Positions 1-64,000 of a stretch of 64,000 nt of DNA are shown here, in pieces (the first letter of the stretch is position 1; every line of letters starts with the position of its first letter). Position numbers and translations under genes: made by a program. The notes under the pieces are model-generated. The model searched no databases and was not told the origin of the DNA. It saw only the letters and a program-made list of their open reading frames with translations. Origin of the DNA: Actinobacteria bacterium UBA959. GTDB lineage: Bacteria; Actinomycetota; Actinomycetes; S36-B12; UBA5976. The stretch lies in the NCBI GenBank assembly GCA_002293025.1, contig DBCL01000015.1, forward strand, positions 24,590-88,589, in the 5' to 3' direction.

Positions 1-1
1 T

Positions 2-160
2 TCTCCAATCGAGATGTTGGCTGAACCTATCGAAGCTTTACTTTACTTAACTGGTCGATCAAACCATTATCAAGCAGATAAGGCCAAAATTGTGAATGTT
101 GAATTTGATGGAGCTCCAGCCGCGCTTGCAGCATTTGGCCGAATTAAGTTTGGGCTTTAG
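2..160 (+). CDS. 3' end of a CDS cut by the window edge; hypothetical protein (last 52 codons)
   Basis: Hand translation: frame 2 is open from the window edge to TAG at 158-160 (...[45 protein letters not shown]). It is absent from the ORF track because it has no start in the window. Its stop overlaps the hisF stop (TTAG). Too short to assign a family. Confidence 0.35.
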
Positions 161-921
161 TTTCTTACTAAACAGTTAGCCGACTTGAGAGATTGTTTAA
201 CCTCAGAAATTGTAATTTGATTAAAATGAAAAACACTTGCTGCCAATACAGCATCTGCTCCTGCCAATACTGCAGAAACGAAATCAATAATATTTCCAGC
301 ACCACCAGAAGCAATGAGTGGCAAATTGGTGATTTCTCTAATTGTCGAGATTAGCTCAATATCGAATCCTTTGCCTGTGCCATCATGATCCATTGAATTG
401 ATAAGTACTTCTCCTATGCCGTGCTTTGAAGCTGTGGCGATCCACTCAAGGGCATCCATTCCTGTTGAAACCTTGCCACCATGAGTCGTTAACTCAAAAC
501 CACTCTTTGTTGTCTTACTACGTTTGATGTCAGCGCTAAGCACTATAACTTGTGCTCCAAATTTTTGAGATATCTCAGCAAGCAAGAGTGGATTCTTGAT
601 TGCAGCAGTGTTTAGAGACACCTTGTCCGCTCCAGCACGAAGCAGTTGGTCAACATCCTCTAACTGCCTTACGCCACCTCCGACGGTTAACGGAATAAAA
701 ATGGTGTCCGCAGTTGCCCGAACAACATCAAGCATGGTAGTTCTGTCTTCCACGCTTGCGCTTATGTCGAGAAATATCAGTTCATCTATTCCTTGATCAC
801 CATATGACTTACTCAACGCAACTGGGTCACCTACGTCACGCAGATTTTCAAAATTAACACCCTTAACCACCCGTCCAGCGTCAACGTCTAGACAGGCGAT
901 CACGCGAGTGGACAAAGGCAT
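157..921 (-). CDS. hisF: Imidazole glycerol phosphate synthase, cyclase subunit HisF
   Basis: 254 aa. [19 protein letters not shown] at the N-terminus and PLIASGGAG...[10 protein letters not shown] at the C-terminus are typical HisF barrel/phosphate-binding signatures. Lies in a his gene run. Confidence 0.95.
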
Positions 922-982
922 GCTCCAAGGGTATTCGCGTGTACCCGCCAGTTAGCCGACCCCACGCTACGCTCTCGTTCTT

Positions 983-1363
983 ATGGAACACAAACCGCCA
1001 GCACGCTTAGGTCCTGGCCGATATGTGGCATTAACCACGTATGAAAAAGACGGAAGTCCTGTTACCGCTCGAGTTTGGGCCACAAAGGTAGGGGGCCTTG
1101 AGTATGTGGTTGTTGATTCGCATGCTGGCAAAGTAAGGCGCATTCTCAATAATCCGTTAGTAAACGTTGCTAGATGCAATCATGATGGATCCACTGCAAG
1201 TGATGCAGTGCCAGCGCGTGCTCGAATTTTGGGGCCAGAGTTTACTCGAGTTACCATAAATTGGCTTCAGTTAAGTTATGGCTGGCTTTTTAGAAGTTTG
1301 ATGAAAGTGGAACGCGGCAAAATAGAGAAGAAAGTTGTAATAGCTATCAAGTTATCGAGTTAA
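983..1363 (+). CDS. PPOX-fold (pyridoxamine 5'-phosphate oxidase-like, FMN/F420-binding split-barrel) small protein
   Basis: 126 aa. [22 protein letters not shown]...[25 protein letters not shown] resembles actinobacterial PPOX-class proteins (recall only). The 3' end overlaps hisA by 12 nt (convergent). Confidence 0.5.
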
Positions 1364-2068
1364 TTCCAGTGCTTCAGCCAAAGTAAATTTCTGTGCATAG
1401 AGAGCCTTTCCAACAATTGCTCCTTCAACTCCGACGATCTGCTTAAGACTGATTAAATCTTTTAGTGATGAAATTCCGCCAGAAGCAATAACCGGTTTTT
1501 GAGTTTCTGCACAAACTCGATTCAGAAGTTCTAAATTCGGGCCATTGAGAGTTCCATCTTTAGTTACATCAGTCACCACATACCTGCTACATCCTGCGCG
1601 CTCTAACCTATCTAATACCTCCCAGATATTTCCACCATCTTGCACCCAGCCTCTGGCAGCCAATGTTTCGCCACGGACATCCAAGCCAACAGCTATTTGA
1701 TCTCCGTACTCTTGAATGGCATGACTAGTCCATTCTGGATCCTCCAAGGCTGCTGTTCCAAGATTTACCCGATTACAGCCTGTACTTAAAGCTGCCTTCA
1801 AAGATGTCTCATCGCGAATTCCACCTGACAATTCCACCTGCATAGAAACAGACTCAACAACTTCTTTAAGCAAATTAAAGTTATTTCCCCTACCAAATGC
1901 TGCATCAAGATCAACTAGATGCAGCCAAGTTGCGCCCGCTTCTTGAAAAGCAAGTGCCTGATCTAGCGGAGATCCATAATTAGTTTCGGTGCCAGCAACG
2001 CCTTGTACTAACCGCACTGCCTTGCCATCAGCCACATCAACTGCTGGAAGCAGAATTAATGAGTTCAT
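1352..2068 (-). CDS. hisA: Phosphoribosyl isomerase HisA (actinobacterial PriA-type, possibly bifunctional HisA/TrpF)
   Basis: 238 aa. [26 protein letters not shown] and VIASGGISS motifs. ATGA-type overlap with hisH upstream. Confidence 0.9.
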
Positions 2069-2694
2069 TGAATACTCATTAGCCAGTTTTCCAAGAGATG
2101 CAAACCAGCATCCCCAGACTTCTCTGGGTGGAACTGAACAGCTGAAAGAGGTCCATTCTCAATAGCAGACACAAATTCGCTTCCATGCACAGTTTTATGA
2201 ATTTTTGGAGATTGAAAAGGTGGTTCTACGGTCGACTTAAATGTCTGAACTGCATAACTATGAACAAAATAAAAATCTGAATCCTCTATTCCTGCAAATA
2301 AACTACTGCCACTATCTACTTTAACCTGGTTCCAACCCATGTGCGGCACTCGCGGGGACTCTAACTTTGTGACAATTCCTGGTAATTGATCTAGGCCGTG
2401 AGTTTCCTCACCACCTTCAATACCTGAACTAAATAGCATCTGCATACCAACACAAACTCCAAGTACTGGCAAATTCCTGGCCAATCGCTGATCAATAACT
2501 TTGTCCGCACCCATTTTTATCACTGCCTCAACACAGTGAGCAAAAGCCCCAACTCCAGGCACAACTAAACCGTCTGCATTCTTTGCCAAAGTTAGATCAG
2601 AGCTCACTTGAACTGTTGCCCCAACATGCTCTAAAGCCCTTTGTGCAGATCTCAAATTACCTGAGCCGTAATCCAGTACAACGACTGATGTCAC
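2065..2694 (-). CDS. hisH: Imidazole glycerol phosphate synthase, glutamine amidotransferase subunit HisH
   Basis: 209 aa. [13 protein letters not shown], the class-I GATase nucleophile motif GVCVGMQ, and VQFHPEKS. Confidence 0.93.
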
Positions 2695-3281
2695 AAACTG
2701 CCTTTAGTGGATGGAATGCCACTGGATCGACTATCTAAAGCTACGGCTTGCTTAAGCGCTCGCCCAAATCCTTTACATTGCGCTTCTACAATGTGATGAC
2801 TGTTGCGCCCACTTAATAATCTGATGTGTAGGCATATTTTGGCCTCCGCCACAATTGATTCAAAAACATGCTTTGTCATAGTTGTGTCGTAGGTACCAAT
2901 TAGCTCCACCATATTTGGTTCTTCATGCACACAATACGGTCTGCCACTTAGGTCAACTACAACTTGCGCTAACGCCTCATCTAATGGGATCAAAGCTGAT
3001 CCAAACCTGGTAATCCCTGATTTATCCCCTAAAGCTTTCCCTAGTGCCTCACCAAATGCCAAAGCAGTGTCCTCAATGCTGTGGTGTGAATCAACCTCAA
3101 CGTCGCCATCTGTTTGAACAACCAGATCTAGCGAGCCGTGTTTAGCAATCTGCTCCAACATGTGATCAAAAAATCCAATTCCAGTGTGGATTTGGGAAAT
3201 ACCAGTTCCATCAAGATCCAGCTCAAGATGAACCTTGGTCTCCTTAGTTACTCGATCAACGATTGCTTTGCGGGACATCAA
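2691..3281 (-). CDS. hisB: Imidazoleglycerol-phosphate dehydratase HisB
   Basis: 196 aa. GIGFFDHML, DSHHSIEDTALAFGEAL and GRNSHHIVEAQCKGFGRAL metal-binding His motifs. Confidence 0.93.
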   Translation of the reverse strand: MMSRKAIVDRVTKETKVHLELDLDGTGISQIHTGIGFFDHMLEQIAKHGSLDLVVQTDGDVEVDSHHSIEDTALAFGEALGKALGDKSGITRFGSALIPLDEALAQVVVDLSGRPYCVHEEPNMVELIGTYDTTMTKHVFESIVAEAKICLHIRLLSGRNSHHIVEAQCKGFGRALKQAVALDSRSSGIPSTKGSL

Positions 3282-4369
3282 GTCTCCTTAGGTGAAGTTG
3301 GAACAATTTTACTTAACTCCGCCAGGAATTTGGTTGTTTCAGCCTCAGTTCCAGCCGTGACTCTTAACCACTTCTCAATTCCAACATCACGGATGAGCAC
3401 TCCACGGTCAGCCAACTTGCGCCAAACCTCATGATTATCGGCAAACTCGCCAAAAAGCACGAAGTTTGCAGAACTTGGAGCAACCTTGAGCCCTAGGTGG
3501 ATTAGCCCTTTTTCAATTCGCTCTCGCTGAACAATGATGGCCTTAACCTGTTCGGCTAATTGCGATTGATGTTTTAAAGCAACCAGGCCAGCGGCTTGGG
3601 TGAGAGCAGACAAGTGATATGGAAGACGCACCAATGATATTGAATCAATAACATCTTTAGAGGCCACTAAATAACCAATTCGCACACCAGCTAGCGCAAA
3701 TGCTTTACTCATGGTTCTTACTACTAAAAGTCTTGGTAACTGTTCTAGCAAGGTAATAGCTGAAACATCCTCTGAAAACTCTGCATAAGCTTCATCAACA
3801 ACAACAATCCCTTGAATATGGTCATGAACTTCCTTGATCAACTGCAAGGATGTTTTGGTTCCAGTTGGATTATTTGGCGTACAGATAAAAACAATGTCCG
3901 AATTCTTTTCTAATTTAGATAAGGAGCTGGAGTCAATCTCAAATGATTCATTGCGAGGAATTGATTTCCAATCTGTACATGTTGTCTGGGCAATTAATTC
4001 ATGAACCGAGTAAGAAGGGACAAATCCAACAGCTAACCGGTCAGGGCCTCCAAATAACTGACAAATTTGTTGCAAAATCTCATTGGATCCATTAGCAGCC
4101 CAAACTTGCCCTGGATCAATGGCAGTACTTGCAGAGCTAGAGATGTAACTTGCTAGTTCTGCTCTAAGGGAAATCGCATCACGATCTGGATAGCGATTTA
4201 GATTTGTGGCTATTCCTGAAATTGCAGATGATAAATCTTGCATGAATAAATCGCTGAGGGGAAATGGATTCTCATTCGTATTTAACTGGACTGGTAAATT
4301 CAGCTGTGGCGCCCCGTAGGCAGTTCTACCAGCCAGGTCTTTGCGAATAGGTAATTCGTTTGACATCAC
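3278..4369 (-). CDS. hisC: Histidinol-phosphate aminotransferase HisC
   Basis: 363 aa. LNTNENPFP, PNNPTG and RTMSKAFALAGVRIGY (PLP lysine). Overlaps hisD and hisB by 4 nt. Confidence 0.9.
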   Translation of the reverse strand: MMSNELPIRKDLAGRTAYGAPQLNLPVQLNTNENPFPLSDLFMQDLSSAISGIATNLNRYPDRDAISLRAELASYISSSASTAIDPGQVWAANGSNEILQQICQLFGGPDRLAVGFVPSYSVHELIAQTTCTDWKSIPRNESFEIDSSSLSKLEKNSDIVFICTPNNPTGTKTSLQLIKEVHDHIQGIVVVDEAYAEFSEDVSAITLLEQLPRLLVVRTMSKAFALAGVRIGYLVASKDVIDSISLVRLPYHLSALTQAAGLVALKHQSQLAEQVKAIIVQRERIEKGLIHLGLKVAPSSANFVLFGEFADNHEVWRKLADRGVLIRDVGIEKWLRVTAGTEAETTKFLAELSKIVPTSPKET

Positions 4370-5670
4370 TGATCGTCAAATCTCTTAGAGATTGCTTGCC
4401 AATGAGCAGGTAAATCTTCAGTCTCGGCCAAACTTTTAATCAGTGGTGCAGCGTTAAGTAATGCATCTTGATCGTATTCCACCAAAGTAACCATCTTTAA
4501 AAATGTACTTGTTCCAAGCCCAGATGAGTGGCACGCACATCCACCCGTTGGTAAAACATGATTAGACCCTGCCAAATAATCTCCAAGGGAGACCGGAGAG
4601 TAAGGGCCAACAAAGATTGCGCCAGCGTTCTTCACGCGTCTAGCAACTTCTTGTGGTGCTGCTGTATGAATTTCTAGGTGCTCAGCAGCGTACGCATCAA
4701 CAACTTTCAACCCTTGCTCAATCGTGTCTACTAAAACTATCCCAGATTGATTGCCAGCCAGAGCTTGCCTAATTCGATCCTGATGTTTAGTTCTGGATAC
4801 CTGTTGGTCGAGTTCAGCTAAAACTGCATTAGCCAAATTTCGCGAGGTAGTAACCAAAACACTAGCAGCAATTACATCGTGTTCAGCTTGTGAGATTAAG
4901 TCCGCTGCAATAAATTTTGCATTACCGGATTCATCTGCCAATATTGCAACCTCTGTTGGTCCAGCTTCCGAATCGATACCAATCAATCCTTGCAGGGCGC
5001 GTTTCGCAGCAGTCACGTAGATGTTTCCAGGTCCAGTAATTAGATCAACTGGGTCACAACCAATTCCGTAAGCAGCCATCGCAATAGCTTGTGCTCCGCC
5101 AACTGAGTAAATCTCTGTAACTCCAAGCAAATGTGCTGCAGCTAAAACGGATGGGTGCGGCCAGCCATTATTTTCCCGGCTAGGTGGACTCATAATCATC
5201 ATTGAAACAACACCTGCTACCAGTGCTGGAACCACATTCATGACAACACTTGATGGATATGCACCTCGCCCACCTGGAACGTACAAACCTACTCGATTGA
5301 TTGCAATCCATTGATTTGTTACTTTCCCACCAGGCACTACCTCGGTGACCGGACTCATTGGCACCTGGTTTCTGTGAACTAATTCAACACGTTTCTTAGC
5401 TTCTGATAATGCTTCAATGAATTTCTGGTCTGCCGAATCGAAAGAAGATTTAATGACATCCTGTGGCACACGCAACGTGATTGGGGCAATTCCATCTAGT
5501 TGTGCACAAATCTCCAGAATTTCTCTTTCACCACCAATGCGCACCTTTTGAATAATCTCTTCAGCGACCGGCATCACAGATTTAACATCAATAACTCCGC
5601 GCGGCAGCAAAGCCCTATCAATTGGTCCATTGGACCAATTGGAGCCAGTGAGGTCGATTTGACGCATCAT
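4366..5670 (-). CDS. hisD: Histidinol dehydrogenase HisD
   Basis: 434 aa. GPGNIYVTAAKR, SQAEHD and GDYLAGSNHVLPTGG motifs. First gene of the his run. Confidence 0.93.
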   Translation of the reverse strand: MMRQIDLTGSNWSNGPIDRALLPRGVIDVKSVMPVAEEIIQKVRIGGEREILEICAQLDGIAPITLRVPQDVIKSSFDSADQKFIEALSEAKKRVELVHRNQVPMSPVTEVVPGGKVTNQWIAINRVGLYVPGGRGAYPSSVVMNVVPALVAGVVSMMIMSPPSRENNGWPHPSVLAAAHLLGVTEIYSVGGAQAIAMAAYGIGCDPVDLITGPGNIYVTAAKRALQGLIGIDSEAGPTEVAILADESGNAKFIAADLISQAEHDVIAASVLVTTSRNLANAVLAELDQQVSRTKHQDRIRQALAGNQSGIVLVDTIEQGLKVVDAYAAEHLEIHTAAPQEVARRVKNAGAIFVGPYSPVSLGDYLAGSNHVLPTGGCACHSSGLGTSTFLKMVTLVEYDQDALLNAAPLIKSLAETEDLPAHWQAISKRFDDQ

Positions 5671-5705
5671 GCGGCTAATCCTAAGAGCAATAGGCTTGGC
5701 CAGTT

Positions 5706-6389
5706 ATGAGTGAGCAATTTGAGTCGGGTAGCGCTTCCCAGATGCGAATTCCCCTATTCCCACTGAACACCGTCTTGGTGCCTGGGTTAGTTATGCCTTT
5801 GAGGCTTTTTGAGCCAAGGTATCTTCTTTTGGCTGAAACTTTAATGGAGTATGAAGAAAGTGATCGCTATTTTGGAATAGTTAAATCGATAGCTAAACCA
5901 AGCCCAGAGATAGAACTAACTATTCATACTGTTGGCACTATTGCTCAAGTTCAGTCCATAAAATCAAATGATGATGGCGAGTTTGAATTGGTTGCTGTTG
6001 GATCAAGAAGATTTCGAATTCTAGAGCTGCACCAAGATTTAATGTACCTAACTGCAGATGTTGAACTTTATCCAGAGGAATCAACAACTGAGATGGTCGA
6101 TCCACTTTTACTCAAAGATACCCTTGACGTCTTTGACAAGTACCGAGAAGTTCTTGGTGTCAGTCTTGGATCTGAAAGTACGATGCCAGATGACCCACAC
6201 ATTGTCTCTTATTTGATCACAGCAGCCGCAATGCTTACTTTGGATGAGCGCCAATTACTGCTTGAGATACTTAGCACAGATATGAGATTAAGAGAGATTA
6301 GAAGAATTCTCAAAAGGGAGAACGCAATTCTAAAACAAGTTAGGTGTTTTCCAACTTTTGAACCAACAGATGACTTTTCACTTAATTAA
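5706..6389 (+). CDS. LON N-terminal (substrate-binding) domain protein
   Basis: 227 aa. IPLFPLNTVLVPGLVMPLRLFEPRYLLL is the LON/PUA-like N-domain opening motif. No ATPase or protease domain. The start could also be Met13 (5742). Confidence 0.6.
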   Translation: MSEQFESGSASQMRIPLFPLNTVLVPGLVMPLRLFEPRYLLLAETLMEYEESDRYFGIVKSIAKPSPEIELTIHTVGTIAQVQSIKSNDDGEFELVAVGSRRFRILELHQDLMYLTADVELYPEESTTEMVDPLLLKDTLDVFDKYREVLGVSLGSESTMPDDPHIVSYLITAAAMLTLDERQLLLEILSTDMRLREIRRILKRENAILKQVRCFPTFEPTDDFSLN

Positions 6390-9300
6390 CTAAAGTTTTG
6401 GGTGGGGTGAGGCAGCTTGGGCCAAGAAGCTGCTTGAGATCTCCATAAAGTCCAGGATTTACCGAAACCCTTAAATTCGCATCGAGTTGTAACAAAGTAC
6501 TGTGGTCGGCATGCTGAACTTCGATTTGAACTTCAGTTGTACCTGGATGATTACTTAGAATGTTTTTCAACTTCTCTACCAGAGGTGGAACAACTCGTTG
6601 TGCAGGCAGATATAGCCGAAGTGCTCCTAGGGGGATCTCCATCATCTGTGGAATGTTTATATCTAAACCAACGAATCTAGGTGTCTCTTCTTCCTTTCGT
6701 TCCATACGTCCCCGAACTGTAATTATGGAATCTTGACCAAGCAGGGCCCCATAATTCGAATAAGTCTGTGGGAAAATCATGACATCTAGCATTCCGTCCA
6801 AGGACTCTAAGTTCAAGATGCACCAGGATGCACCTTGCTTAGTCACTTTGCGCTGAATTGCTGAAACCATACCAGTAATGTTCAAGGTTCTATTCTCGTA
6901 ACTCTCTTCTGTTAAGAGATCTGCAATAGAAACATCACTATTTGCATTGATGATGTGTTCCAAACCAAATAGTGGATGATCACTTACATATAGTCCAAGC
7001 ATTTCTCGCTCAAAACTCAATAGTGTTGACTTCTCCCACTCATCCATAATTGGAACATTTATCACTGAATGACCTGCTGTGGGTTGGGACACTCCCCCGA
7101 ATAGATCAAACTGGCCAACTGCTTCAGCGCGTTTGGTATCAGAGACTGCATCAACGGCCTCCAAGTGGATACTAAACAAAGACCTTCTGGTGTGATTTAG
7201 TGAATCAAATGCTCCAGCTTTGACAAGTGCTTCAAGTACGCGCTTATTGCAAACTGATAATTCAATCTTGTCTAAGAAATCGGCAAAAGAGGTAAATAAC
7301 CCTTTACTTATTCGGCTGCGCACAATACTTTCAACTACCCCTTCACCAACGTTTCTAACTGCCGACAAGCCAAATCGCACATCTACACCAACAGGAGTGA
7401 AGTTGACATCTGAATAATTAACATCTGGTGCTAATACTTTTACGCCCATTCGTCTTGCTTCATTTAGATAAATCGCTAGCTTGTCTTTATCGTCCTTGAT
7501 ACTCGTCAACAGGGCTGCCATGTATTCAGATGGATAATTAGCTTTTAGATAGGCTGTCCAGTATGAAATCAATCCATACCCTGCAGAGTGAGCTTTGTTA
7601 AACGCATAATCACTAAAAGGAACCAAGATCTCCCATAGCTTCTTAATTGAAGCTTCTGAGAATCCCCGCTCGCGCATTCCAGCGTGGAATGGTTCAAACT
7701 CTTTCTCTAGTTTCTCTTTGTCTTTCTTGCCCATTGCCCGTCGCAATAAATCTGCTCCACCAAGGGTGTAACCAGCTAGTTTTTGAGCGATAGCCATAAC
7801 TTGCTCTTGATAGACAATTACTCCGTAAGTTTCACCAAGTATGTCGGCAAGCGGCTCTTCCAACTCTTTACTAATTGGTTTAATTGCTTCCCGTCCATTT
7901 TTCCTATTTGCATAAGCCACGTGTGCGTCCGCGCCCATCGGCCCCGGGCGATACAAGGCAATTACAGCAGAGATGTCTCCAAATGAATCTGGCTGCAGCA
8001 ATCGCAAGAGCGAGCGCATTGGACCACCATCAAGCTGAAAAACTCCGAGCGTTTCACCTCTGGAGAGCATGGCATAAGTTTCTTTATCATCAAATGGCAG
8101 CTCTTCTAGAACTATTTCCTCTCCTCGGTTTTTCTTAATGTTAATAATGCATTCATCTAAGACAGATAAATTCCTTAATCCCAGGAAGTCCATCTTCAAC
8201 AATCCAAGCGATTCACAGGCGCCCATATCAAATTGGGTGATGATCGATCCATCTTCACGTTTCCAAACGGGAATCACATCCATTAACGGTTCGCGACTTA
8301 AAATAACGCCTGCTGCGTGAACTCCGGGCTGGCGTTTGAGGCCTTCTAGTCCTTTAGCAGTGTCAACCACTGTTTTCATCTCATGGTCAGACTCGTAGGA
8401 ACTGCGGAAATCAGCACCTTCATTAAATCGCTCGTGTGTGCTATCGAAAATCTCTTTCAATGAAACATCTTTACCCATGATTGGCTGTGGCATTAATTTG
8501 GTGATTCGGTCCCCAACTGCATATGGGAAGCCCAGAACTCGGGCAGCATCCTTAACAGCAGCTTTCGCTTTAATGGTTCCATAAGTAACAATCTGTGCAA
8601 CACGATCATCGCCATACTTATCAGTGGCATATCGAATCATTTCGGAACGTCGGCGTTCATCAAAATCGATATCAATATCTGGCATTGAAATTCGCTCTGG
8701 GTTCAAAAATCTTTCGAACAATAGGCCGTGCTTGATTGGATCCAATTCGGTAATACCTAATGCCCAGGCAATGACTGATCCACCAGCAGATCCTCGGCCC
8801 GGCCCTACCCTGATTCCATTTTCAACAGCGTGCCGACATAAGTCAGCTACAACTAAAAAGTAGCCCGGGAATCCCATCTGGGCTACAACTGATATTTCGT
8901 ACTTGGCTTGCTCTACATGAGTATCTAGTGGCTTTCCTTTGAAGCGCTTAAGTAATCCGCGTTCAACTTCTTGGATCAGCCAAGTTTCTTCAGTATGCCC
9001 TGCTGGTACTGGAAATCTTGGTAATAGATCTGCTCCTTCATTAAACTTAACGTGACAACGCGATGCAATTTCTAAAGTATTTGTGATTGCCTCTGGAAAA
9101 TCTTTCCAAACAGCTCGCATTTCATCTGCGGACTTGATGTAGAACTCGCGAGCATCGAATTTGAATCGGTTTGGGTCTGCCATGGTAGTTCGGGTGCCAA
9201 CACACAGCAGCGCTTCGTGGGCATCAGCATCACTCGCGTGCACATAATGCGTATCGTTAGTTGCAAGTAAAGGTAATTTCAGTTCTTTTGCGATCTTTAG

Positions 9301-9921
9301 CAGGTCTTCTCGATGTCGTCGCTCAATTTCAATGCCATGATCCATCAACTCGCAATAGAAATTATCCTTACCAAAAATATCTTGCAGGTTCGCGGCTGTA
9401 GCTTTCGCTTTTGAATATTTCCCAGCCTGCAGCCATCTATTTACCTCACTACTAGGACATCCAGTAGTAGCAATCAACCCTTTTGCATAACTGGTTAGCA
9501 GTTCTTCATCCATGCGGGGTTTGTAGTAATAACCTTCAATACTGGCCAGCGATGAAAGTCTAAAAAGATTGTGCATTCCTTCCGTGGTTTCACTTAATAA
9601 AGTAATGTGGGTATAAGCAGAACTTCCTCTCGCTAATCCTTCAGCAGCATCTTCATTTCCCGAAACTCCAAATTCAAAAGGCTTACGTTGTGATCGCCCT
9701 TGTGGCGCGTAGTAACCTTCCAAACCGATTATTGGATTAATTCCTTGAGCCCGACATTTTGTGTAAAACTCATATGCACCATAAAGATAGCCATGATCAG
9801 TGATTGCAATTGCTGGCATTTTTTGATTTTTGACTTCGTTAACAAGATCGTCTAAGCGCGCCGCCCCATCCAGCATCGAGTACTCGGTGTGCACATGAAG
9901 GTGCACAAATGAGTCGCTCAC
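6382..9921 (-). CDS. dnaE: DNA polymerase III alpha subunit (replicative DnaE1)
   Basis: 1179 aa. PHP domain FVHLHVHTEYSMLDGA, palm PDIDIDF, FNKAHSAGY, and the internal beta-clamp motif QFDLFG. Confidence 0.97.
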   Translation of the reverse strand: MSDSFVHLHVHTEYSMLDGAARLDDLVNEVKNQKMPAIAITDHGYLYGAYEFYTKCRAQGINPIIGLEGYYAPQGRSQRKPFEFGVSGNEDAAEGLARGSSAYTHITLLSETTEGMHNLFRLSSLASIEGYYYKPRMDEELLTSYAKGLIATTGCPSSEVNRWLQAGKYSKAKATAANLQDIFGKDNFYCELMDHGIEIERRHREDLLKIAKELKLPLLATNDTHYVHASDADAHEALLCVGTRTTMADPNRFKFDAREFYIKSADEMRAVWKDFPEAITNTLEIASRCHVKFNEGADLLPRFPVPAGHTEETWLIQEVERGLLKRFKGKPLDTHVEQAKYEISVVAQMGFPGYFLVVADLCRHAVENGIRVGPGRGSAGGSVIAWALGITELDPIKHGLLFERFLNPERISMPDIDIDFDERRRSEMIRYATDKYGDDRVAQIVTYGTIKAKAAVKDAARVLGFPYAVGDRITKLMPQPIMGKDVSLKEIFDSTHERFNEGADFRSSYESDHEMKTVVDTAKGLEGLKRQPGVHAAGVILSREPLMDVIPVWKREDGSIITQFDMGACESLGLLKMDFLGLRNLSVLDECIINIKKNRGEEIVLEELPFDDKETYAMLSRGETLGVFQLDGGPMRSLLRLLQPDSFGDISAVIALYRPGPMGADAHVAYANRKNGREAIKPISKELEEPLADILGETYGVIVYQEQVMAIAQKLAGYTLGGADLLRRAMGKKDKEKLEKEFEPFHAGMRERGFSEASIKKLWEILVPFSDYAFNKAHSAGYGLISYWTAYLKANYPSEYMAALLTSIKDDKDKLAIYLNEARRMGVKVLAPDVNYSDVNFTPVGVDVRFGLSAVRNVGEGVVESIVRSRISKGLFTSFADFLDKIELSVCNKRVLEALVKAGAFDSLNHTRRSLFSIHLEAVDAVSDTKRAEAVGQFDLFGGVSQPTAGHSVINVPIMDEWEKSTLLSFEREMLGLYVSDHPLFGLEHIINANSDVSIADLLTEESYENRTLNITGMVSAIQRKVTKQGASWCILNLESLDGMLDVMIFPQTYSNYGALLGQDSIITVRGRMERKEEETPRFVGLDINIPQMMEIPLGALRLYLPAQRVVPPLVEKLKNILSNHPGTTEVQIEVQHADHSTLLQLDANLRVSVNPGLYGDLKQLLGPSCLTPPKTLVN

Positions 9922-10002
9922 AACAGTCTCCAGGCAGTAATTAAGTGGTCTGAGATTGACACCCTATTCACCCGGGCCCACGAATTCCAACGATAGCCTC
10001 GC

Positions 10003-10941
10003 TTAGTTGCCATAATCGGCGAGTCGCTCTAAGGCGAGCGTCAAATCTATGGGCAGATCTGCAGTAAACCGAACCTGCTCCCCTGTCCTTGGATGCTTAA
10101 ATTCAAGCTCAATTGCATGTAGCCATTGTCTGGTCAAACCAAGTGCTGCAGCCATTTTTGGGTCTGCTCCATAGGTTAGGTCTCCCACACATGGGTGCCG
10201 CACTGCTGACATGTGGACTCGAATTTGGTGTGTTCGCCCAGTTTCCAATTCAATTCGCAACAACGAAGCCGACCTAAACATTTCTAAAGTGTCGTAATGT
10301 GTAACAGAAGGCTTACCGCCAGCAATTACTGCAAATCGGTAGTCCGCCCCAGGATGTCTGCCAATGGGAGCATCAATAGTTCCTGATCCTGGATCTGGAT
10401 AACCCTGAACAACTGTCTGGTAAACCTTCATCACAGATCTATCTCTAAATTGTTGCTTTAAGTCTGTGAAGGAATCTTCATTCTTAGTAATCACCATCAA
10501 TCCACTAGTGCCCACATCAAGTCTTTGCACGATGCCTTGGCGTTCCACATCTCCACTTGTGGAAATGCGGTGACCTTGACTAGTCAGCAGATCCAAAACG
10601 TTAGGCCCAGTCCACCCTACTGATGCGTGAGCTGCAACTCCAAATGGTTTGTTGATTACAACTACTTCGTCATCAGAGTAAATAACTGGGAGCTCAACAT
10701 CAAAGGGTGCTGCAATCAAAGATGGCTCTGCTTCAGATGCTGGTCGAGAAATTACATCCACTAGCCACCCCTTTTTCAATCTATCACTCTTTGAAATTGG
10801 ATCGCCATCAACAAAAACAGAGAATGATTCAATTAAATCAACTGCCTGTGTTCGCGAAATACCCAACAGGTTTGCAACGCCAACATCTGCGCGTTCACCA
10901 ATTAAATCATCTGTAACCGGATATGTGCGAGTTTCAGACAT
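10003..10941 (-). CDS. rluD: RluA-family 23S rRNA pseudouridine synthase (RluD-like)
   Basis: Catalytic motif VQRLDVGTSGLMVI and GRTHQIRVH. The track ORF begins at 10983, but Met15 (ATG at 10941) gives the usual 8-nt ATGTCTGA overlap with the lspA stop. Start trimmed by inference. Confidence 0.85.
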   Translation of the reverse strand: MSETRTYPVTDDLIGERADVGVANLLGISRTQAVDLIESFSVFVDGDPISKSDRLKKGWLVDVISRPASEAEPSLIAAPFDVELPVIYSDDEVVVINKPFGVAAHASVGWTGPNVLDLLTSQGHRISTSGDVERQGIVQRLDVGTSGLMVITKNEDSFTDLKQQFRDRSVMKVYQTVVQGYPDPGSGTIDAPIGRHPGADYRFAVIAGGKPSVTHYDTLEMFRSASLLRIELETGRTHQIRVHMSAVRHPCVGDLTYGADPKMAAALGLTRQWLHAIELEFKHPRTGEQVRFTADLPIDLTLALERLADYGN

Positions 10942-11437
10942 GTTTGTGATCCAATTCTCGTTTTTTAATAACAGCCAAAACAATGAAAACAGCGGCTAGC
11001 GAAATACAAATGTCAGCAAAGTTAAAAACTGGAAAATTTGGAATCTGCAAGTAATCAATTACATGGCCTTTCAAGCCGTGTGGTTCCCTAAAGATTCGAT
11101 CAAGGAAATTTCCTATTGCGCCACCAAGCAATAGTGCAAAAGCTGTGCCCCAAATTGGATCTGTTATCTTATTTGCGTATCTAATCAACATCCAGATTAT
11201 AAAAGCAGCGAGCACCGTTATTGCGATCGTGTAATTGCTACCAAAACCAAAGGCTGCTCCAGAATTTAGGACATGGGTTAGTTGAAGTACGGGGCCAACC
11301 GACTCTCCAAATACTTCGGGAATGATCACAATATTGGGTTTGCTAAATAAGGAACTTACGGCCAATGCCTTAAATGCCTGATCGAGGACAGTTATGACTA
11401 CAGCCGCACCATAGATTCGGGCGGCGAGAACACTCAC
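10934..11437 (-). CDS. lspA: Lipoprotein signal peptidase (signal peptidase II)
   Basis: 167 aa, four hydrophobic segments. NSGAAFG and FNFADICI (catalytic Asp regions). Confidence 0.85.
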   Translation of the reverse strand: MSVLAARIYGAAVVITVLDQAFKALAVSSLFSKPNIVIIPEVFGESVGPVLQLTHVLNSGAAFGFGSNYTIAITVLAAFIIWMLIRYANKITDPIWGTAFALLLGGAIGNFLDRIFREPHGLKGHVIDYLQIPNFPVFNFADICISLAAVFIVLAVIKKRELDHKHV

Positions 11438-11848
11438 TTAAACCTGCGCCTCTTCGGCACGCTTACATTCCACGCACTGAGTGGCGCGAGGATAAGCCAA
11501 GAGTCGGGCTTTCCCGATTGGCTGCTTACAAGAATCACATATACCAAAATTGCCCGATACCAATCTTTTCATCGCATCTTGAACTTGAAGTAATTGTTCT
11601 TTTGAATTCTCGATAATGCCCAATTGATACTCGCGCTCGACCATGAATGACCCAGACTCTGCTTGATCGTCGGAAGTGTCTCCAAAGCCTTCAGCTAATG
11701 CCTGAGCCTGCTGCTCAGCGGCTGCTAATTCAGAGGTCAGTTCAGAAATGTCTTCTTCAAGGGTGCGACGGACTGTTTCAACGTCCTTCTCGCTCCAGGC
11801 TCGTTCGCCCTTGCGGGTAGGTAATGCCGAACCGTCAGCCTTAGCCAT
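11438..11848 (-). CDS. TraR/DksA-family C4 zinc-finger protein
   Basis: 136 aa. Acidic coiled-coil N-terminal part followed by CDSCKQPI...CVECK (CxxC-N17-CxxC). Directly abuts the lspA start. Confidence 0.75.
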   Translation of the reverse strand: MAKADGSALPTRKGERAWSEKDVETVRRTLEEDISELTSELAAAEQQAQALAEGFGDTSDDQAESGSFMVEREYQLGIIENSKEQLLQVQDAMKRLVSGNFGICDSCKQPIGKARLLAYPRATQCVECKRAEEAQV

Positions 11849-11933
11849 TTCTGACCTCCCTTATCGAAGCGCCGGCGTAGCCTACAGGGAGTGACTACGC
11901 ATATCTCCAAAGTTCCAACTCATCAGGGGTATC

Positions 11934-14900
11934 GTGCGCACCCTAAACAACTTAAGAGATGGTGCTGTGGCCTCATATAAGGAGATCCCTCCTCGAGTGA
12001 ACCTGCCTGAAATGGAGCTATCCATATTGGATAGCTGGAACTCCAATGGCACTTTTGAACAAAGCACTAAGGCCTCGATCGGAAAGCCAAGATGGGTTTT
12101 CTATGAAGGTCCACCAACTGCCAATGGCAAGCCAGGTGCACACCATGTAGAGGCAAGAACCTTTAAAGACGTATTTCCTAGATATAGAACTATGAAGGGC
12201 TACCACGTCGAGCGCAGAGCAGGTTGGGATTGCCATGGTCTACCAGTAGAGATTGAAGTTGAGAAGGAACTGAACTTCAGTGGCAAGAAAGACATTGAAA
12301 AATACGGGATAGCTGCATTTAATGCTAAGTGTCGTGAGTCTGTATTGCGTCATGTTGGAGCCTTTACAGAAATGACTCAACGAATGGGTTACTGGGTGAA
12401 CTTTGATTCTGCCTATTGGACTATGGATCCTGCCTACATTGAATCTGTCTGGTGGTCACTTAAGCAAATTCATAAAAAGGGACTTTTAGTTGAAGATCAC
12501 CGAGTTAGTCCCTACTGTCCAAGATGTGGCACAGGGTTATCAGATCATGAGCTAGCACAGGGGTACCAAGATGTAGTTGATGAGTCAGCATATGTTTATA
12601 TGCCACTGACTTCTGGGCCGTTGCTAAGTGAATACCCAGGTCTCACTTTGATTGCTTGGACGACCACTCCCTGGACGTTGGTTTCCAATACTGCTTGTGC
12701 GGTTGGAAATGAAATTGAATACAGCGTTGTGAAATTTGAATCTAAAAACTTGCTTTGCGCATCTGCCTTAATAGACAAGGTGTTTGGGGATCAAGAAGTT
12801 CAGGTTGTTGGAAGTATTAAAGGTAGTGAAGTTGTGGGGCATCACTACAAACGCCCCTTAGATTGGGTCTCTTTTGCTGAATTTGATGCGCCACTGCTGC
12901 ATACCGTCTTACATGCTGATTTTGTAACTACTGCGGATGGCACTGGAATTGTGCATGAAGCGCCTGCTTTTGGTGCTGAAGATTTAGAGTTGTGTCGACC
13001 GCTTGGTCTTCCGGTAGTTAATCCCATCTCCCCTGACGGCAAGTTCTTAACAGATGTCCCAAATGTTGGTGGCATTTTCTTCAAGGATGCTGACAAGATC
13101 GTTCTTAAGTTTCTCAAACAAACAGAATTACTCTTTAAGCAATCCGCTTACCCACATCCATACCCACACTGCTGGCGATGCTCCACCAGGCTTATCTATT
13201 ACGCACAGCCGTCTTGGTACATTCGAACAACAGCTATTAAAGATAAGTTAATTGAGCAAAACACCGCTACAAACTGGTTTCCAGGAACGATTCAGTGGGG
13301 TCGTTACGGTGATTGGCTAAGAAACAACATCGATTGGGCTTTGTCCAGAAACCGATACTGGGGAACACCCCTTCCAATTTGGCGTTGTGAAGATGGGCAT
13401 CAAACTGTAATTGAATCTAGATCTGAGTTAAGTGAGTTAACTGGCACTGATTTGTCTAAGATGGACCCACATCGACCATTTATTGATGATGTTAAATTTG
13501 ATTGTCCACAGTGCTCCAAAATAGCAGTTAGAGTTCCAGAAGTCATTGATGTTTGGTACGACTCAGGTGCAATGCCTTTTGCTCAATGGGGTGCCCCTCA
13601 TCAGAATAAAGCAGAATTTGAAGCAACTTATCCAGCTGATTACATCTGTGAAGCAATAGACCAAACTCGTGGTTGGTTTTATTCGCTGATGGCAATCGGC
13701 ACTCTCGTTTTTGATCAAACCTCTTACAAAAATGTTGTTTGTTTAGGTCATATTCAAGATGAGCAAGGCCGCAAGATGAGTAAGAGTTTAGGCAATGTGC
13801 TAGATCCCATGGATTTGATGAATGAGCATGGTGCTGATGCCATTCGTTGGTTTATGTTGGCTTCGGGCTCGCCTTGGCAAGCACGTCGATTAGGTCACTC
13901 TTCATTGCAGGAAGTAGTCCGAAAGAACATGCTCACCTATTGGGCGACAGCTTCGTTTCAAGCACTTTACGGATCTATTGCTAAATTCGACTATTCCAAC
14001 GCTCCAGAAAATTCAAATAGACCAGTTATTGATCAGTGGTTAGTTAGCGAGACTAATCGGCTCGCCAAAGAAGTTGATCATGCAATGGATAGCTTTGACA
14101 CTCAACGAGCTGGAAGACTAATTGGTGAATTCATTGACCAGTTGAGTAACTGGTATGTAAGGCGAAATCGCAGAAGATTCTGGGATGGTGATCCAGCAGC
14201 TCTAGCCACTTTGCATGAAGCTTTACGCACTTTAACTCTGGTAATGGCACCATTTACGCCATTTATAAGTGACCGAATTTGGCAGGACCTGTTTGTCACC
14301 ACCACTGATCCAGAGATCAGCTCAGTTCATTTAGCATCTTGGCCCAGCTTTAACGATGAACTGATTAACAGTGACCTTCAAAACCAAATGCAAATTGTTA
14401 GAAGTGTTGTGGAATTGGGTCGAACTGCAAGAGCCGATTCCAAGATGCGCAACCGTCAACCATTACCAAGAGCACTCATTTCAACTGACGCCTGGAAATT
14501 ATTGACACTTGAACTAAGGGAGCAGATTTCTCAAGAATTAAATGTTAAAGAGTTAACCGATATGGCAAACCAAGGAGACTTGGTTTCGGTCTCGGTTAAA
14601 GGCGCATTCAAGAACCTAGGCAAGAAGCATGGTGCAAATACCCAGACAGTTGCTAATGCCTTGCAACTAGTTGATCCAGCTAAATTAGTCGCTGAAATTC
14701 GAAGTTCTGGCAGTGCCATAGTTAAGGTAGCTGGGGTAGAAGTAGCAATTGAGATTGATGATTTAGTAATCACTGAGACCCCAACAACTGGCTGGGCTGT
14801 TGCAACAAATGATGGGGTTTCGGTGGCTTTAGATCTGACTTTAACCGAAGATCTAATTTTGGAAGGCTTAGCTCGAGAAACAATTCGTCTAATCCAAGAA

Positions 14901-15107
14901 ACTCGTAAGTCTCTAGGCCTTGAAGTTACTGATCGAATCCAGGTTACTTATCAGGCAGATTCACAATTGGCTAGCGCGATTAGTCGACATAGCACTGAAA
15001 TTGCTGAAGAAGTGCTGGCTGTGGCACTAACTGCTGGGACTGAATCAACTTCGGCGAGCGCATCTGAAGAAGAACTTGGCTTAAAGATTTGGATAACAAA
15101 AGTCTAA
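11934..15107 (+). CDS. ileS: Isoleucyl-tRNA synthetase (long, type-2 form)
   Basis: 1057 aa. KMSKS present (GRKMSKSLGN), HIGH-region variant PGAHHVEAR, WCISR-like WALSRNRYWGTPLP. GTG start at 11934 preceded by CAGGGG. An in-frame GTG at 11967 is an alternative. Confidence 0.95.
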   Translation: MRTLNNLRDGAVASYKEIPPRVNLPEMELSILDSWNSNGTFEQSTKASIGKPRWVFYEGPPTANGKPGAHHVEARTFKDVFPRYRTMKGYHVERRAGWDCHGLPVEIEVEKELNFSGKKDIEKYGIAAFNAKCRESVLRHVGAFTEMTQRMGYWVNFDSAYWTMDPAYIESVWWSLKQIHKKGLLVEDHRVSPYCPRCGTGLSDHELAQGYQDVVDESAYVYMPLTSGPLLSEYPGLTLIAWTTTPWTLVSNTACAVGNEIEYSVVKFESKNLLCASALIDKVFGDQEVQVVGSIKGSEVVGHHYKRPLDWVSFAEFDAPLLHTVLHADFVTTADGTGIVHEAPAFGAEDLELCRPLGLPVVNPISPDGKFLTDVPNVGGIFFKDADKIVLKFLKQTELLFKQSAYPHPYPHCWRCSTRLIYYAQPSWYIRTTAIKDKLIEQNTATNWFPGTIQWGRYGDWLRNNIDWALSRNRYWGTPLPIWRCEDGHQTVIESRSELSELTGTDLSKMDPHRPFIDDVKFDCPQCSKIAVRVPEVIDVWYDSGAMPFAQWGAPHQNKAEFEATYPADYICEAIDQTRGWFYSLMAIGTLVFDQTSYKNVVCLGHIQDEQGRKMSKSLGNVLDPMDLMNEHGADAIRWFMLASGSPWQARRLGHSSLQEVVRKNMLTYWATASFQALYGSIAKFDYSNAPENSNRPVIDQWLVSETNRLAKEVDHAMDSFDTQRAGRLIGEFIDQLSNWYVRRNRRRFWDGDPAALATLHEALRTLTLVMAPFTPFISDRIWQDLFVTTTDPEISSVHLASWPSFNDELINSDLQNQMQIVRSVVELGRTARADSKMRNRQPLPRALISTDAWKLLTLELREQISQELNVKELTDMANQGDLVSVSVKGAFKNLGKKHGANTQTVANALQLVDPAKLVAEIRSSGSAIVKVAGVEVAIEIDDLVITETPTTGWAVATNDGVSVALDLTLTEDLILEGLARETIRLIQETRKSLGLEVTDRIQVTYQADSQLASAISRHSTEIAEEVLAVALTAGTESTSASASEEELGLKIWITKV

Positions 15108-15385
15108 AAGAGCGCTGCCACAAACCCCATCAGCATTTGAGTTCCGATAAAGAGCACCAAGAATCCCAAATCTAAAGAAACAGCTCCTAGACGAATTGGC
15201 TTGATATAACGCCTAATTGCGTTAAGGGGCGGATCAGTGATTGAGAATACGGTTTCAGCTATTACCAAAAGAAATCCCGTTGGTCGCCAAGTTCGTGACA
15301 GCACTTGCACCCAATCGATGATAAATCTAATAATTAATGTGAATAAGAACAGCCTCAGCAAGCTAAGGATTAAGGATTCAATCAT
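15104..15385 (-). CDS. yggT: YggT-family small membrane protein
   Basis: 93 aa, two TM segments. Conserved position after sepF. Stop overlaps the ileS stop (CTAA). Confidence 0.8.
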   Translation of the reverse strand: MIESLILSLLRLFLFTLIIRFIIDWVQVLSRTWRPTGFLLVIAETVFSITDPPLNAIRRYIKPIRLGAVSLDLGFLVLFIGTQMLMGFVAALF

Positions 15386-15819
15386 TATGACTGGTTGTAA
15401 AAACCATCTTCTAGAAGCTGAGCCCTAGCAGACGCGCCTAGATCAACATTTGCAGGACTTAACAAAAATACTTTGGAAGTGATTCTTTCAATTCTGCCAT
15501 TAAGTCCAAAAGTTAGTCCTGCCGCAAAATCCACAATGCGCCGAGCATCGATATCGTTTAACTCGGTTAAATTCATTATTACTGGGATACCTTGACGGAA
15601 ATCCTCACCAACTGGTTTGGCATCGTTATAAGAACGAGGATGCAAAGTTGTAATTCTAGAAACACCATCAGAAATAGATGGGGCTTCAGTTGGAGTAGAA
15701 ACCCCAGGCAGCGACTCGACAGTTCTTAGTGGTCGACTCGCAGCAACAGGAGCAGTAGTTGGCTCTTGGTCTTCCATCAGGCCCAAATAAACGGCCATCT
15801 TTCTAACTGAGCTTGCCAT
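15385..15819 (-). CDS. sepF: Cell division protein SepF
   Basis: 144 aa. C-terminal SepF domain YNDAKPVGEDFRQGIPVIMNL...RIVDFAAGLTFGLNGRIERITSKVFLLSP. Confidence 0.9.
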   Translation of the reverse strand: MASSVRKMAVYLGLMEDQEPTTAPVAASRPLRTVESLPGVSTPTEAPSISDGVSRITTLHPRSYNDAKPVGEDFRQGIPVIMNLTELNDIDARRIVDFAAGLTFGLNGRIERITSKVFLLSPANVDLGASARAQLLEDGFYNQS

Positions 15820-15861
15820 GACATCCTCCTGTAGCGTGCGGGGAACACGATTAACCCAAAG

Positions 15862-16560
15862 TTACCTGATCTGTCCCCTATTCCCCAGCAACAAGGAGCC
15901 GATTCTTAGGTGTGTCGCCCCAAATTCCAAAGCGGCCTCCCAGTCCGAACTCATCCCGATTGAACGGCAGTTAGCTTCTGGAAATTCATTCTCGAAATTC
16001 AGAGCCACTTCAGCAAAACTCGCAAAGGCAGATCTTGGCTCAATATCCAATGGTGCAACAGCCATCAAGCCCTTCAATTCCAGCAAAGGCACGGCTTTTA
16101 CTTGCTGGGCTAACTCAAATAATTGTCTTGGGTTTGTTCCCCCGCGCCTCTCATTTAAATGATCTTCTAGATTGACCTGTAAAAACACCTGGGTTGCGCG
16201 GTTGAGTTTTAGAGCGGCTGCGGCAAGAGAGCTTACGAGTTCTGCTCTATCAACCGAATGTAAAACGTCTGAATATTTCAAAATAGAATTGATTTTATTT
16301 CGTTGAATTTGTCCAATAAAATGTTGAGTCAACCCAAGTGAACCAACTAATTCTTGCTTAGCGGATGCCTCCTGATCTTTGGATTCACCAATATCAGATA
16401 TTCCTAACTTCTTTAAGATTTCTATATCGGATGCGGGCCAGGTCTTTGTTACTGCGATTAATGTGACTTTATCTAGGCGATTAAGGTTGGCTAGTTTTTG
16501 GCGGATTGCGTCTTGCAAATTGGTTAAATTAGATCGCAACTGCTCTTCACGACTGATCAT
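15862..16560 (-). CDS. yggS: YggS/YlmE-family PLP-binding protein
   Basis: 232 aa. TLIAVTKTWP (PLP lysine), HFIGQIQRNK, LRIGSLLLG. Confidence 0.85.
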   Translation of the reverse strand: MISREEQLRSNLTNLQDAIRQKLANLNRLDKVTLIAVTKTWPASDIEILKKLGISDIGESKDQEASAKQELVGSLGLTQHFIGQIQRNKINSILKYSDVLHSVDRAELVSSLAAAALKLNRATQVFLQVNLEDHLNERRGGTNPRQLFELAQQVKAVPLLELKGLMAVAPLDIEPRSAFASFAEVALNFENEFPEANCRSIGMSSDWEAALEFGATHLRIGSLLLGNRGQIR

Positions 16561-17273
16561 TTAAGCCAAGCGACTGCTGCTTGTCTGCCAGTCACCCCAT
16601 CACCTCGATGCGAGAATAGTCGTTGATCACTGAAAGTGCAGGGTTGATCGTTGAGCAGTTCACAACCAAGATTTTTAAAGTAGTGTGCGATTCCTGCGCG
16701 CAGGTCTAATCCTGGCCTACCTAAATGTGTTGTTGTCCTACTTTCTGGCAACACTGCAGCTACTTGAGTTTGAATTTCTTCTCCAACTTCATAATACCTT
16801 CCTGAAATAGCTGGCCCTAAACTCATGGAAACTTTTAATGGATTGATTTCTTGTTGATCAAAAATACTAGAAATAACATGAGTTATTTTTTGGACCGCTC
16901 CCCGCCAACCAATATGAGCAACTAGCAGAAATTCTGATTCTTGTGATGCAGCTACCACAGACACACAATCTGCACTTGGTGCAGCCAAAGCAATATTTGA
17001 ACTTCTAGTAAAAAGAATGTCAGCGCTTGATGGCAACGTCTTGTCAAATACTTCAATTGATTTAGTTGAGTGTTCAGGTCGCATGAAGTGAATAGGTGCA
17101 GGAACTAAACTCTGTAAAATAGCAAGATTGCGAAAGACGTTTTCGTCAACATCCCCAACCCAGTTGGCAATATTAAGAGAGTCGTAAGGCGGAGGACTTA
17201 CACCTCCTGCCCTACCACTGAAGGCAAATTTGGCATTCTTCCCCAAGTCTCCTTGGGATAGCCAGAAATTCAC
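16557..17273 (-). CDS. pgeF: Laccase-domain protein PgeF/YfiH (peptidoglycan editing factor family)
   Basis: 238 aa. FSGRAGGVSPPPYDSLN, SADCVSVV, HIGWRGA. Confidence 0.85.
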   Translation of the reverse strand: MNFWLSQGDLGKNAKFAFSGRAGGVSPPPYDSLNIANWVGDVDENVFRNLAILQSLVPAPIHFMRPEHSTKSIEVFDKTLPSSADILFTRSSNIALAAPSADCVSVVAASQESEFLLVAHIGWRGAVQKITHVISSIFDQQEINPLKVSMSLGPAISGRYYEVGEEIQTQVAAVLPESRTTTHLGRPGLDLRAGIAHYFKNLGCELLNDQPCTFSDQRLFSHRGDGVTGRQAAVAWLK

Positions 17274-18466
17274 TACTTCAGAAAGTCTGGAACATCCAGA
17301 TCATCGTCTAAACCATCGGTTGCATCAAAAACAACTCTTGGTTTGAGTGAAGATGTTTCACCAACGGCCATTGGTAAAGAAATTTCTCCGGTGTCGTCTT
17401 GAATGTTTGCTGCTGACTCGAACTCAGGTGCGCCAGCTGCTGGTTCTTCCAGCGCAGGAGCAACCGAACTTGGGGTGATAGCTGTTGGTTCAGGGCGCTT
17501 GACTGGACGGGCAGCAGGCAGGCCATTTTCAAATCCGGCTGCAATCACTGTGACTCGAACTTCATCACCTAATGAATCATCTATAACAGCACCGAAGATG
17601 ATTGTTGCGTCTGGATGTCCTGCTTCAGCTACCAAACGCGCAGCGTCGTTAATCTCGAACAAACCAAGATCACTTCCACCGGCAATACTCATCAAAATTC
17701 CACGCGCTCCATCAATGCCCGCTTCGAGCAATGGGGATCGAACTGCCATCTCAGCCGCAGCCAGAGCTCGATTTTCGCCACGAGCAGCTCCAATTCCCAT
17801 CAAAGCAGCACCAGCATCTTTCATCACGCTTCTAACGTCAGCAAAATCAAGATTGATTAAACCTGGAGTAGTAATCAGATCGGTTATTCCAGATACACCG
17901 TGCAGTAGTACTTGATCTGCATGTTTGAAGGCTTCCACCACGCTAATCGCCTTATTACTTAACTGCAATAAGCGATCATTTGGAATTACGATCAAAGTAT
18001 CAACCTCGGCGCGTAACTCTTCAATTCCATCGTCTGCAGCAGATGCTCGTCTTCGCCCTTCAAAAGCAAAAGGACGCGTAACCACTCCGACAGTTAAGGC
18101 TCCCAGTTCTCTAGCAATTCGTGCCACAACCGGAGCACCACCCGTTCCGGTTCCACCGCCTTCGCCTGCAGTTACAAAAACCATGTCTGACCCGCGCAAC
18201 ACATCACGCAGTTCTTCTTCATGTTCTTCAGCAGCTTGGCGACCAATTAACGGGTCTGCTCCAGCACCAAGGCCCCTGGTCAAGTCTCGGCCAATATCTA
18301 GCTTCACGTCAGCATCACTCATCAAAAGTGCTTGGGCATCAGTATTAACAGCCACAAATTCCACGCCTTTGAGTCCCACGTCGATCATGCGATTAACGGC
18401 ATTGACACCTCCACCGCCTACGCCAACAACTTTGATCACTGCCAGATAATTCTGTGGTGCTGCCAT
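17273..18466 (-). CDS. ftsZ: Cell division GTPase FtsZ
   Basis: Tubulin signature [21 protein letters not shown]-terminal [10 protein letters not shown]. The track ORF starts at 18496, but ATG at 18466 ([20 protein letters not shown]) is preceded by GGAGGAAGC. Start trimmed. Confidence 0.97.
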
Positions 18467-18617
18467 GCTTCCTCCGTCACAAACTCTAAACTTCAACTAG
18501 AGAGTTAGAGTTATGTCAAGTATCTCTCCACGCAAGTTACGCCGAATAAGTTCATAGTTGAGTAATTGCGCGTGCGTGTCGCAATCATTTCTAGATTTAT
18601 CTTGTCACCATTCGTGC

Positions 18618-19145
18618 GTGCTTAAAATCAAACTTGCAGTCTTGACCTCGCTGCTTGTGCTCTCAGGTTGTTCGTTTTTTCAAGAAGAATCGAACATGAA
18701 TACGGCTGCTCCCCAAGCGCCACCGGACTTCGCACCCCCTTATGAAGTTAAACCTGAGGCTGAATCTGAGTTAACTGATGAAAATGCTGCCAATATGGAA
18801 AATCACAGCGATGATGAATTGGCAACAATTGGTGAAGCAGAACCTGGACTTGGTTCTGACCCAGCAGCGTTGGAATCAGCGTTTTATACCGGAACTGAAG
18901 ACCTATGTGCAGCTGTCTTTTCCAGTTTGAACGGTGAAGCTCTTGTTGGTAAGCGAATTGTGAGTATTAAGTGGTGCCGAACATTGGCCGCTCAACTTGA
19001 AGTTGATTTATCTTCGGATGACGAGTCGGTGGCTCACAAGCAAGGGTGGACTTTTACCAAACTTGCTGTTTTCCAAGCTCAACCAAAGTTGTGTTCTGTT
19101 TCAGGGCGCTGCGTGACATCGGCCCAGTTCGAGTACCCCTTCTAG
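18618..19145 (+). CDS. Hypothetical lipoprotein
   Basis: Lipobox LLVLSGC after a K-rich hydrophobic leader if translation starts at the in-frame GTG at 18618 (the track ORF starts at 18558). The mature part is acidic and Pro-rich, followed by a 4-Cys C-terminal region. No family recognised. Confidence 0.5.
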   Translation: MLKIKLAVLTSLLVLSGCSFFQEESNMNTAAPQAPPDFAPPYEVKPEAESELTDENAANMENHSDDELATIGEAEPGLGSDPAALESAFYTGTEDLCAAVFSSLNGEALVGKRIVSIKWCRTLAAQLEVDLSSDDESVAHKQGWTFTKLAVFQAQPKLCSVSGRCVTSAQFEYPF

Positions 19146-19241
19146 TCCTTTTTGGACTACCTTTAGCCAATTAACCCCGAACGGCCGGGGACACCTGCCG
19201 CACAAGCGTCCTGGAAACAGGCATGAACCTGAAGGAGTCAC

Positions 19242-20297
19242 ATGGCTAACGTTATATTTAAAAATGCCTCACGCGTTTACACGCCTGGTGCAAAACCTGC
19301 TGTCTCAGAACTCAATTTGACCGTAAATGACGGTGAGTTTTTAGTTTTGGTGGGACCTTCAGGTTGTGGTAAATCAACCACTCTTCGAATGTTAGCTGGC
19401 TTGGAGCCAGTTGATGGTGGATCGATATTCATCGGTGATCGAGATATAACAGGTGTTGCCCCTAAAGACCGAGACATTGCTATGGTCTTTCAGAACTACG
19501 CTTTGTATCCACATATGACAGTTGCTGCAAATATGGGGTTTGCATTACAAATTGCCGGAGTGGCTAAAGATGAGATTCGTCGCAGAGTTCAAGATGCAGC
19601 AAAACTTTTAGACCTCGAAGAATATCTAGAGCGCAAACCAAAAGCACTTTCTGGTGGACAACGCCAGCGAGTTGCTATGGGTCGTGCCATTGTTCGCGAA
19701 CCTCAAGTTTTCCTCATGGACGAACCTCTATCTAACTTAGATGCAAAATTGCGTGTCCAGACGCGAACTCAGATCGCTGCGTTGCAACGCCGATTGGGCG
19801 TTACAACGGTTTATGTAACTCACGATCAAGTTGAAGCCATGACTATGGGTGATCGAGTAGCGGTTCTAAAAGATGGGTTCTTACAGCAAGTAGACACTCC
19901 CAGAAATCTTTATGAAAATCCAGCAAATGCATTCGTAGCTGGCTTTATCGGCTCCCCCGCTATGAACCTTCTTGAAGGAACAGTCACTGACGGAGGTGTT
20001 GTCATTGGTGGATTCAAGGTGCCAGTAGAAAAAGGTACGAATGGCTCCAAGATTATTGTTGGTATGCGCCCCGAACACATGGATATGTCCAGTCAAGGAA
20101 TTGAAGTTAAGGTCAATCTTGTTGAAGAGCTTGGGTCTGACGCATACGTTCATGGAACAATTGCTGATGCCAGCGCTAAGGACATTACCGTTCGAATCGC
20201 GAGTAATTCTGGTGTAAAGCTTGGTGACAAGATTTTTGTTAAGCCTAATCGTGTTTTGGTATTCGATTCAGATGCTGAAGGGCGCCGCCTTAACTAA
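19242..20297 (+). CDS. Sugar ABC transporter ATP-binding protein (MalK/UgpC/MsiK-like), orphan of permease genes
   Basis: 351 aa. Walker A GPSGCGKST, signature LSGGQRQR, Walker B VFLMDEPLSNLDA, plus a C-terminal MalK-type regulatory domain. SD GAAGGAG lies upstream. Confidence 0.88.
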   Translation: MANVIFKNASRVYTPGAKPAVSELNLTVNDGEFLVLVGPSGCGKSTTLRMLAGLEPVDGGSIFIGDRDITGVAPKDRDIAMVFQNYALYPHMTVAANMGFALQIAGVAKDEIRRRVQDAAKLLDLEEYLERKPKALSGGQRQRVAMGRAIVREPQVFLMDEPLSNLDAKLRVQTRTQIAALQRRLGVTTVYVTHDQVEAMTMGDRVAVLKDGFLQQVDTPRNLYENPANAFVAGFIGSPAMNLLEGTVTDGGVVIGGFKVPVEKGTNGSKIIVGMRPEHMDMSSQGIEVKVNLVEELGSDAYVHGTIADASAKDITVRIASNSGVKLGDKIFVKPNRVLVFDSDAEGRRLN

Positions 20298-20316
20298 CAC
20301 AGGTTAGATATTAAAT

Positions 20317-20354
20317 AAAAAGTGGGGCACATGTAATTGTGCCCCACTTTTTTT
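20317..20354. terminator. Bidirectional rho-independent terminator shared by the ABC ATPase gene and the LacI-family gene
   Basis: AAAAA-GTGGGGCAC-atgtaatt-GTGCCCCAC-TTTTTTT: a perfect 9-bp GC-rich stem flanked by an A-run and a T-run. The T-run overlaps the LacI-family stop codon. Confidence 0.8.
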
Positions 20355-21399
20355 AGATAGAACCAAATGCTCCAATAACTGCTCCAGCTCTATCCGATCC
20401 CAATCTCTTTGTGCTATTTCGAACAATCAATTGAGTCGGCATAACTGTTGAAGTTCGAGGCTTTGTAGGCTCTTTTAATTGTTCCAACAAAATCCAAGCT
20501 GCTGTCTCCCCTAGTAATTGAACTGGTTGGGCGATGGTAGTTAAGTTTGCAAACTTAGATAAATCATGATCGTCAAATCCGACTATAGATATGTCGTCGG
20601 GTATGCGTAAACCATGCCTATGGATAGCGCTGATTGCACCAAATGCCATCTCGTCGGATTCACAGAACACAGCTGTAGGTGGCTGGGCCTTTGAGAGAAG
20701 TTCACCCATTGCTCTTTCTCCACTTTCAATGGTAAATGAACCATACGCTTCCAAAGAGCTGTCGAAATTGAGCCCGGCTTCTTGATGGGCTAGCAAAAAT
20801 CCATCGCGACGATCCCTAGGAGCCGTAAAAGACAAAGGTTGAAGTGGGGATTCAGCAATGAGCCCTATTCGAGTATGACCCATATTAATTAGATGTCCGG
20901 TCGCAGTTTTAGCACTTTGTACATCATCAATTCGAACCGAATTGCATTCATCAACTTCAGCGCCAATAACTGCAACTGGGATATTCATCTGCTGGAGAGA
21001 TCGAACCTCATCCATTGAAGGTGGCAATGAACATACAAGTAGCGCATCTACCCTCTCTTTTACTAGGCGGTGTTGAAAGAGACGCTCGCGTTCATCTAAT
21101 CGTTCCAGAGAATAAATCAGAACATCAAATCCAGAGGAACGGCTTACTCGCTCAATCCCTGATACCAACTTTGCAAAATACCAACGGTCGATAAATGGAG
21201 CGATGACTCCGATCGTGGAAGTTTTACCCGAGGCTAGACGGGAAGCTGTAGGTGAAACAACATAATCCAATGAAGCTGCTGCTTGAGATACTTTCTCCCG
21301 AGTTTCTGGGGTTACGCTGGGCAAGCCTCGCAATGCCCGAGATACGGTTGCGGTGCTAACTCCGGCAACTCGCGCTACATCTTCAATAGTGGCCTTCAT
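20353..21399 (-). CDS. LacI-family transcriptional regulator
   Basis: 348 aa. N-terminal HTH ATIEDVARVAGVSTATVSRALRG followed by a periplasmic-binding-protein-like sugar-binding core. Confidence 0.88.
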   Translation of the reverse strand: MKATIEDVARVAGVSTATVSRALRGLPSVTPETREKVSQAAASLDYVVSPTASRLASGKTSTIGVIAPFIDRWYFAKLVSGIERVSRSSGFDVLIYSLERLDERERLFQHRLVKERVDALLVCSLPPSMDEVRSLQQMNIPVAVIGAEVDECNSVRIDDVQSAKTATGHLINMGHTRIGLIAESPLQPLSFTAPRDRRDGFLLAHQEAGLNFDSSLEAYGSFTIESGERAMGELLSKAQPPTAVFCESDEMAFGAISAIHRHGLRIPDDISIVGFDDHDLSKFANLTTIAQPVQLLGETAAWILLEQLKEPTKPRTSTVMPTQLIVRNSTKRLGSDRAGAVIGAFGSI

Positions 21400-21429
21400 G
21401 TGTGAAACTAAGCAGATAAAGTCAATTTA

Positions 21430-21443
21430 AGCAAACGCTTGCA
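21430..21443. promoter_or_regulatory. Candidate LacI-family operator (imperfect palindrome with central CG)
   Basis: AGCAAACGCTTGCA is symmetric at 10 of 14 positions around a central CG. It lies 31-44 nt upstream of the LacI-family start codon. Shape matches LacI/GalR-type operators. No experimental support. Confidence 0.3.
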
Positions 21444-21463
21444 AAATTCAGGAACCCACCTGA

Positions 21464-22132
21464 TCAGGATATTCTAATTATTGGCAAGTCTGGGGCTGAA
21501 ACATCATACAATTTCGCTGTACGTTGCATTAAAACTTCCAAAACTTCAGCTTTTCTCTCAGGGCGTTCAATGTCTCCCCAGACCACCTCGACCCCATCTT
21601 TGAGAATGAATCGAATATTTGAACTGCTGCGAGCATTCGCTTGAACTACCTTGTTGGCAACTTTTGGCGGTAAATCAAAAAAAGCAGTTACTGAGTATTC
21701 GCGCGCTCGATTCGAAAGCGCACTAAATACAATCAATTCTGAATCTGGTTGTTCAGCACTGGAAATATAGGTGCTTCCATCTGAATCTATGTAATTCAAT
21801 TGGTCTTTGTATTTGTACCACCCAATTGGATCTCTCAATTCAACTGAAATAACAAAGTTGTTGTTCCATTTTCTATCAAACTTAACAGATCGAATATCTG
21901 GCAGAGATAAGACTCTGCCAGCTGCAGCATCTTGATCTAGTTCAGTGATTTGCTCACCTTTAGAAATCGCAGCAACTTTAAGTATTTTTGCTGCAAGTTG
22001 CTTATCAACACCAACCACTTGAACTTTGCCAACTTCAGCAGTTGAATTTCGTTGAGCCAGATATGCAACTGCAGCTCCACTGGTTAAAACAATCGAAAAC
22101 GTTAGTACCCAGGCTAATTTGTGAGTCCTCAT
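21464..22132 (-). CDS. ftsQ: Cell division protein FtsQ (POTRA domain)
   Basis: 222 aa. N-terminal TM segment, then POTRA-like VQVVGVDKQLAAKILKVAAISKGEQI...SVELRDPIGW. Position between murC and (normally) ftsZ. Confidence 0.85.
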   Translation of the reverse strand: MRTHKLAWVLTFSIVLTSGAAVAYLAQRNSTAEVGKVQVVGVDKQLAAKILKVAAISKGEQITELDQDAAAGRVLSLPDIRSVKFDRKWNNNFVISVELRDPIGWYKYKDQLNYIDSDGSTYISSAEQPDSELIVFSALSNRAREYSVTAFFDLPPKVANKVVQANARSSSNIRFILKDGVEVVWGDIERPERKAEVLEVLMQRTAKLYDVSAPDLPIIRIS

Positions 22133-22134
22133 GA

Positions 22135-23526
22135 TTATTTAGTGTTTCTTTGCGCAAGGAGATTAACAATTTGTGGAGCCAGCGTGGCCATATCTCCTGG
22201 ACCAATAGTGAGCACAATGTCGCCAGCTTTAGCCCATCTAGAAATAATTTGCGGGGTATTTAACAGCGATGGATCGAAAACCACACAGTCCCTTGGGAGA
22301 TTTATGGCAGCCGCAACTGCTGCGCCGCCCGCACCTGGTATTGCTTTCTCGCCAGGTGCATATGTCTCCAAAACAACAACTTTATCGGCTAAAGCGAGTG
22401 CCTCTCCAAATTCCACCAAGAAATGTGCGATGCGATAAAAACGGAATGGTTGAAAAGCAACGATTACGGATCCTGCTCCAGCAACTTCTCGTGCAGCAGT
22501 CAAGGTGGCCACAACCTCAGTTGGGTGGTGAGCATAATCATCATAAACGCGAACTGAATCGCCTTGACCTCTAAATTCAAACCTGCGTCGTGTACCACTA
22601 AAACTCGATAGGCCGCTACTGGTGTCCCCTAGATCCGCTCCTACTAAATAGCTAACTAAAAAAGCTGCTGTGGCGTTTAGTGCATTGTGCCACCCAGGCA
22701 CTTGCAAATCCAAGTGAGCAATAACCTTTGAGTGAATTTCTAAATCAAAACTCCACCCTCGATCATTCAATGATGCATTTACTAATTTTAGGTCAGCCTC
22801 AGGTGACTTGCCATAGGTAAACACAGACTTTTGCTGCTCCTTCAATTCTTTAGCAACATCAGCTGCATGTAAATCATCAGCGCAAACAATGATATGTTCA
22901 CTGCAATTCATTCCAAACTCTACAAATGCAGATTTTATTGATGCAAACGAATCCCATTGATCCAAATGATCTGCTTCAACATTTGTAATGACCCCAATTG
23001 CAGGTTTAAGTGCTAAGAAAGTTGCGTCACTTTCATCCGCTTCAACTGTGAACCAATTTGATTTTCCATGATGACCGTTGCTGCCAGTTTCATTCATTTC
23101 ACTGCCAATGATGAAAGATGGATCAAGCCCCGATGCCTGCAGGGCGATGGTTGCCATTGAAGTTGTGGTGGTTTTGCCATGTGTGCCCGCAACGGCAATA
23201 ACTTGATAAGGGTTCAGTAAAGCTGCCAAAGCCTGAGCCCTGCTAAAGATTGGAATATTCAATTCTGCAGCACGAAGCAGCTCAGGGTTACTTCGCGGAA
23301 TAGCAGTTGAGGCTACTACAAGAGCGGCTCCATCAACATGTTCAGATTTATGACCAAGCGACACCTTGGCCCCCAGCTGCTCCAATGCCATTATTCGACG
23401 AGATTCCTTTGCATCACTTCCAGAGATTGCATAACCCTGGCCAATAAGGACCCGCGCGATAGCTGACATGCCAGCACCTGCAATTCCAATGATGTGGATG
23501 CGGCCATTTGGGAGTTGATTTGTCAT
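22135..23526 (-). CDS. murC: UDP-N-acetylmuramate--L-alanine ligase MurC
   Basis: IHIIGIAGAGMSAIA, GTHGKTTTTSM, and DYAHHP in the C-terminal domain. The track starts at 23532. Met3 (23526) gives an ATGA overlap with murG and better spacing to AAGAGG. Confidence 0.95.
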   Translation of the reverse strand: MTNQLPNGRIHIIGIAGAGMSAIARVLIGQGYAISGSDAKESRRIMALEQLGAKVSLGHKSEHVDGAALVVASTAIPRSNPELLRAAELNIPIFSRAQALAALLNPYQVIAVAGTHGKTTTTSMATIALQASGLDPSFIIGSEMNETGSNGHHGKSNWFTVEADESDATFLALKPAIGVITNVEADHLDQWDSFASIKSAFVEFGMNCSEHIIVCADDLHAADVAKELKEQQKSVFTYGKSPEADLKLVNASLNDRGWSFDLEIHSKVIAHLDLQVPGWHNALNATAAFLVSYLVGADLGDTSSGLSSFSGTRRRFEFRGQGDSVRVYDDYAHHPTEVVATLTAAREVAGAGSVIVAFQPFRFYRIAHFLVEFGEALALADKVVVLETYAPGEKAIPGAGGAAVAAAINLPRDCVVFDPSLLNTPQIISRWAKAGDIVLTIGPGDMATLAPQIVNLLAQRNTK

Positions 23527-24614
23527 GAACATACCTCTTGGATCAAACGAACCATATTTTTGGCAGCATCAATTTTTCGAGTATTCCTGCCTGCAGTTGA
23601 CATCTGCATCAATCGGCTTGAATCTTTAAATATCGGTAAGACAATTTCTGCTAAATTGCTGGCTGTGCACAGGTGATTTGGAACCAAAAGTGCAGCTCCT
23701 ACTGAGATCAAGTGTGCAGCGTTTAGTTCTTGTTCTCCATTTCCTATCGGATAAGGCACGAATATTGCTGGCAAGCCAATCGCCGAAAGTTCGGCCACCG
23801 TCAATGCGCCAGCGCGACAAAGCACCAAATCACTCGCAGCATAACCTACTTGCATATTCGACATGTAGCCCATGACTAAATACCTTGAGCCATTGGCATG
23901 TGACCTTGACTGATAGTGAGCTAAGTTGTTTGGACCAACCACATGAATTACGCTGATTTGATTTTCCAATAGCAGATCAGAGAAGCCACTAATAGCCTTG
24001 TTAATCTGCTCAGCTCCTTGTGAACCACCAAAAACCAACAAGACCCGCCCCGAACTTGATAGACCCAACTCATTTCGTGACTTTGATCGCAATTCTTCTC
24101 TATTGAGATTTTTTATTTCACGTTTAATTGGAATCCCCAGAGTTAGGGCTCCCTTAATGCTTCCTGGAACCGTGTCTACTGCTCGAGTAGCAAACCTAGC
24201 GAAGATTTTGTTTGCTATCCCTGGCTTAGCATTTGCTTCATGAACGATAAAGGGAATCCTTAATTGAATTGCAGCTAAATATGCAGGCACAGATACGTAC
24301 CCACCAAAACCAACTAACACCTCAACTTTATTTGACTTCAAAATTTCAACCGCTGCCCTCCTGGCAGCCCACAAGCGAAAAGGCAGCTTGATTAGATCTA
24401 AGTTCACTTTGCGAGGCATCGCAAATGTAGCAACTGTCTCTAACCTGAAACCGTTAGCTGGAACTAGCGAATTTTCAAGTCCAGTTTTTGAGCCCAGGAA
24501 AACAATTGATTCAAGATCTGCAACATTAGAGTCCAGCAATTGAAAAGCAACCGAGAGCGCCGGTTCAACGTGACCGGCAGTTCCCCCACCTGCAAGTGCG
24601 ACTCTCATGGTCAC
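23523..24614 (-). CDS. murG: UDP-GlcNAc:lipid I GlcNAc transferase MurG
   Basis: 363 aa. GGGTAGHVEPAL and the C-terminal GALTVAELSAIGLPAIFVPYP...EQELNA. Confidence 0.95.
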   Translation of the reverse strand: MTMRVALAGGGTAGHVEPALSVAFQLLDSNVADLESIVFLGSKTGLENSLVPANGFRLETVATFAMPRKVNLDLIKLPFRLWAARRAAVEILKSNKVEVLVGFGGYVSVPAYLAAIQLRIPFIVHEANAKPGIANKIFARFATRAVDTVPGSIKGALTLGIPIKREIKNLNREELRSKSRNELGLSSSGRVLLVFGGSQGAEQINKAISGFSDLLLENQISVIHVVGPNNLAHYQSRSHANGSRYLVMGYMSNMQVGYAASDLVLCRAGALTVAELSAIGLPAIFVPYPIGNGEQELNAAHLISVGAALLVPNHLCTASNLAEIVLPIFKDSSRLMQMSTAGRNTRKIDAAKNMVRLIQEVCS

Positions 24615-25795
24615 CTGTTTAGAGTTGCTGAGTTTTTGGCACTAGACATCTCTAAACGTGCGAACGAGATCAACATACCAATGGTTGCTAAAGTAGGAAT
24701 CAAAGACGAACCACCAGCAGAAACTAGAGGTAAAGGCACTCCCATAATTGGAAGAACGCCTAACACCGCACCTATATTTATGAATGCTTGAGATCCAATC
24801 CAGCCAAATGCACCTGCGGATGCATATCTGATGAAATCTGAATCAGTTCTTCTGGCTAGAACTAAAAGCGAGATACAAAACGCTGTGAATAACAAAAGCA
24901 CCGTGAATGCGCCAAGAAGACCTAGCTCTTCTCCAATGATTGCGAATATGAAATCAGTATGCGCCTCAGGAAGTGTGCCCCACTTCTCCTTGGACCCTCC
25001 AATGTTTTGACCAAATAAACCACCTGAAGCCAAGGCATATTTTGCATGCATCGCCTGATATCCACTGCCTAGTGGATCCAATTCAGGGTTCAGCCACGAA
25101 GTTATACGTTGAACGCGATAAGGCTTCAAGTAAGCAAGCACGGCCACCATCGCAGTTCCTGCTAATGCTGCATAACCAAAATACTTAATTGGAAGATTTG
25201 CAGCAAAAAGCATTGCTCCTACAGTTAAAGCAATGATAATTACGTTTCCTAAGTCGCCTGCTGCCAAAATTAAGGCCAGCGTTATTGCGGTTCCAATTAA
25301 TAGTGGCCCAGTGTGCGCTTTGAAATTATGCTCGTGTTTATTTCGTTTAGATAACAAAGTTGCGCCCCAGATAACCAATGACATTTTGGCAAACTCGCTG
25401 GGTTGTATTCGAAATATTCCACCAAAGTCAATCCAATTGCGCTGACCCCCAACTTCATCTCCAAGGCCAGGAATAAACACAACTAAGAGCAGTCCCAAAA
25501 CAATTAGCATCATTAACGGCGCAAATTGCTGTAATTTTTTTATCGACCAAGTCGAAACTACAACTAATGCAATTGCCCCTAGGCCTGCGTATAAGGCTTG
25601 CTTTAAGAAGATTTCAAATTCAGAACCATAAGTTAACTTCGATTCGACGTAAGAAGAAGACAAAACCATGATCAGTCCGGTAAAAAGCAAAATCATGGAA
25701 CTACCTCGAATGAGGTGAACCAGCGCCATCGGATGACCAAAAAGACCAGCCGAACCCTTGGGGCGCACGGGGGAATCGTGCATAACCATCTGCAA
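24611..25795 (-). CDS. ftsW: SEDS-family peptidoglycan polymerase FtsW
   Basis: About 10 TM segments. FRIQPSEFAKM, HTDFIFAIIGEELG, GVLPIMGVPLPLVSAGGSS. Start ambiguous: TTG 25795, ATG 25789 or 25783, or a later Met. Confidence 0.9.
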   Translation of the reverse strand: MQMVMHDSPVRPKGSAGLFGHPMALVHLIRGSSMILLFTGLIMVLSSSYVESKLTYGSEFEIFLKQALYAGLGAIALVVVSTWSIKKLQQFAPLMMLIVLGLLLVVFIPGLGDEVGGQRNWIDFGGIFRIQPSEFAKMSLVIWGATLLSKRNKHEHNFKAHTGPLLIGTAITLALILAAGDLGNVIIIALTVGAMLFAANLPIKYFGYAALAGTAMVAVLAYLKPYRVQRITSWLNPELDPLGSGYQAMHAKYALASGGLFGQNIGGSKEKWGTLPEAHTDFIFAIIGEELGLLGAFTVLLLFTAFCISLLVLARRTDSDFIRYASAGAFGWIGSQAFINIGAVLGVLPIMGVPLPLVSAGGSSLIPTLATIGMLISFARLEMSSAKNSATLNR

Positions 25796-25870
25796 AGTTT
25801 GGCTGGTCCGCAGTGGCTATCCCTGCAAGCCGCAGTGCGTGTCGCCAACCTGGGGTGGCAAGATTCACTC

Positions 25871-27376
25871 ATGACCACTACTCCAGTCCTTCCAAGAACC
25901 GCAGATCCATTCGATCGAGCTTCCGCTGCTGCTGTAATCGCCAAAACTCCCACACAAGCCCTCTTGGCAGGAGTTTGGAGCAAGACATCCGGCGAACCCA
26001 TAAATGTCACTGATCCAGCCAACGGCGAGGTATTGACAACTATTGGCAATGCGACATCGGCTGACCTGCTTGCAGTTTTGGATACAGCGTCTGCTGCTCA
26101 GCGCGCTTGGGCAAAAAGACCATCCAGGGAACGCGCCGAAATATTACGAAGATCTTTTGATCTCATGATCGAGCGCTGTGACGAAATAGCGTTGATTATG
26201 ACCTTGGAAAGCGGAAAAACAATAGCTGAGGCTCGGGGTGAAGTTACATATGCAGCTGAGTTCTTGCGGTGGTTCTCTGAAGAAACAGTTCGAATTGGTG
26301 GTGAATTCCGAACAGCTCCATCTGGTGTGCATCGCATCTTAACCATAAAACAACCTATTGGAATTGCATATTTGATCACTCCTTGGAACTTTCCAGCTGC
26401 CATGATGACTCGAAAGATTGGTCCGGCCCTAGCAGCTGGAAACGCTGTTGTTGTTAAACCAGCTACTGAAACTCCACTAACTGCTTATGCAATAGCACAG
26501 ATCTTTTTGGATGCGGGCGTTGAGCCAGGTGTATTGACAGTTTTGACGACCAAAGATCCAAGCTCGATTACTGAAGCAGCATTTTCGCATCCAGCTGTAA
26601 GAAAACTTTCATTCACAGGCAGTACCCAAGTCGGTCGAATGCTTCTCGAAAAAGCTGCTGGTCGCATTTTGCGAACTTCTATGGAGTTGGGTGGCAATGC
26701 GCCATTTATTGTAATGGAAGATGCAAACCTTGAAAAAGCAATTGAAGGTGCCATGATTGCCAAGATGCGCAATTGTGGCCAAGCCTGTACAGCAGCCAAT
26801 AGATTTATCGTGCACACCAAAGTTCATGACCAATTTGTGAACATGCTTAGCAAGGAAATGGGAGCGCTAAAACTTGGACATGGAACAGATCCAAGCACAA
26901 CTTTGGCACCATTGGTTTCTAGAAAAGCACACGATCAAGTTTCTAACTTAGTTGATATAGCCGTAAAAAATGGCGGACAGATTGCACTGGGAGCTACAGG
27001 CACCGATGGACCTGGAGCCTTTTATGCCGCAACTGTTTTAGCTGATGTTCCCGTAGATTCCCCCCTACTGGCTGAAGAGATATTTGGACCAGTAGCACCA
27101 GTTGTCCGAGTGCATTCAGATGAAGAAGCAGTTGCTGTGGCTAATGACACTCAGTATGGGCTTGTTTCCTATGTCTACACCGAAAACCTAGCCCGAGGCC
27201 TAAAACTTTCAGAACAAATCGAGTCTGGGATGGTTGGAATCAATCGCGGATTAGTTAGCGATCCAGCCGCACCATTTGGTGGTGTGAAGGAATCTGGTTT
27301 AGGACGAGAGGGTGGCTTTGAAGGTATTGAAGAGTTCTTGGAAACAAAATACATCTCAGTTCCTAATTGGAACTAA
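25871..27376 (+). CDS. gabD: NAD(P)-dependent aldehyde dehydrogenase, succinate-semialdehyde dehydrogenase (GabD)-like
   Basis: ALDH motifs TPWNFPAAMMTRKIGPALAAGN, MELGGNAPFIV (catalytic Glu), RNCGQACTAANRF (catalytic Cys), EEIFGPV. The track ORF from 25715 overlaps ftsW. ATG at 25871 (MTTTPVLPR...) chosen. The GabD subfamily call is by recall. Confidence 0.8.
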   Translation: MTTTPVLPRTADPFDRASAAAVIAKTPTQALLAGVWSKTSGEPINVTDPANGEVLTTIGNATSADLLAVLDTASAAQRAWAKRPSRERAEILRRSFDLMIERCDEIALIMTLESGKTIAEARGEVTYAAEFLRWFSEETVRIGGEFRTAPSGVHRILTIKQPIGIAYLITPWNFPAAMMTRKIGPALAAGNAVVVKPATETPLTAYAIAQIFLDAGVEPGVLTVLTTKDPSSITEAAFSHPAVRKLSFTGSTQVGRMLLEKAAGRILRTSMELGGNAPFIVMEDANLEKAIEGAMIAKMRNCGQACTAANRFIVHTKVHDQFVNMLSKEMGALKLGHGTDPSTTLAPLVSRKAHDQVSNLVDIAVKNGGQIALGATGTDGPGAFYAATVLADVPVDSPLLAEEIFGPVAPVVRVHSDEEAVAVANDTQYGLVSYVYTENLARGLKLSEQIESGMVGINRGLVSDPAAPFGGVKESGLGREGGFEGIEEFLETKYISVPNWN

Positions 27377-28806
27377 ACCAACTTCTTTACCCATTCACTA
27401 AAACTATCGCCTCGATGTCCATAGTCTTTGAACATATCCCAGGATGCACAACCTGGGGCTAGTAAAACTACATCGCCATTACTTGCATAACTAACCGCTG
27501 CTTCAACGGCGATGCGCATTGCTTCTTCAGGATTTGTCTCGATTATTTCTGTGATTGGCAAGACTGAGTTCATTCCTTTGAGGGAATCTATGATCATACG
27601 TCGATCTTGACCCATAACGATCGCTGCTTTGATTCTCGATGATGTTTGCTTAACAAACTCTGCTAAATCTTGACCCTTTGCATCTCCTCCCCCAATCCAA
27701 ATAACTGATTCATAACTCAAAAGAGATTGGCTAGCCGCATGAGCGTTGGTCGCCTTAGAATCATCTATGTACTTGATTCCCTCTTTTTCTAAAACTAAAG
27801 AGATCCGATGCTTTGCTGGCACAAAATTGCGCAAGCCATCTCTAACTGCAGCACCAGGAACCCCAAAAGCGCGAGCCAAAGCGGTTGCTGCCAGAGCATT
27901 GCTCAAATTATGCCGAGCAAAAGGTTGAACATCATTAGTATTTGCTAATTCTTGAGCGTTGGTACCACGTTCCACAATGAAGGCGCGATCAACTATCAAA
28001 TCATCTACCACACCAACCATCGATCTTCCTGGAATATTTAAGGTGAATCCGATTGCTCGGCAACCTTCCACAACATCAGCACCTTCAACCATTAACCGAG
28101 TCTCTTCATCTTGATCATTGTAGATGGCAGCTACAACAGTTCTTTCATAAATTTTCGCTTTCAAAGCTTTGTATTCCTCAAAATTTCCAACATGATCCAG
28201 GTGGTCTTCCGCAACATTTAGAACAACTGATGCCAGGGGTGAGATTGAATACACAAATGGTAACTGCTGAACACCAACTTCGACTACAAAAACATCATGA
28301 ACTTCTTCGTCCATCACTGCATCAACTGCTGCGAAACCTATGTTCCCTATTGCTTTTGCTTTAAGACCGGCAGCTTTCAGAATTGCCTCGGTCATCAAGG
28401 TAGTGGTGGTTTTACCATTTGTGCCAGTTATGAGGAGCCAGGGAACCAATGGATCCCTCAAGCGCCAAGCTAGTTCTAATTCTCCCCAAATTGAAATTCC
28501 CTTAGCTTTAGCCTCTGCTAACCAAGGGTGATTTGGTGGCACTCCAGGGGAAGTAACAACTAAATCTGCCTCAGCAAAATTAGTTGTATTGAGCCTAACT
28601 TCCGCACCTAAGGTCTCTAGAATTTGAGCGCGTTCTTGCGCACTCTTGGATGAACTTTGGTCTAGCACTAATACTTTGCACTGCATTCTCAATAGTGCAT
28701 CTGCACAAGCAAACCCTGCCGTACCAATTCCTAAAACCACAACCTTCAAATCTTTCCAAGAGCTATTTCGATCTAAATTGGCTAACTCAATCACTGAGTT
28801 ACCCAT
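27373..28806 (-). CDS. murD: UDP-N-acetylmuramoyl-L-alanine--D-glutamate ligase MurD
   Basis: VVVLGIGTAGFACADALL, LITGTNGKTTT. The track ORF from 28890 runs through the mraY 3' end. Met29 (28806) chosen. Confidence 0.93.
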   Translation of the reverse strand: MGNSVIELANLDRNSSWKDLKVVVLGIGTAGFACADALLRMQCKVLVLDQSSSKSAQERAQILETLGAEVRLNTTNFAEADLVVTSPGVPPNHPWLAEAKAKGISIWGELELAWRLRDPLVPWLLITGTNGKTTTTLMTEAILKAAGLKAKAIGNIGFAAVDAVMDEEVHDVFVVEVGVQQLPFVYSISPLASVVLNVAEDHLDHVGNFEEYKALKAKIYERTVVAAIYNDQDEETRLMVEGADVVEGCRAIGFTLNIPGRSMVGVVDDLIVDRAFIVERGTNAQELANTNDVQPFARHNLSNALAATALARAFGVPGAAVRDGLRNFVPAKHRISLVLEKEGIKYIDDSKATNAHAASQSLLSYESVIWIGGGDAKGQDLAEFVKQTSSRIKAAIVMGQDRRMIIDSLKGMNSVLPITEIIETNPEEAMRIAVEAAVSYASNGDVVLLAPGCASWDMFKDYGHRGDSFSEWVKKLV

Positions 28807-29858
28807 TCGGCATAAAACAGAGCCAATCCCGCACCTACAAACAGCCCTTGCAAAATCCAAAAACGAACCACAATTTGTTGCTCTGGCCAACCCTTTAACT
28901 CAAAGTGGTGATGAATTGGGCTCATTAAAAATATGCGCTTCTTTCTAGTCTTGAAAGAGATTACTTGCAACACAACCGATCCGGTGGTCATCACAAACAA
29001 CCCACCAAAGAAGAATAGGAGCAATTGAGTGTGCGTGAATATGGCTAACGCCACTATTGCGCCACCAATAGCCAAAGATCCTGTATCACCCATGATGATT
29101 GCGGCTGGACTGGTGTTAAACCAAAGGAATCCAAATACAGCAGCAGCAAAAGCAGCTGCCAGAATTGATAAATCAAGTGGGTCGCGGACCTCGTAACAAT
29201 TTGCAAACTGCTCACGCGCACAACTTTGTCCAAACTGCCACACTGTGAGCAAGGTGTAAGCAGCAAACGTAATGACTGCAGCTCCTGCTGCAAGCCCATC
29301 AAGCCCATCAGTGATATTTACCGCATTAGTCGATGCCGTGATCATTAACCATAAAAAGAGAACCATTACAAATAATGGCAAAACTAGAGAGGTTTCACGA
29401 ACAAATGAAATTGCCTGCGATGCAGGAGTTAATCCACGTTCATCAACAAATTGAAATGCTAAAACGGCAAAAGTTAAAGCGATGAGCGTCTGCCAGATTA
29501 ATTTAGTTCTAGCTTTCACTCCACCACTTCGTTGCTTAAATACTTTCGTGTAGTCATCGACAAAGCCAACGGCTGCCAATGAGAACGAGAGGAAAATTAC
29601 TAGTAAGCCTGATGCAGTTGGCGGTGTCCATAATGTTAAGTGCGCACTCGAGTAACCAAGTGCAACAGCAAGAACAATTGCGATGCCTCCCATCGAAGGA
29701 GTGCCGCGTTTATGATCATGGTCTGGATAAGAAATTCCGTTGGCTGACTGCCTGATTGCCTGAGCCAACCCTCTGGCACGTAAAAACTTAATGAAAATTG
29801 GAGTAAAGGTCATGGAAACAAGTAGCGCAACAGCTGCGGAAATAACGACTAAGCGCAT
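28791..29858 (-). CDS. mraY: Phospho-N-acetylmuramoyl-pentapeptide transferase MraY
   Basis: 355 aa polytopic membrane protein. KRGTPSMGG, NAVNITDGLDGLA, PIHHHFELKGW. Confidence 0.95.
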   Translation of the reverse strand: MRLVVISAAVALLVSMTFTPIFIKFLRARGLAQAIRQSANGISYPDHDHKRGTPSMGGIAIVLAVALGYSSAHLTLWTPPTASGLLVIFLSFSLAAVGFVDDYTKVFKQRSGGVKARTKLIWQTLIALTFAVLAFQFVDERGLTPASQAISFVRETSLVLPLFVMVLFLWLMITASTNAVNITDGLDGLAAGAAVITFAAYTLLTVWQFGQSCAREQFANCYEVRDPLDLSILAAAFAAAVFGFLWFNTSPAAIIMGDTGSLAIGGAIVALAIFTHTQLLLFFFGGLFVMTTGSVVLQVISFKTRKKRIFLMSPIHHHFELKGWPEQQIVVRFWILQGLFVGAGLALFYAEWVTQ

Positions 29859-29860
29859 AC

Positions 29861-31252
29861 TTACTCTCCCCCAGCCTGATCTTGTGCAGCCAGTAACGCT
29901 GCAATGTGATCAAATCCTGCTGCACGGGAGGCCTTTACTAGGACAACATCTCGACTTTTAAGTTCGTGTCGAAGTATTTGAAGGGCTTCTTCTTGAGTCG
30001 AAACCCAGGTTGCAATCGTTGGATTCATCCCATGTTCAATTGCTGACTCAACACTAACTTTGAGTCCTGCCCCCACCCCAATAAACCTAGATATGTTCAA
30101 TTCGGCGATGGCCCTGCCTAATTTTTGATGTTCAAGCACTGAAATATCTCCTAATTCGGCCATCTCTCCAAGAACAGCAAATGATCTAGAAGATTCAGCA
30201 AGATGCTTCAATGTTTCAAGTGCTGCCAGCATGCTCTCTGGATTTGCATTATAGGAATCGTTAAGTACTGTCACATCTCGTTGACTGACAAAAACCTGCA
30301 TTCGAAGTGGGCTTCGCGGATGAGCACTTTCCAATCTAGCCTCTAATGTGTCTACTGGGATTCCTGCCGCCAATGCCATACCTATAGCAATTGCAGCGTT
30401 CATAGCCTGGTGCTCACCCACAAGATTCAGCTTTGCTCGCAATCGTCCCAATGGAGTCTCTACTGAGATAGTTGGGTGCGCTTTCTGATCCAAAACCACT
30501 TCGGTGAGCCTTATCTCGGCTTCTGAGGAATACCCGGCTAAAACAACTCTCGCTAATGTAGTTTCACTCAATTTTCTGGTTGGCACTTCATCAGCATTCA
30601 AAACTGCAATTGCTGTACTTGGCAAGTTTGCAATAATTTCACCCTTAGTTTCAGCAATCAATTCGAGGGATCCAAACTCTCCAATGTGGGCAGAGCCAAT
30701 AGTGGTAATTCCCGCAATTGTTGGTTGAGCAATCTCGCAAAGTTGTGCAATATTGCCTTTATGTCGTGCTCCCATTTCTAAGATAACGGCAGCTGTGTCT
30801 CTGTTGGCTGCAAATAATGTACTTGGCAACCCCAATTCATTATTTCTAGATCCTGCGGGAGCAACTAAATCTCCAAGGGGCTGAAGTAAGTCGATCAGTA
30901 AATCTTTTGTGCTGGTCTTGCCGCTAGAGCCCGTGATTGCTAGGACTGGGCAATTTATTCGCTTACGGTTTTCTTGTGCAAGTAATGTGATTGCTGAAAT
31001 CACGTCGGCAACGACTACACATGGGTGACTTACAGGTCGACTCGCTAGAACGAGACGGGCTCCTCTGGAAACAGCATCTCCAGCAAATAAATGTCCATCA
31101 GTTTTAGTGCCTTCAATTGCCAGGAAGAGGCTTCCTTCTTGAGCTTCACGTGAGTCATAGATAGCTGTTGTTAAAACTTCATCAAGTTGTGTGATGTGAT
31201 GAGCGGTCCCACCAGTTATGTTCAAAACATCTCTCGTGGTTAATGTACTCAT
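29861..31252 (-). CDS. murF: UDP-MurNAc-tripeptide--D-alanyl-D-alanine ligase MurF
   Basis: 463 aa. AITGSSGKTSTKDLL, NDSYNANPESM. Confidence 0.93.
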   Translation of the reverse strand: MSTLTTRDVLNITGGTAHHITQLDEVLTTAIYDSREAQEGSLFLAIEGTKTDGHLFAGDAVSRGARLVLASRPVSHPCVVVADVISAITLLAQENRKRINCPVLAITGSSGKTSTKDLLIDLLQPLGDLVAPAGSRNNELGLPSTLFAANRDTAAVILEMGARHKGNIAQLCEIAQPTIAGITTIGSAHIGEFGSLELIAETKGEIIANLPSTAIAVLNADEVPTRKLSETTLARVVLAGYSSEAEIRLTEVVLDQKAHPTISVETPLGRLRAKLNLVGEHQAMNAAIAIGMALAAGIPVDTLEARLESAHPRSPLRMQVFVSQRDVTVLNDSYNANPESMLAALETLKHLAESSRSFAVLGEMAELGDISVLEHQKLGRAIAELNISRFIGVGAGLKVSVESAIEHGMNPTIATWVSTQEEALQILRHELKSRDVVLVKASRAAGFDHIAALLAAQDQAGGE

Positions 31253-32709
31253 GATAATCCACGTTCTGCAAGAGCTCTTTCCAATTCTAAAGAATCATCA
31301 AACGGCTTAACCACATCACCTATTTGCTGACCCATTTCATGTCCCTTTCCTAAAACCAAAACACAATCTGTTGGACTAGAGACCAAAGATGCTGCATATT
31401 CAATTGCAGCGCGCCGGTCAGAAATTTCATCATAATGGCCACCAGCAGAGGAAATTCCTGCGATAACCATAGATCGAATCTGATCTGGATTCTCATTGCG
31501 CGGGTTGTCATCAGTTACCACAACTAAATCAGCAATCGCAGCAGCAGCACCCATGAGCGGTCGCTTGTCTTGATCGCGATTACCGCCTGCACCAATCACT
31601 ACGATTAATTTTCCTGGGGTATTTTTGCGAACCTCGGATACAACTTTTGCCACAGCATCTGGGCTGTGGGCATAATCCACAATTGCATTTAACCCATTTA
31701 CTGAAATTTGCTGCATTCGGCCCGGGACTCGCACCGCAGCTAAAGATTTAATCTGGTTATCGGAAACCTCTGCAATTTGATCTGCCATAGCTATTGCAAT
31801 CAGCGCATTACTGACATTAAAACTGCCACCAACGCTAAGTGTTAGGGAGATTCCTAAGGGTTGAACAGTGCACTGAATGCTGTTATTTGTGACTTCTAGT
31901 CCAGTTACATACCAGGTCCCAGCTGAGTTCTCAGCAGAAACTGTTGAGACAACTAAACCATTTTCCTCTGCAAGATCAGCCATAGCCTTACCTTGGTTGC
32001 TATCCACACAAACCACGGCATACTTACTGAAATTCTTTTGAAATAGCCTTGATTTTGCTTCATGATAATTCTCAAAAGTTCCATGAAAATCTAGGTGATC
32101 AGTTGTCAGATTTGTGAAACCAACTGACTGGAATTGAAGTCCAGTAACTCTCTCTAAGACAAGAGCATGGCTCGAAACTTCCATAACCACATCCCGAATT
32201 CCTTCATCTCTCAAATTAACGAACAGACGATAAAGGTCATCGATTTCGGGCGTGGTGCGACTTAGTTCTTCTCGGTGATTGGCATAAACCACGCCGGTGG
32301 TACCAATCGCCACTGCTGGCTGAGGTAAAAGGGCCCTCAAGAAATGGGACGTGGTGGTTTTTCCATTAGTTCCAGTAATTCCATAGAGGTGCAAGTCTTT
32401 GATTTTTGGGCCATAAATAGCAGATGCAATTTCAGCTAGAGCCCTTCTTGGATTTTCAACTACAAGAATTGGCAAACTTGTGTTTGCTAATTCTGCACCT
32501 CGCGAATCAGTAACAATTGCATTTGCACCATTGGCAACTGCTGAATCTATGAACTTGGCACCATGCAATTTCTCACCTGCAATTGCAACGAAAATTGATC
32601 CCTGAGTTACATCATTAGAGTTGTGATAGACGTTTGAAATTTCAAGATGAATGTTTAGGTCATGCCCAAGTAACACAGCAATGTCGGACAGCGTCACTGA
32701 CGCACTCAT
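31249..32709 (-). CDS. murE: UDP-MurNAc-L-Ala-D-Glu--2,6-diaminopimelate ligase MurE
   Basis: GITGTNGKTTTSHFL, VDYAHSPDA, VVVTDDNPRNENP (the DNPR motif associated with meso-DAP specificity). The track ORF from 32928 overlaps ftsI. ATG at 32709 gives a TAATG junction with the ftsI stop. Confidence 0.93.
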   Translation of the reverse strand: MSASVTLSDIAVLLGHDLNIHLEISNVYHNSNDVTQGSIFVAIAGEKLHGAKFIDSAVANGANAIVTDSRGAELANTSLPILVVENPRRALAEIASAIYGPKIKDLHLYGITGTNGKTTTSHFLRALLPQPAVAIGTTGVVYANHREELSRTTPEIDDLYRLFVNLRDEGIRDVVMEVSSHALVLERVTGLQFQSVGFTNLTTDHLDFHGTFENYHEAKSRLFQKNFSKYAVVCVDSNQGKAMADLAEENGLVVSTVSAENSAGTWYVTGLEVTNNSIQCTVQPLGISLTLSVGGSFNVSNALIAIAMADQIAEVSDNQIKSLAAVRVPGRMQQISVNGLNAIVDYAHSPDAVAKVVSEVRKNTPGKLIVVIGAGGNRDQDKRPLMGAAAAIADLVVVTDDNPRNENPDQIRSMVIAGISSAGGHYDEISDRRAAIEYAASLVSSPTDCVLVLGKGHEMGQQIGDVVKPFDDSLELERALAERGLS

Positions 32710-34469
32710 TACTTCCCCCAGGTTGTGGGTATTTTGGCGATCTTGCCTGGTTGAGGCATCGCTCTCATCTTTTGTAGTGCAAATGTAGCGACCTCTTTGA
32801 AAACTGGGCCACCAAGCACGCCTCCATAGCGTCCATTTTTTGGATCTTGCAAAGTCACGGCAACCACAATTTGGGGGTTGTTGGCAGGTGCCATGCCGAT
32901 GAAAGATGCTGTAAACCCTTGGTAACACCCACAGGCAGAGTCTGCTCTTTGAGCAGTTCCGGTCTTACCTGCCACTCGATAACCATTGATTTGTGCAGTT
33001 GGTGCAGTTCCATCTGGACCAACAACGCTTTCCAGCATTAGACGCAAAGTGCTAGCTGTTTCTGCCGAAACAACTCGGATTCCTGGCTTAGGCGAGGTTG
33101 GGATAAACGTGCCATCGCCTTGAGTGAATCCATCCACTATTGAAACGGGCATTCGCACACCATCGTTTGCAATCGTTGCGAAAACAGATGCCATTTGGAG
33201 TGAAGTTATTGAATAGCCCTGCCCAAACGCCATTGTGGGGTAAGTAGTTTGAGACCAGTCACTTGGTTTGCGCAACAAACCATTACTCTCTCCTGAAAAA
33301 TTCAATCCAGTTGGCTGACCAATACCAAATTTCACAAAATAGTCATACAGGATTTCTTCCTTAGGCAATTTCTCCGCAATCATGATTGTTCCAATATTCG
33401 ATGATTGAGCCAGCACCCCATTGGCGGTAAGTTTTAAAGTTCCATGCGGTGAATGATCCTTGAAAACCTTTCCGGGTCTTTTCAAGGTTGGTGGAATAGT
33501 AAGTTTTGATAGAGGTGTTATGACTTTTTCTTCTAATGCTGCTGCGAATGTCAGAAGCTTTCCAGTGGAACCTGGTTCAAAAACATCTGTTACTGCAACG
33601 TTCTTTCGAGAATCCTTATTAATGGCTCCTGGATCTGCGGGGTTCACCGTTGGGGCGGTAGCCATTGCCAATACCCGACCAGTGCTTGGCTCCAAAACAA
33701 CTACTGTTCCCCAGGCTGCATTTGCTTCTTTAACTTTTTGAGCAATTGCTTGTTGGGCTATGTATTGCAAATCACGGTCAATGCTCAATCTCGCACCATT
33801 TCCAGAGACGGCCTGTTCAGTTCTTGAGTCTGTTGCTGGGATCTTTCGACCAGCAGCTCCACCTTCAAAAATCATCAGACCATCTTTCCCGCCAAGTTGA
33901 CTTTCCAGACTAGATTCCAGTCCTTCTAAGCCATGACCATCAATTCCGGTAAACCCAAGAATATTTCCAGCCAAATCACCATAGGGATAAACTCGACGAG
34001 TTGTTTTCTCGGAAAAAATCCCTGGTAGTTCTAGCTCGGCCACTGCAGCCCAAACTTGTGGAGTTACAGCTCTAGCAACAAAAGTAAATTTCTTCTCTCC
34101 AACCAGTTTGCTAGCAAGTTCAGATGAGTCCAGCTTCAATATTGGTGCGAGTAATTTCGCAGTTTCTTTTGGTTTTATCACTTTTGTCTGATCTGCAGTG
34201 ACGTTAAAGGCAGGAACTGTTGTTGCCAAAACAATGCCGTTCACATCAGTGATTGAGCCACGCATAGCCGGTACCACTACTTCTCTAATTCGTGCTTCAA
34301 AACCTTCTTGCGCTAACTCGGATGCATCTACGGCTTGGATCTTGAATAATTGAATTGCGTAAATTAAGAAAACTCCAAAAACTATGAAAGCTGCGAAAGT
34401 TAAACGCCCTACTGATTTTTTGCGAAATTTTCCAGAATCGTGAATTGCGCTCTCTAGCAACTGACTCAT
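32709..34469 (-). CDS. ftsI: Penicillin-binding protein, class B transpeptidase (FtsI/PBP3-like)
   Basis: 586 aa. N-terminal TM anchor. Transpeptidase triad motifs STGK (EPGSTGKL), SSN (QSSNIG) and KTGT (GKTGTAQ). Confidence 0.9.
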   Translation of the reverse strand: MSQLLESAIHDSGKFRKKSVGRLTFAAFIVFGVFLIYAIQLFKIQAVDASELAQEGFEARIREVVVPAMRGSITDVNGIVLATTVPAFNVTADQTKVIKPKETAKLLAPILKLDSSELASKLVGEKKFTFVARAVTPQVWAAVAELELPGIFSEKTTRRVYPYGDLAGNILGFTGIDGHGLEGLESSLESQLGGKDGLMIFEGGAAGRKIPATDSRTEQAVSGNGARLSIDRDLQYIAQQAIAQKVKEANAAWGTVVVLEPSTGRVLAMATAPTVNPADPGAINKDSRKNVAVTDVFEPGSTGKLLTFAAALEEKVITPLSKLTIPPTLKRPGKVFKDHSPHGTLKLTANGVLAQSSNIGTIMIAEKLPKEEILYDYFVKFGIGQPTGLNFSGESNGLLRKPSDWSQTTYPTMAFGQGYSITSLQMASVFATIANDGVRMPVSIVDGFTQGDGTFIPTSPKPGIRVVSAETASTLRLMLESVVGPDGTAPTAQINGYRVAGKTGTAQRADSACGCYQGFTASFIGMAPANNPQIVVAVTLQDPKNGRYGGVLGGPVFKEVATFALQKMRAMPQPGKIAKIPTTWGK

Positions 34470-34864
34470 CTAGACCCTTTACCATCCAATAGTTTCTTAT
34501 CAGATAGCCTTAAGTAAGTAGGCCTCTCTGGGGAAACCATGCCCAGTTCTTTAGCTTTTTGAGTCAAGGTTCTAGGGGACTCCAAGATTGCAACTCGCTC
34601 GATTAACAAGGCGCGCTCAGCTAGCAGTGCATTTCGCTCTTGGGTTAGTTCAATTTTGTGGAAAGTCCCCTTGGCCACAAAAGTTTGGAGCATTAAAACG
34701 CCCATCATGGAAGCAGCAAAAAGTGCAATCATGAAAGTAATAAAACTCATTGTGGAAAGTGGCTTAGCCGCAGCATTAATTCTAACTTTTGTGCCTGTTG
34801 CAACTTTAAAACCTGGTCTCAATACCTCAACTGTGCTTATTGCAAAATTTTGAATAACGCTCAT
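34466..34864 (-). CDS. ftsL: FtsL-like septum formation protein (single TM plus coiled coil)
   Basis: 132 aa. One TM (FITFMIALFAASMMGVLML) followed by a heptad-like segment ELTQERNALLAERALLIERVAILESP. Canonical position between rsmH and ftsI, with 4-nt overlaps on both sides. Confidence 0.6.
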   Translation of the reverse strand: MSVIQNFAISTVEVLRPGFKVATGTKVRINAAAKPLSTMSFITFMIALFAASMMGVLMLQTFVAKGTFHKIELTQERNALLAERALLIERVAILESPRTLTQKAKELGMVSPERPTYLRLSDKKLLDGKGSR

Positions 34865-35841
34865 GCTGCAACTCCAGCGCTTAATACCTGTGCGGCGCGC
34901 AATTTGGCACTGGCAGCTCTTGGATTTTCGGCAATCTCTAAATCGGTTGGAGTTTCAGCACCTCTAGTTAGCAGCACCAAATTATCGGGCCCAGGCATAA
35001 TCGGTAGCCCATCCGGAATGCGACTACCCATTGCTCTTATGAAAGATTGCTTAACAATTCGATCCTCAAGGGAGTGGTAAGACAAGACTGCAATCCGCCC
35101 ATTTACATTCAGCGACTCGATAGCTGCCGGAATCGCCCTTTGCAAAATCTCTAGCTCTTGATTGACTGCAATTCGCAATGCCTGGAAGGTTCGCTTTGCT
35201 GGATGCCCGCCAGTTCGACGAGCCGGGGCAGGAATAACCGAATAAAGAAGTTCTACAACTTCACTGGTGGTACTAAATGGTTTAATCTCTCGTTTTGCCA
35301 CAATTGCATTTGCAATTCTGGATGCGAATTTTTCTTCACCAAAGGTGTAGAGAATTCGCTTTAATTCGTCAGCAGAGGATTCATTTAAAACTTGTGCCGC
35401 GGTTTGACCGGTAGAGGAATCCATCCTCATATCAAGTGGTGCTTCTTTTGAGTAAGCAAACCCTCGAGATGCCTGATCTAATTGCATGCTAGAAACCCCT
35501 AGATCAAGCAAAACACCATCAACTTTTTGATAGCCAATTTCCGCTAGTACTTCCCCAATTCGATCATAAACAGCGTGTACGAATTGAACACGAGCAGTAA
35601 CGGCTTCGCTTCCAAACTGTGCAGAGAGATTTTTGCTTGCAATTTCAATCGCTGATTGATCACGATCAATGCCAACTATGCGAAGTTGTGGATAGGCACT
35701 CATCAGAGCCGCGGTATGTCCACCAAGCCCCAAAGTTGCATCAACTAAGACAGCACCCTCATTGCTAACTGCAGGTGCAAACAACCCAACTATCCGATCC
35801 ATCATGACCGGTAGATGTATGGGAGCTGCACCATCAATCAT
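34861..35841 (-). CDS. rsmH: 16S rRNA (cytosine1402-N4)-methyltransferase RsmH (MraW)
   Basis: 326 aa. HLPVMMDRIV, DATLGLGGHT, DLGVSSMQLD, SYHSLEDRIVK. Confidence 0.93.
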   Translation of the reverse strand: MIDGAAPIHLPVMMDRIVGLFAPAVSNEGAVLVDATLGLGGHTAALMSAYPQLRIVGIDRDQSAIEIASKNLSAQFGSEAVTARVQFVHAVYDRIGEVLAEIGYQKVDGVLLDLGVSSMQLDQASRGFAYSKEAPLDMRMDSSTGQTAAQVLNESSADELKRILYTFGEEKFASRIANAIVAKREIKPFSTTSEVVELLYSVIPAPARRTGGHPAKRTFQALRIAVNQELEILQRAIPAAIESLNVNGRIAVLSYHSLEDRIVKQSFIRAMGSRIPDGLPIMPGPDNLVLLTRGAETPTDLEIAENPRAASAKLRAAQVLSAGVAA

Positions 35842-36115
35842 TTTGTTAGCCGCGACCCACTACTAGCAATGCTGGAGACGACTGACGCATTAGGGATGTT
35901 TTACTTCTAAATGAAACAACAGACCTTAGGTTCCACGAAAGGAACTTTGGCTTCACCCTTACACCGACTACATGATTCATCTCGACCCCTCGAGTTAGTA
36001 TTGATATTTGATAAAACACTTTTGATGAGTTTTGGTCCCCCTCCGCTGCTACTGCTTTCCGCTACGGGGGAAGACGTATCGGAGATGCAGCGGCAAGAGG
36101 CCGAAGCTCATCAAG

Positions 36116-36547
36116 TTAAAACACCCCTGGCACCACCTCTTCTGAAACATCAGCAAAACTTGGTTCAGCATTAGCCAGGTATTTATCCCAAGATGCTGCA
36201 TCCCATAATTCAATGGTGGTGTCAGCGCCTACCACAATCACTTCGCGATCCAATCCCGCATAATCACGAAGTCCGCTTGGTAAAGTGATTCGACCTTGTT
36301 TGTCCGGAACTTGATCAAATGCACTAGAGAAAAAGACTCTCAAGAAACTGCGAACTCGTGCATCAGTTCGGGATGCTTCTCGAAGTCGATCTGCATAGGC
36401 GCTGAACGCATCCATTGGCCAAAGCACCAGGGAGCGGTCTTGACCTTTGGTTATCACCACACCTTTTTCCAAGCCATCACGAAATTTGGCTGGCAGAACT
36501 AAGCGACCTTTTTCATCGAGGCGCGGTTCGTGTGTGCCCAAAAACAT
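36116..36547 (-). CDS. mraZ: Transcriptional regulator MraZ
   Basis: 143 aa. MFLGTHEPRLDEKGRLVLPAKFR and the second SpoVT/AbrB-like repeat DKQGRITLPSGLR. SD GGGGAGG lies 9 nt upstream of the ATG. Confidence 0.93.
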   Translation of the reverse strand: MFLGTHEPRLDEKGRLVLPAKFRDGLEKGVVITKGQDRSLVLWPMDAFSAYADRLREASRTDARVRSFLRVFFSSAFDQVPDKQGRITLPSGLRDYAGLDREVIVVGADTTIELWDAASWDKYLANAEPSFADVSEEVVPGVF

Positions 36548-36612
36548 CAGAACCCGCCTCCCCTCAGTTTGAAGTTAAAGATCATTTAGGAGGCTTTCCT
36601 CCATTTCCCCCC

Positions 36613-36640
36613 ACTCTACTCCATTTCTTTCCCCTGTCAA
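36613..36640 (-). promoter_or_regulatory. Candidate sigma-70/SigA-type promoter of mraZ (dcw cluster)
   Basis: On the minus strand: TTGACA (36640-36635), a 16-nt spacer, then TAGAGT (36618-36613). This lies about 65 nt upstream of the mraZ ATG, inside a purine-rich tract with direct repeats. Prediction by eye only. Confidence 0.4.
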
Positions 36641-36735
36641 CCATCTACTCCCCCTTTCCACCCCTGATCTGGGCAGAGCTATCCCAAGGGTTGATTTAGG
36701 TGAGTTTTTTACGGGTTCAACAAGGCAGGAACTAT

Positions 36736-37101
36736 TTAGTCTTGAGATCCCTGTTCGCGCTGATCCCAGCGCTTCTCAAACTTGTCCATGAAGTTTGGTT
36801 TTGGTTGATTGGACGCTGCAGGTTTGGCTGTCTTGGTTTGTTCAGACTTTGGGCTTGTTAGCACCAATATTCCTACCAAAACTAGGACAAACCCTCCAAT
36901 GCCCAGTGCAGTCAAGGGGATGGTGACCGCACCAATGATCAGGGCGACCCCAAGCGCTACCAAAAGCATCGCTACAGGAGCAGATTTCCGGGATGTGAAG
37001 TTTGGGCGACCACGCAGGGCGGAAGCAAACTTAGGGTCTTCGGCGGCTAGCGCCTTTTCCATCTGTTGAAGCAAACGTTGTTCATTCTCTGATAGCGGCA
37101 T
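36736..37101 (-). CDS. DUF3040-family small membrane protein
   Basis: 121 aa. MPLSENEQRLLQQMEKALAAEDPKFASALRG followed by two TM segments is the DUF3040 pattern. A homologous gene lies near mraZ in other actinobacteria. Confidence 0.7.
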   Translation of the reverse strand: MPLSENEQRLLQQMEKALAAEDPKFASALRGRPNFTSRKSAPVAMLLVALGVALIIGAVTIPLTALGIGGFVLVLVGILVLTSPKSEQTKTAKPAASNQPKPNFMDKFEKRWDQREQGSQD

Positions 37102-37160
37102 CTAGCACCTCCTTCAATATCTAAAGAATACGGGGTAATCGCAAACCAGCAACTACTGCC

Positions 37161-38396
37161 CTATTCCTGTAAATCATCAGATTGTGAAACTAATCGCGCA
37201 GGCTTAACTGCTTGATCTCCAAATCTTTCACGGGCCTTGTCTATAGCTTGATCAGCCTGGGGCCAGCCATGCTCTGGCGCATCCAAGGTTGGTTGAATCG
37301 CGGCACCAACTGAACTATGTAAGCCTTCAACTCTAACTCCAACAAGTCTAATGCGGGCTCGCTGCAGGCCAAGCTTTTGATAAAGACCTTTTGCAATGGA
37401 ATTTATCTCTTGGGTCGTGTTGGTGTAGCCCTTGATTGTTTGTGATCGCGTGATCGTGCTGAAATCATTAAACCTCAGCTTGACACTAATTGTTCTACCC
37501 ACAAGTTCTCGACTTCTAAGTCTGGAAGCCACTAAATCTGAGAGCCTCAATATTTCTGCTTCAATCTCAGTAGGTTTAAAGACATCTACATCAAAAGTAT
37601 GTTCGTGGCCAATTGATTTATCTGGTTCATAAACCACAACTTCACGTTCATCCCTCCCCCACGCTAGGTCATGAAGATGCTCACCTGCTGCCTCCCCAAG
37701 TATTTTGATAAGTGTCTTTACAGGTAATTGGGCAATATCACTTATTTTCTTTAGTCCAAGCTCGACTAGTTTTTCTTCTGTTTTTGATCCAACTCCCCAG
37801 AGTGCATTTACTGGTAGCGGATGCAAAAACTCTAAGACCTGATCAACTGGGACTACTAACAAACCATCTGGTTTGGCATAAGTGGAAGCCAATTTTGCAA
37901 CAAATTTAGTACTTGCAATCCCAACTGAAGCCGTAAGCTGAAGCTCATTTTTTATTTTGCTACGAAGTAAGTCACCAATTGCCCTTGGTGTTCCTAGAAG
38001 TTTTCTGGACCCTGTGACATCTAAAAAAGCTTCATCTAAGGAAATCGTTTCGACTAGTGGTGTGACTGAAAGCATTATTTCCAGCAGCTGCTCAGATGTT
38101 TCCGCATACTCCTGGTGGTCTGGTGAGACCACAATCACCTCTGGGCATAATCGAATTGCTCGGGACATTGGCATTGCCGCATGAATGCCAAATGCTCGAG
38201 CTTCATAAGTTGCTGCTACAACTACTCCTCTACCTGAATTGCCTCCTACAATTACTGGCTTACCTTTTAAGTTTGGATTCCGCTTTACTTCAACTGATGC
38301 ATAAAATGCATCCATATCAAGATGCAAAATATTGCAGCCTTGATCGCTATCACCAAGCTTTGGAATACTAGTTCGGTTTAATTGATTTTTACTCAC
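37161..38396 (-). CDS. dinB: Y-family DNA polymerase IV (DinB), catalytic residues intact
   Basis: 411 aa. ILHLDMDAFYASVE (catalytic Asp pair region), ATYEARAFGI, SLDEAFLDVTG (catalytic Asp-Glu). GTG start overlaps the dnaE2 TAG (TAGTG at 38394-38398). Confidence 0.9.
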   Translation of the reverse strand: MSKNQLNRTSIPKLGDSDQGCNILHLDMDAFYASVEVKRNPNLKGKPVIVGGNSGRGVVVAATYEARAFGIHAAMPMSRAIRLCPEVIVVSPDHQEYAETSEQLLEIMLSVTPLVETISLDEAFLDVTGSRKLLGTPRAIGDLLRSKIKNELQLTASVGIASTKFVAKLASTYAKPDGLLVVPVDQVLEFLHPLPVNALWGVGSKTEEKLVELGLKKISDIAQLPVKTLIKILGEAAGEHLHDLAWGRDEREVVVYEPDKSIGHEHTFDVDVFKPTEIEAEILRLSDLVASRLRSRELVGRTISVKLRFNDFSTITRSQTIKGYTNTTQEINSIAKGLYQKLGLQRARIRLVGVRVEGLHSSVGAAIQPTLDAPEHGWPQADQAIDKARERFGDQAVKPARLVSQSDDLQE

Positions 38397-41300
38397 TACC
38401 TACCACTGCTCCCAGGGCTTTTATGCCATAAATGTGCTGGTAGGTCATTATGTGATTCTTTCAAATTATTTGCTGCCGTTCTAACATTATTACCGACATT
38501 GCCACTTGGAGCAATATCAGCATACGGCGATTGCACTAATCCACTGGCATGCAACAGCAATTTTCGAGCAGGCCCCATTCCTCCGGTCAATCTTCGATCA
38601 CGACTTGCGTTAGGTACAGCCATCAATTCAGTCTCCTCTGTAGATTCAGCTATCTCACCTACTGGTTGATTTAGATAGTTAATAACTGCTTCGACTCCTT
38701 GCTCTCGCCAAATTTGATGCAGGTCTGTTAGCTGCCAACATCCCAGGCCGCTAATCGAGACAGCTCTAGGGCCAGTACGACGGATTAAGCCTTTAACCAA
38801 AACTAACCAAGAATTGAAAATGCTGTCATGAAAGTGATGTTGTGCCTCATCAAAAAAGGCGATATCAATAGGGCCAGAACCATCATCTAACGTGACAAAA
38901 ACTACTCGCTTACCAGATCTAATCGGAGGCGTTTGAGTGGCAACTTTTACACCTGCAACAAATATTTCTGATCGAGATCTTCTAGTTAGCAAGTTTTGAC
39001 TACTAATCAGTGCAATTTGAGAACTTAGATCTTTTAAAAAATCAAAGTGAAACGATAAAACATGATTAGTGGCGTCTAGGCCAAGTACTCGAAGTTCATT
39101 TTTGACTTGCTCGGCTGGGGTCATCTCAGGTAAGCCAACTAATTTATTTTGACTATCTGGAGCTATCTCAAGAAATAATTGTCCAGGTGTTTTTGAGACG
39201 CCTTTGAATTTAACTAAATCTGCTAATTCAAGTAGCAAGTCTCTCCGACTTCTACTAGAGCGATAAATGCTGTTCCCTACTCTGTGTAGCTCATCGAAAG
39301 CACCTGTAGTGATTAACCTCTCAACTACTGGGCGGCTTATAGGTACTCGGTTAAAAAAGTCGCTTAGGCTGCCATATGGCTGACCTAGCACAATTTGCTC
39401 TGCCTCCTGAGTGCTTATTCCTAGTATCTCCAGAAAAGAGATTCGAATGGCATACTGATTACTTTCATTTGAATCATTATTAAGGTCATCTATTTCGACT
39501 TGGTAGCTAAGCTTAGATTTGTTAATATCTAAACCAAGTATTTTTATACCAAAATTTCGAGCATCATTAAGAATCAGTCTCTTGGGATACATTCCTGGAT
39601 CGTGAGTTAACACCCCAGCCAAGAATGCTGCTGGGTAATGCGCTTTTAGCCAGGCGGATTGGTAAGTAGGGATTGCAAAAGCGGCAGCATGCGCCTTACA
39701 AAAACCAAAAGATCCAAAAGCTTTTAAGGTTTGCCATACTTCCTCGACAATGTTCAATTCATACCCACGCTTAAGGGCAGCTGGATAAAACTTTTGCTTA
39801 ACTTCAGCTTGCGATTCGAAAGTGCCTAAGCCACGCCGATACTCATCAGCTACTGCCAAAGTGCATCCAGTCATAACTGAAAATACTTGCATTACCTGTT
39901 CATGGAATACCACAACCCCAAATGTCTCTTGTAGCACTGGTTTTAGATCAGGATGTGGGTATTTCGCAGCAGCCCATCCATGCCTACCTTCTAGAAACGG
40001 TTTAACCATGTCGGACTTAACTGGCCCTGGCCTAAATAGAGATATATCTACTATCAAGTCATGCATATTTTGTGGGGCTAATTTGCCAATTAATTCTCGT
40101 TGTCCTGGAGACTCAATCTGAAAACACCCTAGAGTTTGAGTTGTTTTGATCAAATCATATGTTGCTTGATCATCTACTGGAATTACTTCTAAATCAATCT
40201 TGCGCTCTGTTACTCGCTCAATCTCAGTTAAAGCATGCCTAATAGCAGACTGCATTCTTACACCCAAGACATCTAATTTAATTAAACCTAGATCTTCCAC
40301 ATCATCTTTATCAAAAGCAGTCATCGGAAAATCTTGACCACTTGGTTGGACTGGAATGCGATTTAACAGTCCAGCATCTGAGATCACGACACCGCACGGA
40401 TGCATTGCCCTGTGCCTAGGTAGCGCATCTAATGCTTCAACAAAATCAAATAATTTATTAAACTGCAACTTGGTAGCACCAGATGCATAGCTCGAATTTC
40501 TTAGCTCTGGTAGATCATTTAGTGCTGCTCTGATATCTCGTGCCCTAATATGCGGGAAAGATGTAGCAAGAGCAGATATCTCTCCAGCTGGCAGCATAAG
40601 AGCTGCACCTACATCTCGAATTGCATGGCGTACCCGATAAGTATCTAGCATCGAAACTGCAGCAACTCTTTCTTTGCCAAACTTATTTAAGATCATTCGG
40701 TAAATATCCAGTCTGCGATCAGATTCAACATCAATGTCTATATCTGGAAGTGATCTGCGCTCAGGTGACAAAAAGCGCTCCATCAGCAGTCCATGATCTA
40801 ATGGATTAACTGAAGAAATACCTAGTAAATGAACTATTAAACTGCCAGCAGCCGAACCTCGAGCATTTACTCGTGAGCCTAAAGTTTTGACATCATCAAC
40901 CACGCTAGCAACTGTTAGAAAATATGCAGCAAAGCCCAACTTAGCAACTACTGCCAATTCTTCATCTAATCGATTTTTGACCTGAATTTTTCTATCTAAA
41001 CCATAACGCTCGAGTGCGTTAAATGTTCTAGATCTCAGAATTGCTTGAGCCTTACTTGCGTCATTTGCTTGATGTCTAATTGATTCACTTGAACTTGTAG
41101 TAGGCATGGTCAGTAGGCCAAGTTCTGGTAGGTGCACTCGCCCCCAGCCCAAGTCTCGAACTGGATCTAATGCACAACTGCTTGCCAGCAATTCAGTATC
41201 AAGAAGTAGTTTCTTTGCTCGAGTAGCATCTCTAGTTATTGCTAGGGCAACTTCAGTCATTTCTATATCAGTTTTTAGAAATGACTGATTTTCTCCAGGG

Positions 41301-42085
41301 TCATATGAGTTTTTAGTCAGAGGTATTAACTGTCTAATTGCATCAAGCAGGTCTGCTATCGGTGCTTCTTGAGGGTCTAAATATCTAACCGTATTAGTTA
41401 AAACTGCCTTAAGGCCATGCTCATCAGCAAACTTAAGCATTCTTGCTGCAAAAGCATTACTTAACAATCCTGTTTGATGTCCATGTGAAGTGATTGCAAT
41501 TACTGGAATAAGTCCCGTTTGTTGCTTCCAGTGCTGAATAAGAGCTAGTGCAACATCTGGTCGCCGACCATGTAGAGCCTGGGCAAACTCCGACTGCCAC
41601 CCCCAAAGAGCAACTATTGGCGCATCTAAAGAATTACTTATAGGTGCAAAATCACTTGTGATCAGTTTACCAATTTCATTAATACTAATTACTGGGCTAT
41701 TAAATTTATATTCATTACTTGCTGATATTGAAGAAATTTTTGATAAGAAAGGCCAGCCATGCCTACCTCTACCTAGTAACACAAATCGAGGATGTTTAGG
41801 GTCGATGTGTTTGCCACCATGTGCTGGAGTGCGGCGAATATTCGTGCTTGTTTGACTAGAGGTTATTCCACTTGCTTTGATTGCCAAATCTATTCCTAGT
41901 ATTGGGGTTATTCCAGATTCAATACATGATCTAACAAATCGAACAGCTCCCCCAATTTCATCGCGATCTGTTAGGGCGATCCGGGTAAACCCTTTAAATT
42001 TTGCATATGAAACTAATTTCTCAGGCAAAGCAGTTCCATGTCTCATTGAAAAAGCACTAGCTGTTTGTAAATGGGTAAATGTCAT
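38396..42085 (-). CDS. dnaE2: Error-prone DNA polymerase III alpha paralogue DnaE2
   Basis: 1229 aa. PHP N-terminus without an epsilon/tau-binding tail, PDIDIDVES, FCKAHAAAFA, C-terminal ...LWHKSPGSSGR tail as recalled for DnaE2 proteins. It is a second alpha paralogue besides dnaE at 6382-9921. LexA box upstream. Confidence 0.88.
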   Translation of the reverse strand: MTFTHLQTASAFSMRHGTALPEKLVSYAKFKGFTRIALTDRDEIGGAVRFVRSCIESGITPILGIDLAIKASGITSSQTSTNIRRTPAHGGKHIDPKHPRFVLLGRGRHGWPFLSKISSISASNEYKFNSPVISINEIGKLITSDFAPISNSLDAPIVALWGWQSEFAQALHGRRPDVALALIQHWKQQTGLIPVIAITSHGHQTGLLSNAFAARMLKFADEHGLKAVLTNTVRYLDPQEAPIADLLDAIRQLIPLTKNSYDPGENQSFLKTDIEMTEVALAITRDATRAKKLLLDTELLASSCALDPVRDLGWGRVHLPELGLLTMPTTSSSESIRHQANDASKAQAILRSRTFNALERYGLDRKIQVKNRLDEELAVVAKLGFAAYFLTVASVVDDVKTLGSRVNARGSAAGSLIVHLLGISSVNPLDHGLLMERFLSPERRSLPDIDIDVESDRRLDIYRMILNKFGKERVAAVSMLDTYRVRHAIRDVGAALMLPAGEISALATSFPHIRARDIRAALNDLPELRNSSYASGATKLQFNKLFDFVEALDALPRHRAMHPCGVVISDAGLLNRIPVQPSGQDFPMTAFDKDDVEDLGLIKLDVLGVRMQSAIRHALTEIERVTERKIDLEVIPVDDQATYDLIKTTQTLGCFQIESPGQRELIGKLAPQNMHDLIVDISLFRPGPVKSDMVKPFLEGRHGWAAAKYPHPDLKPVLQETFGVVVFHEQVMQVFSVMTGCTLAVADEYRRGLGTFESQAEVKQKFYPAALKRGYELNIVEEVWQTLKAFGSFGFCKAHAAAFAIPTYQSAWLKAHYPAAFLAGVLTHDPGMYPKRLILNDARNFGIKILGLDINKSKLSYQVEIDDLNNDSNESNQYAIRISFLEILGISTQEAEQIVLGQPYGSLSDFFNRVPISRPVVERLITTGAFDELHRVGNSIYRSSRSRRDLLLELADLVKFKGVSKTPGQLFLEIAPDSQNKLVGLPEMTPAEQVKNELRVLGLDATNHVLSFHFDFLKDLSSQIALISSQNLLTRRSRSEIFVAGVKVATQTPPIRSGKRVVFVTLDDGSGPIDIAFFDEAQHHFHDSIFNSWLVLVKGLIRRTGPRAVSISGLGCWQLTDLHQIWREQGVEAVINYLNQPVGEIAESTEETELMAVPNASRDRRLTGGMGPARKLLLHASGLVQSPYADIAPSGNVGNNVRTAANNLKESHNDLPAHLWHKSPGSSGR

Positions 42086-42375
42086 TAGCTAGCACTTCTA
42101 ATCAGGATCCATTGATCGGCTTCCTGGTCGTAATCAATACCAATTACTAAATAGGTTTGATTTTTAACTTGAGGGCTAGATTTAACTAGCGTTAACTTTC
42201 GCTGCTGTTGCATGTAGTCCCCTAATATCAAAAGTGATACCGGGGGAACGGTGTTGGCTTGGGCGTAGTCAGCAGCTGTGCTTCCCCGCACCGCGCTGAC
42301 TACACCAAGTGCAATTGAGTCATGGGGTCGAAGTTGACACCAATCGCACCGACTGCAACTAGGTAGCGAACCCAA
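42085..42375 (-). CDS. Hypothetical small protein translationally coupled to dnaE2 (start uncertain: TTG 42375, or the only ATG at 42213 giving 42 aa)
   Basis: The stop TAA overlaps the dnaE2 ATG (TAATG). The track start is a TTG codon. The single in-frame ATG (42213) is preceded by AGGGGA. A CxxCxxC cluster is present only in the long version. No family recognised. Confidence 0.35.
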   Translation of the reverse strand: MGSLPSCSRCDWCQLRPHDSIALGVVSAVRGSTAADYAQANTVPPVSLLILGDYMQQQRKLTLVKSSPQVKNQTYLVIGIDYDQEADQWILIRSAS

Positions 42376-42426
42376 TTCAGTCCAAAGCCAATTTCGATTA
42401 GGTGTTTAGCCGTATCCGGAGGCTAT

Positions 42427-42442
42427 TCGAACACCTGTTCGA
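42427..42442. promoter_or_regulatory. LexA (SOS) box, actinobacterial type TCGAAC-N4-GTTCGA
   Basis: TCGAACACCTGTTCGA exactly matches the mycobacterial/actinobacterial SOS-box consensus. It is embedded in a perfect 10+10 nt palindrome CTATTCGAAC-ACCT-GTTCGAATAG (42423-42446), 47 nt upstream of the first possible start of the small-ORF/dnaE2/dinB operon. Confidence 0.75.
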
Positions 42443-42516
42443 ATAGCAGTAGTCAAGCATGAAGGGCTGACATCAAGCAACCGCCCCTGAAATTAGGTCG
42501 TTTCCAGCCTTGCTGC

Positions 42517-43686
42517 CTAGGCCGTTCCCGATTTTGCTGCCCCTAAGCCAGCCAGAATCTGTACCCCTGAAATCAAAATCATCACAGCCAGACCAAAGGT
42601 CCAAGCCCCTGAAATTTGATAGAGCACACCCATGAAAATTGGCCCAGTCGCGGCTAGTAAATAGCCAAAGCTTTGCATCATTGCTGAAAGCGCCTGGGCA
42701 TGATTACTGTCTGAAGATCTTAGAACTACCAAGATCAATGCCAGCGGAAACGTGGCTGAGGTCCCAATTGATGCCACCATAATCCAAATCACCAAACGCC
42801 AACCCGAGTCCAGCATCACTCCAAGAAATCCAATTCCAGCAAAGCCCGTTGCAATTACTAAAACTAAGCGTTGATCTGCACGCTTAGCTGCAATATGTGG
42901 CACTCCAACTGCGAATAAAGAGCCAAGCAGGCCAGTAACTGCCACAGCTGCTCCTGCATGAATTAACTCAAATCCCTTGTCATACAAAATAGTTGGTAGC
43001 CATGTTCCAGCGGCATATGCATTTGTTGACTGTAATCCAAAAAACAAAGTTACCTGCCAGGCAACTTTACTTTTGATCAAGACCTTGAAATGTGACACTT
43101 CATTTGGCGTGTGCTTGCTTAATGTTTGATCACGCATTCTGCGTTGCCACCAATAAGCTGAAATTGCCGCAATTAGCGCCCAAGGAACAAATGCCATCTG
43201 CCAACCTAGTGAATTGAGTTTGGATAACGGCACTGAAACTCCAACAGCAATACCAGAGACAACTCCCATAATTGTTACATATATTCCTGTAAACAGGCCT
43301 GAATCTTTTCCACCATACTCTTTAACCCAGGCAGGTAGAAATACATTTAAGGTGGCGATTGCCAAGCCCATCACAAATGTGAACACATACAAAGCAATTA
43401 CAGAACCAGTTGCACGCAGTACTAGCGAAAAAGCTAGAACCCACATGGCCACCGAAAGTATTCGGTCGACAGACCCCATCCGCGACACCCAAGAAGTCAA
43501 GGGCGAGGCAAAAGCAAAACAAAGCACTGGGATTGATGCCAACCAAGATAGCTCGATGGTGCTCAATCCAAGATCAATTCCAATCACAGTGATTATTGGG
43601 GTAATGGCAATTTGTCCTGCACGCATATTTAAGGCCGCTACATAAATTGGCATTCCACGGTTGATGCGACTAGAAAGTGAACTCAA
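42517..43686 (-). CDS. MFS transporter (CynX/NimT-like subfamily by recall)
   Basis: 389 aa, about 12 TM segments. N-terminal ALNMRAGQIAITP motif typical of CynX-type MFS proteins. The track start is TTG at 43686. Met12 (43653) is an alternative. Confidence 0.8.
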   Translation of the reverse strand: MSSLSSRINRGMPIYVAALNMRAGQIAITPIITVIGIDLGLSTIELSWLASIPVLCFAFASPLTSWVSRMGSVDRILSVAMWVLAFSLVLRATGSVIALYVFTFVMGLAIATLNVFLPAWVKEYGGKDSGLFTGIYVTIMGVVSGIAVGVSVPLSKLNSLGWQMAFVPWALIAAISAYWWQRRMRDQTLSKHTPNEVSHFKVLIKSKVAWQVTLFFGLQSTNAYAAGTWLPTILYDKGFELIHAGAAVAVTGLLGSLFAVGVPHIAAKRADQRLVLVIATGFAGIGFLGVMLDSGWRLVIWIMVASIGTSATFPLALILVVLRSSDSNHAQALSAMMQSFGYLLAATGPIFMGVLYQISGAWTFGLAVMILISGVQILAGLGAAKSGTA

Positions 43687-43907
43687 TTCTTTACATCTGC
43701 TGTCTGCGGTACTTCACAAATCGAAAGTGGTGCCCCATCACAGCAATTAGCCTTGGCGTGACAGTGAGGGCAGAGCCATCTAGTAGCAATCGGATCAAAG
43801 GCTTGGTAGCAGTAATCACAGTCCATAGCGTCCAAGTATGTCCCAAGTCCTAAATCGTTTCGGGATTTCAAGAGTATGATTTTGGATATGAGACTCAAAA
43901 AGGGCAC
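43683..43907 (-). CDS. Possible small Cys-rich (zinc-ribbon-like) protein; may start at the internal ATG 43826
   Basis: MDCDYCYQAFDPIATRWLCPHCHAKANCCDG contains CxxC...CxxC...CC. The stop overlaps the TTG start of the MFS ORF (TTGA). No family recognised, so it could be non-coding. Confidence 0.25.
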   Translation of the reverse strand: MPFLSLISKIILLKSRNDLGLGTYLDAMDCDYCYQAFDPIATRWLCPHCHAKANCCDGAPLSICEVPQTADVKN

Positions 43908-43968
43908 TCCAATGGTGAATTCGGACCCAATCTCAGCACTTAGAGCATCCCATAGATTTAGTTAAATC

Positions 43969-45156
43969 ATGCCACCCACCCCACATAGTGCGATCCTGGA
44001 AGCCATTGACTTAATCAATAAATCAACTGAATTTGTGCGGGCGGTGTTTTCTGGTGTTCGCAAAGATACTAATCCAAGATTTGTCCGCATAGACCTAAGG
44101 CCCATTTTAATTAAGAATAATCTAAAACTCCAAGTCGAGACCAATGACGGAAAACAGTCAGTTGCCAAGAATCATAATTTTGAAGATTTTGATTTGGTCT
44201 CTTTATTTGAATCAGGTTTTGCAAATATATTAGTAGAGCATAAAAATGGCTCCATTATCTTGCAATATAACCAGAAAGATGAGATAAAAGTTTCGCGTAA
44301 ACAGGAACTCAAGAGTCCAGACTTAGAGCACGATCGATCAAAAAATAGGCTGCTGCAGGCGGATGATCCTTTTTTGAAAGCTGTTGGAATCTCAGATAAC
44401 TCTGGAAGCATTAAGCCATCCATGCGAGATAAGTATCGTCAAGTCGATGATTTCTTGAAAATATTGGTCCCAACTTTAAATGCTGCAATACAGGCTGGGC
44501 AGATTCCTCAACCAACAAACGAGAAGCCGTTACGAATTGTGGATCTAGGGTGTGGCAACGCTTATCTAACATTTGCAGTTCACCAATATCTATTATCAAT
44601 TGGGATGCCTATTTTGGTCACTGGAATTGATATCAAACAGCAATCAAGAGATAGAAACACCGGTATTGCGCAGCAACTAGGTTTAACTCAGAGCATAACT
44701 TTTCAAGCAGAATCAATTGCAGATTCAGAGCTCGATGCAGTAGACATCACAATTGCTCTGCATGCTTGCGATACTGCAACTGACGATGCCATTGCTTGGG
44801 GAGTGAGAAATCGCTCCAAACTTCTATTGATTGCACCTTGTTGCCATCACCATTTACAGTCCCAACTCAAAGTGGCGCCAGAACCATGGCCGATTGTACT
44901 TAAGCATGGATTACTAGCTGAGCGACAACTTGACATTTTGACTGATGCATTCAGATGCCAACTACTTAAACTGGTTGGCTATCGAACTGAAGCCGTTGAG
45001 TTCGTAAGCGATGAACACACACCAAGAAACCTTTTGATTCGAGCTGTAAGAACTAATGCGCAGCCTGATCAACTTGAAATACAACGCTATCGCGAAATGA
45101 GAACTATCTGGAATCTAAATCCATTCTTAGAAGATCTAATCTCAGAATTTCTCTAA
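43969..45156 (+). CDS. Class I SAM-dependent methyltransferase (Methyltransf_32-like) with an N-terminal extension
   Basis: 395 aa. SAM motif I IVDLGCGNAYLT, then ALHACDTATDDA and IAPCCHHH, which I recall as typical of the PF13679-type family. Substrate unknown. Confidence 0.7.
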   Translation: MPPTPHSAILEAIDLINKSTEFVRAVFSGVRKDTNPRFVRIDLRPILIKNNLKLQVETNDGKQSVAKNHNFEDFDLVSLFESGFANILVEHKNGSIILQYNQKDEIKVSRKQELKSPDLEHDRSKNRLLQADDPFLKAVGISDNSGSIKPSMRDKYRQVDDFLKILVPTLNAAIQAGQIPQPTNEKPLRIVDLGCGNAYLTFAVHQYLLSIGMPILVTGIDIKQQSRDRNTGIAQQLGLTQSITFQAESIADSELDAVDITIALHACDTATDDAIAWGVRNRSKLLLIAPCCHHHLQSQLKVAPEPWPIVLKHGLLAERQLDILTDAFRCQLLKLVGYRTEAVEFVSDEHTPRNLLIRAVRTNAQPDQLEIQRYREMRTIWNLNPFLEDLISEFL

Positions 45157-46020
45157 TTACTCTTTTAACCGATCAACACTTAACATTTTGATGCCAACAA
45201 TCACCGCATAAACCCATAGAGCAATAGCCGCTAGGTAGCCAACAATAGAGATTGCAGCAGGTGCATCTACTGCTACCAGTAATTGACGAACATTCAAAAG
45301 CACAATCAGGCCGCCAATTATTACTCCCATAATCCGTTGTGGAGCCTTCTTCACTAACCAAGCAGCCAGCGGTGCCGCCAAGAGTCCACCAATTAGTAAG
45401 GCCAAGAGTGGCTGCCATGGGAATTGGCGGTAGCCCAATCCGAATAAGAAACCAACTGTTGTAAAGATGGCGACAAACAACTCAGACGTATTGGTTGTGC
45501 CAATTGCTTTTCTAGGTGTTAACGCGTTAGTTGCAGTCAGGGTGGTGGTAACTACTGGACCCCAACCTCCTCCTCCAGTTGCGTTGACCACACCACCTAC
45601 TAAACCCAAGGGAGCAAGCCAGCGAGCACGTGCTCTGCGTTTTTTACCAAATATCTTGGTACGAGTAAATCGATACAAAATCATTAATCCCAAGATCAAC
45701 AAGATGGAAGATGTCCAAGGAAGTGCCCTGGACAAGTCGACATTACTTAGTAATACCGCTCCAACAAACCCACCAATGGAGCCTGGCACTCCCACCTTAA
45801 ACATGGCATGCCAATCAACATTTTTGTATTTAACATGGGCCCAACCACTTGAGATAGCAGTTCCAATTTTGGCTACATTAACTACTGCTGAGGCCACAGC
45901 TGGGTTGTAGCCAATTGCAATCAAAATTGTGGTGCTGACCACCCCAAAGGCCATTCCCATAGCGCCATCTATTAACTGGGCTAGGAAACCAGCAAGAGAA
46001 ACCAAGAGCAATGTGACCAT
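45157..46020 (-). CDS. TauE/SafE (TSUP) family anion/sulfite exporter-type permease
   Basis: 287 aa, about 8 TM segments. GFLAQLIDGAMGMAFGVVSTT at the N-terminus and a repeated half. Stop abuts the methyltransferase stop (TAATTA). Confidence 0.8.
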   Translation of the reverse strand: MVTLLLVSLAGFLAQLIDGAMGMAFGVVSTTILIAIGYNPAVASAVVNVAKIGTAISSGWAHVKYKNVDWHAMFKVGVPGSIGGFVGAVLLSNVDLSRALPWTSSILLILGLMILYRFTRTKIFGKKRRARARWLAPLGLVGGVVNATGGGGWGPVVTTTLTATNALTPRKAIGTTNTSELFVAIFTTVGFLFGLGYRQFPWQPLLALLIGGLLAAPLAAWLVKKAPQRIMGVIIGGLIVLLNVRQLLVAVDAPAAISIVGYLAAIALWVYAVIVGIKMLSVDRLKE

Positions 46021-46069
46021 TGGGTAAGTATCTCAACCAAGTGCTGGATTACTTGACTAACATCACCCT

Positions 46070-46582
46070 ATGAACTCCGAGGAATTGCACCCTTCAGTCT
46101 TGCGTGTTCAGCAAGCGCTTGCCAAATTGGGTGGAGATACAGACCTAATTCGCAAACTAGACCAATCAGCTCGAACCTCTGCTGAAGCAGCGCAAGCGCT
46201 CGGAGTGCAAGTTTCCCAGATCGTAAATTCTCTAGTTTTTAATGGCCACAAAAATTCTGAAGTCCAGCCGGTATTAGTCCTCTCCTCTGGTGGGCACAGA
46301 GTGGATCTGGACTTAATCGCAACCTCGCTAGGTTTTGATTCGATCTCAAAAGCCGATGCCGATACTGTTAAATCTGCAACAGGATTTGCCATCGGAGGAG
46401 TGAGTCCTGTCGGCCACCTAAATCAACTACCAACTCTGATTGATTTAGACCTAGCAATATTTGACGAAGTGTGGGCCGCCGCAGGACATCCTTATTGGGT
46501 CTATCCCACCACATTTAAAGAATTAGTAGCCATGACTGGCGGCACAGCAGCCATGGTGAGTGCAGATCCATTAACTAGATGA
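46070..46582 (+). CDS. YbaK/EbsC-type aminoacyl-tRNA editing-domain protein
   Basis: 170 aa. IVNSLVF..., VLVLSSGGHRVDL, ATGFAIGGVSPVGH. ATGA overlap with the next ORF. Confidence 0.75.
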   Translation: MNSEELHPSVLRVQQALAKLGGDTDLIRKLDQSARTSAEAAQALGVQVSQIVNSLVFNGHKNSEVQPVLVLSSGGHRVDLDLIATSLGFDSISKADADTVKSATGFAIGGVSPVGHLNQLPTLIDLDLAIFDEVWAAAGHPYWVYPTTFKELVAMTGGTAAMVSADPLTR

Positions 46583-47292
46583 ATTCCAATTCAGAGATCT
46601 ATCTTCGGATAGATATATTTCGAGTTAAATCTGTATTTCCAGCATTTATGCATATAGCCTTTGATAGATTCTGGTTGGCTAGAGATTCAAACATTAAATT
46701 CTTTCGATTGCTGGGCACTGGCACTGGTAGAACTTTTACGAGTAAAGATGCAGATCTTAAGCAATGGGTTGTGCTAACAACTTGGCTAGATTTAGAGCAA
46801 TCTAGAAATTTCAATTCCAGTACACTTGTGAAATCGTGGGTTAAAAACTGCCAAGAGCATGCCGCCCTAATTTCAACAACAATCATCTCTAAAGGCTCTT
46901 GGGTTGGTAAAAAGCCTTTTGGAGACAAAACTCCAACACGAGTTGATGGGCCAGTGCTCTCAATTACTCGTGCTCGGATAAAGTCACACATGTGGCGTAA
47001 ATTCCAAAGAGAGGTTCCTCCAGTTTCCACTTCACTGCACTCGTCCCCTGGTTTGGTGACAGCAATTGGTATTGGTGAAGCGCCAATTGGATTACAGGGA
47101 ACTTTAAGCATCTGGCGATCTAATTTGGAACTGACAGAATTTGCGCAACGAGGAGCACCTCATCGCAAAGTAATCAACCAAACGCATGCACTTAACTGGT
47201 ATTCAGAAGAGTTGTTTGCCAGATTCGCCATAAAAGAGGTCCATGGGAGTCTTCATGGCGTACCTTTAGACCAAGAGCTTCGAATTAGTTAG
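46579..47292 (+). CDS. CrtA-like protein (spheroidene monooxygenase / carotenoid 2-hydroxylase-ketolase family)
   Basis: 237 aa. IFRV...FWLARDSNIKFFRLLGTGTGRTFT resembles the N-terminal FRF...FWKLxGSGTGxGFT region I recall for CrtA. Context next to cruF-like, GT2 and crtD-like genes. Family call from memory only. Confidence 0.45.
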   Translation: MNSNSEIYLRIDIFRVKSVFPAFMHIAFDRFWLARDSNIKFFRLLGTGTGRTFTSKDADLKQWVVLTTWLDLEQSRNFNSSTLVKSWVKNCQEHAALISTTIISKGSWVGKKPFGDKTPTRVDGPVLSITRARIKSHMWRKFQREVPPVSTSLHSSPGLVTAIGIGEAPIGLQGTLSIWRSNLELTEFAQRGAPHRKVINQTHALNWYSEELFARFAIKEVHGSLHGVPLDQELRIS

Positions 47293-47300
47293 GACTTTCC

Positions 47301-48095
47301 GTGAGCGAGCGAATGTATACCGGTCAGTGGAAGGACCTAGCCAAACCTAAGAAGTCTCAGATTATTCCTTGGCCAGTATTTGTAGCCTCAATTGCCTTGA
47401 TGATTGCCTGGGTATTGTCAGATGGAGCTGCGCGCCATCCGTACACAATTGCAATTGTAATAACAACTGGCATCTCAGTTTTCTTATGGTCATGGGTTAA
47501 TCATGGAATTATCTGGACAAGTGCCGCACTAATAATCACCTACACCTTTACTTATTTGGTTGAGTTAGTTGGTGTCAATGCTGGAATTCCTTTTGGTGAG
47601 TATGTTTACGCAGACACGCTTGGCCCAAAAATTGCGAGTGTTCCAGCACTTGTGCCGATAGCTTGGTTTGCGATGGCAATTCCCACATTGGCGATTGTGC
47701 GAACATTTCAAAAATCTATTTTGACCACTGCACTATTTGGAGCAGTTGGGTTAACTGCTTGGGATTTTATGCTCGATCCATGGATGGTTAATGAAGGGCA
47801 TTGGACTTGGTCAAACCCTGATCCCATTCTTCCTGGTTTAACTGGTATTCCGCTCACTAATTTCATTGGTTGGCTAATAACATCATTCTTGTTGATGCTG
47901 CTCATTGACAGATTACCAAAAAGAAGCATCGTGAAAATGCGGCTTCCACTAGCAGTTTATTGTTGGCAGTGGCTTGGTGGAGTGATTGCAAATCTATTTT
48001 TCCTAGACCAAGCGATTGTTGCCCTATATGTAGGAGTTGGTATGGCGTTGATCGCTGCGCCAGCCTTGTTTACCCAATATCTCAAGTACCGCTAA
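47301..48095 (+). CDS. cruF: Carotenoid biosynthesis membrane protein, DUF422/CruF-like (carotenoid 1,2-hydratase family)
   Basis: 264 aa polytopic membrane protein. GIPFGEYVYADTLGPKI..VPALVPIAWF and LTAWDFMLDPWMVNEGHWTWSN match the PF04240-type pattern as recalled. Confidence 0.65.
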   Translation: MSERMYTGQWKDLAKPKKSQIIPWPVFVASIALMIAWVLSDGAARHPYTIAIVITTGISVFLWSWVNHGIIWTSAALIITYTFTYLVELVGVNAGIPFGEYVYADTLGPKIASVPALVPIAWFAMAIPTLAIVRTFQKSILTTALFGAVGLTAWDFMLDPWMVNEGHWTWSNPDPILPGLTGIPLTNFIGWLITSFLLMLLIDRLPKRSIVKMRLPLAVYCWQWLGGVIANLFFLDQAIVALYVGVGMALIAAPALFTQYLKYR

Positions 48096-48115
48096 CCGCC
48101 GCTATCGTAAAGGCC

Positions 48116-49255
48116 ATGGGCCGGTTATTTCATGCGATAGTACTGAGGATTGTGCAGCTTGGATCCTTGCTTGCGGTTGGTCTAACAGCCCACACTTTTG
48201 TTAATTCAAAACTTCTAAAACAGGCAAGCTCGCCAGGATTAGTCTTTGAGAAAGTAAGCATTTTGCTTCCAGTGCTTAATGAAGCAAGCCGTGTGGCCCC
48301 TACCTTGCAATCCATATTGAGTCAACAGAACCTGCAAAACTTAGAATTTATTATTAGAGACGATGGATCTGATGATGGAACGGTCGCTCTGATCCAACAC
48401 ATGACAAAACATTCGACATTTGAAGTTAAGTTGATTGAGAAAGACATTGACACACCAGATGGTTGGATAAGTAAGTCTTGGAGCTGCCAGAAAATGGCCG
48501 AAGAGTCTTCTGGCTCAGTACTGGTATTTATTGACGCTGATGTAACTTTCGCACCAGATGCAATTTCAAGAGCAGTTCGAACTCTTCGTGAATTGAATTT
48601 GAGTCTAATTTCACCCTACCCAAAGCAAGTTGCCCTCACTTGGTCAGAGCGCCTAGTTCAGCCGCTCCTGCAATGGTCCTGGCTAACATTCTTGCCGCTT
48701 GGCATCGCCAAAAAATCTAGTAATCCAGCGCTGGCCGCTGCTAATGGTCAATTTTTAGTTGTTGATCGTGAAATGTATTTCCAATCTGGGGGGCACGCTG
48801 CAACTCCTGCTGATGTTTTTGATGACATTGCATTACTGCGAGCGATAAAGACTGCTGGTGGAAAAGGTGTAGTAATTGATGGAACAGACATGGCTAGCAC
48901 CAGGATGTATCGAAACTCTCTTGAGTTAACCAATGGATATGCCAAGTCCTTGTGGTCAGCGTTTGGTGGTCGTACCAAATCTCGAGTATTGATGGGCACT
49001 TTATCCTTAATCTACATAGTGCCCGCTGTAGCTGCCCTGACTAAAACAACAGCACCAATTCGAAGAGCTGGTGCTGTTGGCTACTTAGCTGGAATTCTGG
49101 GAAGGGTCATTACTGCCAATCGGACTGGTGCAAAAAGCATGCCAGATGCAATCTCACATCCAATTTCCATTGCTTCACTTGCTATCTTGAATGAGTATTC
49201 CTGGATACAACGTGTTCGCGGCAAACTTCGCTGGCGTGGAAGAAAAATCCCATGA
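48116..49255 (+). CDS. Family 2 glycosyltransferase (carotenoid glycosyltransferase candidate)
   Basis: VSILLPVLNEA, IIRDDGSDDGT, FIDADV (DxD). C-terminal TM segments. The track ORF from 47960 overlaps cruF. ATG at 48116 chosen. Confidence 0.75.
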   Translation: MGRLFHAIVLRIVQLGSLLAVGLTAHTFVNSKLLKQASSPGLVFEKVSILLPVLNEASRVAPTLQSILSQQNLQNLEFIIRDDGSDDGTVALIQHMTKHSTFEVKLIEKDIDTPDGWISKSWSCQKMAEESSGSVLVFIDADVTFAPDAISRAVRTLRELNLSLISPYPKQVALTWSERLVQPLLQWSWLTFLPLGIAKKSSNPALAAANGQFLVVDREMYFQSGGHAATPADVFDDIALLRAIKTAGGKGVVIDGTDMASTRMYRNSLELTNGYAKSLWSAFGGRTKSRVLMGTLSLIYIVPAVAALTKTTAPIRRAGAVGYLAGILGRVITANRTGAKSMPDAISHPISIASLAILNEYSWIQRVRGKLRWRGRKIP

Positions 49256-50745
49256 CCAAGATAGCTGTTATTGGATCAGGGGTTGGTGGTCTCGCAGTTG
49301 CTGCGAGATTGCAAGCGTTGGGACACGCAGTCACCGTATTCGAAAAGCAAGCAACATTTGGTGGCAAGTTAGCTAGATTCGAAAAAGAAGGCTACGTATT
49401 CGATTTGGGACCATCTCTTTTCACTTTGCCTGCTGTTTACAGGGACCTGTTCGATCGAACTGGAAAACCTCTTGATGATCAAATTGAGATCGTGGCACCA
49501 AGTCCAGCATTTCGGTACCAATTTCCTGATGGCCAAGTCGTTAAGTTGCCCGCTTCTGATCCAGGCAGAATTGCTGGCGCCTTAGGTGCAGCGCTTGGTT
49601 CAGCCGCCACGACACAATGGTTGTCACTGATCAAACACGCAGCTCAGATTTGGCAGTTAACTAGAGTGCCAATATTAGAAAGTCCGCTAAATGGCTGGCG
49701 AGATCTGATTCCATTAGCTAAAAACCCACTGAATTTATTCAAAGTTCGGCCGTGGCAATCACTTAGAAGAGTTGCCAATCAACATCTAAAGGATCCAAGA
49801 TTAATTATGCTGCTTGATCGTTACGCCACATACACTGGATCTGATCCAAGAAAAGCTCCCGCAGCTCTCATTACAGTTCCTTATCTAGAGCAAAACTTTG
49901 GAGCTTGGCACATATCTGGGGGGATTCATCAACTAGGTGTTGCAATTTATGGCCGATGCAATGAACTAGGTGTTGAGTTTAGATTTAACACCCAAGTGCA
50001 GAAGATTCAAACTCAAGGTAACTCAGTTAAGTCTATCATTTTAGACACGGGCGAGGAGATAGAATTTGACCTGGTAGTTTCTAACACAGACGCCCAACTA
50101 CTTTACAGCAAACTAATTGATCATCCGTTAGCCAAAAAAGCATTACAGAGACTGACCAAAAGCACCCCATCTTTATCTGGTTTTGTTTTACTGCTAGCAG
50201 TGGAAGGGGAAACTCCTGATATTGAACATCACAATGTCTGGTTCCCCGCTGATTATGATGCTGAATTTGACCAAATCTTTAGCAAGCATCCTCAGCCGGT
50301 TACTGACCCCACTATTTATGCATGTGTGCCTGACGACGCATCAATGAGACCAAATGCGAACAGTGAGTCTTGGTTTGTCTTGGTTAATGCTCCAAGGCAC
50401 GGAGTTGGTCCTGGTTTAGTAGATTGGAATCAGCCAGGCATGAAAGAAAATTATGCTAAAAATATCCTAAGCAGATTAACTGATCGTGGAGTCAACTTAG
50501 AAGGCAGAATAAAGTGGCAGCAGATTAGAACTCCGGCAGATTTAGAATCTGAATTCAATGCTCCCGGAGGATCAATTTATGGATCTAGTAGTAATGGGGC
50601 ACGAGCTGCTTTTCTGCGACCAATGAATAAAAGTTCGATTAATGGACTTTATTTGGTTGGTGGGAGTTCTCACCCAGGAGGGGGCTTGCCACTTGTTGGT
50701 TTATCTGCTCGAATTGTTGCGAATTTGATTGGTAAAGCGAAGTAG
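49252..50745 (+). CDS. Phytoene desaturase-family FAD oxidoreductase, CrtD-like (hydroxycarotenoid 3,4-desaturase candidate)
   Basis: 497 aa. Dinucleotide fold IAVIGSGVGGLAVAARL, C-terminal GLYLVGGSSHPGGGLPLVGLSA typical of the CrtI/CrtD family. It is a second paralogue besides crtI at 53309. Confidence 0.65.
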   Translation: MTKIAVIGSGVGGLAVAARLQALGHAVTVFEKQATFGGKLARFEKEGYVFDLGPSLFTLPAVYRDLFDRTGKPLDDQIEIVAPSPAFRYQFPDGQVVKLPASDPGRIAGALGAALGSAATTQWLSLIKHAAQIWQLTRVPILESPLNGWRDLIPLAKNPLNLFKVRPWQSLRRVANQHLKDPRLIMLLDRYATYTGSDPRKAPAALITVPYLEQNFGAWHISGGIHQLGVAIYGRCNELGVEFRFNTQVQKIQTQGNSVKSIILDTGEEIEFDLVVSNTDAQLLYSKLIDHPLAKKALQRLTKSTPSLSGFVLLLAVEGETPDIEHHNVWFPADYDAEFDQIFSKHPQPVTDPTIYACVPDDASMRPNANSESWFVLVNAPRHGVGPGLVDWNQPGMKENYAKNILSRLTDRGVNLEGRIKWQQIRTPADLESEFNAPGGSIYGSSSNGARAAFLRPMNKSSINGLYLVGGSSHPGGGLPLVGLSARIVANLIGKAK

Positions 50746-51354
50746 CACCAAAACTGCTGACCCAGCAGCCAGAAGCGCCATTATCAATGCACCCATTGAA
50801 GTAATTAACTCCCACTCGGATTGCAGTGGCATTGCAAACGACAGCATTGAAAACATGATTACCCGGGTTGGGCGTTCCGCCACAGTTACTGCGCCAACAC
50901 TAGTGACGCCTAAGCTTTGACCCTTGGTTCGGAAATACTCCAAACAGAAAATGCTAAAGACTGCAGCCAGGACGAAATAAATATTTGCCCCAGCACTAAG
51001 AAGTGCTAGGAACCAAGATGTCTCAGCAATTCGATCAACAACTGCATCTAGAACTGCACCAAACTTAGATCTCTTATTTTGTATTGTGGCTACAGCTCCA
51101 TCAATCCCATCCAAAAAAGTACTAAATCCAGCCAGCAACCCCGCAAATACCCATACCTGGTTTATAAAAAGCAATGATGCCAAGATTGCCAAGAGTCCGC
51201 CTAGCAATGTTATTAAATTAGGATGGATCTTAAGCTTCACAAAAGGTTTGGCTAACAAGTAAATTACAGTCAAGAAAGCTCTCACAGGCAAACTTGGGCT
51301 GACTAAATGATTCGCTCCCCAATGATCTATATATTCGATTCTGCTAGAAATCAT
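50701..51354 (-). CDS. CDP-alcohol phosphatidyltransferase family protein
   Basis: 217 aa membrane protein. DGIDGAVAT-x8-GAVLDAVVDR fits D-G-x2-A-R-x8-G-x3-D-x3-D with Thr in place of Arg. The 3' end overlaps the crtD-like gene by 45 nt (convergent). Confidence 0.7.
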   Translation of the reverse strand: MISSRIEYIDHWGANHLVSPSLPVRAFLTVIYLLAKPFVKLKIHPNLITLLGGLLAILASLLFINQVWVFAGLLAGFSTFLDGIDGAVATIQNKRSKFGAVLDAVVDRIAETSWFLALLSAGANIYFVLAAVFSIFCLEYFRTKGQSLGVTSVGAVTVAERPTRVIMFSMLSFAMPLQSEWELITSMGALIMALLAAGSAVLVLLRFTNQIRNNSSR

Positions 51355-52265
51355 GACTGCAGATTCATAAATACTTCGCGTGATGCTGATGATCTATTCA
51401 TTGTGTAAAAGTGAATTCCTGGAGCACCGCCAGCTAGCAGCTCGGCAGATAAATTGGTTGCTACCTCAACTCCTCTTTTTGCAACTTCAACTGGCTGTGT
51501 TGATCCCTCTTTCAAGTATTTTAAAATCTCAGGGGGCATTTCGCTGCCACTTAATTGAGCAAACTTTAGAATTTGTTTTTCGTCAGTTAAAGGCATAACC
51601 CCAGGAATTATCGGAATTGTGCAGCCATATGCTCGAGCTCGGTCCACGAGAGCGAAATAAGAGTCAGGCTTAAAGAACAATTGGGTAATAGCCATAGTTG
51701 CACCAGCATCTTGTTTTTTGGCGAGCACCTCAGCATCAAACTCAAGTGAGCTGGACTCAGGATGTTTATCTGGGAATGCCGCCACCCCAATTTCTTTCAT
51801 ACCAAGTTCTCGTGCTAACTCAACTAACTCAACAGCATGTGTGAAACCTGATGGGTGCGGCTCCCATGGTTTATCAAGGCCACCTGGAGGATCTCCACGT
51901 AATGCCATGAGCGAGGTCACTCCGCTGCTGAGTAATAGGTTGATGATTTCACTAAGTTCTGTGCCACTTGATCCAACACATGTCAAATGCGCTACTGGCT
52001 TTAGTTTTGTCTCATTGACAATGCGCTCAGTTACTCTAAGTGTTCGATCTCGAGTTGACCCTCCAGCGCCGTAAGTCACTGAAACGAAGTTTGGGTTTAA
52101 CGGCTCCAACTCTCGAATGGCATCCCAGAGTCGGATCTCCCCTTCATTGGTGGCTGGCGGGAAGAACTCAAAGGAGAACTGGGCTGGCTGGCTTTGGGTC
52201 ACGGCGGCAAGGTTAGCCCTTTTAGGGGAGGCGGTACGGTTTCCGCATGTCGAACCAGTTGTCAC
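51351..52265 (-). CDS. metF: 5,10-methylenetetrahydrofolate reductase MetF
   Basis: FSFEFFPP, VTYGAGGSTRDRT. The track start (GTG 52265) overlaps the divergent polyprenyl synthase ORF. An in-frame GTG at 52202 (MTQSQPAQFSFEFFPP) is an alternative. Confidence 0.9.
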   Translation of the reverse strand: MTTGSTCGNRTASPKRANLAAVTQSQPAQFSFEFFPPATNEGEIRLWDAIRELEPLNPNFVSVTYGAGGSTRDRTLRVTERIVNETKLKPVAHLTCVGSSGTELSEIINLLLSSGVTSLMALRGDPPGGLDKPWEPHPSGFTHAVELVELARELGMKEIGVAAFPDKHPESSSLEFDAEVLAKKQDAGATMAITQLFFKPDSYFALVDRARAYGCTIPIIPGVMPLTDEKQILKFAQLSGSEMPPEILKYLKEGSTQPVEVAKRGVEVATNLSAELLAGGAPGIHFYTMNRSSASREVFMNLQS

Positions 52266-53305
52266 AGCTTAGGTCTGAGGTGGACCGAGAGATTGCTGCC
52301 TTTCTAGATCAAAAGCAGCCCGTGCTAGCCCAGATAAGTGCCGATGGGTCTGTGTTGCTAGATAGCATCCGCGATTTTGTCGCTGGCGGCAAAAGATTGC
52401 GCCCAATTTTTCTGCTTACTGGTTGGCTAGCTACCGGCTCCCCGCTAACAAAATCTGCATATCAAGCAGGTGCTGCCTTAGAACTCTTGCAAGCTTGCGC
52501 CTTAATCCATGATGACGTTATGGACTCCAGCGACACGAGAAGAGGTAGGCCTGCTACTCACCGAGAGTTTGCTACTTACCACCGAGGGCACAAGTGGTCA
52601 GGTTCTTCCGAAGTATTTGGAACTGGGGCAGCCATTTTACTTGGAGATTTATGCCTGTCATGGGCAGATGAATTACTCATGTCAATTGAATTAGAACAGG
52701 TGAATAAAGACTTAGGTAAAGAAGTTTATGACTTAATGCGCACTGAGTTGATGATTGGACAATACTTAGATTTGTTAGAACAAGCGCGAGGCGGCGGATC
52801 GATTGAACGTGCCTACCAGGTGATTCAGTATAAATCTGCAAAATACACAATAGAACGTCCGCTTCACTTAGGTGCAGTACTTGCAGGTGGATCCAATCAA
52901 TTATTAGAGGTGCTCACCCAGTATGGATTAACTTTGGGCGAAGCATTTCAACTTAGAGATGATGTCCTTGGCGTGTTTGGCGATCCTTCCCAAACCGGGA
53001 AGCCTGCCGGAGACGACTTACGTGAGGGAAAGCAGACAGTATTGATTGCTGAAACTTTAAGAACTGCATCTGCAACCGAGCAAGAGGAGATTGCTTATCA
53101 CCTAGGGAATCCAGCCATTGATGAACATGAAATTGCTAACTTACGCAAAATCATTACCAGCACGAAAGCCTTAGACCGGGTTGAAGAACAAATCTCGAGC
53201 AAGACCGCACTAGCCAAGCAGGCGGCTGAGTCCAAGATCATCCCCCAAGATGTCTCCAAATTGCTTTTTCAACTAGCGGATGCCGCTACTTCACGGAATG
53301 TTTAG
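52247..53305 (+). CDS. crtE: Polyprenyl (geranylgeranyl) diphosphate synthase CrtE/IdsA-type
   Basis: 352 aa. First Asp-rich motif LIHDDVMDSSDTRRG and second FQLRDDVLGVFGD. Followed by crtI and crtB. Confidence 0.8.
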   Translation: MSNQLSQLRSEVDREIAAFLDQKQPVLAQISADGSVLLDSIRDFVAGGKRLRPIFLLTGWLATGSPLTKSAYQAGAALELLQACALIHDDVMDSSDTRRGRPATHREFATYHRGHKWSGSSEVFGTGAAILLGDLCLSWADELLMSIELEQVNKDLGKEVYDLMRTELMIGQYLDLLEQARGGGSIERAYQVIQYKSAKYTIERPLHLGAVLAGGSNQLLEVLTQYGLTLGEAFQLRDDVLGVFGDPSQTGKPAGDDLREGKQTVLIAETLRTASATEQEEIAYHLGNPAIDEHEIANLRKIITSTKALDRVEEQISSKTALAKQAAESKIIPQDVSKLLFQLADAATSRNV

Positions 53306-53308
53306 CCC

Positions 53309-54841
53309 ATGACAAACTTATTGAACATACTTTCTAGGGACCCACAAACCGTCTCTGGCCCAAACGAGAACATCGTAATTGTTGGTGCAGGGCTGGCTGG
53401 TTTGTCTGCTGCGATGCGGCTTCGAGGGGCTGGCAAAAATGTAACTGTGGTTGAGCGAGAATCTGTTCCCGGTGGTCGCGCAGGCCTATTACAAAAAGAT
53501 GGCTTCTCATTCGATACTGGTCCATCCGTTTTAACTATGCCAGATTTGATTGCAGATTGTTTCGATTCACTGGGTGAAGATATGCAAGATTGGCTGAACC
53601 TAAAGCCAGTTGAACCTCTCTATAGATCGTTTTATCCAGATGGTTCTGTCCTGGATGTGCACTCAGATCCAGCTCGAATGGCTGTTGAGATTGAACAAAT
53701 CATTGGCCCAGAAGAGGCTGCTGGCTATTTGAAGTATGTTGATTTTGTTAGCAAGCTTTACAAATATGAGATGAAAGATTTTATCGACAGAAATATTGAT
53801 TCTCCTTTAGATTTGCTAACACCAAACCTAATGAGATTGATTCAAGTTGGAGCATTCAAAAAACTTGCGCCTAAGGTGAGTCAGTATCTAAAGGATCCAA
53901 GAACCCAGCGGGTTTATTCCTTCCAAGCTATGTATGCAGGACTTTCACCTTACAAAGCTCTGGCCATCTATGCCGTTATTGCATACATGGACTCAGTAGC
54001 TGGAGTTTATTTCCCAGAAGGTGGCATGCATGCAGTTCCGAGGGCCATGGCAGATGCTGCAACTGAGCATGGAGTCACTTTTAAGTACAACACTGAAGTC
54101 GTAACAGTTGAGCGCACAAGTCGTCGCGCTACTGCCGTTATAACCAAAGATGGTGAACGAATTCCAGCTGATGTAGTGATCTTGAACCCAGATTTGCCAA
54201 TCGCATATCGAGATCTCCTTGGGCACACACCAGTGTCGGTTTCGCGACTGACCTACAGTCCCTCTTGCGCAGTCTTACTTGCAGGATCCTCGGCCAAGTT
54301 CAATAAAATTGCTCATCACAATATTCACTTTGGCAATTCTTGGCGAGGAGTATTTGATGATCTGATCAAACATAAGAAATTGATGTCAGACCCAAGCATT
54401 TTGGTGACTAACCCAACTAGATCAGACCCGTCACTAGCACCTACTGGTAAAGAGATTTACTACATCCTGTTCCCTACTCCAAATCTTGATTCAAACTATG
54501 ACTGGAAGAAACTTGGTCCACGCTATCGTGATGAAATGTTGCGTGTCCTCGAAGAGCGGGGCTATGTTGGTTTAACTGAATCGATAGTCACTGAAGCACT
54601 GACTACTCCACAAGACTGGGCTGACCAAGGAATGGAACGTGGCGCCCCATTTGCTTCGGCCCATTCATTTTTCCAAACAGGGCCATTTAGACCAAAGAAC
54701 CTATATGGCGAAAACATCGTCTTCACGGGTTCGGGCACCACTCCTGGAGTTGGCGTGCCAATGGTTTTAGTTTCAGGACGACTTGCAGCAGAGCGAGTAC
54801 TTGGAAAAGATTCTTCATATAAGTCTCGCGCTTGGAGTTAA
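53309..54841 (+). CDS. crtI: Phytoene desaturase CrtI
   Basis: 510 aa. IVIVGAGLAGLSAAMRL, and C-terminal FTGSGTTPGVGVPMVLVSGRLAAE. Confidence 0.85.
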   Translation: MTNLLNILSRDPQTVSGPNENIVIVGAGLAGLSAAMRLRGAGKNVTVVERESVPGGRAGLLQKDGFSFDTGPSVLTMPDLIADCFDSLGEDMQDWLNLKPVEPLYRSFYPDGSVLDVHSDPARMAVEIEQIIGPEEAAGYLKYVDFVSKLYKYEMKDFIDRNIDSPLDLLTPNLMRLIQVGAFKKLAPKVSQYLKDPRTQRVYSFQAMYAGLSPYKALAIYAVIAYMDSVAGVYFPEGGMHAVPRAMADAATEHGVTFKYNTEVVTVERTSRRATAVITKDGERIPADVVILNPDLPIAYRDLLGHTPVSVSRLTYSPSCAVLLAGSSAKFNKIAHHNIHFGNSWRGVFDDLIKHKKLMSDPSILVTNPTRSDPSLAPTGKEIYYILFPTPNLDSNYDWKKLGPRYRDEMLRVLEERGYVGLTESIVTEALTTPQDWADQGMERGAPFASAHSFFQTGPFRPKNLYGENIVFTGSGTTPGVGVPMVLVSGRLAAERVLGKDSSYKSRAWS

Positions 54842-54842
54842 G

Positions 54843-55751
54843 TTGAAACGCGGCGCTTTAATCAAGGCTGGGATTCAAGATCCAATTCTGCAGCAGTCCT
54901 ATGAGTTGTGTCGCAAACTTAATAAGAAGCACGGTAAAACTTACTATCTAGCCACGTTGTTGCTCCCACCTGCCAAGAGACCTTTTGTACACGCACTATA
55001 TGGATTTGCCAGATATGCAGATGAGATTGTGGATGATCTAGCTAGCACTTTAACCCCTCAGCAGAAGGCTGAAGCCCTTAAATCTTGGGGAGATCAGGTG
55101 TTATCAGATCTGCGCAACCAGAAATCTAGCGATCCAATTGCGATGGCCTTAGTTGATACTGTAACTCGCTGGCAGATTCCAATTGAACATTTTGAAGCCT
55201 TCTTAAAGTCCATGACTATGGATTTAACGATTTCGGAGTATGAAACTTTTGATGATCTTTACCAATATGTTTACGGCTCTGCTGCGGTAATTGGCTTGCA
55301 GATGGTTCCTATTCTTGAGCCATTAAGTGATAAAGCCTATGAACCTGCAAAGGATCTAGGGGTAGCCTTCCAGTTAGCCAATTTCATTAGAGATATAAAC
55401 GAAGATTTAGATCGTGGTCGAATTTATCTACCACTTGCTGACCTAGCGAAATTCAATGTGACTAAAGCCGACCTGGAGGCTCGGAGGTTAACTCCTGCTA
55501 TCAAAGAACTAATCAAGTATGAAATAGCAAGGGTTAAAGAACTTGAATCTAGGTCAATTCCAGGAATTTCACTGCTACATCCCTCCTCTAGGCCTTGTAT
55601 TGAAGCTGCCCAGATTCTCTACTGTGGAATAGTTGATGAAGTCGAACGAATTGATTACCAAGTCTTTGACAAGCGCGCCAAAGTGAGTTTAGGTAAGAGG
55701 TTGTTTGTATTTATCAATAAGTTTTTCGAAGCTAGACGTCATCGTAACTAA
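54843..55751 (+). CDS. crtB: Phytoene synthase CrtB
   Basis: YLATLLLPPAKRPFVHALYGFARYADEIVDD, YVYGSAAVIGLQM, FQLANFIRDINEDLDRGRIYLP. The track ORF from 54783 overlaps crtI. TTG at 54843 follows GGAG with 5-nt spacing. Confidence 0.88.
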   Translation: MKRGALIKAGIQDPILQQSYELCRKLNKKHGKTYYLATLLLPPAKRPFVHALYGFARYADEIVDDLASTLTPQQKAEALKSWGDQVLSDLRNQKSSDPIAMALVDTVTRWQIPIEHFEAFLKSMTMDLTISEYETFDDLYQYVYGSAAVIGLQMVPILEPLSDKAYEPAKDLGVAFQLANFIRDINEDLDRGRIYLPLADLAKFNVTKADLEARRLTPAIKELIKYEIARVKELESRSIPGISLLHPSSRPCIEAAQILYCGIVDEVERIDYQVFDKRAKVSLGKRLFVFINKFFEARRHRN

Positions 55752-55761
55752 TAAAGCGTTC

Positions 55762-56505
55762 TTAGTGGATGGTAACCCCACCATCAATGAAGATGGTTTG
55801 CCCAGTAACCATCCCAGCGCTGGGACTTAAGAGAAATAAAACTGACTCAGCCACGTCTTCCTGACTGGCCATTCGACCAAGTGGAATCGAGGCCATCTTG
55901 TCTTTCATATACTCATCATTAGTCAGTAGAGGCGCTGTCATATCACTTGGCACAATCGTTGGACCAACCGCATTTACCCGAATACCATCGCTTGCCCACT
56001 CAAAGGCGAGAGCTTTTGCCATGAACATCACTCCTGCTTTACTTACAGAATATCCAACAGTGTTGTGAACCGCAGAGTGACCACTTGTTGAACCAAGATG
56101 CACAATGCTTCCCTTAGATTTCTTTAACTCAGGATAAGCAGCCTGAGACATAAAGAAGGTGCCATTTAGATTGATATCTATGACATCTGTGAAGTCTTTC
56201 TCAGACACTTCACTTGCTTTCCCTCGTCGAACAATTCCAGCATTGTTAACTAGGCAATCCAGCCTGCCATGCTCTGCAACAACTTTCGCAATTAGGTCAA
56301 AGCAGGATTCTCGAGATCGAACATCCACAAAATGTCTACTATGGGGTTGTCCTAATTCATTAGTCCACTCAGACTCCGGCAACAAATCAGCATTAGCCAC
56401 AATGGCACCCCGCTCAGCAAGAGTTTTTGCAATGGTTGCACCTATGCCGCGCGCAGCGCCAGTCACTAGGGCAACTTTCCCAGAAAAACTGTGTGAATCA
56501 ACCAA
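55762..56505 (-). CDS. Short-chain dehydrogenase/reductase (SDR, FabG-like)
   Basis: 247 aa. VALVTGAARGIGATIA, NNAG, and the catalytic YSVSKAG. Last gene of the ABC importer operon. Confidence 0.85.
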   Translation of the reverse strand: MVDSHSFSGKVALVTGAARGIGATIAKTLAERGAIVANADLLPESEWTNELGQPHSRHFVDVRSRESCFDLIAKVVAEHGRLDCLVNNAGIVRRGKASEVSEKDFTDVIDINLNGTFFMSQAAYPELKKSKGSIVHLGSTSGHSAVHNTVGYSVSKAGVMFMAKALAFEWASDGIRVNAVGPTIVPSDMTAPLLTNDEYMKDKMASIPLGRMASQEDVAESVLFLLSPSAGMVTGQTIFIDGGVTIH

Positions 56506-56507
56506 AA

Positions 56508-57293
56508 TTATGTTCCAACAATATGGCTATTGTCCGCCCAAAATGCAAACTTTTTCTGGAAAGCACGAACAATTATGTGAGCAAAAATACCCATTAAGGA
56601 GAGCACGATTAAAATCGCAAACATAGTTGGAGTTTCAAAATTGTATTGTGAAACTAAAACCATATTTCCCAGACCTTCTTGAGAGCCCAGGAATTCTCCA
56701 ACCACTGCCCCAAGAATTGCCAACAGAATACCTACGTCAAGTCCTGCGAAAAAGAATGGCATGGCACTTGGAACTTGTACTTTTCTAAATATTTGATATC
56801 TGGTGGCACCAAAAACTCGAAGCATCCGAATACGATCACTATCTGCAGACTTTAGGCCTTCAATAATATTAATTAAGATTGGGAAGAAAGCAATGGTGGC
56901 AGCCATTACTACCTTGCTTGTTTGGCCGAAACCAAACCAGATAATGAAAATTGGAGCCAAGGCAACTTTTGGAATTGCTTGAAAACCAACAAGATAAGGC
57001 ATAACTGTTTTCTCAACTATCTTGATCTGTGAAACAAATGTGCCAACAATGATTGCAAATAAAGTTGCAAAGAAGAAGCCGTACAAAGCCTCTTTCGTGG
57101 TAACCCACGCATTTTGCCAGAAATATGCATTTTGAAACTGCATAATAAGGGCTTCGCCAATGCGTGATGGAGTCGGCAAAATGGTCTCTTTTACTTCTAA
57201 GCGATTAATAAGAGTTTCCCACAGCCACATCACAAAAATGAAGACGACTGGTACTAGGAATATTTCAGGGCGGTTTCTCAGTTTCTCTTTCAT
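56508..57293 (-). CDS. ABC transporter permease (NitT/TauT-type, BPD inner-membrane component)
   Basis: 261 aa, about 6 TM segments. EAA-like loop ...RMLRVFGATRYQIFRKVQVPSAMPFFFAGL. Confidence 0.8.
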   Translation of the reverse strand: MKEKLRNRPEIFLVPVVFIFVMWLWETLINRLEVKETILPTPSRIGEALIMQFQNAYFWQNAWVTTKEALYGFFFATLFAIIVGTFVSQIKIVEKTVMPYLVGFQAIPKVALAPIFIIWFGFGQTSKVVMAATIAFFPILINIIEGLKSADSDRIRMLRVFGATRYQIFRKVQVPSAMPFFFAGLDVGILLAILGAVVGEFLGSQEGLGNMVLVSQYNFETPTMFAILIVLSLMGIFAHIIVRAFQKKFAFWADNSHIVGT

Positions 57294-57302
57294 TAGACTC
57301 CC

Positions 57303-58115
57303 CTACTCAATCACATTGCTGGAGCTGAAATAATGGCGAATGCGCTGCACATAGGCCCCAGCTGCATCGCTGGTGAGCATGTCCAAAGTTCTTGGCCGTG
57401 GTAAATCAATGCTAATGATTTCAGCAATTCGACCGGGACGAGGACTCATTACAATGACTCTGTCAGACAGAAATACGGCTTCAGTGATGGAGTGTGTGAC
57501 CAAGGCAATTGTCTGATTACTTTCTTTCCAGATTCGCAATAACTCTAAATTCATGTATTCACGTGTCATGGCGTCTAGGGCACCAAATGGCTCATCCATG
57601 AGTAATACTGATGGTGAGTGCACAAGAGCCCGACATATACCTGCACGCTGCTGCATACCACCACTTAGCTCATTTGGGTACTTATCCTCAAATCCATCTA
57701 GACCCACTAGTTTTAGTAAATCCATTGCGATTTGCTTGTATTGCTTCTTGTCTCGTTTTTGAATCTCTACCGGGATCATTACATTGCCTAATATTGTGCG
57801 CCAAGGCAAAAGTGTTGGTGCCTGAAATACCATCCCAATTTCAGGTAGTGGTTTGGAAACTTCTTGGCCCGCAACCTGCGCGCTACCTTCGGTCTTGCTA
57901 ATCAAGCCTGCCAAAACGTTAAGCAGAGTTGTCTTACCACAGCCAGATGGACCGACAATTGAAATGAACTCACCTTTACGAACTTTAAAATTGATGTCCG
58001 CGAGTGCATGTGTTGAACCGCCAGCGCGGGTTTTGTAAATTTTATGAAGTCCAGAAACGCTAATCCAGGACGCCTCCGAAGAGGCGTCCTGGATCGCGCT
58101 TTGATCTTGAGTCAT
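57303..58115 (-). CDS. ABC transporter ATP-binding protein (NitT/TauT-type)
   Basis: 270 aa. Walker A GPSGCGKTT, signature LSGGMQQR, Walker B LLMDEPFGALDA, H-loop VTHSI. Confidence 0.88.
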   Translation of the reverse strand: MTQDQSAIQDASSEASWISVSGLHKIYKTRAGGSTHALADINFKVRKGEFISIVGPSGCGKTTLLNVLAGLISKTEGSAQVAGQEVSKPLPEIGMVFQAPTLLPWRTILGNVMIPVEIQKRDKKQYKQIAMDLLKLVGLDGFEDKYPNELSGGMQQRAGICRALVHSPSVLLMDEPFGALDAMTREYMNLELLRIWKESNQTIALVTHSITEAVFLSDRVIVMSPRPGRIAEIISIDLPRPRTLDMLTSDAAGAYVQRIRHYFSSSNVIE

Positions 58116-58146
58116 GAATTAACTTACCCAAGTACCTTGTCGATGC

Positions 58147-59376
58147 TTACTTAGCTCGATCAGCTGCGGCCACAATTGGTTTGCGGTCGAAACTATTCGC
58201 ATTTTTCAGTACCTTGCTGTCAAAGTATCTGGCTCTCGAGATAGCAGTAACAGTTGTTCCTGCGGCTCTGGTGTAAGCCTGACTCTTGGTCCAGTCACCA
58301 AGCGGGATATCGCCCAAATAGTTCCACGACACTGGGGTACCCGATGTTGGTGTTGCTGTTGCAAGCCATGCTTTTAGTTGGAAGGTTCCTGAATCTAATC
58401 TGGAAGCCAAGGTCTGACCTGCAAGAGCTGCTGGGATCTCGGTGTAACCCAGGGTTGTTGCAGATTTGGTGTTTTGGGTTGAATAAATTAATCCCTTAAA
58501 TGCACCCCGTAAGAAACGTTCAAACACCTCTGGATCAGCGTTGTAACGGTCAGCATTTACCACCCATGAAAGTGATCGGACACCTGTCAAAGCTGCTGGA
58601 TTAGGAAGATAATTGTACTTCGTCCCAGTGAATTCAGTTGCAGCATATGCAGAGAGGAAGAATGCAAGTGCATCAACATCTCCACGCTCCAACGCAACTG
58701 TTGCTGGTGCAATTGATCCACCAACGGCAACTAGCTTGACGTCAGTTTCCTTCATGCCGTTTCCAGCTAGCCATGCTTTTGTAAATGGATAGCTACCCGA
58801 ACCAAACCCGATGATTCCAATGGTCTTACCCTTTAAGTCAGCAGGAGTTTTAATGTTCTTCTTTGGATCAGTAGTCATAGCCCATGGGAAGTTCTGAACT
58901 AGTCCACCAATAATTTTGATATTCACTCCACGAGCGATGCCTTGAAGGGCAGACCCAAGATCTGCGCCAGCAATATCAATTCGACCCTGACCTACAAGGT
59001 TTACGGCGTCAATTGATCCACCAGTGGTTACTGCAGATACATCTAGATTCTCAGCTTTGAAATAGCCAAGTTGTTTTGGAACTGCATAGACAGCAAATTC
59101 TTCTTTAGGTGCAAAAGCAGCAGACGCTGCTCCAAACACAACTGCTGCTTTCTTATAACCGGTCCACTTGGCCTTGCCAGCGGTTCCCTTACAAGCGAGT
59201 GTGTTGCCATTAGTTGCAACACCAACGGTGCCAACTGCGGTACAAGCTTGACCAGCTTTCACACCTGTTGCTGCAACAGTTGCAGGCGTTACAGCTGCAA
59301 CTAATGAGCCGGCTAATACAGCACCAAGAAGTGCGGTACGCACTTTCTTGAAGCTGGAGGTAGTTTGAATAGACAT
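58147..59376 (-). CDS. ABC transporter substrate-binding protein (NMT1/THI5-like, NitT/TauT family) with signal peptide and an N-terminal Cys-pair extension
   Basis: The track ORF starts at 59511. ATG at 59376 follows CCAAGGAGAC and gives MSIQTTSSFKKVRTALLGAVLAGSLVAAV (signal peptide). The core resembles NMT1/SsuA-type binding proteins by recall. Confidence 0.7.
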   Translation of the reverse strand: MSIQTTSSFKKVRTALLGAVLAGSLVAAVTPATVAATGVKAGQACTAVGTVGVATNGNTLACKGTAGKAKWTGYKKAAVVFGAASAAFAPKEEFAVYAVPKQLGYFKAENLDVSAVTTGGSIDAVNLVGQGRIDIAGADLGSALQGIARGVNIKIIGGLVQNFPWAMTTDPKKNIKTPADLKGKTIGIIGFGSGSYPFTKAWLAGNGMKETDVKLVAVGGSIAPATVALERGDVDALAFFLSAYAATEFTGTKYNYLPNPAALTGVRSLSWVVNADRYNADPEVFERFLRGAFKGLIYSTQNTKSATTLGYTEIPAALAGQTLASRLDSGTFQLKAWLATATPTSGTPVSWNYLGDIPLGDWTKSQAYTRAAGTTVTAISRARYFDSKVLKNANSFDRKPIVAAADRAK

Positions 59377-59402
59377 CTGTCTCCTTGGTAGGTAAGGCGT
59401 AA

Positions 59403-59427
59403 CCAACTTCCTAGGCTCAGGAGTTGG
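59403..59427. promoter_or_regulatory. Inverted repeat in the divergent control region of the ABC operon and the flavoenzyme gene (candidate operator or leader hairpin)
   Basis: CCAACTTCCT-aggctc-AGGAGTTGG (9 bp paired with one bulged base) centred on CCTAGG, followed by the tandem AGTTGG-CG-AGTTGG. It lies 27 nt upstream of the binding-protein ATG. Confidence 0.25.
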
Positions 59428-59564
59428 CGAGTTGGGAAACTCTAAGCCCCAAACGGCTAAAGTCACCTGCTGAGATTCCCTATTTTGACTAAATCGACAA
59501 ATTTCCCTCAATTTGCCTCATGGGTTGATGGGGGTTTACCTTCGCTAATTAAACCGATGCAGAG

Positions 59565-61565
59565 ATGAGGTCAATGAGCAGGCCATTGCTGTCCCCCTTC
59601 CGCCTAGGCAATATCCAACTGAGAAACCGAGTATTTCTGCCTGGTCACACTACAGACTTTGGTTTAAACAACCTTCCTACAAATCGCAACACGGAATACT
59701 TAGCCGCACGAGCTCGAGGTGGAGTTGGACTGATCATCTCGGAAGCAATTCGTATTCATCCAACTAGCGCAGGTAGAAACTTAACTTTGGGTGCTTTTGA
59801 TGATAACTGTATTGATGCCTATCAAAAACTAACTGATGGTGTTCATGAATTTGGAAGCGCAATTTTTGCTCAAATAATGCATGCCGGCCGACAAGCCAAC
59901 GGGGACGCAACGCGCACAGCTGCCTGGTCTTCTTCAGCAATACCCTGGACAGTAGGAGCAAACGTTCCGCACGTAATGAGTCATGGAGATATTGAAGCAA
60001 TGGTCAGAGCGTTTGGGTTAGCCGCCGTAAGAATGCAGCGCTCTGGTTTCGATGGTCTAGAAGTCCACATCGGTCATGGCCATTTAATTCAGCAGTTTTT
60101 GTCTCCAGCTACTAACAATCGCACCGATAAGTATGGGGGCTTACTAGTAAATCGAATCAGATTTGCCGAGGAGGTTTTAAACGAGATTTTTAAATCTGTC
60201 CCAGATTTTGTAGTTGGAATTCGAATAAGTGCCGATGAATTCTTACCTAATGGTCTAGATCCAAGTCAGATGGTCGAAATCGTTGATTTATTGCTCCAAA
60301 AATTTGATTTAGGTTTCGTACATGTGAGTCACTCTGCTTATCACGGATCCTGGACCCTACCAAGCCAGTTTGCGGATATGAATTTTGGTCATGCTCCGTA
60401 TCGTCATCACGCAGGAATTTTTAAGTCCGCTTTTTCTAATCTTGCGGTGCTAGCAGTTTGCAGATTAGACACGTTAACTGAAGCTCAGGAATTATTGGAA
60501 AACAACGAAGCAGACCTTGTTGGGTTAGCAAGACCACATATTGCTGATCCAGATTTAGTTTCTAAATTCGAACAAAATCGAGAATTAGATGTCAGGTCGT
60601 GTGTAGCTTGTAATCAAGAGTGTATAGGACGTGTCGAAAAGAGTTTACCAATCTCTTGTGTAGTAAACCCTGAGGTTGGAGCAGAACGCATCTGGCGCGA
60701 GATACGGATGAGACCTAAAGCATCACGGAAGGTATTGATCATTGGCGGTGGCCCCGCTGGCATGAAAGCCGCAGTAGCTGCAAGTGAAGCAGGCCATCAA
60801 GTAACTTTACTTGAGGCATCTGCAACTTTAGGTGGCCAAGTTGCTGTCGCCGCAAAGCTTAAAAAGCGCGAGCGATTTGGGTTATTGGTGCAGGACCTGA
60901 TAAGAGACCTCAGTAAATCCAATGTGAAAATTGAGTTAAATACCAAAGTTTCAGACTTATCTGAGATTTATGACCAGTATGACCAAATTATCGTTGCAAC
61001 TGGCTCTGACTTTGCACCAAGGAATTTTGGGGTAGGCATTGAAGTCATCACACCTTTACATGCAATCGCTAAGTTTGCAAACATTAAAGGTAACCCAAAT
61101 CAATCTGTTGTGGTCTTGGATGAAGAAGGAAGCTGGATAGCAGGCTCAATCGCTGAAGAGTTAGCAACCAATGGTTTCCAAGTTTATTTGATATCCCCAA
61201 CGGCCGGTTTATTTGGGCAAATTACAATGTACTCAAAGTTAGCCCTCATTCCAAGGCTAAAAGAGCTGGGAGTGCGTGTGTATCTGAGCTCAAAAATAGA
61301 GATAACAAACGAAATTCTTACCATTTCAAACTCATTGAATTCAGAAATGACTCTGGTTAGCAATTGCATCCAAGTAATTGATTGTGGTTCAAGGTTCTCA
61401 CAAGATGAGATTTATCAATCAGTAACTGCAAGTCAAAACAGCAAAGTGCACGTCATTGGCGACGCCCTTTCACCAAGGACCGCTGCTGAGGCAATCTATG
61501 AAGGACAAGCGGTTGGAACTTTCTTAGATTTGGATCAAGCATTAGCAAACATCGAACAACACTAA
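59565..61565 (+). CDS. Two-domain NADH:flavin oxidoreductase (OYE-like FMN domain, 4Fe-4S, FAD/NAD(P) domain; 2,4-dienoyl-CoA reductase FadH / BaiH / amine dehydrogenase family)
   Basis: 666 aa. LRNRVFLPGHTT and MHAGRQ (OYE fold), Cys cluster CVACNQECIGRVEKSLPISC (Cx2Cx3Cx11C), then VLIIGGGPAGMKAAVAA (Rossmann fold). Start could be Met4 (59574). Confidence 0.8.
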   Translation: MRSMSRPLLSPFRLGNIQLRNRVFLPGHTTDFGLNNLPTNRNTEYLAARARGGVGLIISEAIRIHPTSAGRNLTLGAFDDNCIDAYQKLTDGVHEFGSAIFAQIMHAGRQANGDATRTAAWSSSAIPWTVGANVPHVMSHGDIEAMVRAFGLAAVRMQRSGFDGLEVHIGHGHLIQQFLSPATNNRTDKYGGLLVNRIRFAEEVLNEIFKSVPDFVVGIRISADEFLPNGLDPSQMVEIVDLLLQKFDLGFVHVSHSAYHGSWTLPSQFADMNFGHAPYRHHAGIFKSAFSNLAVLAVCRLDTLTEAQELLENNEADLVGLARPHIADPDLVSKFEQNRELDVRSCVACNQECIGRVEKSLPISCVVNPEVGAERIWREIRMRPKASRKVLIIGGGPAGMKAAVAASEAGHQVTLLEASATLGGQVAVAAKLKKRERFGLLVQDLIRDLSKSNVKIELNTKVSDLSEIYDQYDQIIVATGSDFAPRNFGVGIEVITPLHAIAKFANIKGNPNQSVVVLDEEGSWIAGSIAEELATNGFQVYLISPTAGLFGQITMYSKLALIPRLKELGVRVYLSSKIEITNEILTISNSLNSEMTLVSNCIQVIDCGSRFSQDEIYQSVTASQNSKVHVIGDALSPRTAAEAIYEGQAVGTFLDLDQALANIEQH

Positions 61566-61574
61566 AGGAGACCC

Positions 61575-61946
61575 ATGGACGCGGCAGCAATGATTGATAA
61601 ATTTCTTCAACTAAATGAAGATCGAAAATTAGAAGAAGCACAAGCCATGATGGCAAAGGGATGCAAGATTGAATTTCCTGGCGCCCGTAGATTTGAGAAT
61701 CTAGCTGAGATGGTGGCAAACGCCAAAGGTAGATACAACTGGGTTCGCAAGCATCGTGAACGCTATTTTGTTGGGGTCAACGGCAGCCAAACAACCGTTA
61801 CTTCCCTGGGCACTTTATACGGTGAAAACTTGTCAGGTAAAGCATTTGAGGGTGTTCGTTATGTGGATGTTTTCATTATTGAAAATGGATTAATTGTTGA
61901 GCAGATGGTTTGGAACGATTTTGCTGAGCTGGGTGTATTGAACTAG
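61575..61946 (+). CDS. NTF2-fold / SnoaL-like small protein (ketosteroid-isomerase-like superfamily)
   Basis: 123 aa. The size and the pattern IDKFLQLNEDRKLEEAQAMMAKGCKIEFPG ... VDVFIIENGLIVEQMVWND are typical of SnoaL/NTF2-like proteins. Weak, fold-level call. Confidence 0.45.
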   Translation: MDAAAMIDKFLQLNEDRKLEEAQAMMAKGCKIEFPGARRFENLAEMVANAKGRYNWVRKHRERYFVGVNGSQTTVTSLGTLYGENLSGKAFEGVRYVDVFIIENGLIVEQMVWNDFAELGVLN

Positions 61947-63307
61947 TTTTTGGATTTTGCAGCAATTTCTTTGGCCGCTAAATAAGCAAATCCAAAGGCA
62001 GCTAACAAACCATTACCGGCTAGGTAGCCATCTGATCCATGACCTGAAATTCCAATTGCTGCTCCACCAGCGGCATACAAGCCTGAAATTGGCTTTGATT
62101 GCTTATCAATTACTGCTCCAACGCCATTTACAACCAAGCCACCTTGAGTGTGAAACAAAGAAGGGCGCAGTTTGATTGCCCCAAATGGTGCTTTCAACAC
62201 TTTTTCAAAAGTCTTCCTGCCAAATCTGTCTTCAGTAGTTTTCTCAAACACCGCAGTTGCATTAGCAACTTCCATCTCTAAACTCGAGGAAGGTACTCCA
62301 ATTTTTGAAGCCAGCTCATCGACTGAATCAGCCCAAACAATTGCACCGCTATTAACAGTTACCTCAAACTCCTTGAAAGACATTGAGCCATCATGAATAT
62401 CGCGGTCAATAATCAACCAGCCAGTGCTATTTTCTTGTTTAGATAAGATTGCTGCGTATTCAGAGTAACCTGCTGATTCGTCTCCAAATCTAATTCCGTC
62501 TAGATTAACAATAAATCCGCCCTGCATCACAGTTGCCCAGCCAACTAATGTATTCGCATGAGCAGCTATTGCAGCGTGCCCTTGATAGGCATCTAAAAAT
62601 CCCATCGCTGCTCCGTGCTTGGTGCCAATCTCCAAAGCCTCGCCCATAGAATGCGGTGACCCGTGGTAATAAGCATCCGAAATCTCTGCATTGTATTTTG
62701 CTACTAGTTCTTTGTTGGCTGCGTAGCCATTTGTGGCTAGAAGCAAATTCTTAGTTTCGATATTAGTTCGGGTTCCATCCTTTGCCTCAACCACGGCAGC
62801 ATGAACTTGGCCGTTTATTAGAACCACATCTACTAGTCGGGTACTTGGTTTAAAATCAAATTTCTTATCTTGCTGAGCTTTGGCCCAAATAGGTCTCATT
62901 ACTTCATGGCCTTTTCGCCCCGTAACAGTTAGACATCGATCTACCGAGTGCCCTGGGTAATGAAAGTCAGTTACTAATTCCCATGGAACTTTCAATGAGT
63001 CAGCCATCCACTCAAGTAATTCAACGCTCACTTCAGTTAAAGCTTTGGTTGCAATCGGGTCTGCAGAATTCTTAGTTTTCTTCATTATGTCTTTAGTAAA
63101 GAGCTCAGGTGAATCAATTATCCCCTGATTTTTCTGCCAACGTGTTCCAGCACCTGGGAACATCCCAGTGGTTCTCGATGTGTTGCAACTTTCAATAAAG
63201 TCATCTGAAGCATCAATCAGCAATACATTTAAGCCAAGTTGAGCTGCTTTTATTGCACCAATTAAGCCGCCACCTGCACCTGCAACTATTAGATCGTATG
63301 GTTTCAA
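61943..63307 (-). CDS. FAD-dependent oxidoreductase (FAD_binding_2: KstD / fumarate reductase flavoprotein-like)
   Basis: 454 aa. YDLIVAGAGGGLIGAIKAAQLGLNVLLIDA, and C-terminal TQGGLVVN...GLYAAGGAA typical of the soluble fumarate reductase / 3-ketosteroid dehydrogenase family. Confidence 0.7.
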   Translation of the reverse strand: MKPYDLIVAGAGGGLIGAIKAAQLGLNVLLIDASDDFIESCNTSRTTGMFPGAGTRWQKNQGIIDSPELFTKDIMKKTKNSADPIATKALTEVSVELLEWMADSLKVPWELVTDFHYPGHSVDRCLTVTGRKGHEVMRPIWAKAQQDKKFDFKPSTRLVDVVLINGQVHAAVVEAKDGTRTNIETKNLLLATNGYAANKELVAKYNAEISDAYYHGSPHSMGEALEIGTKHGAAMGFLDAYQGHAAIAAHANTLVGWATVMQGGFIVNLDGIRFGDESAGYSEYAAILSKQENSTGWLIIDRDIHDGSMSFKEFEVTVNSGAIVWADSVDELASKIGVPSSSLEMEVANATAVFEKTTEDRFGRKTFEKVLKAPFGAIKLRPSLFHTQGGLVVNGVGAVIDKQSKPISGLYAAGGAAIGISGHGSDGYLAGNGLLAAFGFAYLAAKEIAAKSKN

Positions 63308-63939
63308 CTCAACTGCACTTTTCTATCTGCAATTAATTGAAGGGCTAATTCAGTTGGATCAACAACTTTGAGCTTCAAGCCACTCTCATCAACATCTACA
63401 GCTGAGCAGCCATTAATTACAGCAGTTGCGCCCTTTGCTTCGAGTGCAACCAATGCCCCACGAAGAGCGCTGTTCCAAGTAGCATCGTCGCTAATTGCAT
63501 CAAAGCTTAAATTCAATACTTCCAAGCCAACAAATTCCTTGTCGAAGCCATATTCACTAATCCGTCTAACCAACTCTGCTCCAATAGCAGGGTTTCTAGT
63601 TACTGCACCAATTTTGTGACCAGCAGATGCAAGGTGAGAAACGACACTTTCCAGCATGCCAACAATTAATGGATCTTGATTTTGTCTAAATCCGGGATCA
63701 AGCACGCAATCAGGTAGTACTGCATCGAATCTGGTTAAGTCCATTGCTTCCAAATCTCGAGCAAGGCAGGTATCGCTTTCAATAACATCAGATTGCTGAT
63801 CTAAGGCTCTTGGTGCTGGTTGGTTTAAGTTCCTTAATTCCACTGTAAGCCCAGTTGGCGCAAACTTGTCATATCTTGCTTGTCGTCGAGCAAGCTCAGT
63901 TTCAGTTACGGTGATTGGAGTAATTGAGAGCAGTCGCAT
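63304..63939 (-). CDS. Asp/Glu/hydantoin racemase-family enzyme (two-thiol racemase/isomerase type)
   Basis: 211 aa. Candidate catalytic cysteines at hand-counted positions 78 (LPDCVLDP) and 178 (INGCSAV). This spacing matches what I recall for hydantoin/allantoin racemases. SD AAGGAG upstream. Confidence 0.6.
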   Translation of the reverse strand: MRLLSITPITVTETELARRQARYDKFAPTGLTVELRNLNQPAPRALDQQSDVIESDTCLARDLEAMDLTRFDAVLPDCVLDPGFRQNQDPLIVGMLESVVSHLASAGHKIGAVTRNPAIGAELVRRISEYGFDKEFVGLEVLNLSFDAISDDATWNSALRGALVALEAKGATAVINGCSAVDVDESGLKLKVVDPTELALQLIADRKVQLS

Positions 63940-64000
63940 AAGTCTCCTTGGGTCAAGGCCGTGACCATACTCTCAAATAATTAGGTTTTCCAGCAAGACA

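Follow-up and report, generated by a model that had tools for sequence, protein, structure and literature searches.

The closest described relative of the cassette analysed here is the DnaE2B–PolY–ImuB-C–RecA module of Actinobacteria (Timinskas et al. 2019, PMC6511836; NAR 2026, PMC12926913). Genomes that encode DnaE2B are devoid of imuA and imuB, and AlphaFold multimer models of the module, with ipTM values of about 0.84–0.87, support the formation of complexes; the published case for complexes in this class consists of such models (PMC12926913). The exemplar from Tessaracoccus lapidicaptus carries ImuB-C, DnaE2B and PolY in that order under consecutive accessions (VEP41449-41451), and its PolY has been modelled bound to RecA, the C-terminal motif of PolY being treated as RecA-binding (PMC12926913). 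In the DnaE2B–PolY–RecA module of Bacteroidetes (Cellulophaga algicola; PMC6511836, PMC12926913), two apparently active polymerases are found without ImuB-C; this module belongs to another phylum, with a PolY of the Bacteroid-PolY2 group, and reflects an independent origin rather than the loss of ImuB-C. The canonical ImuA′–ImuB–DnaE2 mutasome of Mycobacterium tuberculosis is likewise built around a C-family polymerase linked to the SOS response and a Y-family partner, and the literature regards the ImuB-C of the module as homologous with that of the canonical mutasome. Four complete Nanopelagicaceae genomes tabulated in PMC12926913 (Ca. Nanopelagicus limnes and hibericus, Ca. Planktophila dulcis and vernalis) are each listed with two C-family polymerases, one DnaE1 and one DnaE2B, and with only one Y-family member, which leaves them, as far as this tabulation goes, without an ImuB.

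The window, by which we mean the entire 64-kb stretch of DNA analysed, derives from a freshwater member of the acI/Nanopelagicales lineage, and its cassette proteins have identical counterparts in ‘actinobacterium acAMD-5’. The features considered below are as follows.

42427..42442, no strand assigned: LexA (SOS) box TCGAAC-AGGT-GTTCGA, within the promoter block TTGACT ... TAGCCT
42214..42419, minus strand: structured 5′ leader of ~210 nt, between the operator and the first start codon
42258..42309, minus strand: long leader hairpin, with the conserved apical loop GGGGAA(G) at 42281-42287
42242..42248, minus strand: UUCCCCC segment, complementary to the loop GGGGAA and to the ribosome-binding site AGGGG
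42218..42223, minus strand: Shine-Dalgarno-like AGGGGA, 4 nt before the ATG at 42213
42085-42375, minus strand: small ORF in its longest reading, 96 aa from a TTG
42085..42213, minus strand: probable ImuB-C remnant ORF (C-terminal half of DUF6504), 42 aa from the ATG at 42213
38396..42085, minus strand: DnaE2B-type C-family DNA polymerase, 1229 aa
37161..38396, minus strand: DinB, a Y-family polymerase (Pol IV) of the PolY-core type, 411 aa from a GTG
6382..9921, minus strand: replicative DnaE1, outside the cassette and included for contrast only

A preliminary description of this DNA had reported three chained minus-strand ORFs without an ImuA′- or ImuB-like companion, and both points are borne out. 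Direct reading places the stop of the small ORF over the polymerase start (TAATG at 42083-42087) and the polymerase stop over the GTG start of DinB (TAGTG at 38394-38398), while phmmer and HMM scans of the six-frame translation of the 64-kb window detected no second Y-family ORF, no ImuA′-like ORF and no RecA. The same description suggested a minimal or alternative mutasome, of which one half is supported, namely the reading as a mutagenesis module that would operate free of ImuA′/ImuB and with an active Y-family polymerase. It is not a new class. Judged by sequence, the cassette is a member of the known DnaE2B–PolY–ImuB-C–RecA module (PMC6511836, PMC12926913) and shares the gene order of the T. 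lapidicaptus exemplar, from which it differs in having ImuB-C cut to 42 aa; we therefore rejected the idea of a new kind of mutasome. Assignment to the canonical DnaE2A mutasome was likewise rejected, there being no dead Y-family subunit with a fused ImuB-C and no ImuA′ in the window; in contrast to the canonical arrangement, the Y-family partner is active and lies downstream. The Streptomyces cellulosae plasmid cassette (L023) served as the canonical system in this comparison.

The 1229-aa protein contains PHP (weak), DNA_pol3_alpha, finger, HHH_6 and OB domains in Pfam. It retains the catalytic motifs PDIDID and KLDVLG, has a degenerate PHP site (HLQ, MRHG, TDRD) and is without the tau-binding C-terminal domain of DnaE1; its C-terminal tail (GGMG..LLHASG..SPYADI..KLWHKSPGSSG) is common to its clade. 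The earlier label ‘dnaE2’ proved imprecise, since the protein is as distant from the canonical DnaE2A of Streptomyces (29.5% identity) as from DnaE1 (28%), identities to DnaE1, DnaE2A and Deinococcus DnaE2 all lying at 28-30%, and it falls short of the NCBIfam cut-off for DnaE2 (PRK05672, 588.7 vs 939) as it does of that for DnaE1 (622.7 vs 1002). The same Streptomyces DnaE2A scores higher against the DnaE1 of the window than against the cassette polymerase. In a neighbour-joining tree the protein groups with the Nonomuraea and Streptomyces plasmid polymerases (49% and 45% identity), and over its variable N-terminal 425 aa it shares 36% identity with the DnaE2B of T. lapidicaptus. The retained aspartates, disrupted PHP site and clade grouping are those of the DnaE2B group, to which the sequence would assign it. 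The slightly higher score to the DnaE1 model, the NCBI name ‘DNA polymerase III subunit alpha’ carried by relatives and a QLxLxL-like motif where DnaE1 has its clamp motif could be taken to mean that this is a second replicative, DnaE1-like alpha subunit and not an error-prone enzyme. We regard this as very improbable: both scores lie far under their cut-offs, the active site and C-terminal domain are degenerate or missing as described, the gene sits behind a LexA box and adjoins a Pol IV, and the clade is that of DnaE2B in the published phylogeny (PMC12926913). Moreover, a bona fide DnaE1 is encoded in the same window, with a strong PHP domain (177.6 bits), intact HxH/D/TDHG residues and the clamp motif QFDLF, its match to DNA_pol_IIIA_C being weak and sub-threshold (18.6 bits, cut-off 22.5).

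The preliminary description had also held that DinB retains its catalytic residues, and the intact motifs LDMDAFYASVE (DMD) and SLDEAFLDVTG (SLDE), together with a PRK03858 score of 418.6 against a cut-off of 367 and Pfam matches to IMS and IMS_C, agree with this. DinB thus appears to be an active Y-family polymerase, as is the PolY of the DnaE2B module, and it is 51% identical to the exemplar PolY VEP41451 over 387 aa (E = 2e-133). This match takes in the C-terminal motif GW..A..AID.A..RFG..AV..ARL, which is kept in all relatives; this RecA-NT-like motif had been overlooked before. The hhalign alignment of the DinB tail with RecA N-termini is in register but weak (P = 0.0045, probability 7.8%, with approximate RecA queries). 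Pfam DUF4113 gave no match in the tail, and DinB, the sole Y-family ORF of the window, carries no fused β-barrel domain. Where no QLxLF-type clamp motif had been seen in DinB, we find a candidate, QPTLDA, aligned with QL[LIS]L[GD] of relatives; a second candidate, QLFLEI, occurs in the polymerase at the position of QFDLF in the window DnaE1.

A further revision concerns the small ORF, previously read as a 96-aa protein without identity. Its start is most likely the ATG at 42213, hence a product of 42 aa: AGGGGA stands upstream of this codon, and when the orthologous ORFs of relatives are aligned, their ATG falls on the same codon, with CAGGAG in the place of AGGGGA. Although a Pfam scan of the window ORF returned no domain match, the protein is most likely the C-terminal half of ImuB-C (Pfam DUF6504). 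Full-length, 86-aa orthologues from sister lineages match DUF6504 at 25.9 and 24.5 bits (cut-off 24.2), and the 42-aa peptide aligns only with their last ~41 residues and with HMM positions 51-94 (E = 0.005-0.008). An AF2 model of a full-length orthologue predicts six strands (pLDDT 88), of which the remnant would span roughly the last three. The ImuB-C protein QBR94233 of the published survey matches DUF6504 at 61.4 bits; when the DUF6504 profile was compared directly with one ImuB of Streptomyces, no similarity emerged, so the equation of DUF6504 with ImuB-C draws on the labelling in that paper and on operon context. No second DUF6504 copy was found in the 64-kb window, which, in place of the standalone full ImuB-C of the DnaE2B module, thus holds only ~41 C-terminal residues. 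An adaptor role for ImuB-C is doubtful in this genome because the C-terminal half alone survives. In the Nanopelagicales loci L058 and L069 the gene is lost altogether, while box, leader, polymerase and DinB are kept. If the 42-aa remnant is inert, the window cassette would effectively be of the DnaE2B–PolY–RecA type, as these two loci already are.

Conservation of the polymerase–DinB adjacency and of the small ORF, put forward earlier as a check, was found in related genomes. Of 39 non-Streptomyces GTDB loci, 29 encode a full-length DinB no more than 6 kb downstream from the polymerase, and 33 have DUF6504 upstream of it. The adjacency extends across several actinobacterial orders at 45-60% protein identity; one gene lies between polymerase and DinB in several relatives, so that tight coupling is not universal, and Geodermatophilaceae carry the polymerase without a nearby DinB. 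A SAV_6107-type HEPN gene lies between ImuB-C and the polymerase in 32 of the 39 and is absent from the window cassette; its product might serve the module as an additional subunit or as a regulator. The module description in PMC12926913 is silent on LexA boxes, a leader RNA and a HEPN gene, and the latter two are described in neither that article nor PMC6511836.

The perfect TCGAAC-N4-GTTCGA site noted earlier is confirmed and unique: TCGAACAGGTGTTCGA at 42427-42442 is the sole zero-mismatch copy in 64 kb, where by our own arithmetic ~0.004 copies of such a 12-base palindrome are expected by chance. Sequence and position of the box are kept in four loci with polymerases 57-61% identical (L005, L009, L010, L014), and the surrounding promoter block is common to the window and diverged relatives. 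Perfect boxes with different N4 spacers precede the cassette in L002-L004, L012 and most non-Streptomyces loci among 80 GTDB-genome loci, so that the position of the box is kept although the spacers differ, and the box itself is kept across several actinobacterial orders. The putative operator thus has the form expected of the actinobacterial LexA regulon, and the proposal of LexA control gains support from the perfect or near-perfect box before the first cassette gene in nearly all relatives examined. The Streptomyces DnaE2B–iPolY (scDinB2) operon, whose polymerase shares a clade with that of the window (45% identity), is similar in that its Y-family gene overlaps the end of the polymerase gene and a LexA-like box (TCGTAC-N4-GTTCGA) lies upstream, ~90 nt from the start; it differs in that the Y-family partner is without its N-terminal catalytic part and ImuB-C is absent.

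We consider it probable that the locus is a DnaE2B-type operon of the actinobacterial kind, encoding error-prone polymerases under SOS control, and that it works in the following way. LexA would bind the box overlapping the promoter and DNA damage would lift repression, as we infer from the conservation of the operator. A single transcript would carry the ~210-nt leader, the 42-aa ImuB-C remnant, DnaE2B and an active, Pol IV-like PolY, with the overlapping stop and start codons coupling translation of the ORFs. By analogy with the published models, PolY could bind RecA through its C-terminal RecA-NT-like motif and dock on DnaE2B, such that RecA would stand in for ImuA and an active PolY for the dead ImuB. 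Most relatives also encode a standalone ImuB-C β-barrel and usually a SAV_6107-type HEPN protein; with the HEPN gene gone and ImuB-C halved, the working unit in the window lineage is probably DnaE2B–PolY(–RecA). The short ORF is probably kept mainly for delivering ribosomes to the polymerase start codon, and the leader probably adds translational control, with the GGGGAA loop and the first ORF's ribosome-binding site as alternative pairing partners of the UUCCCCC segment.

It is also conceivable, as the preliminary description had allowed, that two independent translesion polymerases share a LexA operon for co-regulation only, each acting on its own lesions without forming a complex. Both enzymes retain catalytic residues and have their own candidate clamp-binding motifs, the ImuB-C adaptor is truncated in the window and absent in L058/L069, the polymerase of Geodermatophilaceae does without a nearby DinB, and complexes of the PolY–RecA type await experimental interaction data according to PMC12926913. 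Nevertheless, we judge this unlikely, considering the persistence of the adjacency across several actinobacterial orders at 45-60% protein identity and the predicted complexes of the published multimer models, with the ipTM values given above. In addition, the Streptomyces polymerase of this same clade is coupled to a truncated Y-family partner classed as inactive (PMC12926913), which is sensible only as a subunit.

Less probable still, in our estimation, is a cassette decaying in a streamlined genome, in which the truncation of ImuB-C would mark loss of function and the polymerases would be future pseudogenes. It is true that ImuB-C is without its N-terminal half and that no HEPN gene is present, accessory genes have been lost repeatedly in Nanopelagicales (L031, L032, L058, L069), and DnaE2 is typical of fairly large genomes according to the published survey. 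Yet both long ORFs are intact with their catalytic residues, and a cluster of 118 members shows identical or almost identical polymerases in many samples. The box is a perfect palindrome, the promoter block around it is kept in comparison with diverged relatives, and the four Nanopelagicaceae genomes cited above keep one DnaE2B and one PolY.

The conserved hairpin of the leader between operator and first start codon is apparently undescribed: among 4227 Rfam covariance models none matched the window at gathering score, or 42050-42550 at E <= 1. The leader has a minimum free energy of -87.1 kcal/mol, where shuffles give -60.0 +/- 4.4 (z = -6.1), and for five orthologous leaders RNAalifold predicted a consensus of 68 pairs, of which 20 show compensatory changes. 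The GGGGAAG loop recurs in 12 loci spanning several actinobacterial lineages, atop long stems whose sequences are unrelated. When the stems are aligned without gaps and anchored by position, 81.8% of cells are paired, compared with 57% in shuffles (0/500 reach the observed value) and 36-45% in a control with slid partners, and 10 of 12 pairs have changed on both sides. A covariance model (R2) retrieved only these leader copies in 1.36 Mb searched. CUUCCCC or CUUCC follows the loop by 33-65 nt in 10 of 11 loci. Pairing of loop and segment reaches 98.6% of cells, in an alignment that leans towards structure because it was anchored by hand; in that same hand-anchored alignment, three pairs have changed on both sides, in the L005/L009 lineage only. 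Pairing of the segment with the ribosome-binding site is present in both the minimum-free-energy and the consensus folds. On the basis of this complementarity, we tentatively propose, as a possibility to which we give somewhat less than even weight, that the leader is an undescribed cis-regulatory RNA in which the GGGGAAG loop would mimic the ribosome-binding site, CUUCCCC would act as an anti-Shine-Dalgarno sequence, and a three-way switch between loop, anti-Shine-Dalgarno sequence and ribosome-binding site would gate translation of the error-prone polymerases after LexA removal. A factor acting in trans, for example a protein or the 6C sRNA of Actinobacteria with its C-rich loops, might set the switch.

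The three chained minus-strand ORFs of the preliminary description, joined by stop/start overlaps at TAATG and TAGTG, and its perfect LexA operator are all present in the sequence. The elements of the cassette are:

42427-42442, LexA box TCGAACAGGTGTTCGA, the sole perfect TCGAAC-N4-GTTCGA of the window
42085-42375, minus strand, small ORF (ORF call), 96 aa if started at TTG
38396-42085, minus strand, polymerase (ORF call), 1229 aa
37161-38396, minus strand, DinB (ORF call), 411 aa from GTG

A consensus sigma-70 promoter scan gave no match at the operator. Six-frame translation of the window returned one Y-family and two C-family polymerases, bearing out the earlier remark that it holds neither an ImuA'-like nor an ImuB-like ORF, and the same scan found no RecA ORF. 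The GC content of the window is ~45% and its nearest relatives carry the annotation Candidatus Nanopelagicales. KGA09645.1 and KGA09646.1 of 'actinobacterium acAMD-5' have the same sequences as the cassette polymerase and DinB, and an ENA metagenome scaffold of the same species (L001) is 99.6% identical to the window, with ~78 substitutions over 23.7 kb apart from an N run. This run of 10 N falls within dinB (L001 14359-14368, window 37723-37727), and because of it the L001 dinB product is listed as 413 aa without a Pfam match. A DUF3040 membrane-protein gene (window 36736-37101) follows DinB in all Nanopelagicales loci and is succeeded in the window by mraZ and the dcw cluster, so the cassette slot is fixed between the MTHFR region and mraZ.

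The cassette polymerase has the domain set of a DnaE-type alpha subunit and scores below both curated NCBIfam cut-offs (622.7 vs 1002 for DnaE1; 588.7 vs 939 for DnaE2). A genuine DnaE1 is also encoded in the window (6382-9921); its PHP domain is strong, its match to the DnaE1 C-terminal domain weak and below threshold. Alignment with this DnaE1 and with relatives reveals that the cassette polymerase retains PDIDID and KLDVLG, has substituted PHP metal ligands (HLQ, MRHG, TDRD), carries QLFLEI at the position of the DnaE1 clamp motif QFDLF, and lacks the DnaE1 C-terminal domain, ending instead in a tail with GGMG, LLHASG, SPYADI and KLWHKSPGSSG. In a neighbour-joining tree (1069 columns), it groups with Nanopelagicales homologues, Nonomuraea and Streptomyces plasmid polymerases. 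Its identity is 49% to Nonomuraea and 45% to a Streptomyces plasmid polymerase, and only 28-30% to DnaE1, Streptomyces DnaE2A and Deinococcus DnaE2; Streptomyces DnaE2A itself scores higher against the window DnaE1 than against the cassette polymerase. A tail of the pattern GGMG..R.LLHASGF.QSPYADIKP.G...KLWH.SPGSSG, within the last 120 aa, is common to Nanopelagicales and Nonomuraea and partly to Streptomyces. These clade motifs are missing from DnaE1 and DnaE2A, and we found no discussion of them in the literature consulted.

ImuA-ImuB-DnaE2 variants without ImuA were described by Timinskas and Venclovas in 2019 (PMC6511836). The later survey, Timinskas et al. 2026 (PMC12926913), distinguishes three DnaE2 groups (A, B and X) and states that ImuA and ImuB are missing from DnaE2B genomes. 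Its modules include 'DnaE2B-[ImuB-C]-PolY-RecA' (Tessaracoccus lapidicaptus) and 'DnaE2B-[ImuB-C]' (Arthrobacter alpinus), the actinobacterial DnaE2B modules being backed by AlphaFold multimer models. For Ca. Nanopelagicus limnes, Ca. N. hibericus, Ca. Planktophila dulcis and Ca. P. vernalis, the genome table gives four polymerases each, namely one DnaE1, one DnaE2B, one of the A family and one of the Y family (PolY-core). With a single Y-family member, these four complete genomes therefore lack ImuB, which answers, for close relatives only, the genome-wide ImuB check that the preliminary description called for. The initial proposal of a mutasome without ImuA'/ImuB pointed in the right direction but is not new, as the class had already been published (PMC12926913, PMC6511836). 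The published answer is that an active PolY and RecA, usually with ImuB-C, would serve as stand-ins for ImuA'/ImuB beside DnaE2. Set against the gene content of the loci of 39 relatives, the window cassette is, on sequence grounds, a reduced member of this class, comprising the operator, half an ImuB-C, the polymerase and DinB. The cassette itself is little more than one further lineage of the published class; what remains of interest is the stepwise loss of accessory genes, an unreported HEPN gene in relatives and the leader RNA.

DinB scores above the NCBIfam PRK03858 cut-off and has the catalytic motifs. Its identity to the PolY of the published tetramer, from T. lapidicaptus, is 51% (E = 2e-133), and the match extends through the C-terminal tail (...QPTLDAPEHGWPQADQAIDKARERFGDQAVKPARL vs ...QPALDEPVHGWTDAERAIDKAVLRFGPRAVQRARL), which is kept in all relatives. 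Comparison of this tail with RecA by hhalign placed AIDKARERFG opposite ALGQIEKQFG in a weak match, and Pfam DUF4113 (RecA-NT) gave no match on the tail. We accept the tail as a putative RecA-NT motif because it is homologous to that of the exemplar PolY, and not from our own RecA comparison. Just upstream lies QPTLDA, where aligned relatives have QLLLDA, QLILGA and QLSLGE, and this is plausible as a candidate clamp motif, degenerate at the second position.

The product of the small ORF had been taken as an unknown small protein and is a decayed ImuB-C, matching the C-terminal part of DUF6504 and having full-length orthologues in sister lineages. These sisters, low-GC lineages with polymerases 57-61% identical to that of the window, encode one 86-aa ORF that overlaps the polymerase start and reaches the Pfam DUF6504 (PF20114) cut-off. 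The window ORF aligns solely to the last ~41 residues of the sister proteins (QRKLTLVKSS..YLVIGIDYDQEADQWILIRSAS vs ERKIWRLAAKS..IVIEICYDPELAQWQLIRKLAQ) and matches the C-terminal half alone of two DUF6504 HMMs (E = 0.005-0.008). The LexA box and the polymerase start are 357 nt apart in the window vs 485-488 nt in the sisters, and the window ATG at 42213, with AGGGGA, aligns to the sister ATG, with CAGGAG. Taken together, these comparisons indicate that the ORF has lost ~44 codons by internal deletion. The 96-aa reading from TTG was rejected, as its upstream 54 residues are without counterpart and relatives start at the aligned ATG. An AF2 model of the full-length DUF6504 protein is a six-stranded all-beta domain (pLDDT 88), of which the 42-aa remnant would retain roughly the last three strands, making it unlikely to fold as a barrel. 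DUF6504 is equated with the ImuB-C of the published class because the authors' own sequence, QBR94233, reaches 61.4 bits with PF20114 and because the lexA-(weak IMS)-DUF6504-dnaE2 operon of a Deinococcus grandis plasmid is laid out like the published split ImuB. Alignment of DUF6504 with one Streptomyces ImuB gave no similarity (hhalign, probability 0.6%), its profile found no match among PDB sequences, and tblastn of the protein against plasmids returned three copies only, weak or standalone.

We scanned 80 loci from GTDB species representatives (L026-L105) with local HMMs, 39 of them from outside Streptomyces and 41 from Streptomyces.

Cassette genes found with the polymerase in the 39 non-Streptomyces loci
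18/39, DUF6504, HEPN and full DinB adjoining the polymerase
9/39, DUF6504 and HEPN, DinB not within reach (Geodermatophilaceae, some truncated contigs)
5/39, DUF6504 and DinB
4/39, HEPN and DinB
2/39, DinB only
1/39, frameshifted DinB

Almost all of these loci have a perfect TCGAAC-N4-GTTCGA, its N4 variable, ahead of the first cassette gene. The Streptomyces loci carry TCGTAC-N4-GTTCGA ~90 nt before the polymerase, which is accompanied by a truncated Y-family gene in 40 of the 41. In high-GC relatives, the cassette opens with DUF6504 and HEPN_SAV_6107 genes. The HEPN gene (Pfam PF18726; 89.6 bits in L003) lies between DUF6504 and the polymerase in several actinobacterial orders (L002 9531-9974; L003 7583-7978; L004 7577-7993), is present in 32 of the 39 non-Streptomyces loci and is missing from the window. 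SAV_6107 itself, going by gene numbering, presumably lies near the Streptomyces dcw cluster. The 2013 HEPN survey includes the SAV_6107 family and assigns it neither a genomic context nor the RxxxH motif; the gene is unmentioned in the main text and supplements of the 2026 polymerase survey (PMC12926913), and our literature search found no paper naming both 'HEPN' and 'DnaE2'.

In the Nanopelagicales MAG loci L058 (5772-6000) and L069, a minimal cassette consists of a LexA-like box with one mismatch, a leader of 245 nt (z = -8 to -10) composed of three long hairpins, the polymerase and DinB; neither locus contains a DUF6504 or HEPN ORF. The cassettes form a reduction series, in which relatives have full ImuB-C and HEPN, the sisters ImuB-C only, the window half of ImuB-C, and L058 and L069 neither. 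Very small freshwater genomes of 1.2-1.4 Mb retain four polymerases, of which two are error-prone and LexA-controlled, and have shed the accessory genes singly. From the series one can read which parts are dispensable, and it could steer minimal reconstitution of a still uncharacterised mutasome class.

The RNA between the LexA box and the first ATG contains the following elements:

42214-42419, leader of ~210 nt from operator to ATG, z = -6.1 vs shuffles
42258-42309, central hairpin with loop GGGGAA(G) at 42281-42287
42242-42248, UUCCCCC segment

A leader RNA with a covarying hairpin, a GGGGAAG loop and a complementary CUUCCCC is common to distant relatives and has no match in Rfam. The consensus structure of five orthologous leaders includes 20 compensatory pairs, and the L058 leader reaches z = -8.3. 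The same loop sits atop long stems of unrelated sequence in L002, L003, L030, L035, L039 (from Acidothermaceae B102), L048, L058 and L065, in each case with a spacing of 25-145 nt from the preceding LexA box. Counted over a gapless, position-anchored alignment, the 12 inner pairs show 81.8% pairing vs 57% in shuffles (0/500 reach 81.8%) and 36-45% for slid partners, and both sides have changed in 10 of the 12. A covariance model of the hairpin found the leader copies alone in 1.36 Mb.

Other readings of the leader were rejected. As a coding sequence it has an open frame in some relatives, yet the peptides are unrelated; a terminator of the upstream MFS gene or a mobile repeat is at odds with the position of the hairpin downstream of the LexA box and with its constant place in loci with differing upstream genes. 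The occurrence of several G-U pairs speaks for a sense-strand RNA. Not every cassette of the family has a structured leader: the median z over 42 loci is -1.1 vs -0.8 in controls, and the structure is confined to a subset.

For this structured RNA we tentatively suggest an arrangement of decoy Shine-Dalgarno (SD), anti-SD and SD. In 10 of 11 loci CUUCCCC follows the loop by 33-65 nt, with CUUCC where the loop is GGGAAGC, in each case the exact complement of the loop. The loop and CUUCCCC pair in 98.6% of cells, three pairs being compensatory, in a hand-anchored alignment in which the changes come from one lineage. The UUCCCCC of the window pairs with the ribosome-binding-site AGGGG in both MFE and consensus folds. 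If functional, the hairpin would add a second safety catch at translation to the control of transcription by LexA. The leader may have a trans partner in the actinobacterial 6C sRNA, whose loops are C-rich and which in Corynebacterium glutamicum is tied to the SOS response (PMC5014011).

Neighbouring genes in two further settings may be mentioned. In L015 and L016, a putative SRAP/YedK-like ORF (3102-3593; recognised by eye, ...CLIPVTGYYEW...) lies directly upstream of the LexA box and a DUF6504-like ORF, and would fit the SRAP/ImuB-C network that Aravind et al. described in 2013. On linear Streptomyces plasmids, a Ku gene adjoins the DnaE2B-iPolY pair in one case (L021 3829-4824, Streptomyces goshikiensis) and a canonical imuA'-imuB-dnaE2 cassette in another (L023 10479-11333).

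Follow-up and report, generated by a model that had tools for sequence, protein, structure and literature searches.

The closest described relatives of the operon analysed here are those of the freshwater actinobacterial group acI (Nanopelagicaceae). As set out by Dwulit-Smith et al. 2018 (bioRxiv 10.1101/367102 / Appl Environ Microbiol), acI genomes carry an operon, acyltransferase-crtA-cruF-cruG-crtD, upstream of crtE-crtI-crtB, and metatranscriptomic evidence for its co-transcription was presented. A carotenoid glycoside ester, "actinoxanthin", was predicted from it, with a proposed role as actinorhodopsin antenna or photoprotectant. In the same paper, a heterologous host carrying acI CrtE, CrtB and CrtI is reported to make lycopene, hydroxylation is predicted for the acI CrtA homologue, and a CrtO alternative is left open for the second CrtI-family gene. 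The literature searched yielded no pigment report for any member of the Nanopelagicales.

The present operon lies within a 64-kb stretch of DNA (hereafter the window) from the sister family AcAMD-5, whereas the acI-A, -B and -C operons belong to the other family. It is an ordinary further member of the type known since 2018 from acI. The four enzyme genes, their order and their strand are common to both, the proteins are orthologous, and the placement relative to crtE-crtI-crtB and the intervening minus-strand genes is alike. The chemistry predicted and the role envisaged, as antenna or photoprotectant, agree as well. Three differences stand out. The window lacks a homologue of the BioH-like α/β-hydrolase that the acI paper named acyltransferase; its first co-oriented gene is of the YbaK type, of which no mention was found in the 2018 text searched; and transcript data are published for acI, while the AcAMD-5 operon is known here from its genes. 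The region is very probably the AcAMD-5 orthologue of the Nanopelagicales ψ-end operon, specifying a predicted pathway to a glycosylated xanthophyll, with the YbaK-like gene as an inherited neighbour.

More distant systems share parts of this set. The flavobacterial myxol pathway (CruF, CrtD, CrtA-OH, CrtY and CrtZ in Flavobacterium P99-3 and Nonlabens spongiae; PMC11855829) has the same ψ-end trio, the likeness being one of enzyme set; its cluster includes crtY and crtZ and no glycosyltransferase gene, whereas the window has the latter and no cyclase or ring hydroxylase. Reconstitution of the Nonlabens genes in E. coli demonstrated what the three enzymes do and the order in which they act, CruF, CrtD, CrtA-OH (PMC11855829). 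Salinibacter and Rhodothermus make γ-carotenoid acyl glycosides (CruF, CruC, CruD, CrtO, CrtY; PMC7414004) in which hydration of the ψ-end comes before glycosylation, as predicted for the window, and in Rhodothermus CruF is needed ahead of glycosylation and acylation (PMC7414004). One such compound, salinixanthin, is the antenna of xanthorhodopsin and the model for rhodopsin antenna carotenoids. That set has CrtO, CruD and a cyclase, whereas the 64-kb window holds no gene for a CrtO-type ketolase, for CruD or another acyltransferase, for a lycopene cyclase, for Blh or for a rhodopsin; conversely, crtA is not annotated in Rhodothermus (PMC7414004). Cyanobacterial myxoxanthophyll synthesis (the 1',2'-hydratase CruF and the 2'-O-glycosyltransferase CruG of Synechococcus PCC 7002) places a CruF and glycosyltransferase pair on the ψ-end, like the pair predicted here. 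CruG is the top-scoring curated model for the window's glycosyltransferase, and scores of 65 bits (cut-off 400) on the CruF model NF045693 and 104 bits (cut-off 600) on the CruG model NF045692 mark the window proteins as distant relatives. To our knowledge, the cyanobacterial pathway has not been described as employing a CrtA homologue.

Gene organization

The features of the region are as follows.

46070..46582, + strand: YbaK/ProX-type protein with an editing domain, 170 aa, adjoining the operon at its 5' end; PF04073 tRNA_edit, 79.6 bits
46579..47292, + strand: CrtA-family monooxygenase homologue, 237 aa; NF045923
47301..48095, + strand: CruF-type carotenoid 1,2-hydratase (predicted), membrane protein, 264 aa; PF04240 Caroten_synth, 123 bits, E=2e-35
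48116..49255, + strand: family-2 glycosyltransferase (GT2), predicted carotenoid glycosyltransferase (CruG/CruC-like), 379 aa; PF00535 Glycos_transf_2, 65 bits
49252..50745, + strand: CrtI-family desaturase, best match CrtD, 497 aa; TIGR02734 crtI_fam, 328 bits (cut-off 238)
50701..51354, - strand: CDP-alcohol phosphatidyltransferase, phosphatidylinositol-phosphate (PIP) synthase-like; PF01066, 50 bits; NF040950/NF045883, 112/83 bits
51351..52265, - strand: methylenetetrahydrofolate reductase (MTHFR), housekeeping; PF02219, 279 bits; TIGR00676, 311 bits, over cut-off
52247..53305, + strand: polyprenyl (geranylgeranyl) diphosphate synthase, crtE-equivalent; PF00348, 181 bits; syntenic with acI crtE
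53309..54841, + strand: phytoene desaturase CrtI; TIGR02734, 508 bits; PF01593, 142 bits
54843..55751, + strand: phytoene synthase CrtB; PF00494, 228 bits

When coordinates and junctions were re-read directly from the window, the five plus-strand ORFs spanning 46070-50745 were found packed as the first-pass annotation had described them (ATGA overlaps or gaps of at most 20 nt): ybaK/crtA and GT2/crtD overlap by ATGA (46579-46582 and 49252-49255), and gaps of 8 nt and 20 nt separate crtA from cruF and cruF from the GT2 gene. The crtE-crtI-crtB genes placed about 1.5 kb downstream (from 52247) were likewise borne out, by the profile matches listed. The PIP-synthase-like gene converges on crtD, overlapping it by 45 nt. 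As to gene starts, cruF begins with GTG 47301 (an alternative ATG lies at 47313). The mechanical ORF of the GT2 gene begins with TTG 47960; the sequence (AAGG upstream) and the GenBank call KGA09638.1 place the start at ATG 48116. The crtB start is probably TTG 54843, preceded by GGAG at a junction read directly; the mechanical ORF begins at 54783. Public GenBank annotation lists four of these genes as "hypothetical protein"; KGA09641.1 is the exact YbaK-like protein of the window.

Tight packing is weak evidence here: of the window's 40 pairs of same-strand neighbours, 17 share an overlap of 4 or 1 nt, the unrelated PIP-synthase/MTHFR pair among them, and 26 are spaced between -4 and +20 nt. 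GC content is even across the region and thus gives no sign of recent transfer.

Conservation among Nanopelagicales

CrtA-like relatives numbered 384 among GTDB species genomes, and the loci of the best 80 were inspected. The order crtA-cruF-GT2-crtD-(two minus-strand genes)-crtE-crtI-crtB recurs in these wherever the contig is long enough, which shows that the cluster is no chance assembly. The PIP-synthase-like and MTHFR genes hold their position in most of the 80. CrtI is 66-71% identical to Nanopelagicaceae CrtI, and the CrtA homologue 43-52% identical to its acI orthologues.

Predicted pathway

Gene content, family membership, orthology and synteny of the operon are read from the data; from them we infer each enzymatic step, the order of the steps and the product. 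CrtE, CrtB and CrtI would supply lycopene. CruF would hydrate the 1',2' double bond in the acyclic end group, either of lycopene or, should the genome carry a cyclase gene outside the window, of γ-carotene; the window itself has no lycopene cyclase gene. The next steps would be desaturation at 3',4' by CrtD and oxygenation of C-2' by the CrtA homologue, giving a hydroxyl (as with flavobacterial CrtA-OH) or a keto group (as with purple-bacterial CrtA), and the GT2 enzyme would put a sugar on the 1'- or 2'-hydroxyl. The predicted product is a myxol-glycoside-like or "actinoxanthin"-like xanthophyll that may serve as membrane photoprotectant, rhodopsin antenna or both; with no α/β-hydrolase homologue in the window, it may differ from the published end product. 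The YbaK-like gene would be a co-oriented and probably co-transcribed inherited neighbour, and the pathway would run without it. A hydroxylated and glycosylated ψ-end carotenoid had already been predicted in the first-pass annotation, in agreement with the 2018 acI proposal; the agreement supports the reading, yet removes its novelty. The annotation's further suggestion, an antenna candidate should the genome encode a rhodopsin, also accords with that proposal; the window contains no rhodopsin gene.

The CrtA homologue

Profile searches upheld all five family assignments made earlier, and neither the crtA-like nor the cruF-like ORF fell into an unrelated family. Nevertheless, all four enzymes score below their NCBIfam equivalog cut-offs, so that exact substrate and regiochemistry are not readable from the profiles. 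The CrtA homologue matches NF045923, spheroidene monooxygenase CrtA, over its full length (positions 8-225 of 226; E=8e-46, 156 bits, equivalog cut-off 300). It has no Pfam family in the Pfam profile search and no match in a search of solved structures; its relatives form 797 clusters at 50% identity. It is predicted to be a putative ψ-end C-2(') oxygenase, hydroxylase or ketolase.

A ketolase of the purple-bacterial type, giving a keto-carotenoid glycoside rather than a myxol-like diol, is a possible, less likely alternative to the 2'-hydroxylase. The Rhodobacter-type NF045923 is the sole curated model matched, and the two activities occur in homologous proteins: Nonlabens CrtA-OH shares 31% identity with R. 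capsulatus CrtA and 50% with the CrtA-OH of Flavobacterium P99-3 (PMC11855829). However, the match falls far under the equivalog cut-off, characterised CrtA relatives outside purple bacteria are hydroxylases, and the acI authors predicted hydroxylation.

The YbaK-like gene

The closest solved structure to the YbaK-like protein is Thermus TTHA1699 (2cx5; E=1e-29). Like the YbaK/ProX trans-editing aminoacyl-tRNA deacylases TTHA1699 and H. influenzae YbaK (1dbu), it belongs to fold family PF04073 and has the GXXXP loop; it scores 57 on TIGR00011 YbaK (cut-off 153). All characterised INS-superfamily editing domains, YbaK/ProX members included, use a conserved lysine, whereas the window protein has Asn53 at the position where, in the alignment, TTHA1699 and the YbaK proteins of E. 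coli and H. influenzae carry the lysine. Of the 120 nearest database homologues, 102 likewise have asparagine there, and most Planktophila orthologues have serine.

In 53 of the best 80 of the 384 loci ybaK precedes crtA in the same orientation, and in 29 it adjoins it directly. The adjacency extends to lineages in which the YbaK-like protein shares no more than 45-55% identity with that of the window, among them locus L091, where the lysine is kept and crtA follows 1 nt after the end of ybaK. In L090, a GNAT acetyltransferase gene overlaps both ybaK and a CrtI-family gene. These arrangements could suggest that the protein is part of the pathway, as a repurposed ester hydrolase or transferase whose substrate would be the carotenoid glycoside's acyl- or aminoacyl-sugar, and which would stand in for the α/β-hydrolase "acyltransferase" where, as in the window, that gene is missing. 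Loss of the lysine with retention of the GXXXP loop is what would be expected if the substrate were no longer tRNA. Such a role is nonetheless improbable. Unrelated minus-strand genes interrupt the adjacency, both in the window's own clade (L001 and L084-L087, YbaK-like proteins 68-77% identical), where SIS-domain and amidohydrolase genes part ybaK from crtA, and in another lineage, where three genes intervene (two LPG_synthase_TM and one with a faint GDPD match). The MTHFR and PIP-synthase genes are embedded as stably, indicating a high baseline of synteny, and on its other side ybaK adjoins a DUF6504-dnaE2 cassette with equal conservation. In L090, moreover, ybaK persists beside carotenoid genes although crtA, cruF and the GT2 gene are absent, and a YbaK role in carotenoid synthesis has no biochemical precedent.

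The coupling, described at first as unexplained, is real as an overlap and probably reflects conserved, inherited gene order rather than pathway membership. Two oddities are left: in several lineages the gene next to crtA on its 5' side is often ybaK, and in the encoded protein Asn or Ser takes the place of the conserved editing lysine.

CrtD, CruF and the glycosyltransferase

The second CrtI-family protein fits CrtD far better than CrtO by profile score, with 357 and 299 bits on two CrtD models (equivalog cut-off 580 for the 357-bit match) and a partial match of 51.5 bits to the CrtO ketolase model. These scores make it highly unlikely that the gene encodes a β-ring 4-ketolase leading to a salinixanthin- or echinenone-like antenna carotenoid, the possibility raised by Dwulit-Smith et al. 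2018. By contrast, a related lineage (L081) does have a CrtO-like gene in its counterpart of the cluster, and that gene scores 278 bits on CrtO and 82 on CrtD.

That the cluster acts on a non-C40 or non-carotenoid isoprenoid, such as a bacterioruberin-type C50 compound or a hopanoid-type glycolipid, is scarcely credible: among CruF models the one for archaeal bisanhydrobacterioruberin hydratase scores highest (TIGR03460, 106 bits, equivalog cut-off 155) and the GT2 protein scores nearly as high on hopanoid-associated HpnB (97 bits) as on CruG, but no UbiA/LyeJ-type prenyltransferase or squalene-hopene cyclase was recognised among the window ORFs, and related loci show the operon linked to crtE-crtI-crtB. 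The GT2 translation shows a DXD motif (FIDADV).

Organization of the carotenoid-modification operon

Judged from its sequence, the operon at 46579-50745 is the AcAMD-5-family orthologue of the carotenoid-modification operon published for acI Actinobacteria, with a predicted product. Its four genes, encoding CrtA-like, CruF-like, family-2 glycosyltransferase (GT2, cruG) and CrtD-like proteins, are contiguous on one strand, upstream of the lycopene operon crtE-crtI-crtB. The first-pass annotation had placed them, behind a YbaK-type gene, in a run of five plus-strand ORFs joined by ATGA overlaps or short gaps, with crtE-crtI-crtB about 1.5 kb downstream. Direct reading of the junctions bears out the former arrangement; the latter begins with crtE at 52247, followed by crtI and crtB.

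Genes of the carotenoid region
46070-46582, plus strand: ybaK (ORF 1), 170 aa
46579-47292, plus strand: crtA-like (ORF 2), 237 aa
47301-48095, plus strand: cruF-like (ORF 3), 264 aa
48116-49255, plus strand: GT2 (ORF 4), 379 aa
49252-50745, plus strand: crtD-like (ORF 5), 497 aa
50701-51354, minus strand: CDP-alcohol phosphatidyltransferase, phosphatidylinositol-phosphate-synthase-like, convergent with crtD (45-nt overlap)
51351-52265, minus strand: methylenetetrahydrofolate reductase (MTHFR), 3' of crtD in the gap between the operons
52247-53305, plus strand: polyprenyl diphosphate synthase (crtE), starting 1.5 kb past crtD
53309-54841, plus strand: crtI, after crtE
54843-55751, plus strand: crtB; TTG at 54843 is the probable start, preceded by GGAG

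The two ATGA overlaps are at 46579-46582 (ybaK/crtA) and 49252-49255 (GT2/crtD). The crtA-cruF gap is 8 nt and the cruF-GT2 gap 20 nt, with AAGG just 5' of the ATG at 48116; the mechanically called GT2 ORF begins at TTG 47960, and the GenBank version has 379 aa. An uninformative consensus scan of 45800-56000 gave 7 promoter-like sites, fewer than the 15.9 of shuffled sequence, and 9 terminator-like sites, about as many as chance provides (8.9). No RNA elements were found in the whole window (Rfam at the gathering threshold; ARAGORN). The phosphatidyltransferase and MTHFR genes (50701-52265, minus strand), which overlap by 4 nt, keep their place between both carotenoid operons in most related loci; a role in carotenoid synthesis is not evident for either.

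Family assignment of the encoded enzymes

ORFs were searched against Pfam and NCBIfam profiles with gathering or equivalog cut-offs. At the family level, the searches agree with the assignments made at first reading for all five proteins (CrtA, CruF, GT2, CrtD and YbaK-type). None of the four enzymes attains its NCBIfam equivalog cut-off; thus family membership is solid, and exact specificity is predicted. The CrtA homologue matches NF045923 (spheroidene monooxygenase CrtA) over its full length (E=8e-46; residues 13-227 against profile positions 8-225 of 226), scoring 156 bits against an equivalog cut-off of 300. It matches no Pfam family, and a sequence search of the PDB gave no match. Its relatives form 797 clusters in an exhaustive representative search, 128 representatives of which fall into three groups. 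Source names within these groups are limited to "monooxygenase", "spheroidene monooxygenase", "heme-degrading monooxygenase HmoA" or blanks, with no reference enzymes identifiable. The protein may be either a ketolase or a 2'-hydroxylase.

The CruF-like protein matches PF04240 (Caroten_synth) with 123.1 bits (cut-off 25; profile positions 5-207 of 209). Its best NCBIfam matches are CruF models, all below the equivalog cut-off (TIGR03460, 106 of 154.7 bits; NF045693, 65 of 400; NF041333, 55 of 300). GT2 matches PF00535 with 65 bits and carries a DXD motif (FIDADV) in its translation. The best curated model for this protein is CruG, at 104 bits against a cut-off of 600, with HpnB nearly level at 97; its prediction as a putative carotenoid glycosyltransferase of the CruG/CruC type is based on operon context.

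The CrtD-like protein exceeds the cut-off of the CrtI-family model TIGR02734 (328 vs 238 bits), matches NAD_binding_8 (54 bits) and has an N-terminal FAD-binding motif, GSGVGG, at residues 8-13. The sub-family that fits best is CrtD (357 and 299 bits; equivalog cut-offs 580 and 500), followed by CrtID (251 bits), whereas the CrtO ketolase model gives a poor, partial match of 51.5 bits. As a control, a CrtI-family gene of the related locus L081 scores in reverse (CrtO 278, CrtD 82 bits), which indicates that the profiles discriminate CrtD from CrtO. Profile data thus favour CrtD over CrtO as the predicted identity of ORF 5.

Relation to the acI operon

GenBank has the exact protein sequences, KGA09637-KGA09641, under "actinobacterium acAMD-5", a MAG attributed to the work of Ghai et al. 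(2014) on the Amadorio reservoir. The window's first 10.9 kb match contig JNSF01000002.1 (GCA_000754425.1) at 99.96% identity. GenBank labels the four operon genes (GM45_1035, 1030, 1025 and 1020, from crtA-like to crtD-like) "hypothetical protein"; the JGI labels for the same four are "hypothetical protein", "putative membrane protein", "glycosyltransferase involved in cell wall biosynthesis" and "phytoene desaturase". In GTDB-based papers, AcAMD-5 stands beside Nanopelagicaceae as the name of a family.

A search of GTDB species genomes gave 384 relatives of the CrtA homologue. The best 80 of these are almost all labelled Nanopelagicales, Planktophila, Nanopelagicus or unclassified Actinobacteria and show 43-61% identity (61% for the closest, 43-52% for Planktophila and Nanopelagicus). 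Where the loci of these 80 are sufficiently long, they display one order: crtA-cruF-GT2-crtD, followed on the opposite strand by the phosphatidyltransferase gene and in most cases MTHFR, and then by crtE-crtI-crtB. GC content is flat across the region, and the block is an old one, passed on vertically. Horizontal acquisition was rejected on the flat GC content and the order-wide synteny. Variant clusters also occur. L081 (10488-14480) carries a crtA-like gene, a CrtO-like ketolase gene, cruF and GT2. In another related locus, L090 (62-8553), ybaK overlaps a GNAT acetyltransferase gene, which in turn overlaps a CrtI-family gene; a polyprenyl-synthase-CrtI fusion (842 aa), crtB and a lycopene cyclase fragment are present, and crtA, cruF and GT2 are absent.

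Dwulit-Smith et al. 2018 (bioRxiv 10.1101/367102) describe intergenic transcripts of the acI operon in Lake Mendota. They predict as product a carotenoid glycoside ester named actinoxanthin, discussed as an actinorhodopsin antenna or photoprotectant. They stress that verification of this product is lacking and that a CrtO identity is conceivable for acI-CrtD, and their operon "most often" begins with an α/β-hydrolase "acyltransferase" gene. The acI operon and the one described here share the order crtA, cruF, GT2, crtD, on one strand and upstream of crtE-crtI-crtB; they differ in that the α/β-hydrolase "acyltransferase" first gene was not found in the window. In the literature searched, there was no later paper identifying the pigment, and no member is reported to make a glycosylated (acylated) xanthophyll.

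The chemistry assumed for the window's enzymes is modelled on reconstitution in other organisms. When Nonlabens spongiae genes were expressed in E. coli, CruF acted as the hydratase, CrtD as a desaturase of 1'-hydroxy-γ-carotene and CrtA-OH as the C-2' hydroxylase (PMC11855829); in Rhodothermus, neither glycosylation nor acylation takes place once CruF is lost (PMC7414004). Together with the published acI model, these data support the interpretation originally given to the gene set, a predicted ψ-end modification module, yet that interpretation repeats the model published for the sister family. The operon type is already known in acI; what is new here is its occurrence in AcAMD-5, by which the ψ-end modification operon reaches past acI proper. 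The result helps annotation and the choice of genes to express heterologously; it introduces no new concept. The preference for CrtD in the profiles would slightly narrow the published product model, towards a 3',4'-didehydro ψ-end and not a 4-keto ring. Nanopelagicales and related lineages belong to the most abundant bacteria of fresh waters, and whether a carotenoid serves as antenna for their actinorhodopsins is a testable question. In a Luna-type actinobacterium, actinorhodopsin was shown to bind a native carotenoid, which makes the initial pumping of protons faster (Chuon et al. 2021).

Genes for a rhodopsin, a lycopene cyclase, Blh, CrtO or an acyltransferase were not found in the 64-kb window. 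Of the proteins that a salinixanthin-type pathway would need (CrtO 4-ketolase, CruD acyltransferase, lycopene cyclase and a xanthorhodopsin-type opsin), none turned up in the window or in about 10 kb beyond its low-coordinate end. The latter interval holds trp, lgt and gltB genes, and the search past the other end gave only a short Logan contig. The substrate of the predicted enzymes may be either lycopene or γ-carotene, and the antenna role is a hypothesis. The ORFs chosen cover about 98% of the window and were assigned by profile or recognised as housekeeping by reading their translations (his operon, dnaE, ileS, dcw cell-division cluster, ABC transporters, oxidoreductases). Positions 1-36547, read in this way, encode core actinobacterial housekeeping functions (hisF/A/H/B/C/D, dnaE, rluD, lspA, ileS, sepF-yggS-ftsZ and dcw from ftsQ to mraZ), with an aldehyde dehydrogenase gene (25715-27376, opposite strand) between ftsW and murD.

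The YbaK-type neighbour

The only unusual element of the locus, a small curiosity, is the YbaK-fold protein encoded next to crtA, whose coupling to the operon had been left unexplained at first reading. It matches the aminoacyl-tRNA editing domain PF04073 (79.6 bits), and its GGVSP (residues 109-113) aligns with the GXXXP loop of TTHA1699 and YbaK. PF04073 and this loop are thus common to the protein and the YbaK/ProX deacylases of the INS superfamily, but the conserved lysine is not: where TTHA1699 and the YbaK proteins of E. coli and H. influenzae have Lys, the aligned residue is Asn53. Every characterised INS-superfamily editing domain relies on this lysine in combination with the GXXXP loop (PMC11286415). 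In a set of 121 sequences, made up of the window protein and the 120 database homologues closest to it, 103 have Asn here, 10 Ser, 6 Lys and 1 Thr; most Planktophila orthologues have Ser. The GXXXP loop is kept. Replacement of the lysine with conservation of the loop suggests that either the substrate has changed or the constraint on this residue has relaxed.

Directly upstream of crtA, the loci of the best 80 CrtA relatives have ybaK alone (29 loci), an α/β-hydrolase gene alone (19), ybaK then a glyoxalase-fold gene (11, and 3 more with a gap) or ybaK then an α/β-hydrolase gene (5). An α/β-hydrolase gene is directly 5' of crtA in 25 of the 80, and in Nanopelagicus-type loci the gene before crtA encodes a BioH-like α/β-hydrolase. 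The "acyltransferase" of the acI operon is annotated as a CoA methyl esterase according to Dwulit-Smith et al. 2018, a remark that fits its being this BioH-like α/β-hydrolase. The notion that ybaK is itself that "acyltransferase" was therefore rejected. The window has no homologue of the α/β-hydrolase by tblastn with three orthologues as queries; the gene could be elsewhere in the genome.

Membership of the YbaK-like protein in the carotenoid pathway appears unlikely. Adjacency of ybaK and crtA does recur across divergent lineages, where the YbaK-like protein is only 45-55% identical to the window's (in one such locus, L091, ybaK stops 1 nt before crtA), and this recurrence, along with the Asn for the editing lysine, keeps a functional link alive. 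Against this, 17 of the window's 40 same-strand gene pairs, the unrelated phosphatidyltransferase/MTHFR pair among them, overlap by 4 or 1 nt anyway. In the window's own clade (L001 and L084-L087; YbaK-like proteins 68-77% identical), minus-strand SIS-domain and amidohydrolase genes separate ybaK from crtA, so that the closest relatives do not share the ATGA coupling. Three other minus-strand genes intervene in L081 and in L083, a further related locus. Moreover, ybaK persists beside carotenoid genes in L090 despite the missing crtA, cruF and GT2, and its adjacency to a DUF6504-dnaE2 cassette on the other side is equally constant. These patterns argue that ybaK is a neighbour of the operon and not a pathway gene. 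A more specific proposal, slightly less probable still, is that the YbaK-fold protein, with Asn or Ser for the tRNA-positioning lysine, would be no tRNA editing factor but an esterase or acyl(aminoacyl)-transferase with the sugar ester of the carotenoid glycoside as its substrate. If this were true, a translation-proofreading fold would have been recruited into pigment biosynthesis and might replace the α/β-hydrolase missing here.

A putative DNA-damage cassette beside ybaK

Genes of the cassette
42085-42375, minus strand: DUF6504 protein, 1-nt overlap with the polymerase gene
38396-42085, minus strand: second DnaE-type polymerase, 1-nt overlaps with both neighbours
37161-38396, minus strand: Y-family polymerase, 1-nt overlap with the DnaE-type gene

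This trio (37161-42375) resembles damage-inducible mutagenesis cassettes of the imuA'-imuB-dnaE2 type. Many related loci have it next to ybaK, and a HEPN_SAV_6107 gene occurs in some of these as well. Upstream of the DUF6504 gene, a 113-nt non-coding stretch (42382-42493, minus strand) is about 85% identical in DNA sequence to L001, L086 and L087, although the coding DNA flanking it does not align with these loci. The stretch holds the palindrome TTCGAACAGGTGTTCGAA, preceded by TTGACT. This palindrome matches the actinobacterial LexA SOS-box pattern TCGAAC-N4-GTTCGA, and 42382-42493 is probably the SOS-regulated promoter of the downstream cassette.
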